64,000 nt of DNA from Laetmonice hystrix. Its lineage: Eukaryota. Below the pieces are notes generated by a model that did not search any database, had not been told where the DNA came from, and was given only the letters and a program-made list of their open reading frames with translations. The stretch is taken from the NCBI GenBank assembly GCA_965235115.1, contig OZ249445.1, positions 8,060,001 through 8,124,000 of the forward strand, read 5' to 3'. Positions 1 to 64,000 of the stretch are shown here, piece by piece; the stretch's first letter is position 1; the number at the start of each line of letters is the position of its first letter. The translations under genes were made by a program, and so were the position numbers.

Positions 1-2
1 CT

Positions 3-3000
3 GTGCGGGGCCGGGCAGGACGGCCGGGACTGCTTGAACCATACCATGACATCGCCGCCACCTTTTTCTCCGTGGGCTCGGGGGCTAACCAGGATACTCT
101 CTTCCTCACTGCAGCGAGGGTGAGTACATCCTGTGGATTTAATTAGTGTAATAGCCACTTGTTAGGATAAGGGCTGTACTGTTTTAAACATTTCACCCTG
201 GATGTACGGGGTACATACTGTATTAATTTGCACCATTACGGAAGATTAATCAAATTTGAGCATTGGTGCACCATAAGGGCAGATAATCATCATTTACATC
301 TATAAAACAAGAGTTGACTGTTCAAGCAAGAATCTATAAATGCACTACATTACCAAAATGAGAAGGGACTCAGTACTCTATATGAATAAGTAGGCCTACT
401 TTAATTGCTGAATTCCACCTCCTCTTTCCCCTGCTCTCCACTAGACAGATGTTTCCAAAGAGAAAATATTGCTTCCTATATTCAACGTGAGTTGTATGTG
501 TTGTTGACCTGGTAGGATGGGGACTATGAGAAGATTGATACCTTCCTGCGGCGTCGGAATGAATCTCTTATCAACATTGACGTTCGAGACAGAGTCACCG
601 GTAACACACCCCTGATCTGGGCCGCCAAACGAGGTCATGGCAAGGTCAGACACAACCACAATCAACCACCACACTCAGACCCAACCACAATCAACCATCA
701 TTCTCAGACCCAACCACAATCAACCATCATTCTCAGACACAATCACAATCAACCACCATTCTCAGACACAATCACAATCAACCACCATTCTCAGACCCAA
801 CTACAATCAACCATCATTCTCAGACCCAACCACAATCAACCCCCATTCTCAGACACAACCACAATCAACCCCCATTCTCAGACACAACCACAATCAACCC
901 CCATTCTCAGACCCAACCACAATCAACCCCCATTCTCAGACCCAACCACAATCAACCCCCATTCTCAGACCCAACCACAATCAACCACCATTCTCAGACC
1001 CAACCACAATCAACCATCATTCTCGGACACAACCACAATCAACCATCATTCTCAGACACAATCACAATCAACCACCATTCTCAGACCCAACCACAATCAA
1101 CCCCCATTCTCAGACCCAACCACAATCAACCCCCATTCTCAGACCCAACCACAATCAACCCCCATTCTCAGACACAACCACAATCAACCACCATTCTCAG
1201 ACACAACCACAATCAACCCCCACACTCAGACCCAACCGCAATCAACCATCATTCTCAGACACAACCACAATCAACCACCATTCTCAGACACAACCACAAT
1301 CAACCCCCATTCTCAGACCCAACCACAATAAACCCCCATTCTCGGACACAACCACAATCAACCATCATTCTCAGACCCAACTACAATCAACCCCCATTCT
1401 CAGACCCAACCACAATCAACCACCATTCTCAGACCCAACCACATTCAACCACCATTCTCAGACCCAACCACAATCAACCATCATTCTCAGACACAACCAC
1501 AATCAACCACCATTCTCAGACCCAACTACAATCAACCCCCATTCTCAGACCCAACCACAATCAACCCCCATTCTCAGACCCAACCACAATCAACCATCAT
1601 TCTCAGACCCAACCACAATCAACCACCATTCTCAGACACAACCACAATCAACCACCACACTTTCCCAAACGATACCATGTTGTTAAAAGAAATTAACAGG
1701 AGAAACGTCTTCAAGGCAGTCCATACAAAATGGCTGACTTAGTGTCTCTGGAGATGATGTTTTGAGTTAGAGTCATCAAATAAATATCTGTTAAGTGCAC
1801 GCCAACCTTCGCACTATCTTTTACTTAGATAGTTTGTTCAATTAACCTGTGTCAGATTGTACAACTGTTACTGCGACACGGTGCTGACATCACCCTGCGG
1901 AACTATGAGGGCCAGACGGCGGTGGAGGTGGCCTCCCCAGCCATCCGTACACAGCTACTTGAGTCAGTGGACAAAGGTGGACCTCACCGTAATCTACTCC
2001 AAGCCGCCTGGCAGGGGAACGCCAAACTCGTCCAGAAAATCCTGGTCAGTCAATGGATTGCTAATTTACTATAGGAAAACAAGTGTATGAGCCAACCCCG
2101 ACTGAATATAAGTCTAATATAGTCGAGGAGCATATACCTTATGTTGCTTTCATGGTATGCAATATGATATGGCTGTTTCAGATTTTGAAACTGATATAAG
2201 ATTTTCTATTTTTCATTTACGCAGGCTGAAAGTCGTGTGGACATCAACTGTCGAAATGCCGATGGACTTACAGCCTTACTGCTTGTCACAAGAGATGTTC
2301 AACTGTTTGAGAAACTGGGCAAACGGGTTGCCAGGGGTTACGACCCCAATCAGGTGGTGTCTGACCTGCTTGCCAACAGAGCGTAAGTAGTTCTGGCTGT
2401 TCACCTTTGCAGGCAGCTGGCTAGCTACTGTTGCCGGTATATGGCCTCATTATGACATTGTAACATGTTACACAGGTACAATTATACATTAATCCAAATA
2501 TACTGTATGTGACTGTACTTATAACCATAACATAGCACGACGTGATTCCCTCCGTAGTGACCCAAACGCTGAGGACGAGGAGGGTAGGACCCCGCTTCAC
2601 TATGTCTCCAGCAGCAAGGCTGCACCCAGCGGTCAGATCATCCGCATGCTCATCAATGATGGCTCAGACATAGGTACTACTCAACCATCAGGGATGTTTA
2701 ACCCTTTCCAAAGGCTCATATCGGGGGTACAACAGAAAGGGCATGTCTTCATATTCCTGAAAATTAGGAGGCACCTGCCTCAGAGTTCCTACAGGAAGAC
2801 AGATATCTCTCCTGGCTACTCTCAAAGAGAACTTTGGCAAATAGTGTACCTTAAATATATCTAGCTGTCCCCCCCCCTGTTTCTAAGTCCTGATAACAGT
2901 AATTTCTGTCTACATGAGGAACGTATCAATTTTCTCACGTTCCGAACTGACTGGTTTCAGAGTCCCGGGACCGACGTTGTTTCACACCTATTCACTGTGC

Positions 3001-6000
3001 GTCTCAGAGTGGTAACGTTGATGTGGTTGTCGCCCTCCTTGATGGTGGCTCGGATGCTAACGCCAGGGGATATGCTGGTACCACACCCCTACACATATCG
3101 GTTAGTTCTTGCCAACCCTCTCTCCATCCACTTTATTTATGTGCAGATCAGGGTTATCTCTTCTCAACAAGTAGACTCTCACTCACATTGATAAACACTA
3201 TAAAGGTATTATTTGCTGACTTGCTCCTTGTCTGGTCTGTTAACTCTCAGGCTATCAACGGTCACGATGCGGTAGTCAGTAAATTGTTGGAGCGGGGAGC
3301 AGATGTTACTTCTGTTGACGATAGTGGACTTACCCCCGTGGATGTTGCCAAAACTAAAAAGGTCAAAGCTTCCTTGAAACAAGCCTGGTCTGAGGCTACT
3401 CAAGGTCGTGCCAAGGACAACCTGGGACCTGTCCGATGTCCAAGTACTTCAAGTAGGCGTTCATTTGATGGAACTATCCCCGTTTCCGGGACAAAGAGCC
3501 CTAAGAAGGGTGGCCAAGTCATATTTGATGTAAGTACTATCCTCCGAAAGGAATTTTGTAATTTTTTGGTCTAAAGATTTAATTTTGAAAACGTATGATG
3601 GCTATTTCACGCTTAGGATATAGCTGATAACTACTAAAGTGGTGATTGTGTGATCCCATTTGTTTCCATTTATGACATAAAGGCCTTATGCATGTTGTAC
3701 TGTGCAATTGGGCCTAATATATAAATTTGTAGTCTGGAACTACACTACCGCCACCTACTGGTAGTCTCCAACTGGTTCTAGTAGGGCCGGGCATTCATTT
3801 AGGCTACCGGATATATGTCTTATTATGAACATCTGAACAGACTGTTGACGTCTGTGGAAGTAACTCTTCTGTTCCATTCCTATACATAATACTCCAAACG
3901 TCCCCGTAGTGGCTTAATTGAAGGTCAGGAACGTAACTTTGCGATGATTATTGGCAACATCGTAAAGTTATTGTGAGATAGCTACTCTTTAAGAAATCAC
4001 CCTCATCAATAAGCTATATTTCAAACTGTCATAAGCTTCGTAATCATTGTTTTACCCTCCAGGGTGCTTCTCTTATGGTAGGAAAAGTATGTATGGATTT
4101 TGAAATTCCGCATGCTTTAGAGCGAAAAGGCAATTCACAGAGCAAAAAGCATCACACAAATCATTTGTTTGAATGATCTTTGCACACTGTGGAGACTCTG
4201 AGCAACGTACGTACGACTTAATATGTCGTATGTACGAGTTAGTAAGTTGTACGTACAAGATAGTATGTTGTATGTACGACCTAGTACATATATATTTTTC
4301 GTCATGGCCCTAATACAGCTTCATACAAACCAGATGTATTCAATCACAAGTATTCACACTGCAAGTTCAGAGGTAGATTGGAGGGGTGAGGGATGGGGGT
4401 TTGACCCCAATCTGGCACTTCATTCAAGTGTAAAATATAGGAGAAAACATTAAATTATTTAGCAAAACAATGAGACAAAATAGAGTTAGCCAGTTTGTCT
4501 TGATAAATCGGGCTCTATCTACCTCTGACTATACACACAGAAAGACAATGGTGGCCGTATACATTCGTAGGTGACATTTTGTTCACAAATCATTGTAAAC
4601 CAACTTTCACTTGGTGACGACAATGCATGAACTAGTGCATAGAAAGCACTGACCAGTATGTTCAGTTTTACAGCATTCTTCACATCCAAAATTGATAAGG
4701 AAATAAAAATAGTACGGCTTACCTGATCGTCCTAATTGGATGTACTGTACCTCGTCTGACTACCTGCCAATGGAAAATCAAAGATCTAAAATATTTTGGA
4801 TTGAATATCACCTAGTGGAATACAATCGATATCATAATGATAAGAAAAATTTGGTGAAGTCAATCAAACTTGACTTCTCATAGAGCTACAACACTTGGAT
4901 TTGACAGTTTGACAAGAGCAGACTTTCTTTCAATAGCAGACTAACGTGTCAGTAATTCGCCTGGTAGTCTAAGTCCGTTTGAAATGGTACAAAGCTAACC
5001 TAAAGTACGCACAGTGTATGTGGTCGATAACTGTGTGAGTGTGTTACATGTTACCAACATTAACATGACAACAAGCCTGCCCATCCCATATCAAGGTGTT
5101 ACAATCAATCGTTGGTCAGTCAGTCATCGTGTCTCACACTTCACAGCTCCTTACGTACACGTTAAACGAGAGCACTTGCTGAAGGTTGAACTGTTAACAA
5201 CACATCGCAGGCGTACACACGTCATACTGACATTACTAACTCCCATTGACAATCTAGTACAAAATATAATGTTGTGGTGACAGAAATGTCCTTACCCCAG
5301 GACGGCAGAGGTTGTTTTACCGACCTCGTAATCTGATAGACTAACATTATAATGGACATACATGTATATGGATCTACCATACTCTTGCAGACTCTTCCAA
5401 GCACCTCGTCAAGTAGTTTAGATGCACTAACGCCAAGACGTAAGTACTGTCTCTATGTTCTGTCAGAACTTGCCACAGCTTTCATATAAAAAAGAAGAAA
5501 GATTTATTTTAAAATGATTCACAAATCAGATTCCTCCCTATATAAGTTTTTAATACCTTTTGGTTATTCTGGTATGTTTTTGGTACTTTCGTTCATTTCT
5601 TATATATAATATTTTCATTTTTTTTACGCACAGCTTTTAGGCTTAGGTTCAAGCTTAAAGCGAAGATAACAGGTGGCACTGCCGTAGCTCTAGGTGGCAA
5701 CACTCGTCATGGTAGTATGAGCCACATTTATACAAGATGTGTGTATATGTACAGAAGCTTGGCCAGATTCCATTTATGCACAATCATTAGGAATTACTCA
5801 ATCTTCTTGACCGATCACTCTTGAAATATTTGGATGACACTGGACAGAAAGAAAACACTTGAACAAACGTTATTGTTGACATTTCAAATTTCGATGGCTT
5901 GGTTAGCCCCTAGAATATTAGGTAATATCAAAGAACCCGAGGTTGTTTGGTAATATGGATGGAGATATTGTTTGAAGCATATCATACTAATAGCTGAAGA

Positions 6001-7304
6001 TGTGGAAATGATCACAGCAAATGTCGTAACACGCCCGGGAGGCTGTTGGGCAGATATGAATGATAATCTATATGGATGTCATTCAGCTAGATAGAAGACA
6101 GAAACTCTTTTTATTACATAACGCGACTTCCGAGTTTCCTTATAAAATGTCGTTTGGAAAGAAAATATCCTTCCTTTGTTGACTAAAGCCAGCATTCATA
6201 AGCTATTCATCATCATCTCAATATTCTGATCAGCAGAATCTCTGTGCTCGTTTTCACATCATCCACTACAGTGGTCCTAAAACAATCGAACAGCGCAATC
6301 TTCATGGATTGGTTGACATAAGCCAACCAAACCGTCTGGGAATTATTGAATTAGGACCACGTCTGCGCTTGTTTGCCGCTTCCTTTCAATGGTTGATAAG
6401 ATTACAGCAGACCTTCCCTCAGTTCAGGCGAAACCACCCTCATCTCATGCGACACCATTTTTAACCAGAACAGTTATTTTTCGTTCTCTTGCCTCTTATT
6501 TGTATGCCTATCTTAAAATTCTTCCGCTAATTTAAATTGTCGGAGAGGTCTTACAGTTCAAGAAATGATGTCGTGCTATCTTAGAAATTACATATAATAT
6601 TATTTCAGGTTCGCTGAAGATTGTCAACGCCATACGAAAACGTAATACTATCAATTAATTTTCACCCCCTGAGTCATTCTCCTAAGTTTAATTTATTTTC
6701 ACACACAAAAAAAACTTTTATTTCAATTTTTGAATATACAATGTAGTTACTACGGTACTCTGCCCTGCTGTGGATTAAAATGGTTGAAAAAAAAGCGTAT
6801 GTAATTAATAGCAGCTGTAGCTTGGAATACATTAAGTTCTTAAGTTCTTTGGTTATTCACATGTGCTGCTGTGTCTTAGTTGACTAAAGCCTACTAAGGG
6901 ACACACGAATGGCAATATTGCTCACTTGAATATTGAATAGGTTAAAGCAACATGTTTTATACTGTGAAGAATAATAAATGATAGGCTGGCTAGTTTTCCT
7001 CCAGGTTATTTTCACAGGTGTACACTACACATTTCTGATGTAAGATGTCTTCATATAGTTCTCATCATAATGTGTAGGAACACTGACGGTGTGGCCTACC
7101 TTGTTATAGATAAAACACATATAGTGGTAGCCTGGGAGTTATAGCGTGGTACCTCGTATACTCACCATGTCAGTCACCCCTTTCCCCAAACACGTTCCCA
7201 GCTTCCGGCTGACTAAGGGACTACGTCTCAATTAACACACCATTATTATCGTCGCATATCTCACCTTGTTGGGATGGGGAATGTAAAATTGGTTTAGAGC
7301 CTAT

Positions 7305-7335
<31 letters not shown>

Positions 7336-10300
7336 TCAGTATGACATCATGTTAGGTTACAACTTTTCGCAATATCAATGTGGAAAACGCGGTAATGTTT
7401 TTGATGACAAGAGATCTTGTACAGTTATTTAAAGTATACAAAGTTGTGTCTTTATTACATAAAATAAGTCGTTCAAGAATAAAAATCGGCACAGCCCGTA
7501 GGACTGGCAGTTTTACTGGTTTTATTTCAGCTCTTATCTACACACTAGCAGCGCTTCAATGAAAGATATATTGAAACAATTTACCAAGCTGAATGGACTT
7601 AATTGTCCTTAAACATGCCACCCCCATACTACTTCAGAGAAATATCAACTTGAGGTGAAGTGAGGCTATTCATGTTTTTGCCGCCAGGGGCCGCAGTGAG
7701 CATGCTCCAGCGCCAGTTGACACACGCTGAGAAGGCGCGGAGAGCCGAGGAACAGATAAAACGGGAGATCACCAGTGCTGCCACCTGGTGAGACTTCTAA
7801 CAACTACTGGTTCCCTTCATTGCACTTGATAGGACACCATGGGGTACCCCGGACTGACAGGCAAAGGAGGGGCAAGGTGCAATGGGGGTGTTGTTAAAAT
7901 CTGTACCTAGAAAGGCCATTTTATATCTATGATAAGCATACTCTTGAATAATCACTGAATTCAGTTAACCTTCTCAGGCATTTTTGAATTTTGGAGTCTT
8001 TTTTGATTCCCAGAGAAATAGATAGGGCGATGAGATGGAAAAAAGGTGGCTCTCAACTGTTCTTTTTACCTATGATTTTTATATTTGAAGTGCCCGAGGT
8101 CGAACTGCGAGCACGACCCCGCGGTATGTGACGGGGCGGAGGTTGTCACCCCTACGGAACCCCAGCCCACACAAAACTGGTCTTAGGGAGATAAAGGGAA
8201 CTGTGGGAACCAGATCCCAGGACAACAGGGCCGGCTCGGCAGGCACCAGGAGGGGTGAGTATTTTTGTTTATATTCTACCCCCCTGACTTGGATTTATTT
8301 TTCATGCAGTCCTGGGTAGAGGTCAAGCTCATAAAATACAAATATTTAGAGCCCTATATATTTTCATTAATCAAATCCCCAAATAAGAGCAGCTATACTA
8401 TTTTCTTGAACAGGTCCTTCTGTGTGTTTTACTGCTCGGTTTATTTGCCATTACCTAGAAACTCGCAGAAACTAACTCCCAAGGCTGGTCATTGTATTCC
8501 AGGTGTGGCGTCCTCGACCCCGGTCAGTGGGGCGCGGGACTCACAGGTCCCGCTTACCATCCTGGGCCTGGACCTGGACGACAACCTGCACCAAGTCAGG
8601 TAGGTGGACGTTAACTGGGGCGGGGGGGGGGGGGTAGCAGGTATCACCTGGTAACCCGACACCCCCTCCTACTGTAAGGTGACGTCATCACACCCCTGTG
8701 GTGATCGTGGGTAGGGGTTATACTGACCCCTGAGAGCAGCATGCCTAGGCACGCCGGTCGCCCAGCCATTGTGAATTTATGAATATTAAATACACAGGGG
8801 TTCCCACAGGGAATTAGTGTTGATAATCATGTATAGGCGGACTGGCCATCTGTCGGCCTAACACAGCGGTCAGACACACCATTAAAGTCCGTGCTCTAGT
8901 GGAGGAGTGTGGTCCTTTACCTGCTGCCCAGGTTAGGATAGGGCTGGTATCATTGGTACAAGGTTTTGAAACTACTAAGCAAAATTTTTCATAGAATTTG
9001 CATCAAACTTCACTTTGGGAAGTTCGTTTAATTTAAAAAGTTGCTTACATATTACATATTGTACGAGGATTATCAAGGATTTCTGATATCGTACAAACTG
9101 GTGGGGTTCCAGGGTGAAGAGGATAGCCAAAGGTCCCGTTGGCCAACTACTTTCCAAAAAGGGCCAGTTTTGTCGAAGTTTTTCATCGGAGTCAGCAGCA
9201 GAGCAAGATGACCTTTACCTTAAAGGTAGGCAGAGTACTCTTGTCTTAAATATTCATATTGTCTCTAGATTTGTATAAGTAGGGTTATCCGTTTCTTCCA
9301 CTTGCACCTTCAATAGTTGTCTTGGATTACTTTGGTTATTACATGTTACCACGTTTTAATTTTCATTGTAAGGCTCTCAGAATTACAATGTTGCAATTTA
9401 GAATTACAATTTGAATAACAATTTGATGACTAAAACTAACCGAGTTTGACACTGCGCCAATGCCCACAGCGATGTCGTCAGGCAAGGCCTCTATGACGAC
9501 CCTGAACGATGATTGGGAGGACGTGTCCATCCTATCCACCTCCCCACCCCGCCTGACCCCACTCCGGACACCGTCCGCCACCTCCGACAGACGACTGCAG
9601 ACTATCAGTGAGGTCAGCGGCTCCCAACGGGCACCCTACATCCTAGACCTAGGTACTTCATCTCATCTCTCTCTTCTGTATACTCGGTATTTCTATTATA
9701 TATCAGTTGAAATTGTTAATACAATATCTCCCTAATAAAACAGATTACACGTGTATATTCCCTAGTAAGTCCAGCATGGGGTTTGTATTTGCACACTGGA
9801 ACCCTAACAGTGATGTTAGCAATGATCATTGTGAGATATGATTTCCCGCCACAGACCAGATGCAGCTGGGCCAGCCGCAGCAATCGCCAGCGTTTGGAGA
9901 GGGTGTGACCTACCAACACCCGTACTCAAACCTTCTCCTGCCTCCGACCCCCGTCTACATGACCAACGGCGAGTACCTGTACCCCCAACAGGACGTTCAC
10001 GTCACAGACCTCCAACACTACGACCTGTCAGCCAGCTCAAAGGTCAGTCAGTACACTCCCGAACACATTTAACACAAGACAGTGGCAGATATAGATTTAA
10101 AGGAATCTTAAAGAGAGAGAAAACAAGATGTGCCATAGCTAAAGTAAGATGTAATCGGATTTCTGCTACGGAGCCTCAGCATGGTTTGCCAAGTCAGCAG
10201 ATCAAATGCTTCCACCGATATCTTACAGAAATTGTTTTCTTTTAGGAAACCTCCCCACGGTCTGATGAAGACATTGAGGGTGAAGAGAAGAATGTAGCAG

Positions 10301-13300
10301 AGGAGGACAGAAAGAAGGGGTCCCAGTGTGGGGAGGTTCAGCTAGCGGTGACTAACGTCCAGGATTTGGTGCGGAGTAAAAGTGTCCTCAATCAGGGTAA
10401 CTTTAACATCGAGACGACCAGGGTGCGACATTCGGACGACAGTGGGTGCCCGGAGGAAATCTCCGGCTCTAATAGGAGCAGCTTTACCTCCTCCAGTAAC
10501 TCTTCCCCGGATAGTGACCAGCACGGCAAGCAGGAGCACTCCAGGCCTGGTGATAAAAAAACAATATCTCCCTCCGGCGTTAGGAAGAGACAACAGGACA
10601 ATAGTGGGACAATGAAAGAAGCTGTCCCAGAGGCTAAAACTGTTGGAGCAAAGCAGGTGGAGACTAAAAGTGGGACTCCAAATAAGACATCACGGAACGG
10701 CACCACCAAACTACAGCAGGTGGCAAGAGACAATGCTGCCCAGCAGAATAAAACACGGAATTTACAACCCACACAACAGGTCTCACAACAAGTACCAAGA
10801 CCATTTCAGAGTCAACCGCAGAATCCGAGCCAGGGAAAAAAGAATTCACCATTAAAAAACCAAGTAACTGTGCACTCGCCCGCCTTAAAAGAAACCATGA
10901 CAACTGTAGATTCTTCTCAGGATATCAACTCACATGATGCAAGCACTTCATCAAACCTAAATACATGTATTTCTGAAACTAGTCAAGCTGTCGTACCAGG
11001 TTTAGGGACAAAATCCGCTGCTGAGCCTGCTAAGGTTCAGGTTAAAGTGACTGTACAACACACTGCAAGGTCTTCTACCTCATCCAGACCAAATCATGAG
11101 GCACAAACTGTGAAACAAGCAGCACCAGCTTCAGGTGTACAAATTCTCCATAAAACTACTCAGGAAAATTCACCAAACACGTCTAGCCCTCAGAATTCAT
11201 CAAAAGCCTCAGCAACTCAGAGTCAAACAAACACTCGCCAGACTTTGGTTGATAAAAAGGCCATGCCAAATAATTTCCCTGGTGATCACCAGAGGGAGCC
11301 ATCACCTGGCCACCCTCCGTCAACTGAACCTTCCATGAAAGATTCCGAGTCGTCAGGCTCCCGAATTCCTCCTCCACGACCCGCGGCCCCTCCACGGTCC
11401 CGCACGCCATCAGCTTCCAGCCTCTCTAGCACTGGTTCCTCCACTAAGGATGCTCCACAACGGCCTCCTCCACCAAACAAAGGTAAATCACCACTCAGCA
11501 AGTCAACCAGCTCTCCCGGCAGCAGCCCAACTAGCAACAAGTCGGGAGGACCCTTGTCCCGGACAAACAGCACACCATCACCTCACACCAAGGGGATCAA
11601 GTCAAAAACGGTTTCAGAAACCACAACCTTCAGGCTATCAACCTATCTCGCTCAGAAGGAAGCAATGGTGGGTAAAGCAGAGTCGGAAATCGGGAAAAAT
11701 GAGAAGCCGTTTCATAAAGAAGGGAGATCTACGGAGTTCGCCACCTCAGAGGCTGTTGCTGCAGGTCAGCCACAGAAAACCCCAGCAATCATTCTCACCA
11801 GCCAAAGCCAGACCCATTTCCACCTCACGGAGGCACAGGAGCCAAAGAACATAGATGAAAACCCAAAAGACAGGAGAACTGAGGAAGTTGTTACAGAGAA
11901 GCCACAAGTGAAGCAAATACAAGTGAAGGAACATATGAGTCCCGTCAACAGTGCGGCCCTTGCCAAAGAAAAGGGAGAGAGTCCGGGCTGGAAATCTCAT
12001 CCCACAAAATTTGTAGAAGCTACCTCCTTAGATGCGAAACCAAACCAGCCAGAATACAGTGGGCCCGTAATATGGGACCCCTTTGAGGCCCTTAGAGCTC
12101 AACAGAAACCACCTGAAAACGACAATGAGGAAAAATCTGGCAACTCACGAACCAAATCAGCCAGGACTAAAACACAGACTAAGAAAAAAACAATAGATCG
12201 TCAGTGGTCAGTTACAAGAGGGACTACAGGGTCGACATCAAAAACTAAAGACGGAAAACAAGCAAACAAAAAGGGTGCTCGAAGTCGAAGTCCTCGTCCA
12301 AAAAGCCCTCGATCGAAAAGTCCCAAAAGGGTCAAAATAAAGAAAGGGAAGAAGAAAGGTAAAAAGGAGGACCAGGTAGAGGTGCTGTTGTCCGAAAAGT
12401 CAGACCTTTCAAACGTTGCATTTATTGGAGGCCTTGGGTGGCAGATTGCGACGGAGTGCAATGAGCAGGATGACGTGAAACCCATCCGATTCCGTCCACC
12501 CATTTACCACTCATCTGACGATGACGACCCGACCCCAAGACCCAAGGTCCTGCCCAACTACCTCGATGACGATCCCACGCTTACAAAATTACTTCTCTCA
12601 GACAGACGTGAAAAGGGGCAGATGCCGCAGCTTCTGCAGCTTCCAGGCCAGTTGAATTTTGGCATGTCTGACACAACAGACTCTGAATCTGACATGGACG
12701 ATGTAGAGGAAATGGTCGATGAGGTGGTCTTTCCCCTGAGTACCTCCAATGATGACATCACCCCTCGGGTTGTGAACGGGACACTCGTCTCCCACCCAGA
12801 CAGCTTTATTCCCTCTCCGAAAGCAGTTCTCCATACAAGTACAGATCGGGTAAGTGGAGAAGAGGATGATATAGTTCCGGAGCAGGGAGAAGTTGTAAAA
12901 CAATCTCGCTCATCTTCCTCCAAGCATGAAGATCTCGGTGAAGCTATTGAGGAGAGTGGGCTGCCGGACCAGCCCGAGGATGAGTTGTCTGATGGGGAGC
13001 CACCACCATTACTTCCATATGATAAAAAGGGAATGATGAACGTCGCTTCATCCCACAACAGTGCCAAGTCGGCAGGTAAAACAGGAAAATCCCCCAAAGC
13101 AACCGCAGTAGTGTCACCAAAAGTCTCTCCCAGTACATCAACAAAAGCCACACCCAAGGCTACACCAAGCACTACACCTAAGACAACACCAGGGGGGTCG
13201 CCGGTGAAAACAAAGGGTTCCAGTTCCACCAGCCCGCCCCAGGCTCCTCCTCGGAGACAAAAGGCGGGAATAAAGGGACAACCCGTTAAAAAGACACTCG

Positions 13301-16300
13301 ATGGCACGACTTCAGAGGCTTCCAAAACAGTCGAAAAGGGAAAAAGCAATACGCCTAATAATGCGGCAGACAAGGGCAGCCAAGTTACCAAAGCTGAAGA
13401 TGCTCAAAGCCAGAATAAAGGGAAGACTGCTGTCAGTGGAGATGAAAGCAAGGGCGAGATTCCTGCAGGACCTGGGCCTCCCCCACAGGTGCCAAAGAGA
13501 AGGTCCTTCAAGGAAAAACAGGAAAAAAAGAAGGTTGTTGAAAGAGACAAAAGTCATGCTGCTAAATCTGATAATCCTGATGAAGACCCTGAGATTATAG
13601 CAATGATTGATGAAATCCTCAAATCTACACCACATCCATCCATGTCGTTGTCGCTAAAATCAACAAAGAGTTCCAGTGGTGACCCGGACCCTCCCCGGAG
13701 TGAAGAGGAGCTCCTCAGGATGTCAATCAATGCTAGGAACAAGCTAGAGGCGGAGCTTCAGAACAGCCAGAATGGCCGCATGTTCTGTGAAGTTCCCGTA
13801 CAGCAACCTGACGGTACCATGGCCCCAAGAGAGAAGATGGACAAGGAGAGAAGCCATGAGCAAGGGCCTTTGTCGCCACAGGAACAGGAGGAACTCAAGA
13901 AGATCGTGAACAGCCTCCGTAAAATGGAACTCACTGTTGGCTCCGACCAAACACTTGATTTCCACCAGGACGCAAAACTAAAGACACAGGCAAAGAATCA
14001 GGACAGCCAAGATTCCGCCCCAACATCGTCTTCCAGAGATAAATCTGGCACCTTGGACCATAGCAGTACCAAGAAGCCGCCCATACCCCCCAATGCCACA
14101 TCTTCCTCAGGAAAACCTTCCCAGGAGAGTTCTCCACCAATGGCAATGGACAAGTCCCCGAGGTTCATCAGAAAACTCAACAGTTGGAAGGACGACAACC
14201 AGAAATATGCAGTGCCTCCAGGTGACAGTGCCAAGGAACCAAAGGTAAGAATGGTTTAGGCACTCAATAATGTATCAACTGTGAGAAATTTCCAATGAAA
14301 ACGACTTCTGGCAGTCATTTGTACGCATTCATAGAAACTGCTGGCCCGTTTCCAGGTCGGATTTGCGATACCTACCACATTTTATTGGTCATGTCTCACT
14401 GCAGCAAAGAGATTTCCTGGGCCCTGGGAAGGAAATCTTTTGCATGACATGCTTATGTACGTTTCTAGCTAAATTTGGTACTTCTCAACAATGGCCCGAA
14501 CTTCAATCACGTTTTCTCAAGAGTCCAAGATAAATCCAATCCTATACGAGCTCCTATGGTTTAACCGTTCTTAGAGGCCAAGTGATTCAAATTGAGCATG
14601 AAGAGAAAACTGCAATAAACTGGTTAACAGTTGTGTTCAGAATAAGGTGACTCGGAGGGGTGGTAAAATACTGTTGTAGACACGCAATGCGTGCCAGCGG
14701 CCAGCTACTGGTATATAAAGGTGTGTAGCTCTCGGACCAATTAGTCTAGAGTTGGCAGAGGTTGTGGGAGCTAGAGTTTGGAAGTGAAGCAGAATGGAGA
14801 GATTGATGGATGATTACGATGGTGTGTACGAGCGGTTGAAACCCCTTCGCTGGGAGCGGAGGGACTCAGGGTTCTGTGACTCTCCCGACCTGCCTGACCT
14901 CAGCACCTGGGTAAGTGTGGGTTGGTATGGACGACTCACCAACAGCCAACGTTATATGAAGGCAGTTGGTTCTGGTGGAGAAACGTGCCGCAAACAGACA
15001 AACTGACAAATTTATCACACGAGACACTGAGGGATAGCTGGGTCTGAGCTCACCATGAGCAGTTCACCACATGATTTCCAGCCAGAGATTACTGTAGTCT
15101 GACTGTTGCTGCATTATGTTCCAGGATTCCGATACTTTGACTGATCTGTCACTGGTACACTCAGAGATTAACTCTGATACTCTGAGCGTGGCTTCTGGAT
15201 TCACGGATCGTGACGACAGTATGGTTCCTACCGACGGAAGGGTGCGTGTCAAACACTTACTCACCATCACATTGTATATCGATCATCAACCTACTAACAC
15301 AGACAAGTCAATACATCCTGCCTTAATTGTCAGTTCACTCGGCATGTTTCCATATTTAAATCTCTGCCCAAATTTCCTGGCAATATTCTATGTAGTACCC
15401 GTACGACACTAACCCTCTCCTTTGCTGTGCTAAGTTAAAGTTTCTGACATGTGCTCGTCCTCGACAGATGCTGACCAGTCGGCTGGGCAGGCCCAGCTCG
15501 GTATGCCGTGCTGCTAGTGCTGCTTCAAACATCGATTCAAGCTCGGACGAACATATCCAGACGATACAGTGGAAACGAGGCAACATGCTCGGGAAAGGGG
15601 CTTATGGAAAGGTATGCATAACGTTCACTGGTCTGGAAGAGAAGCGGCCCTATTTCACAACTTCAAGTAACAATATTCATTTTTCAAACCAATGCTAACA
15701 ATACCTGGTAAATGGTAATTGCAGGTATGGTGTGGGCTGACCAATGGTGGCGAGCTGATAGCAGTCAAACAGATAGAACTCAACATCAACGACATGGAGA
15801 AGGCCGAAGTGGAGTATGAGAAAATCCAGGAGGAGGTCGAACTCCTGAAAACTCTCAAGCACCGAAATATTGTCGGGTACATGGAATTTTCATACATAAA
15901 AGGAAATGTGTTATTGAATATATGGCAGTATCCTACACTAAACGTTTCAGTACTTTGAATAATAATTATACAAAACAGCTATATTTACCTTCTTTTCATA
16001 AATGTTTGATATATGTGATATTTTAACATAAACCAAACAATCACTAAGGTATTCTAAGGACATGAAATATAACACCTCAGGCATTAGAGAAGTTATCCTA
16101 ACTGTGTTACGGTTGACTGGCTAACGGTTGACTGGCTAACAGTTGTGGACATTGCACTCAGTGAACCCTCAATGACTTTCTCCAGGTACCTGGGCACCAG
16201 CCTGGAGGACAACATGGTGAGCATCTTCATGCAGTTTGTGCCCGGAGGCTCCATCGCCAATCTGCTGGCCCGGTTTGGTGCCCTGGAGGAGGAGGTTTTC

Positions 16301-17285
16301 TGCCATTACACCAAACAGATACTGGAGGGCGTTGAATACTTGCACGCTAACAACGTTATCCACAGGTGAGCCAATACTCCAGTAAGCTGGGTCCTTCAAC
16401 TACCAGGAGTAGACTGCACAGACCGTGTGATGGACAGATAGTGAGAGATTTGGATCCCATGGTGCAGGCACACTTTGTGTATGCTCATTTCTTGAAATTG
16501 ACCAGTGAAGTGTGACTTCTCACAATCTCGAGATCTTTGTTTTGCAGGGATATCAAGGGAGGAAACATCATGCTCATGCACAACGGCATCATCAAGTTGA
16601 TTGACTTTGGTTGCGCCAAACGACTGTGTTTGAATGTCAACGCGCTCAACAGTAGCAACAGTAACCTGCTTAAGTCTATGAGAGGAACCCCATACTGGAT
16701 GGCTCCAGAGGTTGTCAAAGAAACCGGCTACGGGACCAAGTCTGACATCTGGAGCATTGGCTGTACCGTGTTCGAAATGGCAACAAGAAAGCCACCATGG
16801 TATTTATTTCATGTTCATATATCCTGGTACATCGTATTCAATAATGTGTTAATGACCAGAGAAAATCCCAGGCCATGTTGAATTCTGTAATGAGGTAACT
16901 TATTATAGGATAGGAACTCTTTACGGGGTAGTCGCACAGGACAGTAGTTGTATCATCCCATTGTAACCGTATTGTGATCTGAACGGATAGGCCAACCAAA
17001 CGCTATTACTGCGAGTAGTATATCAAAATGAGAGTTTTTATCAGGTTACTGGGTCTACTACCTCTGGTACTAATAGTCTTTTTTTGTACCACTAGGGCTG
17101 ACGTGCCACCACTGGCCGCCATCTTCGCCATTGGCGCCGACCGGGGGATTCCTGAGTTACCTGGGAAGTTCTCAGGAACCGCCAGAGACTTCGTGTCCCA
17201 GTGCATGACTAGAGACCAGAATTTGCGACCGACCGCCACCGAGCTTCTCACACATTCATTCATTGTCAACAAAAAACGAAAGTGA
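3..17285 (+). CDS. MAP3K19: Ankyrin-repeat-containing MAP3K19/YSK4-like STE-family kinase (multi-exon, 5' end outside window)
   Basis: Phase-compatible GT-AG exons: <3-119, 516-644, 1856-2044, 2225-2382, 2558-2673, 2961-3100, 3251-3529 (ankyrin repeats, e.g. GNTPLIWAAKRGH, GRTPLHYVS, FTPIHCASQSGNVDVV, GTTPLHISAINGH); probable linker exons near 5391-5439, 5635-5711, 7689-7787, 8091-8254, 8504-8599, 9180-9220, 9440-9650, 9850-10043; large low-complexity exon 10246-14247; then 15125-15241, 15468-15611, 15725-15876, 16186-16365, 16548-16799, 17096-17285. Kinase motifs: LGKGAYGKV, IAVKQ, HRDIKGGN, DFG, GTPYWMAPE. WKRGNMLGKGAYGKVWCGLTNGGELIAVKQIEL closely resembles the MAP3K19 kinase start. Confidence 0.85.
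645..1670. repeat. 29-bp minisatellite (~35 copies, consensus CACAACCACAATCAACCACCATTCTCAGA) in an intron of the kinase gene
   Basis: Tandem units are directly visible. The 349-aa ORF 637-1686 repeats every 29 aa (3 x 29 bp), as expected for a 29-bp unit read through all frames. Confidence 0.95.
14712..14910 (+). promoter_or_regulatory. Putative internal TATA promoter and alternative first coding exon of the kinase gene
   Basis: TATATAAA at 14712-14719; ATG at 14794 with an in-frame TGA at 14785; 39 codons ending in TGG|GTAAGT at 14910, phase 0, compatible with the exon at 15125. Confidence 0.55.
15468..17285 (+). CDS. MAP3K19: Ser/Thr kinase domain exons of the MAP3K19-like gene
   Basis: Five exons join in frame to give a complete kinase domain (Gly-loop, VAVK-type Lys, HRD, DFG, APE) ending ...FIVNKKRK* at 17285. 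Confidence 0.92.
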
Positions 17286-19490
17286 TGGAGGAAACACATA
17301 GGATCTCATATTTTCTGTTCGTTCACCTCTGTTATATTACATGAGAGATGTGGCCTGTGGTAACACTTAATGGAACGGATATACACGGATATAGTGCGAA
17401 GACATAAGGAAGCACGACTGATTGGGCATATTTTGTTAAGCTCAAAACATGGTCTTTATCCTTAACAAAACAGCTGTGTCAGTTCCAAATGGTCTACACC
17501 ATCCTGGCTAACCAAGGCTGGTAGTCTTCTATGATGAGAAGATGTAACAAATATAACTATGTTACAATTATAAACATGCCAAATGGCAGCATTTCAAGGA
17601 TTTAAAGGCAGAACAAACTCAAGAGGCCCTGTAAAGGTCAACTGCACGGTGGATGGTACAAAAAGAATTGTAGTCAGAATTTTTACTTTAGTTTCCTATT
17701 CAAGAACAAACATTTATGTTGTCAGAAGCTCAATTGCCAGTCAGTGTATACATCATACATGTATGTATGTGCATATGCATGCTAAAACATTTCAAATATG
17801 ATGGCTGTCCAACTCATTTGTTGCTATATGTATGCATAATTTTGCTGTAACTAAAAGATGACGTGTCGTTTGTTGATAGAGCTGTGTTGTTTTGTTCCAG
17901 GATGATGAGATTTCTGTATGTAAATGTGAGGTTTCTGTATGTAAATGTTTGAAACGTGAAACTGCTGATTGCGACCCTTGGATGCTTCAGCATAGCAGTT
18001 GAAACCTATTCTGTAATTACCGGTACTAACAAAGCTGGTTGAACGTCAACATTCCATGTGGATCACCCGATATCAATGTGGTATCCTACACAAGGAACGG
18101 ATTTTACATAGGACAAAAAACAAAACGATTATGAAACCACTGGCATATCTACCTAGGCGTATGGTAAGACAGAGTGCCAACAATATTAAAAAAGTATTTT
18201 TCCAACCCTGCAAGAGATGCTAAGGCCATTCCTCGAGATAGTATTACCGCGGTACGTGTAGTATTGGTGTACCGGTGCACATTTGTAGTTGCTAAAGAGT
18301 TACCCAGTACTTAATTGGACGTTTCTAATGGTAGAGATTTTGTGCATTTAAAGAAAGTTGTCATAAACTGTTATAAACTAAGTATGGCAGAACTTGAATA
18401 AAAATGTAAGCACTGTCTGCATGAAGGCTTTGTCTGAATGTCCGAGGCAGATCATGGCAGACACATCAGGTGAGTTATGAGAGCCCTGGAAGACCCTACC
18501 TACGATAGCCAGATGTCAAGTACAATGTATTGGGTGCAGTAAAAAACGGTGTCAGAAAATGTCCGGGGTAAACGTATGGCAGACGTGACGTGAAAAATTT
18601 AATGCTCATTGTTATTTGTTACAAAACGGTGACGTCTTTCATATGTGGAGCGGCTATTTGAAAACCACGTTTTATGATAGGGTAAATAGAGTGAAATATT
18701 GAAAACCTATGCCAATGTTACAGCTGTTAATGTTAATGTTATGTAGGCCCAACAAGTTCAAGCTCATTTATCTTTTGATAAATACACGCAAACTTTTTCC
18801 TCATTATTCAACAGGGTGTCCGAATACTTTGAACGCCCTGTCCTAGATCTGTCCGGGTTACCTCGTACTGAATTATAACGATTTTTCTCATCCGATGTCG
18901 CATTTCAAACAACCTCTTCTACATTTAAAAAAAACACCTGTGATATAAAATATTTAACAAAACGCCTAAAAGTACATGGGAACATAAAATCTTTCAAAGA
19001 AGTTCACTTGGATCAGGCTGTTATGCGTTGGAACTGTTTACTTCTAGGTGATCCCCATGGCAAAATGTTAGGACCAAGGTCTGAAAGTGAACCGACTACA
19101 CATCATGTATACTATACAATGACCATACAATAGTGTATAAATGTAAATATTGAGGAGAAAGAATTTTGTAATAAACATACGTTTTGATTATTCCTGTCTT
19201 CCTTCACTCAGTATTTTACCCACCATACCCAGTATAAATGAATACAAACCAAGTCTCCAGTTAATTTGCCCTGGGGAAGATTTCCTTTTGACGAAAACAA
19301 ACTCCAGAATGAAGTGGGACGCTGGGTTTTTATGATGTGAAAACGGAGGTGGAAGAATAAGAGACAGAGACCAGATTTTCCATCAGGTACATGTGAGGTG
19401 TAAAATTCTTTACTGGAAAAAAAGATGAATCAGACCGTCTTCGTCTTCAGGACAGATGAATGTGTGCTGAGTACAGCACTGTTTGACTTA

Positions 19491-20351
19491 TATCGGGTGG
19501 ATAAAAAAAAACGCCCCGAACTTTAAACTTCAACATTTCAAAAAGTAATAATTGTAATTCAATGAAATTTTTCTAAATATCAGTTCATGATGTTGTCTCT
19601 TAGTTGTTAATGTTACAACTCAATAGCTTGGATAATATTTCCGTTGCGCTAAAAACAAAAATCATTGTACAAAAGCGTAATGCCGGGCTAAAGCGAGTTG
19701 TAGTCGCACCCAGAGTCCCTGGCCTCACACTAGAGTAGGTGGTCAATCGGTCCCCCGTTTTCACTCCATGCACTGCTCTTAGTCTCTTTTTCCATGAGCC
19801 AATGCACTTCCTGATCTCTGAAAGGGAAATATCTTCCCAACATTGGGAAATACGCAACGTTCTGAATGTGTTGCTAAACGTGATAATGATACGATTTCCC
19901 TTGAACTTCAGGTTACAGTCATGTCGTCCTAATGTTGCAGTTTCTCTGTAGGGTTTGGCACATTAAACATCTGTTTTTCTCTAAAAGTACTAGGAATAGC
20001 ACATATTTTATTATATCTAGTGGTCCACAACATGATACATATTGTAACACATGCAAAAACTAAATATTGAATTTTTTTTACCCAAGGTACAATGCGGTGA
20101 ATCAAACAGGTGTCAAATTGGACATCTGGCAGCTGCATGATATTTGACCTAATTCCGGCATTGCGTTTTTAGACACCGATTTTTGTTTTTAGCGCCCCGG
20201 GATTAATATCAAAGCTATTGAGCTGAAACTTTAACATACCAGAGATAATATGATGAAGTGATATTAAGAGAAATTTTATGGAATTATAATGCATAGTGTT
20301 TGAAATATTAAAGTTTAAAGTTCGGGACGTTTTTTTTTTATCCACCCGATA
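19491..20351 (-). mobile_element. Tc1/mariner-type non-autonomous deletion derivative (861 bp)
   Basis: ~55-bp terminal inverted repeats (TATCGGGTGGATAAAAAAAAACG.CCCGAACTTTAAACTT...), flanked by TA on both sides. Internal minus-strand remnant ISQCWEDISLSEIRKCIGSWKKRLRAV resembles a Tc1-family transposase C-terminus. Confidence 0.85.
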
Positions 20352-20543
20352 TAAGTGCCGAACTTGAGAGCCTTGGGTCTAGAACTGTCAACAATAAACA
20401 TAGAACTATTAACCTATAATACCTGGGCTGACTGAGTTATAGAAGATTGGTTCATCTTTCTCTTAGCATTATGGTCTGCCAGCTGTACTCGTCAGAACGG
20501 CTCGGTTTCTGAGGCCCATGTCTGTTCGACTTCCACTGCTCGG

Positions 20544-20927
20544 TTATTTTATCTTTCCCATCTCATCTAGGTATGCAGCGATCATCTTAGTCTGTAAGAT
20601 TCAAGCAAATACACATGTACACCTTATGAGACCAAACCTATTGTTAATAATATTGACAATATGACTTGGGGCAGATTTCAGTGATAACGTATGGTAATAA
20701 GTATGATAAGTTTGAGTTATCAAAGAACATACCATTGAGTCATCAGTAACATGTTCTTACCCCTTGCATGTAGTTGGTCTTGTTGATTTTCTCATTCTGT
20801 GAGTGGGCGCCGTCGTCGCATGCCCCAATTGGAAGCAGCATGACATTTTTGCCGGTAATCTCTTGGAATGTGAGAGTGACGGGAATACTACACCCCTCCC
20901 GTGTCATGTCAGGGTCCGTCCCATACA
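20544..20927 (-). CDS. CNDP2: Duplicated distal terminal cassette B of CNDP2 (exons 20927-20761 and 20591-20544)
   Basis: Same exon length (167 bp), same phases and intact AG/GT sites as cassette A. Encodes [71 protein letters not shown]. Confidence 0.85.
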
Positions 20928-22370
20928 CTGTCCACACAAATAACGTACACATGTAGGATTATGTCGTATGGGAGAAAAATTATGTATAGAACAAGACTGA
21001 AAGAAAATCACACTTTGACTAAATTGAACTCAGAAAGCGAATGGATACAGGCCTACGGCACTTTGTACAAGGTAATTACATTTTAGCCAGAACGTCTGTA
21101 CGGCATGTAATTACCTCTCCAGTGGGCAATTTTTGGGGTGCATGCCCTTCGGCAGCGACATCTGGTGGAGAGTTTACTCACCAGTTTTAATGGCTGCTCG
21201 ACCAGCCAAGAAATGAGGATGGTTAAAGTCAGTCACCCACGCTTTCGCTCCATGCTGAAGCATGACGCTGCCAGAAATAAAATCATGCCATTTAAACTAC
21301 GTCTACTCATCTGTCAAAAGATGTTACGGACAGTTCTTGTTCCATCATGCATATACATGTATGCAGGATTCCGTCATCCTTTTCCGCCCCATTTTTTCTT
21401 GGGATTTGAATGCAACCTAGGCATATAGAAATCTCTGCACGGTCTCCACTACCGCCCGTGGATAGACTTCAAATAAGATGCGGCATCACTTTAACAACAT
21501 AATGACATATGATAGTGTCAAGGACCTTATTTCTATGAAATAAACTCCCTACTCTAACTTATTTCCTTCTTAGTCTGGCTACTGATGGTTAATCTAATAT
21601 ATGTAAACACATACATAAATTATGTTGAAGACATGCGAGACATTTTGAGTTTACTTAAATTAATCTCACCCTTAGATTGATATCTTGATAAATAAACAAA
21701 ACAAAAAATGTGCGCCTCCGGAGGACTATATTTATTACTCATAACAGTGCATGGTCTGGATGAAGTCTGGACAATTGGCATGGATCATGTTTCAAATATA
21801 GAATCAGGGATAAAGACTAAAGAAATATCTGTACGCGTGTACGGTAGATGGTCTTCTGTGCAAGCAATACCAAACATTATCAGAGATTACTAGTTTCAGA
21901 GATGAATACTCATCTATCCTGGACACCACTGATTAAATGGGGCTAAATGCCTGTTAAAATGTCCAAAAGAAGGCTGGTATCAGTTGGTACGTATAAAGTA
22001 ATTTCTTGTACTTGAAATTCAGAATACCACCTTGAAGAACCCAGTATTTTTACATACTCTCAGAACTAAAACATGAGAATCATCACAGCAATACGACTAT
22101 ACGTCATAAAAGCATCAATATCTTAGCAAAGTCTCCACCTAATATTGGTAGATTATACCGGTAATCAAAGAACTTTTACCTTTGGCGGTGCCTCCGATAT
22201 ATTTCTGTCTCCCCAAACTCTCCCACGTAGTTTAGCAACTACTTGTATTATACTTACTTATAAACCTTGACATGTGTTTTTACATGTGATCGTGATGTTC
22301 ATTACAATGTGAAAGTTTCTTTATTTGGTTGCTTCCATCAGGTTATGATGACGCCTTTTTTAAAGACTAA

Positions 22371-22530
22371 AGGCCGGTTTATAGTCCGTCAGCCGACCAT
22401 CGGCCGACCATCGCTCGACGTCAGGTCAAAGTTCACGCAGGCTTAACTCCCAGCGATCGGTCGGTCGACGGCCGGATCGCTGGACTATAAACGTTCAGCG
22501 ATGGTCGGCCGACGGACTATAAACCAGCCT
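22371..22530. mobile_element. PIF/Harbinger-type MITE (160 bp)
   Basis: ~32-bp TIRs AGGCCGGTTTATAGTCCGTCAGCCGACCATCG / CGATGGTCGGCCGACGGACTATAAACCAGCCT with TAA on both flanks. Confidence 0.85.
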
Positions 22531-22712
22531 TAATACTCGTGAAGATGTCAAATCTCTGTTTAGGCCATGTTTATTGGTAAACTGCTGCCTTTAAGATATG
22601 GGAACTATTATCTTTGCATGTATCGCCCTCGCAACCATCGATTTATGCAGCACCCAGACGGGGATGTCCACCCATTTGCCACAGCACTGATATGATCTGC
22701 CGTCGCATGTCC

Positions 22713-25700
22713 TTATATCCTTCCCATTTCATCTATATACGCCGCCAACATCTTTGTCTGAAAAACACGAATGTAACAAATCCTTGGAATGGAAGAAAGG
22801 TTGGATCTTTTTGGAGTCATTCTAGATATGAATCACTTAAAAAGTGTCAGTCTTACATTGACTATGCAATAAGACACATCACAAGTGCCGTAGCTATTTC
22901 TCTGTGGTATAGAAAACACCCACCCCCTTTAGGTAGTTGACTTTGTTGATTTTCTCGTTCTGGGAGTGGGCACCATCATCACATGCTCCCATTGGCAGGA
23001 GCATCACGTTCTTGCCGGTGAGATCTTGGAAGGTCAATGTCACAGGGATGCTGCCTCCTTCTCGGGTCAAGTCTGGCTCCACACCGTACACTTGAAAAGG
23101 AACCAAGTCCATCTCAGGGTTCATTCCGTATTTCACCTATCCAGGGTTCATATCATAACTATATGCACAATACTGTTTCTCGATTTCGCAAAATAATGTC
23201 TCTGAATTTGGTACTTATCAGAAACATTTTACTTAAAGGCAATTTGTACTCTGTTTTCTATATTTGGGAGTATAAGTCTATTCAGTTTTCATTTTTGGCC
23301 ATCACTCATCATTTTATGTTCACGATCGGTGTTTCATATACATGTATTTCATTTTAAGTAGACGTTGCCAAGCTCACCTGACTTGGTCGCCTTGCGACCG
23401 ACTTGGAAGTGTGGATGGTTGAAGTCTGACACCCATGGCTTCCCTCCGTGACCCATCGACACTCTGTCACAAAGTACACAGATACACAATACATGTACTG
23501 GCAACTACAACTACAAATATGGGCTAGAGCTTTACTTCGTCAACTGTGCCAGGGGCTCTTCAGTACTGCTTTATTTTCATAGACTCAAACACAATATATT
23601 ATGTCAAAAAAAATTTTCTATTTACCTGTCTGCGTGTGCCTTTTACATCGTCTTCTTTTAGGAAAATGACAATCAAACAGCGAGAGCCATAGCATCTCTT
23701 GTTCGCGAAAAAATGCCTGCTTATCTTCCCTTTTGAAACCCGCCTTCATTTTATCACACAACTACTGGTACAACTCTGGCATGTCGGCCATGGTAAAAGT
23801 CATCTGATAGGTATCTTTCTTATGTATCAAAAGTGATGAGGATTAGGCAACACAATCGTGAACATTTGGACATGACATAGCAAATGAGCAGGAAAAGGGG
23901 ACTAACACACAGGAAATTAGTTCTGAAAAGGGCCTATTATTTCTATCAGAATCAAGGGAAAAAATCCACTCACGTCATGGGGTTTGGGCTGCCCCGGTCC
24001 TTGTGGACTTTTTCTAGGAAGGTTTTCACCTGGGCCTCCACGTCCTCTGGGGTCATGTTGGGGACAATACGGACGGAGAACTTGCCAATAACCTTCCTGG
24101 GAATCACTGTCTTGGCACCTGTCCCATCAAATGATCCCTCAATACCTGAAAGTGTACCAAATCCTAAATTAGAACACTCATTAAATCTCTAACATCTCCA
24201 GGTCATCCACTGGCCAAAATTATGTAAGTACCAGTATGTGACAACTGCATGATCCCCCGTTTTTCCTGGTCAATCCGAAGAATCTCTTCACACTGCTTCC
24301 TCCCGAAGTGATCTATTTTGGGCAGAATCCAGTAAGTGACACCTACCATGCAAGGAGAGCGAGGGGAAACGCCATCTGTTCATGAGCAGCTCCTCCTTCG
24401 TTGTCTTGGTGAGGGCCTTGTGGTCCAGGTCAGCCCTGAAATCCTCCATGTCAAAGTCAATGGCCTTGTACAGTTTCTTCTCCTCGTCCGTGACAGGGGC
24501 CACAGAGTCCATTATTCCTGGGATGAGGATGTTACCCTTGGAATCGGTCATTGAACCCATCAGGGCAACCAAGTCGTTCATAGCCTCGTGTCTGTATCAA
24601 TAATCATGCCAATATTAGAATTGATGGCTTCTTCCTGCTTCCCTTTTTTCAGGGGTCACTTTGAACCAACTTTGACTCATATCAAAAGAATCTGAAACCA
24701 TGTGCAGATCTGCCTAGGAATTTTCAAATCTGTGTCAGAGTTAGAATTCTGATTGATTTTAAGTTCTTTCCCAATCTACTCACACTGATCCTCCAAAGAC
24801 TCCTGAATGAAGATCCTTGCAGGCACACTGCACCTCCAGGAAGAAGTAGCAGATTCCCCTGAAGGAAAAAAAACATTACAATCCAGGTTAATAGACTACA
24901 GTACTTTCTATAGGACTCCTTTCAGCAGCAGATGAATAAACATAACCCATAAGTAAGAATATAAAAAGCACCTTCATGTCACGTGTGCACAAACATATAT
25001 GAGGACCTTGGATTTCTGGATTCAATCTTTGTCATAATCTCGGTTGATGAACGGACATGAACTGAAAGACTCCACTCTTATGTACAGCCATTCTGGTACT
25101 CACATTACACAAAGAATTGTTGAAATACATGACAAACCTGAGACCATATGTAATGCAGGGCTTGTTCTTTCCCAGCCAGTAGTTATCAGAAATCATCACA
25201 TAGTCTACATCCTGGAATAATTAGGTACAAGTTTATCAATTATTACATCCATGTTCATGACATCACTTCTTGAAAACTACAATAAATTAAATCAAGTTTT
25301 GGTTGGTTGGATAAAAATGGACAAACTGACCTTGAGGAATGTTTCTTTCCGTGAAGCCAGAAGGTCATCCAGACCTTCAGAACCACTCTCCTCCATACCC
25401 TCAAAGCAGAACTGTAAGATAATGATGAGTACCGGTATGTGTAATCTTACAGGGAATGTACAACACATGATGTAATAAGGTTGACTGGCCAACAATTCTA
25501 TAATTGGCATTCCTAAATCATAATTGTATGATACTTGGAGTTCTTAACTATAGAATGCTGCCACTAATACAGAAATATGTATGTTTAAAATTTGCTATAG
25601 TTATCTAAGGAGATTAGTGGAGGTCTCATAAAAATGGATAATTTAGATAAGATCAGATCTCAGTGTCAAATCTTACCTTGAGATTGATGGGGATCTCCCG

Positions 25701-28262
25701 GCCACACTTCTGGAAGGCCTCAATGGCATGCAGGACCCCAAGTACAGGACCCTAATCAAGGTTAGCATTCATTTAAAGTGAACCACAACTCTGGCACCAT
25801 TAAAGATACATTTTGTACATCACTCAGAGGATGAGAGAACCCCGTCAGCTTTTCAAATCGACATGAGCTTTTTATGACTTATTTTGCACATTAAGTTTTG
25901 CTATCATTAGATACTGGCTAACATCTTTTCCTCAGTCCAGATTACTGTTGTATCGAGTACAGACCACTCATTTTGTGAATCCACTTTGTTCGAGCAACCC
26001 AATTAAGAAATTCCATATTATGTTACTGGCACATTCACAAACCCTACCTTGTCATCAGTGGAACCTCGACCATAGAGCTTGCCATCCTTCTCTGTCAACT
26101 CAAAGGGTTCTGTGTCCCAGCCATCCGACTGGTAAGAGGAGAGAACAGTCACTCAGTCACAATCCTGCTCTATCATATAAATACACTGCACAGGGCAGAT
26201 CTGTATCCTATCTAGCTGTACAAATGCTTTGTGCTGTTTAAAATATGCATCCTTGCACTCATTTAAAAATACTGATAATGCTCCTGTGGTGTGGCTAAAG
26301 AAACATACAATGTAGAGCTCTTAATATGCAGAAGTCTGCTTTTAACAATTTTCCCTCCAAACAGGAGCTGGTATTTCTAGAAGACTGACCTTGTGGGCAG
26401 GTTGTACATCTAAGTGTCCATAGATGAGAACTGTGTTTTTCTTTGGATCATTGCCAAGCTGACTCAAAATGACTGGTGGAAGATCAAGCACTGTTCCATC
26501 AGGAAGTGTTTGTTTACCCACGTCAGCTAGCTCCACACAGGCTCCCAGTCCTTCGAGGAACTGAATAAATCACAAAGAACATATCCTATTACATCAGTAT
26601 TTGCTTTCCTTCAGGCTGGGGGGGGGGGGGGGCACACCAAGCCAGATCCCCCTATTTTCCAAACTCTTACCTATTTTCTATGTTTCAGGTGTAAAAATAA
26701 TGAAATTTCATTAAAAGATTTGGGAGAAATTTCTAATCTGTTCAGAAAACATGTCTCTGGCATTCCTGAACAAAAATTTCTTGGGGTCCTGAAAATGGCC
26801 CACTGATTATCCACCAAAAGATGCCCTTCCCTTTCCTGAAATCCTGGTTCTGCCACTGATAATCTTGATACCAATTTCCTCTAATCATGGATGAAAATAT
26901 GACAACAAAATTGTAACAAAATCTAAGTGGTAGTGTTGCTGACCTAGATGTGACCACTGACTGACCTTGGTTGTGTGTTTGACCTGACGTGTGACCTCTG
27001 AACGTTTATCTGGCCAGGCAGAAACACTCTGAATGGCAACCACCTCCTTCAAACGCTCAATGTAGAGCTTCTCATTGTCATCAATGTACCTGATTGTTGT
27101 CCAAATCAATGAGAACCAAAGAATAACGTTAAAAATATATGTAAAACATGCAACAAAGGCAAAAGGCATAATATACTAGTATTCGGTATTCTTATGGGCA
27201 TAAGGAAACCGAATACTACCGAATCCTGCAGTGGCAGATCCAGGGAGGGGGGAGGGGGCAGTGGGTGTACACCCTCTGCCCCAGGTGCCTTTTTCTCTCC
27301 CCCAAGTGCCCTTTTTTTATTTATATGAAAGATTTTAAAAATTTTAAAATGTCTAGGCCTATAGATCTAGGCCTATTATAGGCCTCAAGGCTGGTGTATA
27401 TAGCGTATTTGGCACTGTAATCTTTTTTTCTGGGGGAGGGCTCCCAGACCCCCCCCCCCCCATCATACAGGATCAATACTACCAAATACCAGGTCAATGA
27501 ATACTACTTCCTTTAAATTTTAAAAATCTTTCATATAAATAAAAAAAGGGCACTTGTGGGAGGGGGGTCCCCCCCCCCCCCCCCCCGGATCCGCCACTGC
27601 AGTATTTGGTAGTATTCCGTTTCCTTATGCCCGGATAACCATATGGTAGTATTCGGTAGTATTTGGTTTCCTTATGCGGTCTTGTGAGCACTGCATCATG
27701 TGATGAAGGTTGCCATCTCCTCATGAACTTGATACAGACAGGACTAAATTGCAAACACCATGCAGCGATAAACCATGGGAAAACGGCTGTTTTAACGCTG
27801 CCTATCATTTTCTTATCCGCTTTCCCATATGCAGCGTCACAATTTCAAACCCAACAAAAAAAACAGCAGACTCTGACAAGAAAAGCCAAACATCCATACA
27901 CTACTATTAACTTACTTATAAGTATAACTATATTCACACATCACTATACTCTCAATAATATCCAGTCCCCTCCCCCTGCCCCAAGAAAAAAAACTTAAAA
28001 AGAAAGGTATTACTGGGGTGGGGCGCGTGCACAGTAGTAGTACGGGGACCCTACGGTATTATATGTCATATGACTCTAAATCTAAACATGGGATGTGACA
28101 CTGATTACACATAACACAACAGTTGACGAACTTGATCTCTGCTCTGGCTCTGCCAACAATTGTACGCCCGGGGCCAGGCCCAAGTCCAAGTTAAAATCCG
28201 TAACAAAATGTTACAAAAGGTACATAAAAAGTATTTAAAACGTACTTGAAGATATCGTCCAT
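22713..28262 (-). CDS. CNDP2: Cytosolic non-specific dipeptidase (M20 family), isoform using proximal terminal cassette A
   Basis: Exons (minus strand): 28262-28246, 27089-26966, 26560-26390, 26128-26048, 25751-25677, 25411-25331, 25211-25138, 24858-24784, 24591-24347, 24145-23974, 23463-23378, 23090-22924, 22757-22713. Metal-binding motifs [32 protein letters not shown] and DDGAHSQNE are all present; ends [14 protein letters not shown]. Confidence 0.95.
27229..27601. mobile_element. MITE-like inverted-repeat element (CAGTGGC.GATCC termini) in CNDP2 intron, nested in another small palindromic repeat
   Basis: GCAGTGGCAGATCC...GGATCCGCCACTGC termini plus an internal inverted segment (GTGCCCTTTTTTTATTTATATGAAAGATTTTAAAAATTTTAAA and its reverse complement). 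Flanks carry inverted GCATAAGGAAAC/GAATACTACC motifs. No clean TSD. Confidence 0.6.
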
Positions 28263-28634
28263 GACTGTTTGTAATCTGCTGTAATGAGAAGACTGGATGT
28301 GAAGCTGTGCCCCGAGTGCAGCTACCGGTCGACCGACGCTCTTGCTACCGCTGGTCCAAAGACCGGGACTCACACACACCCCCACGAACCTTATCAGACG
28401 GGCCCCCAAGCGGCCTCGCGTCACCCAACGAGCACCTGCCACGAGACAATGCATGGTGGTATCAGAACAAGGGCAGAATTCCACCTCAATATGCTATTCT
28501 TCTTCTAATACAATAGGCCATTTCTTTCACATTACTCTATAGTGTCATCAAACCCAACATTTTATGGAAAGGCCGTGCCATTGCAGACATTTGAGTCTGA
28601 AATTATACTCATGTCATGATGAGAGGTACATTAC

Positions 28635-28752
28635 CCGTTACAACTTAGGTGTAATTGTGTCAATTTTCGCGCGTTTTGACGTCACTTCCTATGCTCATCC
28701 GGGACTTTGCAATCAATATGTCGGATCCACAAAAGTGACCATATTCGCTCAG
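28635..28752. promoter_or_regulatory. Putative bidirectional promoter between CNDP2 and PHRF1
   Basis: CRE palindrome TGACGTCA (28677-28684) overlapping an ETS-like CACTTCC. It is flanked by a minus-strand donor (CGG|GTAATG, 28635) and a plus-strand donor (CAG|GTAGGA, 28752), and the two genes diverge from this interval. Confidence 0.45.
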
Positions 28753-29386
28753 GTAGGAAATTTTGAGACAAAAATGTTTCAAAATACAAAGTAAAATAAA
28801 GATTTGGATTACCTATTCAGCTCCGATCATTGAGGATGCATACGAACCATACAAGGTAATGGGCTTTTGTTACCGCATTCTTTGTTGAGACTCGCACGAA
28901 GCCAAGCTTTTTGATGGATTTGTAGCACTAGCACAGTCGCTGCCCAAGACATCGCGTTGGCATGTGTCGAAACGGGGCTATTTTCCCCGTTGTTTGGTGG
29001 CTTAATTTACCTGTATGAATCATCAGACTTAATAGGTTGAAAAAATGCACACCGTTTTCGTAAGCTGAATAGTGAGTCAAGTGTTCGCCATCACAATTAC
29101 CGTTTGGTGCCCTCTAAGTCTAACGCCCCCTTGTCTAAGATACGCCGGCCACCGGGACACTGCCACTGCACGCCACGCGCTGGGCCTGGGGGATGGGCTG
29201 GCTCTTTCTTTTCGGCTTTCTCTCCTTCATCATTAAAAACAGTGCATAAGGCTACTGCAAGAACTGGCAGGTTTCGGCTGTGGCCATCATAATAATAAGG
29301 CGGCAATAAAATTAAAATGAGCTACATTATCCTATTTATAACCATGGCAACCAATTAACTGAGTTTGCCCGGCTTAGATTTATACA

Positions 29387-29626
29387 GTTAAGCGGGTGAT
29401 ACATGCTGTGACTTACGACTTTTTGTCACCGACAAAAAATCGTAAGTTGCAGCGTGTATCATCCGCTTAAATCTGGCACTGCTAGATTTCTTCCAACCCG
29501 ACGATTCGTCGCCGACGATTGTTGCACTAGGTATGATACACATCACGATTTATGACTGTCACGGCTGTTTTTAGCGCTAAAAACTGGGTCACGACGAAAA
29601 ATCATCTGTAGCGTGTAACCCGCTTG
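29387..29626. mobile_element. Small inverted-repeat (MITE-like) element
   Basis: TTAAGCGGGTGATACATGC at left, with inverted copies at ~29450-29471 and ~29610-29626. Confidence 0.45.
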
Positions 29627-29800
29627 ACAGAGGGAATCGTAGTGATACCTTTAAGTTTGGTACTGGGGTAATTGATTATGATATTCAGTCAACCTTGACC
29701 GTGTCTCATGCAGTTGTCTCCACATGAATTCTTTTATTCAGAATTATGCTTTTAGGGCCCATTAAAAATGATGTAATTTGGAATCATGCGCCCCCCCCCC

Positions 29801-29826
29801 ACACACACACACACACACACACACAC
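29801..29826. repeat. (CA)n microsatellite
   Basis: Direct reading. Confidence 0.95.
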
Positions 29827-29845
29827 CCATACCTACCAGTGTTCT

Positions 29846-30495
29846 CACCGGTCGGTCTCCCGTTCGATATGGCCCATGACCGATATGGCCCAGGCAGTTT
29901 GTCGATATAGTCCAGCCAGTTGGACGATATGGCCCATCCCCAGTCGATATGGTCCACTAGCTAGCCATGTTTCCTGAGAAGAGTGCACAGGACCTTGGAA
30001 TAATAAAATCTGTTATTAGTCCTTGCCGTGACAGCAGGTTAAGCACTGGGAGCCGGTGTGGCATAGGCTGGCGACCCGGCCAGGCAGGTGAACGTTATGA
30101 GGCAGTAGCAGTGGCCTACTGCTGGGATCGCCCTATCATACCAGGCCTAACAACATTGCCAGGCAGCATGAGGCTCGTGAGAACCCCTGTTACTAGTGTT
30201 AGTCTTTCGCCTCTACTCGAGCAGAGCCGGCAGGGGCAGAGGCCGGAGGGATGACCGGGTAAAGGGGCGAGAAGAACGGGTGGAGATGGGGTACTCCGGT
30301 AGGGTGGAAATGATAGATCTACCCACAAAAATATTATATCATGCTTAATGAATGTCTTACTTGGTTAGAAAGGTTGTTAGGGTTAGGCTCTGAATCGATT
30401 AATTGCACGAACATGTATACGTGGGCCATATCGACCAACCATCTGGGCCATATTGACCAGGTGGCCAAATTGACCAGAGGCCATATCGACTGGTG
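29846..30495. mobile_element. Non-autonomous DNA transposon with CAC...GTG ends and subterminal CGATATGGCCC repeats
   Basis: Termini CACCGGTCG / CGACTGGTG. Multiple CGATATGGCCC motifs at left and inverted GGGCCATATCG motifs at right. No exact TSD seen. Confidence 0.55.
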
Positions 30496-31010
30496 ATCTT
30501 CTTACCAGCCTTTTTCTGCATAGCGGGCCACTACGCTGTGTTTTTAAGCCACTACGCTGTCTTTGAGTTATTGAATTTTGTCTCCCCCCCCAGTCCAGTG
30601 CTCCATAATGCCATCCACTACGCCCTTTCCCATGTCATGTCTATGGAATACCAGGGCAAGAGCAATAAAATTAAGAAAAGTTTTTTTTCTGACACAACTG
30701 TACTGTAGTTTTAGTACCGTAATTGTGTGTTTAAAAATCATACTGATATTTTCAATGGTCAGTAATTATAAAACCTTATAAACAAGGTAGACTGGTGGGT
30801 AATGTAACAATCTTGCTCAAGTTGCTGTGTATCGGATCTAATGAGTACTTTATGTCACAGATAGCTAACCAAACATTAGCTGATTGGTTCAATGCCTGCT
30901 TCTAGACTGCAGCATCAAGGAGTTTTCATGAAATGATGTTGCCTTCCAGACATATGAGCAGACCAATCATAAAGTAACAAGGAGGCGATAACACTTGTAA
31001 GTTAATCACC

Positions 31011-34000
31011 ATGGAACCAGAGGAGGGATCTGGAGATGGCATGGAGCAGATCAAAGATGAGGTTGTAAATGATACAGAGGGAGAGAGTGAGAAGAGTAGT
31101 GGAGGAGAGGAAGACAGCAGTGAATACGATGAAGATAGTGAGGGCTCTGAAGAAGAAGACAATGAGGATGATGGCAGTGATGATGAAGAATCTGATGAAG
31201 AATCCGAGGAAGAAGAAGGTGATTTGTCTTGTTTTAAAGAGCCAGAGTCTGTAACAGTGTGCTACACTGTGGCCCTTAAAGATATGTACGTGAATAATAT
31301 ACATAGTAAGCCAGGGGGTAACACAGGGCTTTACAAATTAAACTGGTGGCCAGCAGAATCCCCATCTACAATGGCACCTGCACTGGCTACTTAGAATTCC
31401 AGGCATGGATTGCACACGAGGGTGACAAAAAGTGATGTTGCCTGCTATTTTAGCCTAATTCCTACATACTCGAAACAATTTGAAAGCCCTGGTGACACCA
31501 CCCCTTTTTGCAGCCAACCTATAGACAAACCCACCTTTTTGCCCCCGACATATGGAAACTATGCCTTCCCTCTTTTGAATATCCTGGATTTGTATACTCT
31601 ACCAAGTATGCATTGCAGACTTAGTTGAAAAAGGGGCATACACTTAGCACAGGTTGAGTGGTAAGGAGACATCTATATTTCAGTGAGCAATGCATTTCTG
31701 TAACAGACAGATGAGGTCAGAAGGACTTGTATAATGTATCATAGTGAATACATGAAGGATTGAGTGGTAAGGCGGTCCTAACAAAGACAATGATTGATTT
31801 TGTCATCAGGGGAAGGTGAAGATTGGGAAACATCTAGTGATACATCATCTGATGAGGATGAAGAAGAGGAAGATGTTCGGGCAGAAGGTCGTGACAGTAA
31901 GGAGAAGGTTGTGAAAATGAAATGCAGTGAGCCGTTGATTCTTCCAGAACCGAATGCCATCGGTGACCCCAGCGACAATGAAGCTGACTGTTGTCCAGTC
32001 TGCCTAAGTCATTTTGATGGTCAAGATGTAGGCAGTCCAGAAAGCTGTGATCATACGTTTTGCCTGGAATGTATTCTTGTGTGGTCAAAGGTAAATGTAC
32101 ATTTTTCAGAAAATTCGAATTTAAATTTGCGTCTAGGCCATGATACATCATGAATAATAGGATTCCAGATTTTTATCATGTAGGAACCTTACTGTATTGC
32201 AGACTTTATAAGCTAATTTATACCTCTGTATACCGGTCATAAGATCTCTATTATACTAAAAAAAAATGGTTAGATCGATAGGTTGTAAGGTAGTATATAC
32301 ATGTGCTATTTTTGGTTTCAGAATGTGAACACGTGTCCAGTTGACAGACAAGTGTTCAGGCTTATCTTAGCTCGACATGAATTGGAAGGGCCAGTCTTTA
32401 AAAAAGTAAGTGTTTTTAAGGTATACATGACAATGACACTTCCTGTGTATGCCAAATGAGACACTTTGTTTGGCACTGAAAAGCCTTGCACATGGCAGAT
32501 ATTTAGATCTTAGGTGGAGTTCCTTTTCTTTAAATTTAATCCACAACAGACAAATTGGCCAATAAGAGAATGAAACATTTGTCAGACATTGCAAATTTAC
32601 ATTGCATTGCTGGGTCGATTTAAACCTGCACAACTGATGTAGAATTCGTTGCTTAATTTCCATGCCTTGCAATGTGGTTTAACAAATTTAGATCAAGAAC
32701 TAGCTATGTTTCCTCCAAGGTAATTATCTCCTTTCAATGGATATTGTAAATAATATGTCTTGATGTATGATTGAGACTTGTCGGTAATACATCAGGTAAA
32801 AGTTGAAGACTGCCACCTACAAGTAGACATACCACCAGAGGAGGAGGACCACACCTGTTGTGAGGTGTGCGGACGGTCCGACCGAGAGGACAGGCTTCTT
32901 CTCTGTGATGGATGTGACCTAGCGTATGTTGACTCAGAATTTGTCTGCTGAAAAATTATTATGTTTTAAATTGTGCAGCATGGGGAAAAGTTTTTACACT
33001 TTTCAATCACTTTGCCCAAGTTATAACAAATCTTTTCACATAGTCTATGAAGAGAGGTTAAGGAACTAGTTTATTTCAATTTGAATCTCTTCTTATGAGA
33101 TTGAACATTTGTGTATGAGTACATCTGTACTATTTAGCAACACCTACAACTAGTTTGCCTGTCTATTTGATTGAAGAGATTATAACTGTTTTGACTTTGC
33201 AGATATCACTGTGAATGTCTGACTCCCCCACTCAGACGTGTTCCTGTAGGGGAATGGTTTTGCCCTGGATGTTCTGCAGTAGGAGGTAAGCCATATCAAC
33301 AAGTCCTCTCACTTTATTCCTGCATTGTATCACCTTACATTTAGTGACTTTAATGAGGCTCATTAATTGCAGCTTTAGGTATGTCAATTTTGTCTCAGCT
33401 CTACTTCTTTGAATAACCAGCATGAGATTAATGGGACTTGTGGTATTTTTCATCTATATTTTCAGTACAAGAAGCAGTTCAAGACGAAGTTTCTATTGAA
33501 GAAGAGGTTCAGCCTAGTAGAAGAAGAAGGTCATCACGAATTTCAAATGACCTTTCTGTGTACAGACGTCAAATAGCACGTACCCTGGTGTCTGAGCGTG
33601 TACGATCAGAGATTGCTGAAATGCGCTCTGTTCGTGGACGCAGGCGTATCATCAGTGATTCAGAATCTGAGGGAAGTCTTGTGATAGAGGTAAGATATAT
33701 ATGCAAATATATAAAATGGATAACATCAAGCTAGGTGTCAATTAAAGAATTCTCTGCTTTTATCATAAATTTGACATATTAGATGGCAGTTGTTGGCTCT
33801 GATTTTTTTTTTCAAGGACAACAAAGCAATAATGACAGCTTTCAACTTTGACCCAATTTGTTTTTACCAGGATGACACCACTCATCCAGAACCATCAACC
33901 TCTCAAGTCTCTGGGTCTACAGTGGCAGTACCACGGCCCAAGCGCAAATACAAACGAAGACGTAAAACCAGGCGCAGGGCAAAACGGAAAACCAAACGGA

Positions 34001-37000
34001 AGAAAACTCAGAAGAAGACATCAACAGGCGTTAAAACAAAAACCACAAGGAAAAGCACCAAACGGAAAACCAAAAAGAGGAGAAAAGGAAGGAAGAAAAA
34101 GAAGGTGTGCATCGTTGCCAGGTCTACATTGTAGGGAGAAGCTGTGAAGATGAATAGCTATTTAAATTTTTTTTAATTAACAGAAAACCCAGAAATTTTT
34201 GTTGACATATAGATTTTGTCTCTATTTTCCCATTGATAATATTGGTCACAATTCCAATTCACAGGTTAGAACAATACGGACAACACCCACCACGGTAAAA
34301 ACGCGACTGGCAGGAGTTCTTGGAATGAAGAAACCCCCAGTTGGACGATCACTTCCTCTTATAAAGCCGTCTAGGGAGATGACTATGGACACTCAACGTC
34401 AGGATATTGGTTTAGCTTCACTCTCCATTCTCGGCAACAGAGATGACCTTGATCCATTCATGTAAGTGTCTGATGCTTTTGCAAATTCCTAAGGAACCTG
34501 CTCATTTTATTATCATTTACATAGTGAATGTATATATGTGAGGGGATTGCAGTGGTTCACTGGTCTAATTTTCTGTCTTGATATGACCCTGCTGTTGTAC
34601 AAATCCCCAATCCAAGTCGAAATGTACCATATATGTGAATCATTTGTAGATGTACATATTTGTTAGAAAATTTTCTTTTTGCAACAGTTGTAGGTAGAAA
34701 CAACATTTGGACTTATCTTTCATTAAATTATTTTGGACTGATAGATTCAGGAAGAGGAGTTGATTTAGGAGATATTGATATTGCAGTGATGGCAGTGACG
34801 AGGAGATATCCTCCCCCTACACCACCGGGGGAAGCACCTTACTGGCACAGCGCAATACCAGTGTGTCACGGTTTTCGCATGCAGCGATAAAGTCTCGTGC
34901 TGCCATCTTACGACCTACCCGCGTAGCCAGGTCAGTTGTCATGCCATTCTTTTGTCCAGAATCTCAAGTCTCGCTTTCTCCATGAGATGGACTGGAACAT
35001 CAGGGCCCGTTTTTTTTAGTTGAGCTCGAGTCAAAGTGGAGACGAAATGTTCATCTCAAGCTTGAGACGAACATTTCGTCTCCACTTTGACTCGAGCTCA
35101 ACTAAAAAAACGGGCCCTGGTATTTAGATGGTAATCTTACTTTCTATCTTGTTGAGTAGATAGATTTGATTGCTTTTGTGGATTGTTGATTAAAATAGGG
35201 AAGTTGGCAAGATGTTGGGAGGTTTCAGTAGGTAACCAATAACATCTTTTGATATTTGGTAGGAGGGAAGCGAGTTCGCAGGCTGAGCGACAGTCAACAC
35301 CCTTCGATATCCTCGGCGACATCATGAAAGGTCAAAGCTTGCTGCATATGAAGAGTGACAGTATCACTATCCAGCGAGATGGTGAGTATTAATGAGTAAA
35401 TACCCTTTACTTAGTCTTATAAGCCTGGTAATGTTAGAGATTGAGAAAGAAATGCCATGGTCAGGGGACGATAGAACAAACCTGTGTTGTAGGTTTCTAC
35501 CATAGTACCTGTGATAACATTACATCATTCAGACCACAGCTGCATAAATACTAAGAGTAAATTTACTGTTGCAGGATCTTTACAGCCAAACTCTCAGACA
35601 GACTCTTCTCCTCTGACGGCCAAAGATCTACAAGGACAAGGTGGTCAGGGCCGTAGTTCTAGTTTAGGTGACACTGGAGGTACAAGCCCAAGTAATTCGC
35701 ACACATCTGGAGGTAGCAATGAAGCAGAAGAACAATCTGGGGGTAGCCCAGCCGGGGGAAGCAATAGCGGTGGTTCTCATCAACAGGGAGACAGTAGTTC
35801 CAGCAGTGGCCACCAGGGAGCAGATGGTTTCAGTGATGGCCCGGCAGAGGGCGTTGGAGAAGGTCCCATTGACATGGATGTTAATAGTGATAGTGACACA
35901 GGTTCCAATGCTCCCGCTGAGCAGCAGCAGCAGCCGGATTCTCAGGAAAAAAGATGTAAAGAGGAGGAGGATGCTGAAAACAGTGAGAGTGATGGTGACA
36001 GTGCCAAATGCACACCCCCAGTTGGGACTGGGAGTCCTGGTCGAGAGACCTGTCAAGACTCTGTCGGAAATGATCCTCATGAAGAATCAAACTCTGGGTC
36101 ACAAAAATATGACCCAGCAAGTCCAAGTGATTTTCAGGTAGTTGATGCGGTGGAAGGGGAGAAAGATTCTGTGAAGAGTGAGAATGAGTATGAATGTGAA
36201 AAAGAAAGTAAAGAGGAGAGGCCAGAATCAGGCAGAGCTGGAGAGCAGGAGGAGGAGGAACCTGGGGAGGAGGAGGAGGAATACGACCCATTTGCTCCAA
36301 CATCGGACAATGATGAGGCAGGCAAGGTGCTGAGGGAACACCAACCAGAAGCCATTGCCAGGGAGGATGAGGGGAGTTTAGAAGTGTCACCAGCAGAAGA
36401 ACCGGAGGAAGATCCTGACAACTCCGGGGGAGAGCAGGAGGAACAAGTGGCAGAAGAGGAGCAAGCCAGAAGAGGAGATACAGAGACTGAGCATATCTCA
36501 GAACACGGCAGTGAGTTCGATGGGGAAGCCCTGATGGAGGACGAGGAACTTGACTCAGATGAAGATGATGTTAAAATCGTCCCCATCTCTGAGCTACCTC
36601 GAATACCCAAAATCAAAAGGAAGGAGACAATAGAGGTGGATGAGGATCTTCCCAGTCGTAGTGTACTGGAGCGGGCAAACCTGCCTGAGAAACAGGACAC
36701 ATTTCCTCGTTGGGAAAAACGAGATCGAGAAAGGGCATACCGGGATCGGAGTGAACGAGATAGGGGTGACCGTGATGAAAAACCAAGTAAGCGCAGAGAA
36801 AAGGATGTGGAAAAGGAACACAAACGTAGTATTGATGATGAAGATAGTGATTCTTCACGCCATAGACACAGGCACAAACATCGCGAACGAGACCGGGATC
36901 GTGAACGTGACAGAGAACGAGAGCGTGAAAAGTATGACAGATATGCTGACTCAGGTAATGAAGAACAAGCTTCCTCACGACATAAACATAAAAAACGGAG

Positions 37001-40000
37001 CCGTTCACGGTCAAAAGAAAGACGTCGCGAACGGTCCCGTAGGTCCCGATCCCGGTCACATGAGAGATCACGGCGAAGAGGGCACGAGAGAGAGCGATCT
37101 CATTCAAGGAATGGTGCTAACGACAGTGAAAAATCACATAGAAAACAGAGTAGGGACTCTTCAGACAGAAAACACTCACGGAGACGGTCACGGTCTCGTA
37201 GTCCTCATTATCGTGATCGTGATCGTGATCACCGAGACAAAGAAGACCGTGATGGGAGTGGTGACCGTGGCAGTGGCAGAAGGTCCATTGCAGAGGACCT
37301 TAGGGGATCTGTTAAAATGTTCAGTCAATCTCTCAAAGAGGCATCTGACATGGAAAATACAGGCCGTAGGTTTAAACTAAAACGTAACTTCTACCAGGGT
37401 TCTGAAAACGTTGACCCAAGTAAAAAGTATCGATATGACGATTCTTGTGAGGGTCCAAGCTCTCATGACCGTAGGCCTGAAAGACCTGAAGTGAAAAGTG
37501 CTGTTGTAAAACCTGTGGCTGTGCAAGAGCTTTATGACAGTGATGACTCCAGCTGTGAAATCATTAAAGTTGAAATAAAAGGAGTTACAGTTAGTAAGGA
37601 TGAACTCTTGAAAAGGACAGACCGTTCCAAACAACCTGAACCGGTGGTGGTCAGCGGGGCAAGCACATGTAGTAGTAAACCTAGTGAAGCGCCTCCAGTC
37701 ACCGTGCCTGCACAAATCAAGCTTCCTCCAAAGACAGAAACGAAGGTTACATTCAAACTCCCTGACAAAAATAAATCTTCCACGACCCTTATTGCCAAGA
37801 ATAGGAATGTCATATTTGGCTCTGATGAAGACGAGGATTCAACATATGATCCGTTCGAGCCAACGGATCCAAGCAGTCCACCGAGAGACCATGACAGAAT
37901 ATCTGAGGAATCAGCCTCATCTCCAGAGCCGTCAGTGGACACACCACCTCTACCTGAGCCGGAGAAGGAGGAGCCAGAGGCAGAGTCGACCAAGGAGGAG
38001 AAAGTGGAGGAGCCAGAGGAGATGGAGGAGGAGGACGAAGAGGACGCGCCATCCCCTGAGATGGAGGAACCCATTGAGGAGCCCAAGCCTCAAACCCCTC
38101 CGCTTCCACCCGCCACTAGCACAGGGCCTGCTCCAAGACCTCCTTTGGTGCGACTGGTCGCTCCGCCAGACTGTCCTCCCCCTGCGCAGGGACAGAGGAT
38201 CCCCAGCCCAGGCAACATGGTAGTCCACCAAATGGGGCCCCTGGGCATGCTCCAGCCTGGTATGCCACCACCTCCTGGTGGCTGCCCTGTAATGATTAAC
38301 CCCATGTTAGTCAATGGGCCCCCTCCACCATATGGTCATATGCCTCAGTTCCCTCCAGGACGAATGTGGACACCCAATGTGATCCTGCGGGGGAGACTTC
38401 ATCCAGCCATGTCCCAGAATGGTGGACCAACGGAGCATATACGCCTAGACCAGCCACCGCCACCAATCCCCCACATGAGGCCTGGATTGCCGCCACCACC
38501 ACCTCCTCCCATATCTGAGGGCGTTGACCTTACCAGTCTTCCTCCCCCTCTGCCTCCAAAGGCTTTGGAGGAGATGGAGCAGATCTCCCAGCTTCTCAAT
38601 GCTCAGGCCAAGCTTGTGCAGCTCAACAAGCATGGTGCTCCTCCCCTGCCTCCAAACCCTGCTCCTAAAAAGGACACGGCCTTATTCAAAGTGCCTATGC
38701 CTCCGCCGCCGCTACCACCCCCCAACAAGGACAGTGCCAAGTCGGGATCGGACCTTGATGTGGAAGTCGTCGACATGGATGTGGCCTCGCCGCTCTCAGA
38801 CGATGACACCCTCATGTCCTTCTCACCACCTCCACTGGATGATGAGAAACCCACAAATGCCAGAGATAGTAAAAATTCGTATTCTAATGATAATGCCAAA
38901 GGTGCGTCAGATGTCGGTAAAGACGATGATGTGCCCACATCTGCAGTTGAACTCGATAAACGCCAGAAGGTGGGTGTCGAGAGACATTCTTGGAAGGTAG
39001 TGTATGCACCCCCATGCTTGGTTTTCTAACACTAAACACAAGAAACATGTCTTGGTTAATGCCAGTATTGTCTTACATTATCACCATTATCTCATGTATT
39101 GAGTTTTCAAGGAATGGCCTGATTATTTTCTCTGAGCCTTAAACTTGGGTGATTTCCATTTATGCAGAAGTAACTGGATATCATTTGTTTGCATGTTGAA
39201 CAGCTTTTGGTTTCTGTATTCTTTTGTTTATAATGTCAATTGTAAGGCACAAAATATTTGACAAACTATTAATAAGCACTACATGCTAACCATTTTCAGA
39301 CATGATAATCAACACAACGTGAATAGCAGTCATGGTTCTGAACTCATTGTTGGCATGACTTTTCATTTGTTGTATAAGTTGAGTTGCAAACTGCTACAAT
39401 TCTGTTGCAAATTGGTTATTTTGTACCTTGCAACGAAAGGGATACTAACTGTGCTACGCTTAATTCTCTTTACCAATAAGAAAAAGAAGAAAAGATTTCA
39501 CATGGCATATCGATACACAGATATGAAAGTGTGTGCTGAAGACTGGAATGATGTATCTAATCTTGCTCTGCTAAGGGCATGTGCTTAAGCTTTAGCTGAT
39601 GATCACTGCAAACTTTCTCTACTTAAACGTAATTCAATTTTTACAAAGGTCTTGTATTGTATGTATGAAGGTAAGAAGGAATGCTTGTTTGGAACTTCAA
39701 TTTTACTGTACATGGCAAAGTCTGAACGGAATTGAAACTCAGAAGTTATCAAACGGTATATCCTGAGTCTAATCCAAACTTGTTTTTTCTCCCGTATTGT
39801 ATGACTTATTTGGCATACACCGTTATGCTCGTTCTTTGGAATAATATGGTTATTTGCATTGCAGTTTATCAAGAAATTAAACCGTCAGGAACGTGTCGTG
39901 GAAGAGGTCAAGTTAGCCATCAAGCCACACTATTCTAAGGGCAAGATAGATAAAGACGAATACAAGGAAATCATGCGCAAAGCTGTCCCAAAGGTGACAC

Positions 40001-40365
40001 TTCCCATTCCCATCAGTGTTAAACTTCTTTTCTTTTCATGGCAGAACAGTTGTTGTGATAATGCTCTGTTCCTAAAGATCATTGATACAGTTGCAAAAAA
40101 TCTGGAGCATTGTGAATCATACACTATAGTGTTTTAAAAAGTATATTGTAGGAATACAGAAACACTTTTATACTCTTATGCTAATGGATATACATGTATC
40201 TTCTTTTCTATGTTTCAGATCTGTCATAGCAAAAGTGGTGATATCAATTCAGCAAAGATACGCACTCTTGTAGGCGCTTACGTAGAAAAGGTGCGAAAGA
40301 TGCGTAAATACATTGCTAAGAAGTCGGTTGGAAGCAAGGCTAATGGGCGTAAGATGAAAAAATAG
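31011..40365 (+). CDS. PHRF1: PHD and RING finger domain-containing protein 1
   Basis: Exons 31011-31218, 31810-32090, 32322-32405, 32796-32923, 33203-33285, ~33466-33690, ~33870-34104, ~34265-34461, ~34786-34929, ~35262-35382, 35576-38969, 39865-39993, 40219-40365. RING (CPVCL...[11 protein letters not shown]...NTCPVDR), PHD ([26 protein letters not shown]...WFCPGC), acidic/RS-rich middle region, C-terminal SRI-type domain ([15 protein letters not shown]...[15 protein letters not shown]). Confidence 0.93.
35001..35119. mobile_element. Near-perfect 119-bp palindromic MITE (CAGGGCCC...GGGCCCTG) in PHRF1 intron
   Basis: Loopless hairpin with one mismatch and one homopolymer length difference. 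Confidence 0.8.
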
Positions 40366-43300
40366 CACATCGCTTTGGGCTACAGAATCAGGAGACTTTG
40401 TCTGCTCGTGTCAATGTGATTGGATCCAAGGGTAGAGTGTCTCATTCAAAGTAAATTATACAAAGTGTCTGCGACACCCAGGGATTTTTCTGGGCAACTA
40501 TTTGCTGTGGCATTACGTTGTACACGTGTCATGAAGTTTGCCATTATGAACTTAAAATTTGATGTGAACTAGCCATGAAATTCATGAAATAGAGGGAGAA
40601 TTAATTCTTAGAACTCTGAATGAATTATGGCGATAAGACAAGACTTGTGTGGCGATACAGGGGTGCTTACGACTCGCCTACCAGCTATGATCCACAAGCA
40701 GCCTGGACTTATCTCATGTGATTTTCTAATGGAGCTTCGGTGGAAAAAGACGCTGATCAATATCATGAAAAATTGGTAATCTGAACTGTTAGAAAAAACT
40801 CTATACATAATGTGTGTGGATATGTGTATGAATGCATCAGAGCAATGAGACAGTGAATCACGGTGACCCGTTCCGTGACAATAATTATTGTAGATTATAC
40901 TGAGAGTTTTTATAGGAGAACTTTTAGAGAGCAGAATATCCCTGAGACAGGCTGTAGAAGGGGAGGGACGGTGAGGGGGGGGGGGGGGGGGGGCTCCATT
41001 CTGTCGGGTTGTAATTTAGGAGAGCGAGGATGTTGTAAGTATCGAGGTGCACGGTTCGTCTGTGAGGAGGGGGAGGACCCTTTCTCTCCGAAATTCGGTG
41101 CATATGTAGAACACGTCCGGAGAGTTAGCCATAGATCTGAAGACTATTTTCTAAGAATCATGAATTTTCCCGAGAACGAAGAATTTGTTGTTAGAGGAGT
41201 TTGCCCAGTTAGATATACGAGGTCTGCCGCTCTTGTGTTGATCTAGATTAAACACATTTTCGACTTTCAGATGCCTCGGAATTTGTAAGTCGGTGTTATA
41301 CCGAGCACTCTTAGACAATTCAAAGCCTAGTTCCTCTGAAATTACTTTGAATTGATTTGTCATTCATTAGCAGTGTGTAGTTAGAAAAAAGAATGCAGTT
41401 AGGCCCATGATAGGTTTGGACTATGTGACATTGAAGTGGATTCATACAATGATTGCTTTAGTCAGCACGTGAGTTCCGTCAGACGGAGGTCGATGAATGC
41501 TAAAGCTGGGATGACTCAAGTCGACGCAGACGTCCGTCAGATTGCAAGACAGTGATTGCAGATGTTAGGGCATTGGTCTTTGACCCTGTACCGTCTACCG
41601 AATGAAAATTTCATGTTTCACGGTCGATTGTTAACATGATTAGTGTTAGAGGAGGAGGAGACGCACTTGTTAACGGCGATCCAGACAGAAGCTTTCCTTT
41701 TGTCAAAAAGTCGGGTTTCCATGGCAACAGACGCTTTCAATTGTCTCAGATGAAAACGCAGACATCAGCAAGGGGCGAATCTTGACGGTTTGCCCTAGCA
41801 GCATTCTATCCTACACCTCATGAGTTACCGAGTATCCTTGGACTTCTCCATTTTTACATATCTGTCTGGTAATAAGGGAATGGCACCGAACTACCCGTTC
41901 TCTATTTATGTGTGGCGTTTTTACATGTACTAAATGTGATAAAAGTAATTGAATTTATTTGTGCCAAGATTGTGTGATTTATTTCCTTATTTAGCCTTGA
42001 TAAGTAATACTTCCACCCCCCCCCCCCCCTCCGTTATTGACGGCCCATTGAGTCACCCCGCGTGTCACCAGCTGACAGAGACAGCACCATGTAGGGCTTG
42101 TGCAAGTGTCTCCAGGTGTTGCATTTAGCACAGCCGTTGATAGCAGTTCGCACACATACCAGTCCTCACCCGGACTCGGTACTTTGATGTACTGTTTCAA
42201 AAACAATATACTGTACCTTTGTAGTCTTCAGTGGTTTCAGAATCCAGAAAATCATATAGTTGTGTATGCTAGACTGCTTCTGTATAATGTACAAAGGGTT
42301 TTCTCTCTCTTTTTTGTACAGGAGTGTGACTTTGTAGTCCAAACAAAAAATAATAAATACAAATATGAAAGTGCAAGAGCCTTTGAGTCATTGTGAAAAC
42401 TTGAGCACACGCTTTCCGAAAAATCCAATCCTGGATACGCCACTGTGATAGTATTTAGGCTGCTTAATTTTTTCATTGCCTCAGTCGGGCAAGTTGTATA
42501 GTCCATACGGTAGGGGGCACCACTATACGGACGGTGCATTTTGGATGTGCCATGGCGGTTATCCCCCATGGTTACTTCCAGACAAATTTTTGGGTAGTGG
42601 TTAGTGGCTACAGTCAGAGATAGGATACGGATATGTCTTTGGGAGTTGTTAGGGACAAGGTCAGGGCTATGGATCTTTACTTCTGACCAAATTCCGTGGG
42701 GTTTAAGTTACCATGGGGGATGTAAACCAGACTAACCCTCCTTGGCTGTAGGCTAAGGCTATGATAGGCCTAATACAAAAATGTACTGGGCGAGTGCTTT
42801 ATAAGTTGTCATTCCATCAAAGATCTTCCACACGATGGATGTGGAAGAGCTCTGATTGCATTGAGAGGTGGCGGTACATGCCCTGCTGCAGATCTGTAGG
42901 CCTAGATCTATAGCTTTTTACGACGAGTACGACCCCGATCTGTGCCCAAATCACTTGGAAACTATTGGAGGAGAATTAGATCAGTTATGCCTGTTACGTG
43001 TAGGCCTACAGGTGAATGTATGGCGTTAGGGACAGATTGAAAGTATGCCGGAATGGGTAATGACGTAGGACCCCCCCCCCCCCCCACCGCCAATGTAGGC
43101 TAATGGAAAGAAAGCGGACAGGCCCTACTTGTGCTGACCCACAAGTGTCGCCACAGTCCAGTTGTTCTCATTGGAAACGGTACACAATAAACGTCAACAA
43201 CTCCCGCACGCTGAATCCTCAATTGATCGATTTGTAAAATTATTTCTAAATAACGCAGTTGACTTTCCTTTTTTTTAATGAAGATGCATCAAGTACAGTC

Positions 43301-43899
43301 ACAATCAAATTGTGCCGAGCGTAGACCTATAGCATCAAAATCCTGGATCCCCCACTGTAATATGCGTTCATTGTAAAATTATGAGGATATCATGTTATGC
43401 CTAAATTTAGAAACCTCATAATTATGAAATCTACCATAGTCCATGATCACTTCTTCCTTGAAAGCTATATTTTGGTCTATAAAAACCCAATGTGCATAGG
43501 CCTACTCATAGTAGGCTACTCGGCCTATGTAAAATTGTTTGGACTAACTCAATAGAAACTGGTGTTAGGTTGCATTGACTATCTCTTCATTAATTCATGG
43601 AGCAAGCAGGCGGCCGCTTGAGTCCTATTATTATACATGGCCATGCATCCACAAAACCTGACCATGCACGTCAGCGCTATCGACAATTACATAGCTCCCT
43701 GGTGACATCCACATGGCTCATTGTGGGCGCTCAATGACTACGTTCAATACCTCTAACTTGAACACACATGGCACCGGGAAAACTACGCCATATACTACAG
43801 CCGTAATCACAAGGCGTTATTACTGTTAATCAGGCTTTCGTTGTTCCCATGAGAACCTATTAACAAATTAGATATTTTTGTACATCTTAATACGGTGCT

Positions 43900-46057
43900 A
43901 TGAAGGTCATATCTCTAGTCGGAGCACTCATGTCCCTGCCCCTGCTGCCGCCAGGAATCCTCTCTCAAACTGGTAGGTTAATTGGTTTGTGTGGGGATTT
44001 CGACAATTTTCGTGCTTTCTTTGGAACATTTAACTTAACTTTCCGCTCTAAATTATCCGTTTCTAAAGTGACATGTGTGTATTCAGATATATTATGCTGT
44101 AACTGGAGAGCATTCAGGTAAATTAGTAGCCCATGTGGGGCGTTTTAGCTGGTGCCGGTTTATTATCGCAAATTGGTGACCTTATTGTTATCGCACTATT
44201 TGAGACAACATTTAACAAAATGTCTCCACCTACCTACATTTCTTTGAGATAAAGTGTTTGGTGGAGCGAAAGAAAAGATCATTCAACGTTTAAAATATTT
44301 GCAGTGAAGCAAGCACTGTGTGGATTTACGTGGTTTGTTTAAATTGCAGATTCTAGCCTAAGTGTCAGATGTATTAAAGATAAAGATGTAGGGGACAGAT
44401 TCGATTTCAACATCTACTACTGCACTGAGGATACAAAACCAGAATGCTGTGAAGTGGACAGCAAATTCACATGTTGTGAGACTCAAATATCTAACACAGT
44501 GTAAGCATTACATAAGCATTCCTTTACATAATATACAAGATTGAACAATTGAAACGTTATAACGTTGCATTGATTAGCCGGGGGTTCGAGGGGTTCGGAC
44601 AATCCCCCTTCCTTTTGCGAGGCACTATAAAATTAACCCCCGTCCAATCAACTGTTCAAGCTGCTCTCAGGTGCAGAGTTCAAGCCTGTGTGTCTATATG
44701 CGGCTATGGCCCAGGCCCAAAAATATATCAAGCCGGCCTCAAGTCGCTGGATGGGACGCTTCATGATTTCATCCATGGCAGGTCGACCCCCCCCCCCCCC
44801 TGGAAAAAACAATAGGCCTAGAGCTATAGCGGCGGAACAGAAAATGTATTGAATAGGTTGTTCATGCATCGGTGCACTTAGGCTACCGTATTTATAAACG
44901 TCTGGGCCTGTTGATCAGTCAGGTGTACAGTCACACGATAATAATTGTCTATATAATGTGGACAGAAGACATTCTGTCTGGATACCGCTCATGATATATG
45001 AGCAAAGGTTGGAAATTATAGCCTATAGCTGGCAGAGGAGAGAGGGGAGGTATGTATTCGACCTGATATGGAATTCGGCCAGGCAGGCTGCAGTGTGAGA
45101 CGGTTAGACCTAGGCCTACATTATGAAATTATTATTTTTGGATAAAGCAGTGTTTTGGTTCATGTAACTTGAGTGAAACCTTTGTATAGTCTATAGCTGT
45201 TTGTTGTGTGTCTGCAGGAAAGAGCAGGCCACCCTGTGGGGGTCGCTAGGGGGTGTGATTGGTGTGGTGGCCATCCTCTGTCTCTGTTATCACAAGGACG
45301 GCCGCTGGTGTACCGACGGCACGTGGCGCCCCCTATATCCGTCGTGCAAGTATGCCTACGTCCTCACTCTCCTTCCTCTTTCGAATTATTAGATCTTTAC
45401 GTCAAGAACACTGCGACAGATTAAAAAACAATAACCCAACGTTACAAAATGGGGTAGATCAGTTTTAAAAACGCCACTCCCATATTGGGGATCCGCGTAG
45501 ACACTCTATATTTTAAAAGATGAGAAATATCTATAGGCTTAACCTGGACAATGACAATGCATTTATTCAGATCTAATATTATTATTATAAATTTCTATAA
45601 ATTTCCTATATAAATTTCGCTCTATAGAGCGAAATTTATAGGCGATGCGTTGAGAGGAGAGGATTATCATTCGGTTGAAAGGTCCAGTCTAATGCCAATC
45701 AGCAGATAACACATCTGTGGATGACCTGTAAATTATTGAGGCCTATTATCCTCTTGATTTTCTAGGTGTTGTCGTAGAAGCGAGACACACAAAGCCGTAC
45801 TGGCGGGCGATGGTAGCGGGTCAGACGACATTTCTTTGACGGGTATCTATAACCTCCGAGATGGCGGGATTGACCTTCACCAAGAGGTCGACTCGGGTCG
45901 CGGCAGCGCATGCTCCGTGCGTTCCTCACCTGTTGCCTCACGGGAGCCATCTAACCTGCGTCCCACGACATCTGGGTCCGAGCAGGCAGGGTGGCGCCCC
46001 CTACCACCATCGGCCAGCTCCACCCGCTCCGGCACGTTGGTCTCGACAACTGCGTAG
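43900..46057 (+). CDS. Single-pass type I membrane protein, Shisa-like/STMC6 (WBP1/VOPP1/TMEM92-like) six-cysteine family, 215 aa
   Basis: Four phase-compatible exons 43900-43972, 44350-44500, 45218-45349, 45766-46057 (648 nt). Signal peptide MKVISLVGALMSLPLLPPGILS; ectodomain C-x16-C-x7-CC-x7-CC; TM LWGSLGGVIGVVAILCLCY; juxtamembrane cysteine cluster; Ser/Arg-rich tail. Confidence 0.8.
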
Positions 46058-46234
46058 TGTCGAGTAGCGTAGTATCTTCTGTGGATCCCCACCGTAACCT
46101 GGGTCAGGTCGTGAACCAGGATGAGATAAGGAGGAGGGAGGAGCTAGTGGGCCTGGCGCATCCACTCTGCACTATAGATCTAGCACTATACCCTCACCCC
46201 CTTCATCTGAGTGATTGGTCTGGATATATTCATC

Positions 46235-46529
46235 CAGGGTTTCCGCCAGATAGTAAAATGGGTAAAATTCAGTACCCTAAAATTTTTTCAGGGTACAGAT
46301 CCTTACCCTCAAAATCATTGGGTAACCATTTTGCCATGACGCGATAAAAACCTCCTGATGATGCCCTGAGCAATATAGAGCAACAAGGAATCAAATATAA
46401 TGTTGTACAGTATAATGCAGTCTTTATTTGATTAATTCACATATTTGTAACAGCAGTTAGGGTTAGAGTTAGGCTAACCCTATAACCTTCTCCGGTCCGT
46501 ACCCTAATTTTTTTCTGGCGGAAACCCTG
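46235..46529. mobile_element. hAT-like MITE (CAGGGTTTCCGCCAG termini)
   Basis: 15-bp perfect TIRs; TCATC present on both flanks. Confidence 0.7.
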
Positions 46530-49500
46530 TCATCTAAAACACGTGTTTTGAGACATCTCAAAATTAAAGTAAGCTATTCATTACATGACTCATTATGTCC
46601 GGCCCCGACCTGCTTTTTAGACCGTGGCTCCGCCTTTAAACGGTGGCTCCGCCTTTAAACAGAAAATTGTTAGGTAATAATGCTATGTTTCTCTTCACAG
46701 CGCGATTAATAGCATTATATGGGCCTATAGTGTTCTAAAAGGGGCAGATAGCGGGCAGGCGTGCGGGGCGTTTTTTCGTCAACTGGGGTAGGCCATATCG
46801 GGGAGAAATTTCCGCTCATCTAGTTTTATTTTATGTAGGGAAGTGTCAGGTTTTAAGTGCGCACTCGGAGTTCAGTCTTATGGTTGGCTAATCAAGTAGG
46901 CCTAAAACGAAATCTCAAGCCAGCACGCACGAGTGTATAGCTAGTTTTTTTTTGGATAGGAGGGGGGGGGGGGGTGCGAGGGGCGGGGATCGACCTGGAT
47001 GGAAAGCATAGCATGGCACGGCTCTGATCATCTTTCTTAATTGTGTAGGACTACATACATAACCTCTAATGAACGAAACCTCTCTGACCAAAGGTAACAT
47101 TCTACATTTAAAAAAAACCGCAACCTTCCCGATACAGCGTCCGCCACTGGCGCATATCGGTCACCTTGAACATGATGTACGACCAAGGCGGTAGGACAGC
47201 CATGCAATTGGGTTATAGGTTACCAACAACTTACTATCAGCACCAAGAATTTTTATTCTACCGGTGAACGTTGCCTATAATGCATGACGGTTTTACTCGG
47301 GTACCATATTGGGCTATAATATTATGTATAAAAATAAATACTAGTAATAATAAAGAACAAACAAAACAAAACGATATAGTGTATTATCTATATCTTTCTG
47401 CTTCAATATACATGCAGGGATACATTGTCTCCCTATATTATTATAATGCCCTGTACCACGAAATAGACTTGCACCACTTTCCACACCAGCGGCGGGGGCA
47501 AGAAGGCACTGGGCCTGATCGTTCTTTAACAAAAATATGCACTTCATGAATTGCTATCCTCCATAAGTAATGCTATATTAACACCGAATCAGAATACTGG
47601 AAATACATGTCCTATAAATGGTTATATTGCAAAGCCTGCCTGTTGTTTTACCATGAAAACGTATGGAATGAAACCTTTTTCAATTTGTCCAAGTATAGAG
47701 AAAGTTGCGAGAAGTATAGGGCGATAGTTGTGAACCCTGACCTGAAAAAGAGAATTCGGGCACGGGAGTGCACTGCGTGAGGTGAGGGTGACGACCGAAC
47801 CCCGCCGTTATGGGGTATTTTATCGCAGGTCGTATAGCTCTATTATGACAAACTAGAGGGCGGAGGTAAATATAGGCTAACCACACGAGACCTGCGCTAG
47901 CTGTATGCGTATGTGCTGTTGTCATGCTTCGCCAATCAACAAGTTGAGATGAAACTAAGTGACACTTGGTGATATCAAGTGGCCGCGGTGTGTCAGTCGG
48001 CCTACTCAAGCAGACACGCAGAATTACGTGGCTAATAATTGTTCGGGATTTGAATTCCGAATACATGGTTTCGGCTACAGTCTACACGGGTGCGGAAAGT
48101 ATCAAGGTAAGTTGAGCATCCCACCGCAGTTTTAGCCAAGCCTTGGCGTTTTTTCAATAATAGACATGAAGTTCAGATACGTAAGTTACGTAAGGTCTCA
48201 GGATGGAACGGAACGTGATTCAGAGCATTTCCACTATGGCCGTATTCAAGAACGTATTAATTTTCTCCGTAACTACGTCCGCTGGCCAAGCATAGATTAA
48301 GCATGACTACCAACCTTAAATCTAGGCTAGACAGTATATAAGTAAAGCCATTCTTGGGATGAACTTCACAAAATGATCTTGCATATGGCCAATTGTGTTT
48401 AAAGAAGAAAAACCAGGTCGTCAATGGAAGAAAAAAAGGGACAAAAGAAAAGAGGACAAATTAAAGAAAATCAGTAATTGAAAAGAGCGGGGGACCAGTC
48501 TACATTGAGGAGAAAAAAGTGCCCGTATAGAAAGAGAAGAGCTTTCCTTGTCAATTCCCACTCTTTGGAAAGCTGGTTGTTCTAGCTTTTGAACGAGGAA
48601 AGTTGGCCGTGGGCGACAAAACCCTGTTGATAATATTATACACAGGCACATCGCTCGTCATGGAAAGTTGTCAAGAAAAATTGAAGGGCTTAGAACCAGA
48701 GTGGTCTAATCCAAAAAAAATGAAAATTAGAGATTGGATCCTAATTTGAGAGATGTTGATCATATCTATCAGTTCCAGAATGGTCTAACCCAAGTCAATC
48801 ATACTTAACTGAAAACGAGGCCAGTAAGATTATGGGACTTCATTTTTATATTGAACCCATGATTGGAATACTTTTACTAACTGGTTAACTGACTGGTTAC
48901 TAGCGTAGAAACTCCACAGTAACACCTCCTTAACTTCTATTAAAGATACCGGTTCCCAGTCATTTGTATATAGCATGTACATTCCATAAATTACGGTATT
49001 TGGCCTTTTTCTCATGCTCCCACGCTCGGGGTTGAACCGCTTCCAGTGATTCCCGCCAGCCCTCACGTGCCCGCCGATTCTCAGAAGCGCGTACTTCGCA
49101 GCGCCATCTGTTTTCCACCTACTTTCAGTACCCGCAAGCACCAATCAGATTACAGCACTGCCTGAGGCGCGATTCATAAAAATTAGCATGCATTTCTGGT
49201 TAGCCAATATAGGAACGTCCCCAGTATAAAGTTATTGTTGTCGAAGCAATAATATATTATATGGTGAAACCAACGATAGCAGCAACGGTTGGCGTTTAAT
49301 CCTGACACTATAGTGACAGTGGGAGGAACAACTTTGAGTTGACAGGGCTGCAAGAAAACACACCATAACTATAACCCTATCGGGACCTATAACCCACGGA
49401 CACGGCAGAAGCCGAGACCGACAGCCAGCGCCGAGCTGGCCGGTGTTTGGGTGCATTTGGATGCGAAGGGACGATGCTGAAATCAGGGGAGCTAAACTTT

Positions 49501-49926
49501 GGAATATCGCGTGTTAAACCGTATCAAGTCAGAGTGCTACAAACTGTATTGTTAGGGAGGGGCACATTTGTTTATCAGTGAACTGAGCAAGGCTATCAGG
49601 CATTTTTGCGAGACCTAATTAAGCCTTCGCTTCAGTGAAGACCATTTAGGTTACCTCGTTTAGTGTGGGTGGTGAGTCTATGACGACGATGCTAGGTCCT
49701 ATCAATATTCATAAGGTTGATCTCAAGGTCAACTTCTGGCCGTTTAGCCTGGGCTAAGCTCAAGGGGTAGAATGCGGGATGCGCGATGCCCCTTGACAAC
49801 TCAAGATGCCTTTTTCTATACAGAGACCCATTTTACTTGAAATTACATATAATGTTGTAATTCTATCCATTGTATTATCAAGCGTCACATTTCGACAAAG
49901 AAGGAGGACAACTTGGCTTGGTCATC

Positions 49927-52900
49927 ATGGCTGACTTGCAGACGGAGTTAGAAAGATTTGCAAGCCTCGCTGCAAATATCGACGTTTTCTTCCTGATCAT
50001 AAACGCTACGGTCATCTACTGTAAGTATATTAATGTATACTATCATTCTGGCAAACATCGGCGGTTTCTCTTCGGTAATGCCTCTAACATGTATCAAAAT
50101 GACACTGTTTGATAGTCGAACGCAACGGCATAGTCAGGCGCCAAGCGTGGTGGACACCTTTCTGGTCTAACTGTTTGACAGAGAAGCAGGAGGTGAGGGC
50201 AAGGGTGAGTAACCTCCCGCTATGCCGCTGATGGTGTTCTTCAACCCGCAACCAATAATTTATGGCAAGCCGTTTTAACATATATTCCGGAATTTGTGGT
50301 ATTTCTAATTCATTTCGTTATATATATATATATATATATATATCACTAATTCATATAAAAAGCGATATCTCCAATTCAGTTTTTGATATCTGCAATTTTA
50401 TTTCTGATATCTCCAATTCATTTAGCCATATATGTTAATACGGCTTGCCATAATAAATTTAATTGTCGGTTTGACATGTCGTGTCAAGATCTTCAGCCAC
50501 AGAAGCAATGGTCGCTAAATTGTTAAGGAATTCGCCCTCGTTATCACGGCATTCATAAGGAGCATACATCAATGATCACATAGGTCTTGTTACCACAAAA
50601 CAACTGCCCAGTCCAGGCCCACAGCATCAGTCGGTAGGCCCTACACTGTCATAACGAGTGCTCCAGAAAATGGCGACAATCAATTGCCTCCCCAATTCCG
50701 GAAAAACAAGAGTTAATACAGTTACACAACAAGTCCTGCTTTGTCAGACATGTTTCCTGTAGACAAACTATATATGACTTCAGAAAACGTGTTCTACAAC
50801 AATTCTGTAGGTTCTGTCCGCTCCAGTTTGGCATATCTTCAAGCCTGGACAGTTGCTTCTTACAACAACCCAAAATGTTGGCAGTGCATATTTTGTTGTT
50901 TGGTGTATCTAACAAGATACTTGGAATACCTGTAGGAACAATATATTCACAGAGAGCAATTATTATTAGGTGCTTCATCTCCTGAATGAGTTCAAATTAG
51001 TGATTACCATTCCAGCGGCTAGTAATCATTATTTGTCAGTTTAGACCTGGATCTAGACACAGGGTTATAGGACGAGATCTAGATTTGAAAGGGGACGTAC
51101 GTCTCGGGTGCTCGATCGTCTGATGTGCTGTTGGTGGTGCACTACACTAGGAGTTCTCAAGTTATTATCATTTCCGCCCCTACAAAAAATAAATTTTGGA
51201 AATTTAGCAAGTCAGCCTTAATCTTAACCTTAATCCCACAAAGCCTCTCTGAGTTGGATGCGGCACTGGCCCGAGCTTGCAAGCTCGTTCATCACACTAC
51301 AGCTCACTGGTCCCAGTGTCTGCTGTGGAGAAGCTTACCAGCGATGATGGTAAATCAACACTCCCCGCCCACAGCCAGCCCATTCTCACCAAGACCATTG
51401 AATGCAACACAGCTCCACTTTGTCGTGTGAGTTTAATGTAGGCCATGTGGAACCCTGGTAAAGGGCCCTATAGCATTGTCCAAGCGCTATACCGAGTAAC
51501 AAGCTGGGATGGGGTATACATGTAGGTTGACGGTACATGTAGCCACAGGGCCATGTGTGCATAAACTCGGTAACATAGGTTCTAACACTCAATGCGTTTA
51601 CTCCCAAAACTCTTTATACCAATTATAAACTTTACAGGATGTGCTGATAGGAGGTTATGTATGTGAAGTATTAATGTTAAGACAGTTACAAAACATACCG
51701 GCTTCAGCTTTTCCTGTTGTTGCAGGCACAGATCCAGGATTTTTTTTTAAAAGGCACAGAGTTTTTAAGAGTAGGAATTCATTAAAACTAATCGCAATTC
51801 TTACTTGAAATAACGAAAACCTTATTTGAACCAAATGATCATAATTCATTCAATCAGCCAGATAATGTAACAAGGTCACATTATAATGCCGCGGTTTTTT
51901 AATTGAAAAAAAAAATCAAAAAAATCCGGGGAACTGAAGGGCGCGTGCCCCCTGTGCCCCCTGGATCAGTGCCTGTGTTGTTTGCGGGGGGGGGGGGGGG
52001 AGGGTGAAGGACTTTGGAGAAGGGTAGCCTAGAGGCTATGATAGGTATATTACTATATTCCTTTTAAACATTCCAGTTATGCAATGTGGCTTTGCTATCC
52101 TGGAATGCGGCGCCGTCCGATCGAAGAATGCTACGAACATTCTCATCAAAAATATGCTTGATTCCCGTAAGTATGAAAGGTGATTTAAATAAACAATTAA
52201 CATGTTTTCATTTTAAGTACATGGAGTCAGTAGAATACATACCTCCACAGGTAGAATTACTATACTAAGTTATACTTTTACAATGGACCTAAAACAGGGA
52301 TGGTAAGGCTGATAAGGGCATCATAAGTTAGGCAGGTTTACTCAAGTAACCGAGCAACTTTATTCTCGCAATATCCGGCCTCTACTTATACATTGTACTG
52401 TTTGTTTTGCAGGTTAACTTTTATTGCCGACCTATATCAACTGAAAAATCATTCTTATTTCCTAAACTTTAAGATGACTTATTTTTACAATAAAACAATA
52501 CTATTCAGAATTGGCTTATTTATTTGACAGTCATAGGAGCCATATGTTACTGGCTCATTGGATATGCGTTGGCGTTCGGGAAGGGAAATGCGTTCTGCGG
52601 GGACCGTTACTGGGCGTCGTCGGGCGGTTTCGATGACTTCGCTCACGTATTCTTCCATTACACGTTCGCCGTCACCGCCTCCACCATTGTGTCGGGCTCT
52701 GTCGCCGAGAGATGCAACTTCTCGGCATACATAATCTACAGTACCGTCTTCACCGGTCAGTGAATCATCAATAGGTCAGGATCCGCGCCTGATGAGATAA
52801 CTATACTAGGCATGTATACTATGTGGCATTGGTCACAACAGGGCCCAGTTTATTAACGATAAGCAGACCAACCCACTCAGAAGCGATAAGATTAAACTTA

Positions 52901-55900
52901 AGCAAGATCTTATTTTTTTACGAACTGGGCTCTGGTCTTTATGATGTTCTAAAACGAAATTTCAAAATATGGTGATGTAAGTGTTCTATACAGCTGCAGG
53001 TTGGCCCGCTTATAATGATGGCTCAGTCATGATTTCGTTATTGGTCAGCTTTCATGTACCCGATCGTCAGTCACTGGGCCTGGGCTGAAGAAGGTTGGCT
53101 GAGTCAAGGCCTTGCCATTTCACGGAACAACGAAACATTCACCGCAACCTTCCAGGTGAGCTATTATCGCATCCAAAAATTAGAATCATGTCTGGAATTT
53201 GGAAGAAAATTAAAGAATATCCTTCCAATTCAGTCATCATCTTTATTTGTTAGTTTTATGGTTGGTCCCCGATTGTCTTCTGATGTCTTCATTTCTCATT
53301 TGGCATTATAAAGTTATAAAGGCATTATAAAGTTCTAAGCGTTGATGTGTGAGAAAGGACTATATTACAACTGTCGTGATGTGTGTAAGGACTTCGCGGG
53401 GAGCGGCGTGGTCCATCTGGTTGGAGGCACAGCGGCGCTGTTCGGAGCCCTCCTGCTCGGGCCAAGAATCGGTCGATTTGACACCGACCTGGATGACGCC
53501 GAGGAGTTGCGGGGTCATTCCGTGCCGGTAGGTGGAGCCACGGTCCGGCCTCGAGCGCTCGACTTATAACTCGAGCGCTCGACTTATAACTCGAGCGCTC
53601 AACTTATAACTCGAGCGCTCGAGTTACAGTAAGTCAAGCGCTCGAGTTATATGCCGAGCGCTCGAGTTATAAGTCGAGCGCTCGAGTTATAAGTCGAGCG
53701 CTCGAGTTATAAGTCGATCGCACGAGTTATGATGTTTATGATGATTATGGTGATTATGATGTTCTTTCCCAGCCACCGTGGATATGGGACCTACATCACC
53801 CAGAAGAACGCGCGTATAGTCGACTACTAACAAATATTTTGGGAGTAGAAAGATGCAGTCAAAGCCCCACATCAGGAGCGCCGAAGGCGTGCGTCTATAG
53901 GCCCTATCAACCTATAAAACAATGGAGGCTCTTGAACAGGGGGAGTTTCGACACGCGCCTGCGACGGCCCTGGTCTGGTCTGCCAGCAGGCCTACCAAGC
54001 AACTGAGTCGAAGGGCGTCGAGCCATAGATCCTTTGTAGATAAATCTTCTTTGGGAAAATGACACAACATTTTTCTCTGAGAAGTTGGCCAGAAAATTCC
54101 CCACTACAGCCTGCTGGCCTTTCCTCTATTCGCCGGAGCAGCGCACTATTGCATGCTGACGTCGGGCCCCCATAAAATAAAATGTGGTTTAATCCGGCAG
54201 ATGGCAGCACTGGGTGGTTTCATCCTCTTCTTGGGATTCTTCTCGTTTAACGGTAGCTCTCAGGGCCACATATCACAGCCGGGGGACGGCCTGGCGGTGG
54301 CCGGGGCCGTCTGGAATACCATCCTCGCGGGAGCCTTCGGGGCGCTCTTCTCCGTCGTGGCGCATCTCTTCTTGAATTATTACAGTACCAAGCATTGGAA
54401 GTGGAGCTTGCTGACCACCATCAACGGTGGTCTATCGGGAATGGTAAGTCGCAACTAAACCCTGCATGGGGCATGGTATGAAACCACTTGCCCTAGGAGT
54501 TCGCTTGTGTTGCAAATTGGTGAATAAAGAAGCGCAAATTTCCCACATAATTGCGACTAGGCACACCTCAAGATTTGATCAAAATCAAAGCTCTCTATAG
54601 CCAACCAGAGTGTGTTTCTCTATTCGCTAAATAGGCTGGGCCTATGGTAGTACGGGCGTTTCTTTTCAATCTTAGATTTTATAGCTAGCTTAATTCACAC
54701 TAGTTCAATATACTGTAAAGAGATACATGTATATAAAAATAATTAATTTATAGAGAGTAGAATTAATGTTCTCTTTAAACAGGCAAGGGGTCGGCCTGCA
54801 AATGCCGAGTGTTTAGTGTTTGTGTTTGCAACCAGGTGGCGATCTGTGCCGGTTGTAACAATGTGTACCCGTGGGCTGCGGCAGTGATAGGCTCCGTGTC
54901 TGGACTCATCCTACACCTGGTTTCGTGGCTCATGATCAAAGTCAAGATCGATGACCCACTTGATGCTGTGGCAGGTCAGTGGCATTTTTACCTATTCTGG
55001 TATTCGTCACTGGCCTCCTCAAAATAGATGTCTCTTTTAATAAGCTCAGAGCTGTCATGCCATAAATGGATATAGGGCCTAGCCCTGATGTATATTTAAG
55101 ATCGCCTCTTGATTCAATAAAGTGATTCTTATAGGGCCTAATATAGACTCTGTCGAACGTAGGCCTATTAAAATTTGGCATTCTTTGCACTTTGCACTTC
55201 AGTGCACTTGGGTAGTGGACTGTGGGGCGTCATAGCTGTGGCATTATTCAACAAAACCAATGGCGTTTTTCTCTTTGGACATATCGAATCAGCCTATGTG
55301 AGTAGCATAGCGGTAATCTTGTTCGGAATAGAGTAGTATAACGTATAGGGGATGCGGAGTAAGATAATAACAGGGGTCAGAGAACTCCTAATGTAGGAGT
55401 ACATATAAATCGGTCATACACGGACGGCCTATAATACATGTCCGTCTTATTAACTCCCTTATATGTCAACAAGCGAGGACTCCGGGACTAACCTGGGGTG
55501 CGTTTCTCATCTATCGTTATCCTGTCGTGCGTTAAAATCCCATTGAAAATGCATTGGAGTTAACGATACGACAAGGTAACGACAAGATGAGAAACGCCCC
55601 CGGTATGAAGGTGGACATTTTGTGGCCATTGTTTAGTTTTTTACGATATATTGTCAAGTCACGCCGACAAAATCACCCAGTATACATGAAAAGTTGCTTC
55701 TCTCTTCCTTGTCGCGACGATAAGCTGCCCATTGCCCGAGTAAACGACGCTCCCTATAGAGCCGGCTTTAGAGATCCATGAGACTACGCACCCGTTAATT
55801 CATATAGAGGCCTACATATGGGATCCCATATAGCTAAATACGTTGGACTGAAAGCCCATGTAAATACATGTATTATGTGTACACCTGTGCTTTAATCCTG

Positions 55901-56599
55901 CAGTATTAAAGCTATGATGATGAAACCGAACGTGGCATGGGCCCCGATATTATATTACAGGCACTTGGGATCAATCTTCTCGGAGCGTTGGCAATCTTCG
56001 TTTGGTCTGCGGGGGTGAGTGGGCTGGTTTTCGGTTCTCTCCGGCTCATTAAAATACTCCGTGTACCTCGACAGCTAGAAATCGAAGGTAGGCGCATTCT
56101 AGACATTGAATTGCATAAGGCAAAGGGATTTAAATAAGCTAATTAAACCTAGATTTTGTACAAAGAAATGTTTCTGCCTTCACCACGTCGTTCTATCTCG
56201 TTCTAGCTTTTCAATATGTCGCACGCAGCCAATATCACCCGGGTCAGACCGACCTTTCCAGGCGTGCTTGTATTTCTATCAATAAAAACACTCACTATAG
56301 CTGACTTTTCAAAAGGGCACGTTTTCAGCATTGTCGGGGGGGGGGGGGGGGTGGAGATTGCCCGCCTTTTTTGATCATGACATTCTTTTATGAGCCGGTT
56401 GATTTGCATGGAAGGTTTGGACGTACCCGAACACGGAGAGCCGGCGTACCCAGTGAGCGCCTATAGGGACACTGGGATGGTCGACCATCTACAGAAGGTA
56501 TTCGATGAGCTCATGGATAAAGAGATGGGCGAGGAAAGAGCCGCCAATCCACAGCTAGGTGTGTACAGCATAAATAGTTATCTGCGCCTGTATTCATAA
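49927..56599 (+). CDS. amt: Ammonium transporter, Amt/Mep family
   Basis: Exons 49927-50020, 52077-52166, 52531-52755, 53049-53155, 53390-53527, 54201-54443, 54836-54974, 55203-55297, 55961-56087, 56415-56599. Motifs [78 protein letters not shown]; both twin-His residues present. The 3' end is less certain (possible donor at 56558; AATAAA at 56836). Confidence 0.92.
50263..50450. mobile_element. TA-flanked MITE containing a (TA)n microsatellite
   Basis: TIRs TGGCAAGCCGT.TTAACATAT / ATATGTTAATACGGCTTGCCA with TA on both flanks. Confidence 0.75.
50480..50830 (-). pseudogene. Degraded LINE (CR1/L2-like) APE endonuclease fragment in Amt intron 1
   Basis: Minus-strand fragments [14 protein letters not shown]...FSGIG and [29 protein letters not shown] resemble the N-terminus of non-LTR ORF2 endonucleases; frameshifted. 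Confidence 0.6.
51723..51975. mobile_element. hAT-type MITE
   Basis: TIRs CAGGCACAGATCCAGG / CCTGGATCAGTGCCTG; 8-bp flanks TGTTGTTG / TGTTGTTT (7/8 match). Confidence 0.75.
52839..52933. mobile_element. Short MITE related to the CAGGGCCC-ended family
   Basis: CAGGGCCCAGTT...AACTGGGCTCTG termini. Confidence 0.5.
53551..53730. repeat. Head-to-head inverted 20-bp minisatellite (TCGAGCGCTCGACTTATAAC) in an Amt intron
   Basis: About four units in one orientation followed by about five in the opposite orientation; each contains the 12-bp palindrome TCGAGCGCTCGA. Confidence 0.9.
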
Positions 56600-57179
56600 C
56601 GCAGGTTTTGGGGGCAGAGTTTGTCTTTGACAAGAAGAACCACAGAAACAGTTAATTTCAAAAGTGAGGCATGCTTAGTTAGTGGACAAGAAATCCTCTG
56701 AAAGATTTGCTGTACTGAAACGTATTTGAGATTAGCTGTGACATATCCATTCAAGCAACCTCTACCTCGGTGGTAGCCTACTAAAACTGGCACATTGGAG
56801 CATGCTATATAAGGTACATCAGGCAAATACTAAACAATAAAATCAAAGAAACCGAAACATAAAGTGGCTGCACGAGTTACCATGAGACAGTGAGAGCGTT
56901 ATTGTTGCCTAATCATTAAAATGCCTCAGGGGTTCTGATTAACTATAGATTCACCTGGCCAGCAATCAAAAGCAGATTTCCAGTCTGAAGAGAGGGTACG
57001 TTTTGCCAAGTGCAAATGGAGCTGTGTAGTCTATCACATGAGGGCTGAAAAAGGCCCTAGTTTTTCAATTTCGTGGACCCCCCCTTGTTAGCTCACTTTC
57101 TTGGTACCAAACTGCAGGAAAAATCCTCAATTTTTTATTTCCGACAGTTATCTGGTCGGCAATTACCCACAACTGCACT

Positions 57180-58618
57180 GTTTCCATGGTAACAAAAACC
57201 AACCTCTGTATTTTAGGGGTTTAGGGAAAACTGATATTTTGTATTGCCTAGAAGCGAATAATCCACAGAATAGATTGCGTGATAGCTCATATGAAAGAGC
57301 TTACAGAGTACATTCCAGAAAATACAATATTTCTGTTGTCATGGTTATCCGGTTTCCATGGTAACGAGTAAACTCTCTCAATTTGGTGATTTTTGATGAA
57401 TTGTTACTTTGTAAGTTGCCACAGGAACCGGAGTGTTATAAATGCTTCATGTCTACACATGCAGTTTGACAGATGCATATGTCTGGAATTTGAATAACAT
57501 ATGAAATGGAAATTGAGGTCGATCGTTTCCATAGTAACAGTGCCAAACTCCAGTTCCACTCGATATTGTAGGGAGGCCGAAGATTTAAGATATTTCAACA
57601 CACCAGAGTCATTTATTTAGGTATCTGTGCACGAGATATCTCATATGAAAGAGCTCAGAGAATGTTTTTTACAAAATTAACAAAACAGGATTTTCCCTTT
57701 ATCTCGTTGCCATGGTAACTAATAAACTGTATAAATCTGGAGAACATGGGGAAAATAGTTTCTTCAGTCTCCCCAGTAACCACAGTATCATATATTTGTT
57801 TAACTTCTATGGTTATTCTGATATGTACCCTTGTCTTTAACCTGAATCACATAGGAGGTAAAAATTATTCTGCTTGGTTTCCATGGTAACAATGAAACAA
57901 TCTTAATATTATATTTTACACCATACTTTGGGGTGTCAAGTTATTTCAACATAGTGAAGACAGTTAAGGGGGATCAGGACATAATGATAGCTTGTATGGA
58001 AAAGCTCAGAGGGTACATTACAAAAACACACACATACACAAAATTTAACATTATATTGTTGCCATGGTAACCAATAAACTCCAAAATTGGTGACTATTGG
58101 GCCATCAATTTTCCTAGCATTAGGTATTAGCTATTTCTTCCATTTTTAAAGCATTGTAAGTGTATATATGTACACGTCTCTTTCGTAAAGTATCTGAAAA
58201 TTAGTCTGTATGGTTTCCATGGTAACAATAGAACAACCTTGTTAGAACCACTCCTTTTTGGCAGATCATGCTATATGCAACATTCTAGCCTGGTCTACTA
58301 GCACAGTTTCTAAGAACATACAGCTTCTTAAGTTAGGGTACTTTGAGGATAAGACATTTTGAGGAAATGTCGAATGCTTCATTTGTCAGGATGTATCATG
58401 TTTGGATTCTGTTGCCTAGCAACCAATTATTTTTGAATACGTTCTTAGTGACCGGTATTATAATGATAACTAATCTATATCAAACCTATAAAAATAGTAG
58501 GTGCAAAGAATTAAAGTATATTGATATTTGACAATTCCATCCCGTTGCCTAGCAATAGTCTTTCCAAACACCCACCCACACCCTACAAAATGTTACTTTA
58601 TCTCGTTGCCATGGTAAT
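57180..58618. repeat. Degenerate ~350-bp subterminal repeat with X-box-like palindromes GTT(T/G)CCATGGTAAC
   Basis: Exact motifs at 57180, 57352, 57706, 57877, 58058, 58213; variants at 57525, 58411, 58544, 58605. The GATA(G/T)CT..TATG.AA..AGCT block recurs at 57281, 57635, 57986. Confidence 0.8.
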
Positions 58619-58848
58619 CATCAGGGCTCATCCGGCACTTCATTAATTAGAGGCAGACCACGTGGCCGTGTCTTTCAATGAGGCAGGGGCCAGAATCGGT
58701 TTCAGGAACAGTGGGCAACTAGAAGTAGCTATGGCATGCCAGATCAGCATCACCAGCTGCTACCGACCAGGCCACTGCAATGGCAACTGACAGCAGGAAA
58801 ACTGGGAAGCCTGGCAGCAGATGAGTCGTTGACTAGACTTGATTATAG

Positions 58849-61800
58849 TTATTCCTCGCTCTCACTGTCATCCTCGAGATTTTTCAGAGTTGGATTCATA
58901 GTTTTGTTCGTGCAGTCTCTTGGGCAGTGGCATGCATACGTACATGTCAGGTTGGATCTTTTACAAGAGCAGTGCCTGGAAGTGCAGGGAGTTTTGCATT
59001 TACATGAGATGTACTCCATGAGTTCCTTTGGTGCAGTGACTTTCTGTGTCCAATAAATGGACAGAGCATGATCTCGGACAGTCCATCCATGGCCATCTGG
59101 ACTTGGTATATGGGCCCTAGATTGCATTGCACGCTTCCAGATAGCTGCTTGATAGTTAGCCCGCTTCGTGTGTTGTACGAGTGCGTCTTGTGTTGGGGGA
59201 AGCTGCTGTGATTGGTGATGACCTTTTGTGCAGAATAGAAGAAACCGGGCCTCATTGATACTGTCAAGGTGGTCAATTCCGTACAGATGAGCAGTGAACT
59301 CCTCACACAAGTTCAGGAGTTCAGTGCTAACTTGAAGTGACTCTCCCAGTTGTTGAAATGCCCTCACTGCCACCTCATCCCGTTGGAGCAAATCAAAGGC
59401 AACTTTTTTACCTTTACCACAAAAGGCACTTGTGGCGTCCGTCCCAGTGAATGCATGGAGTCCTATCAGGGCCTTGCACACGCCCTGACCCCATGCATCA
59501 GCAAGACTCTTGATATCAACAACACGTTGTTTCTGTTGTGCTCCAGTGACAAGAAACAAGTTTGACTTAATTTGCTGTTGGTGATGGAGAGCTAAGACTA
59601 CAACATCGGTGTCAGGGCTTCTGATGATAATTGTTTGATGTCCATTTTGTGCTGCATTTTGGGCATGAAGAAACAATCGCCCATCAGCTTCTTCTTGGTC
59701 AGTATGCAAGGTAGACATAATTTCGTCCTGAATGTTGTCACCAAGGGATGTTAGCCTGTGACAGGTTTTATCAACAGTGAGGAAAAGTTCCTTGTCTTCC
59801 AGAACACTGACATATTTACTTGTCTGCCATTCCTTGTAAAGAAACCTAATGAGTTCCTTTTTGTTTAGTTCGTCTGCAAGGAATTTCTGCCATTGCTGTG
59901 GACACTTCTGAGATGGATTTGATATCTTCACTTGGAAGACGCCACTGAGAGAGGCTGAGCGCTGACTCCTTTCCATGTTTTTGATTGAAACATCCTCATA
60001 CCTGTCACAAACGAAGTCCACTCGAGAAACTTGACCAAAGTTGTTCGCCTGTCTGAAGAGTAACGTCAAGATTCTGTCTGCAAGTTCTCTGAAGGTGTCA
60101 GGCATTTGTTTCAGAGTGTGTAGGAAGGCCATTCCATCCATAATGAAGACGGATCCTTTGGGTGTCTGGAGAGAAGAAACTGTTTTCATCTCCAGAAGCT
60201 GGGCCAACTTCGATTTGGCTGTTTTGCACAGTCCCCCATCTGGTGATGCCAAAGAAGGTGGAAACTGTCTCAGTTCATACGTGAAAACCTCACGGAGATC
60301 AAGCCGTCTGTTCTGTGCTATGACTAAGGATCTTGCAAAGAAGTCAAGGTCGGCCTGCATGGACTCTTTTGGTTTTTTCGACTTAGAGTTGGCTGTTTTA
60401 CTGAATCTTTTCAGATTTAGCTTCTTGAGGGGATCAAAGAAATCAACGTCATTTTTATTGAGACGTGACTTCACGAATTTATCCAGTGCTTCTTCCCCTT
60501 TTGCCTCAGCTTGGAGTAGGTCACGAGTGATGTCTTCTGGTGCTACGATGCCAGAGGTGACACTGATGAGATCTGTGGAAGGCTGGAATGGATTGGTCTG
60601 ATCTATCAGATACTTAACGAGACGTGCAACACATTCTTCGTCCTGTTTTATTCTAGGCTTCGTGTCTTCTTTGTGTCGGCCATATTCTTCAGTGTTCAAG
60701 CCTGCCATACGTCTACAACTCTGTGTGATGGCAGCTCTGTCATGTGCTGTCAGAATCCACCTATGCATAGCTGATTTATTCAGGCTGAAGCCTATGATGC
60801 CACCAGGTGTCTTACTGTCCCTGTTCACTGTTTGTTCAATGGTTTGGTCGACAGGAACTTGACTAAAAGCATGAGCTTCACAACGCTGCACAGCAAATTC
60901 GCCCTGATTCATATATTCATCAGCTATGGGATGAGCTTCCCGAAGTTGCAACATATCCCAGAGGTAGACAGTCAGGTACCTCGCATAGTTAGTGTGGTCA
61001 TATGCAAACATCCAAGGAAGCATGTTCCGGAGGCATGCTTTGTGGAGGGCCCAGTTTCCTTCTCTTGTAGATCTGATGAAGTTAAGGAAGAGCTGAAACA
61101 TAGTGAGGTAGGATTCCCAGAAGGCAGCCATTGGTCCGCGATCAGTAGCTGTGTACCTCTTGTAAGCTGCTAGCGCATGCTTGAAATTTGGGGAATCAAG
61201 CAGATCTTTAATCTCCTCAGATGAGAAGCCATCTTGAAATGTCCCCAGAAGGGTACAAAGTGCTTCTTGGTCAAATGGAATGTCAGGATTCGCAGCCAAC
61301 CAGGATCCGAAGTCTGACCACTTGATCCTCAGCAGTGCTTCATAGACTGCCTTGTTGGCCCTAACTGCTCTATTGTATTGGTGTCCATTCAGTACGCATC
61401 CAATGGATCCAGCTGCCACAACGCCATTTTCGATTAGCAGATCCCGCAAGCCTGCTTCACCAAAACGCTGCCCTAGAATTCCAAGAAAGTTGCATGCAAT
61501 GTGGAAAGCTCCCATACGGAGAACAACCCTTCTGTAATCACCAGGCGCTGACCAAATGATTTGCTTGGCTTTGCAATAAATGGCCTGATCCATGACCACC
61601 ACGACGTCTTCCTGTCCGAGCTGATTGCCCATGACCAGTGACCGTTGCAAGATTGTATGTACTGTGCTTAGTTCTGTTGGACTTGAATCAATAGTCTGGC
61701 AGTATCCCACATTGGATGTTGGCACACTTTGGTTATGCTGTACCCGAGCATTAAATGGACTCCAGCCTGAAATAAGAGATTTTATTAACATCCGATTATA

Positions 61801-63982
61801 GACCAGGGGCCGGTTCCTCAGTCGTGCGCCTAAGTACGACTTGGCTGAGTAACAAGTAAGCTGGGCAGTGCTCATTCCCCAAAATAGGTTCCTCAGTCGT
61901 CGAAAGAGTCACGCGGGCCGCTTTGCTCATGGTGCCGGTCAGCTCTGCACCCGGTGACTGTTTGGTAACCTCCGCACCTGACTTAGGCAAGTAATGGTTA
62001 AGATAGGCTCAGCACATCTTAGCGCGAATGAGGAACGGTTAACTTAAGTAACGTTTTTGGATGATTTCTTGCCTAAGTAATAGTAGTACTTAGGCCTTTC
62101 GCGACTGAGGAACCAGCCCCTTAGTTAAAAGTCTGTTCTGTTCGAAGATATTCGTGGGACATGAAACTTATTCTTTGTTCTACATAGCTGCCCCTCCATT
62201 GGACAAGCATAATGTGTGTATTCATGGCAATTATCTACAGTTGTACTTAATAATTCCATTATTTCTTATTGTAGGATTGGAATTAAGGAAACCATCAGTA
62301 ATATGCTGGGTTACTGGATAGACTGATAATTAAGCAACCTTCATCCATAGGTGAGAGTAACAATGCACAGTATATTCACGAGAAAATAACTGTAGGGGGC
62401 CCTCCAAGGAACTAGAAGGAAGAGAACACACCTGGAATCATTTGCTGCTGATCATCAAGAGGCGAAGAGACAGTGAAGAGGTTGCCAGATTTCACGGGTA
62501 GTCTTAGCAGGAACCAGGCAAAATCTATCTCTTTTGGTTTACTGAAAGCTTCCTTCAGACTTGAGCATATTTGGAAGTCAACATTCAGTATTCCTGGGCC
62601 CTTTCTAGCTCTGTGAATATATGGCATGAAACCAGGGACCTCAGCAGTTGTCTCCATCTGCAGCTGACTTCCTTCTTGTTGACCTGTTGCGGGCTCGCAT
62701 GTGTGAACACGGCGTTGAACAAGGATCCCGTTCGTGCAGTGAGTGGTGTTACTTCCACTTAAGGTCTGTTCGTTGAGATCAATATTGTCCCAACAGAAGC
62801 TTGTGAAAACATGTGGATTGATGTTACTTGGAATAATGACTCCCCCTGTCTCCCTTTGAGTATGTTTTAATGCAATTGAAGACTCGAGGTCAAGTAATTC
62901 ATTGTAAGACACTGTGTGTCCAAATCTGTTCAGCATTGACACCACTTGAGAGCTTCCTGTCAGGTTCTTGACTGTCATAGCAAGGGACACATGCTTAGGT
63001 GTTTTGACCCTTCCTCTAGACACGTTATACAGTAGATCTTGACCAACTGACATCACTCTTCTGTACAGGGCTTCTTTCGTTGACGCTGAATCAGCTGAAA
63101 CTTCATCCTCATCTGTTTCACCAGACATCACCCAGACCAAGAAGTTATACACATTTTGTGGTATTTGTGCATGAGCGAATGTTAACGTCTCAGCTGAAGG
63201 TGGGTCTGGCACTTGGCCCTTTATCTTCTTCAGTTCCGTGCGAATGTACTTTGCCACATGGTAAAGATCAGACTGACTTGGGGGGCTGGAGTTTGCAGTA
63301 TTGTACATGTAGTAGGTTTCTCAGCATGTTCAAAGTTTTTCACAGGCATGACATCTTCTGTTATGTAGCATCCTGCTTCAGCAAGCTGTCCTTTTGGAAC
63401 ATCTGACGGGAACAAAATCTCAGATTCATTTCTGCGCCTTGGTTGCCAGAAGGACAGCCTGTCTCCAAAGGTCCTAAGGAGGCGTTTCTTTAACTTCTGG
63501 GATTTGTAGGCTGGTGCTTCTTTTCCTCGTTCTGAAAGATGGTTTTTGAAGTGCTCTACGAGAGTATTCATTTGCATTGTTTTGTGGTCAATAAGAACAT
63601 TTTTTCTTACTTCATCTACTATAAGTTCATATGAGTCATCATATTCAGTCTGGAGCAAATTCTCTGAAGGCCTTTTCCTGATATAGTTTACGTAGCATCT
63701 ATGGTGGTAGCAGATTTCCATTGCAATGGGATCTTTGTTTGAAATTTCACCAAGGATTCGAAAGTCCTGTCTCGTTTCTGCAGCCTGAAGTAGCTTCTTG
63801 CCAGCTTCAAAGGTCATGCATTGGGTCAAGGGTAGAAGCCTTTTGTTTTCTTTGTCGTACTTTCTAGTCTGGCATACCAGACAAACCTTGCTATCAGGGT
63901 TTACTGTCCTTCGGCTTGCTCGCTTTACTAAAGAACCATCTTCATCACGATCACACTCATTAGTATAGTTTACCGAAGCCAT
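58849..63982 (-). CDS. AcademX transposase-XPG nuclease-Cys8 protein (~1490 aa; one frameshift near 63310, one intron 62431-61767)
   Basis: Transposase-like motifs MDQAIYCKA, MGAFH, YDHTNYARY, VPVDQTIEQTVNRDSK. PIN/XPG acidic motifs IMDGMA, CDRY, EEADGRL, SPDTDV. H3TH motif HAFTGTDATSAFCGKGK. C-terminal CKCKTPCTSRHCSCKRSNLTCTYACHC. The GT-AG intron joins QQMIP-G-WSPFN in frame. Confidence 0.85.
61805..62121. mobile_element. MITE nested in the intron of the Academ gene
   Basis: TIRs AGGGGCCGGTTCCTCAGTCG / CGACTGAGGAACCAGCCCCT (one mismatch); no clear TSD. Confidence 0.75.
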
Positions 63983-64000
63983 GATTCTCGTTCATCCAGT

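Follow-up and report, generated by a model that had tools for sequence, protein, structure and literature searches.

A CNDP2-type dipeptidase gene with two homologous three-exon terminal blocks, probably used as alternative ends

The gene and its common exons

The window (the whole 64,000-nucleotide stretch of Laetmonice hystrix DNA that was analysed) holds a CNDP2-type gene on its minus strand. Searching with CNDP2 proteins by tblastn and translating the resulting exon model gave nine common exons, together about 365 codons, upstream of two terminal blocks. In transcript order these lie at 26966..27089 (YIDDNEK...QVKHTTK), 26390..26560 (HLDVQP motif), 26048..26128 (GRGSTDDK motif), 25677..25751, 25331..25411 (EGMEESGS, with the catalytic and metal Glu pair), 25138..25211 (ISDNYW), 24784..24858, 24347..24591 (lid or dimerisation domain) and 23974..24145. 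We take HLDVQP to be the His101-type metal-ligand motif. RNA contigs join these exons at 25411|25677, 25210|25330, 24857|25137, 24591|24784 and 24142|24344 (cut +3), and the loose end of a contig at 25753 reads into exon 26048..26128. A simple ATG-to-donor scan did not find the exon with the start codon.

The spliced protein that ends in the first terminal block, block A, is 66-74% identical over 460-464 residues to CNDP2 proteins of many phyla. Its homologue P0158 (73.7% identical) matches the Pfam domains PF01546 at residues 98-471 and PF07687 at residues 211-369, and the last common exon itself matches PF07687 (M20_dimer) at 24143-23976 (E 7e-7, above the cut-off). The exons of the terminal blocks match the structures PDB 4RUH, 2ZOF, 3DLJ and 4G1P. 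A PF01546 search of the species' own genome, which is unsuited to short exons, gave one match, on another chromosome. Judged from the sequence, a catalytic domain split by a lid domain and collinear full-length similarity place the gene in peptidase family M20, CNDP2 / Dug1 subfamily, so that dipeptidase activity is predicted. The motifs listed above correspond to M20 metal-ligand and catalytic motifs; their assignment to specific ligands rests on family knowledge.

Two homologous terminal blocks

Downstream of the last common exon the coding end of the gene exists twice. The initial annotation had described a duplication of the last two exons. Both pairs were found again with the coordinates, lengths and splice sites it gave, and the preceding 86-nt exon turned out to be duplicated too, so that the unit comprises the last three exons, with 98-99 codons. 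Block A consists of A1 at 23378..23463 (86 nt, with the His380 loop SMGHGGKPW, mapping to human CNDP2 residues 377-403), A2 at 22924..23090 (167 nt, with the REGGS loop and the metal-ligand His in DDGAHSQNE; human residues 405-459 in a mapping run with B2) and A3 at 22713..22757 (45 nt including the stop, 14 residues). It is followed at 21896..22712 by a 3' UTR of at least 0.8 kb that contains a repeat insertion. Block B consists of B1 at 21182..21267 (86 nt, recognised by tblastn and by its boundaries and phase, with His380 kept and its neighbours altered in MLQHGAKAW), B2 at 20761..20927 (167 nt, with DDGAHSQNE and with REGCS, thus Gly416 to Cys) and B3, of which the coding part lies at 20544..20591 (48 nt including the stop, 15 residues). 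The B3 exon continues untranslated over 20423..20543 to a GT donor, the intron starting at 20422.

Exon lengths (86/167/45-48 nt), phases and GT-AG sites of the two blocks are identical in kind: A2, A3, B2 and B3 show AG acceptors and GT donors, and the B1 acceptor reads ...ttatttctggcag. As A1 and B1 have the same phase and length, each block is frame-compatible with the last common exon, whose donor 23974 stands in phase 2. The codon split there encodes Thr with either continuation (ACA with A1, ACC with B1), and neither of the two spliced reading frames is interrupted between the common exons and its terminal stop codon. The proposed switch point is therefore donor 23974, joining either 23463 (A1) or 21267 (B1), and not the exon at 23378 with a choice between 23090 and 20927, as had been assumed earlier.

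Nucleotide similarity between the blocks is 74-78%, well above any chance level, is restricted to the three exons and has sharp edges. Exons A1 and B1 (86/86 nt) and A2 and B2 (167/167 nt) agree in length and phase, and their homology is limited to exons, as is characteristic of a tandem exon duplication. Using several CNDP2 proteins, tblastn detected no B copy of exon 24145-23974, that is no fourth duplicated exon, between 22700 and 21270, and it gave only two copies of the cassette in the window and in the 627-Mb genome. Because block A carries its own stop codon and 3' UTR and the blocks share no downstream exon, this is a case of alternative terminal blocks and differs from mutually exclusive exons in the strict sense.

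Copy number and transcripts

DNA contigs cover both blocks at an equal depth of about 64, the single-copy value, and independent contigs of three runs contain them. This bears directly on the concern that block B could be an assembly or haplotype artefact, for which we found no supporting point. Furthermore, A and B differ at 29% of their coding bases, their introns cannot be aligned, and the same arrangement recurs in the assembly of another species. An artefact is thus extremely improbable, and block B can be treated as genuine.

The RNA evidence comes from one small run of the sequenced animal in contig form. Every junction of block A is present in it (22757|22924, 23090|23378 and, leading back to the last common exon, 23463|23974) at a depth of about 400. 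Contigs of the A 3' UTR (22532-22757, 22213-22334 and 21896-22242) have depths of 250-430, like the coding contig. The AATAAA signals to which the initial annotation had pointed are present on the minus strand at 22575-22570 and 22325-22320; since the RNA contigs pass both at undiminished depth to about 21896, the A transcript has its main 3' ends elsewhere.

For block B, RNA contig 26 (229 nt, depth 32) covers 20420-20591, starting exactly at the B3 acceptor 20591, plus 57 nt that fit 20761-20817 exactly, a placement derived from the exact match of bin depths. B2 and B3 are therefore spliced together, at an RNA depth of about a tenth of that of A, contig depth being a poor measure of expression. 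The search for junction reads had a divided outcome: in the single RNA contig set, B1 is without a contig, no junction 23974|21267 links it to the common exon, and the B contig extends 57 nt into B2. At its other end this contig runs 121 nt past the B3 stop and is then spliced to an exon 15.7 kb downstream: its loose end at 20420 matches 4731-4760 uniquely, which defines a GT-AG intron 20422..4764 and a small exon at 4723..4763 with a GTAAGC donor behind it. In the sequence after the B3 stop there is no AATAAA. The splice from 20423 to 4763 could mark such transcripts for nonsense-mediated decay, or put some B-containing RNAs in another transcript.

The B exons might be expressed within a different transcript, either one that is initiated separately, beyond the A 3' end, or a read-through or non-coding RNA that continues to the exons near 4763. 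The splicing beyond the B3 stop, the lack of a canonical poly(A) signal after B3 and the contig that stops within B2 and leaves B1 uncovered all speak in its favour. However, the minus strand below 4763 has no visible coding potential, and a 98-residue piece of the split M20 catalytic domain would be unlikely to fold alone. Where transcripts start is a feature that contigs cannot reveal.

Age and selective constraint

Comparison of the two blocks gave 74 of 98 identical amino acids, with pN 0.142 and a saturated pS of 0.832 (Fisher p 1.6e-25). In the 167-nt exon alone, Nei-Gojobori counts of 30.5 synonymous and 13.5 non-synonymous differences come close to the manual estimate of about 27 and 10 in the initial annotation. 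Its proposal of an old duplication under purifying selection agrees with these values, and both blocks are intact, ancient and selectively constrained.

A deeply diverged relative (locus L006) carries both blocks as well, with B1 at 14477-14562, and silent sites between the orthologs are saturated as well. Between the window and L006, the B orthologs are identical at 82 of 98 residues with a pN/pS of 0.11, and they have the B-specific residues QHGAKAW, AIKT, REGCS and LLPIG in common, so that the duplication is indeed found in a relative. A maximum likelihood tree joined the four cassettes of the two species with support of 99/99 and the two B cassettes with 97/89. Additionally, a short ENA contig (P0271) contains a B2-like open reading frame (RDGCS ... 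LLPIGAC) and may represent a third species. When B2 was used as query against the protein collection, it retrieved A2-like fragments of related species, among them the one through which L006 was recognised, and no B-carrying sequence from this species.

These data also permit an assessment of the view that block B is without function, a pseudo-cassette that decays after a partial tandem duplication and whose splicing is noise. The low RNA depth relative to A would fit such a relic, as would the upstream junction missing from the one RNA data set. On the other hand, silent sites are saturated, yet 98 codons persist with no stop, frameshift or lost splice site, whereas the probability that a random frame contains no stop in 98 codons is 0.009. 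The pN/pS values of 0.11-0.19, the intact L006 block with the same B-specific residues and the B2-like frame on P0271, perhaps from a third species, are likewise contrary to decay. We regard a relic as very unlikely.

Against expression within a different transcript stands the strong protein-level constraint on all three B exons, B1 included, in both of these deeply diverged species. Since B1 starts in phase 2 and its L006 copy lacks a Met, it cannot open a reading frame, and nevertheless 24 of its 28 residues are conserved. Within each species the split codon encodes the same residue with A1 and with B1, Thr in the window and Lys in L006. Taken together, the phase, the missing Met, the conservation and the matching split codon indicate that B1 needs upstream coding exons. 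L006 has an AATAAA about 95 nt past the B3 stop, and the comparison of the window with L006 revealed neither conserved sequence nor a conserved donor beyond this stop. Overall, a separate transcript seems rather unlikely, although it is the alternative that carries the most weight. We consider it likely that one minus-strand gene for a cytosolic dipeptidase of the CNDP2 type (M20 family) takes either of the two homologous three-exon terminal blocks as its end.

Substrate pocket and proposed mechanism

Alignment to PDB 4RUH and 2ZOF shows that the duplicated segment holds His380, Gly416/Ser417 and His445 (human numbering), in line with the earlier statement that it contains a metal-ligand His and a substrate-pocket loop. 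The change from REGGS in A to REGCS in B, with DDGAHSQNE in both, was also found as described. The His of DDGAHSQNE aligns with human residue 445, and this metal ligand is kept in B. In contrast, both loops of the substrate pocket are altered in B, with Gly379Gln, Gly382Ala and Pro384Ala beside His380, and with Gly416Cys. In a docking and molecular dynamics study of bestatin in human CNDP2, one pocket was formed by His380 and another by Tyr197 and Gly416, and Ser417 formed a hydrogen bond with the ligand (PMC12655758). Cys at the position concerned occurs in about 10% of the CNDP-like sequences retrieved, and REGCS is hence not special to this gene.

A mechanism can be proposed from these features. 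Each block would supply the last 98-99 residues of the enzyme, including the His380 loop, the R-E-G-(G/C)-S pocket loop, the His445 ligand and the C-terminal helix, and donor 23974 of the last common exon would choose between two acceptors. Joining to the A1 acceptor 23463 would yield the major, canonical 'Gly' enzyme, with a transcript ending in its own 3' UTR. If transcription proceeds past the A 3' end, joining to the B1 acceptor 21267 would remove the whole A block as an intron and yield a minor 'Cys' enzyme. As the changes lie on both sides of the substrate pocket, a different dipeptide specificity is expected of this Cys enzyme, and its metal or redox behaviour may be different as well. 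The gene can thus probably make two enzymes with different substrate pockets, carrying Gly or Cys at one position.

Comparison with known systems

For amphioxus, an amphipod and a brittle star, RefSeq already contains comparable sets of full-length isoforms, as pairs or triplets, and our literature search for mutually exclusive exons or exon duplication in CNDP2 or dipeptidases returned no relevant paper. The window gene adds a solid new example to a splicing strategy that is already known. In Branchiostoma, the 'cytosolic non-specific dipeptidase-like' isoforms X1 and X2 (XP_035672399.1 / XP_035672400.1) go back to two copies of the homologous 167-nt exon, one with REGGS and one with RDGCS, and differ only at residues 409-461 (RefSeq, three species). 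Unlike the window gene, this one has a strict mutually exclusive pair of single exons that are separated by 50 nt and lie between the same flanking exons, and the His380 loop and the terminal exon are unduplicated. In malacostracans (Hyalella azteca X1-X3; Petrolisthes and Scylla loci) the alternative segment covers both pocket loops, as in the window, and one version is of the Cys type with an altered His380 neighbourhood (LHSGRHW and REGCS). Here, however, the segment is a single internal exon of 153 nt in three copies and not a terminal block; the Hyalella RefSeq isoforms differ only at residues 382-430, one of them having REGCS. The isoforms of the brittle star Amphiura differ only at residues 377-405, and the Ptychodera flava locus (L005) has a single cassette.

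Other invertebrates appear to have evolved a comparable trick separately. The unconstrained tree favours lineage-specific duplications; a tree in which all Cys-type cassettes must form one group is worse by only 4.3 lnL (AU p 0.41), and on this tree test a common origin is neither supported nor rejected. Tentatively, animal CNDP2 might have a two-state substrate pocket that was re-invented repeatedly, with Gly416 or Cys (Ser in vertebrate CN1) and altered His380 neighbours. The routes would then be a three-exon terminal block in the window and L009 lineages, single mutually exclusive exons for the 416 loop in amphioxus and for the 380 loop in a brittle star, three copies of one exon in malacostracans, and tandem whole genes in a mollusc-like species and in vertebrates. 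If the duplications are independent, the Cys type would represent a distinct, undescribed dipeptidase activity, with a different dipeptide preference or with thiol/redox control, widespread in invertebrates and parallel to the CN1/CN2 split. Such apparently independent duplications, all affecting one pocket segment, would in addition illustrate cleanly how enzyme isoforms can evolve by convergence. Current research on CNDP2 concerns two of its roles, the cleavage of Cys-Gly in glutathione turnover and the synthesis of N-lactoyl-phenylalanine (PMC12655758, PMC12975387). Should invertebrates routinely splice a second Cys-416 form, position 416 and the His380 neighbourhood would be natural specificity switches. 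For annotation, crab gene models that join two alternative exons in series (528-residue products) are probably wrong, and partial 'CNDP2 fragment' models may be alternative cassettes.

Vertebrate CNDP2 (CN2; PDB 4RUH human, 2ZOF mouse) is likewise an M20 metallodipeptidase. The A isoform shows about 67% identity with human-type sequences in an alignment of 464 residues and has the His380, REGGS and DDGAHSQNE elements in common with it, but in the vertebrate proteins of known structure the C-terminus exists in one version, where the window gene has two alternative three-exon tails. The vertebrate CNDP1/CNDP2 pair, a product of whole-gene duplication, differs in the same pocket loop (R-E-G-G-S in CN2, R-D-G-S-T in CN1), and the residue next to the variant position is, by a numbering offset of +7, presumably Thr424 of CN1. 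A review attributes the His-dipeptide preference of CN1 partly to Thr424 (PMC6271292). In the window gene, by contrast, the duplication is confined to the last three exons, and Cys stands at the variant position in place of the Ser of CN1. Exons 9 and 10 of pyruvate kinase M are a further example of duplicated exons in either/or use, by which a functional site is changed without gene duplication. Compared with these, the duplicated unit in the window spans three exons and contains the stop codon; formally, the two blocks are alternative last exons and not mutually exclusive internal ones.

The terminal block of a CNDP2-type gene is duplicated

The minus strand of the window carries a compact CNDP2-type M20 dipeptidase gene. 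By tblastn with CNDP2 proteins and subsequent splice-site inspection, nine common coding exons were located from 27089 to 23974, followed 3' on the same strand by exons A1 (23463-23378), A2 (23090-22924) and A3 (22757-22713). Over ~464 residues, the spliced product is 66-74% identical to CNDP2 of many phyla, with Branchiostoma floridae as the best match (73.7%), and Pfam M20_dimer matches exon 24143-23976. The exon with the true start codon was not located, so that a signal-anchor-like alternative start may exist: upstream of the first coding exon identified, its frame remains open as far as an ATG (27169-27089, minus strand), which would add a hydrophobic N-terminus of 27 residues.

The initial annotation had described the last two exons as duplicated. 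On re-check, its coordinates, lengths, splice sites and motifs for these four exons were correct, and both second copies, B2 (20927-20761) and B3 (20591-20544), were confirmed. The duplicated unit is however larger, since the preceding exon also exists twice, as A1 and B1 (21267-21182), both of 86 nt, identical in phase and with good acceptors. By the same search and inspection, the exon preceding A1 has no B counterpart; thus the duplicated unit is a three-exon block. It encodes the C-terminal 98 residues in A and 99 in B, and the open reading frame from the common exons is completed by either block. The duplication is in this way both confirmed and extended.

On the plus strand, a large convergent neighbour gene with ankyrin-like repeats occupies 3023-17300; its low-complexity exon at 10348-14259 encodes 1303 residues, and protein-kinase exons lie at about 15468-17285. 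In L006, the locus of a deeply diverged relative, a convergent kinase gene likewise lies downstream of CNDP2, and L008, a locus that clusters with molluscs, has the kinase neighbour there too; synteny is therefore conserved.

Both blocks are real, old and under purifying selection

The 627-Mb genome holds two copies of the block only. DNA contig depth was equal on A and B and single-copy in three runs of the sequenced sample (about 64, 53-61 and 36), and 29% of the coding bases differ between them. Together this excludes an assembly or haplotype artefact, the caveat attached to block B in the initial annotation. Only the three exons are similar at the nucleotide level (74-78%), the introns being unalignable. 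Over 98 codons, Nei-Gojobori counting gave 53.5 synonymous and 32.5 non-synonymous differences, i.e. a saturated pS of 0.83 against a pN of 0.14 (Fisher p 1.6e-25). Neither block has stops or frameshifts, and the chance of a random frame staying open across 98 codons is 0.009. The proposed old duplication under purifying selection is hence borne out, and block B almost certainly functions as a coding cassette.

Further insight was gained from the relative. A genomic fragment (P0277) with 52/55 residues identical to A2 pointed to L006, on an ENA assembly contig of 2.2 Mb. This locus carries the same gene with both blocks, exon lengths as in the window and canonical splice sites: A at 9533-9618, 10047-10213 and 10636-10680, and B, 3.8 kb beyond, at 14477-14562, 14973-15139 and 16064-16108. 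Silent sites are saturated even between orthologous cassettes, so the two species are far apart; nevertheless 88/98 residues are identical in A and 82/98 in B, with a pN/pS of 0.11 for the B orthologs. Both species have the B-specific residues QHGAKAW (versus GHGGKPW), AIKT, REGCS and LLPIG. In the maximum-likelihood tree the two B cassettes pair (support 97/89), and once a further sequence was included the four cassettes formed a single clade (99/99). These groupings place the block duplication before the split of the two species, and by its sequence relationships it looks particular to their lineage. A short ENA ORF with RDGCS and LLPIGAC (P0271) may be B2 of a third species.

Transcript evidence on the two proposed tails

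Contigs were available for four runs of one sample. Contig set X4, from the sequenced animal, was taken as RNA because its contigs skip minus-strand introns with GT-AG ends. In the examined stretch (20001-26000), X4 contained every junction of the exon model from 25677 down to 22757. Among these are the junctions to and within A (23463|23974, 23090|23378 and 22757|22924), at a depth of about 400. Contigs of the A transcript run past both AATAAA sites to about 21896. Its 3' UTR contains a ~163-bp MITE-like element with long inverted ends (22367-22531), which is very high-copy (DNA contig depth 15,000-57,000 versus ~64 nearby). Contigs skipping exactly this element were present in the RNA run as well as in each of the three DNA runs, and the animal that was sequenced seems to be heterozygous for the insertion.

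In the case of block B, a 229-nt X4 contig of depth 32.1 covers 20420-20591 and starts at the exact B3 acceptor. Its remaining 57 nt exactly explain what other X4 depth there is in the following two bins (6.42 = 32.1 x 40/200; 2.73 = 32.1 x 17/200), and so fall at 20761-20817, flush with the B2 donor. By this depth arithmetic, B2 and B3 are joined in RNA of the sequenced animal. No X4 contigs were seen on B1 or the rest of B2, where contigs cannot show absence. The RNA contigs thus include 23090|23378, one of the junctions named in the initial annotation, and, by the placement above, B2-B3; no contig joins 23974 to B1.

Less probably, the B exons could be expressed in a different transcript, not as an alternative dipeptidase tail. 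The main support for this comes from a second X4 contig, which overlaps 20420 onward and continues into a unique match at 4731-4760. The intron has canonical ends (GT 20422-20421, AG 4765-4764, minus strand), with a T-rich tract ahead of its acceptor; the exon after it is 41 nt long (4763-4723) and has a GTAAGC donor. At least some B3-containing RNAs consequently run 121 nt beyond the B stop and then splice 15.7 kb downstream, antisense through the plus-strand ankyrin/kinase gene. The splice may reflect an intron within the 3' UTR, read-through or a transcript of its own; in the first case, B mRNAs might be decay-prone. The window has no AATAAA after the B3 stop, whereas L006 has one about 95 nt past it. 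Just downstream of the block, an extremely high-copy repeat (20001-20400; contig depth about 450,000 in DNA runs) hides the RNA signal for the 3' end of a B transcript.

The coding sequence of B1 points to the alternative tail. B1 starts in phase 2, lacks a Met in L006 and is conserved at 24/28 residues. Moreover, whether A1 or B1 follows the last common exon, the codon that spans the junction specifies the same residue: Thr in the window (ACA/ACC), Lys in L006 (AAA/AAG). All this is as expected if B1 is translated after the upstream exon of A1, and we infer that block B is joined to the common exons at 23974|21267. The earlier view of alternative tails on one gene was largely right, but its switch point differs from the one proposed here, the donor at 23974 of exon 24145-23974.

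Block B changes substrate-pocket residues

Against human CNDP2 (PDB 4RUH), B1 aligns with residues 377-403 and B2 with 405-459. By this alignment the His of DDGAHS is residue 445 and REG(G/C)S is 413-417, so that the Cys of B replaces Gly416. B1 keeps His380 but has Gln for Gly379, and Ala for both Gly382 and Pro384. In docking and molecular dynamics of human CNDP2, His380 formed one of the pockets occupied by bestatin, Tyr197 and Gly416 formed another, and Ser417 made a hydrogen bond to the inhibitor (PMC12655758). Human CN1 has R-D-G-S-T at the equivalent loop, and its preference for His dipeptides has been ascribed in part to Thr424 in a review (PMC6271292). Thr424 would be the residue following the Gly/Ser/Cys position by a numbering offset of +7, inferred from CN1 Glu451/His452 versus CN2 Ala444/His445. 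The substituted loop residues imply that the B tail alters both walls of the substrate pocket while keeping the metal ligand. A shift in specificity or thiol-dependent behavior can reasonably be predicted from these substitutions.

Comparison with other animals and known systems

Similar arrangements could be identified elsewhere. Branchiostoma floridae (L004) has two copies of the 167-nt exon, one with REGGS and one with RDGCS, and the RefSeq X1/X2 isoforms of B. floridae, B. lanceolatum and B. belcheri differ solely at residues 409-461. The intron between the two copies measures 50 nt (L004 17562-17611); with introns as short as this, steric exclusion can explain the use of one exon copy only. 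Hyalella azteca has three isoforms differing at residues 382-430, one with LHSGRHW and REGCS. In Amphiura filiformis the difference between X1 and X2 lies in the exon of the His380 loop (residues 377-405), where X2 replaces His380 by Glu. Petrolisthes (L010) carries the pocket exon in three tandem copies, of which one has RDGCS. In the crab models of 528 residues (L010 13946-14748, Petrolisthes cinctipes; P0155, Scylla olivacea), two tandem copies stand in series, which probably are alternative exons that the gene predictor strung together in error; in P. cinctipes the third, Cys-type copy lies just upstream. In L009, from a different ENA assembly, one upstream exon set precedes two complete three-exon cassettes, the Cys-type first, while L008 has two tandem whole genes, REGGS and REGCS. 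The Ptychodera locus has a single cassette and no second copy. A 73-residue Magallana gigas 'cytosolic non-specific dipeptidase' (P0311, UniRef A0A8W8N5Z2), comprising the last two exons only and with DDCAHS for DDGAHS, may be a further partial C-terminal duplicate or alternative cassette.

Among all sequences retrieved, the Gly416 position is Cys in 36 and Gly in 323, marking REGCS as a recurrent natural state. The free tree favours separate, lineage-specific cassette duplications, and a single origin of Cys-type cassettes was not rejected (AU p 0.41).

Full-text literature searches turned up no account of exon duplication or alternative exon use in CNDP2 or related dipeptidases, and the amphioxus, amphipod and brittle-star isoforms are already present in RefSeq automatic annotation. 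Exon duplication leading to either/or active-site isoforms is a well-known mechanism; the novelty lies in a terminal block of three exons and in the recurrence of the Gly/Cys pattern.
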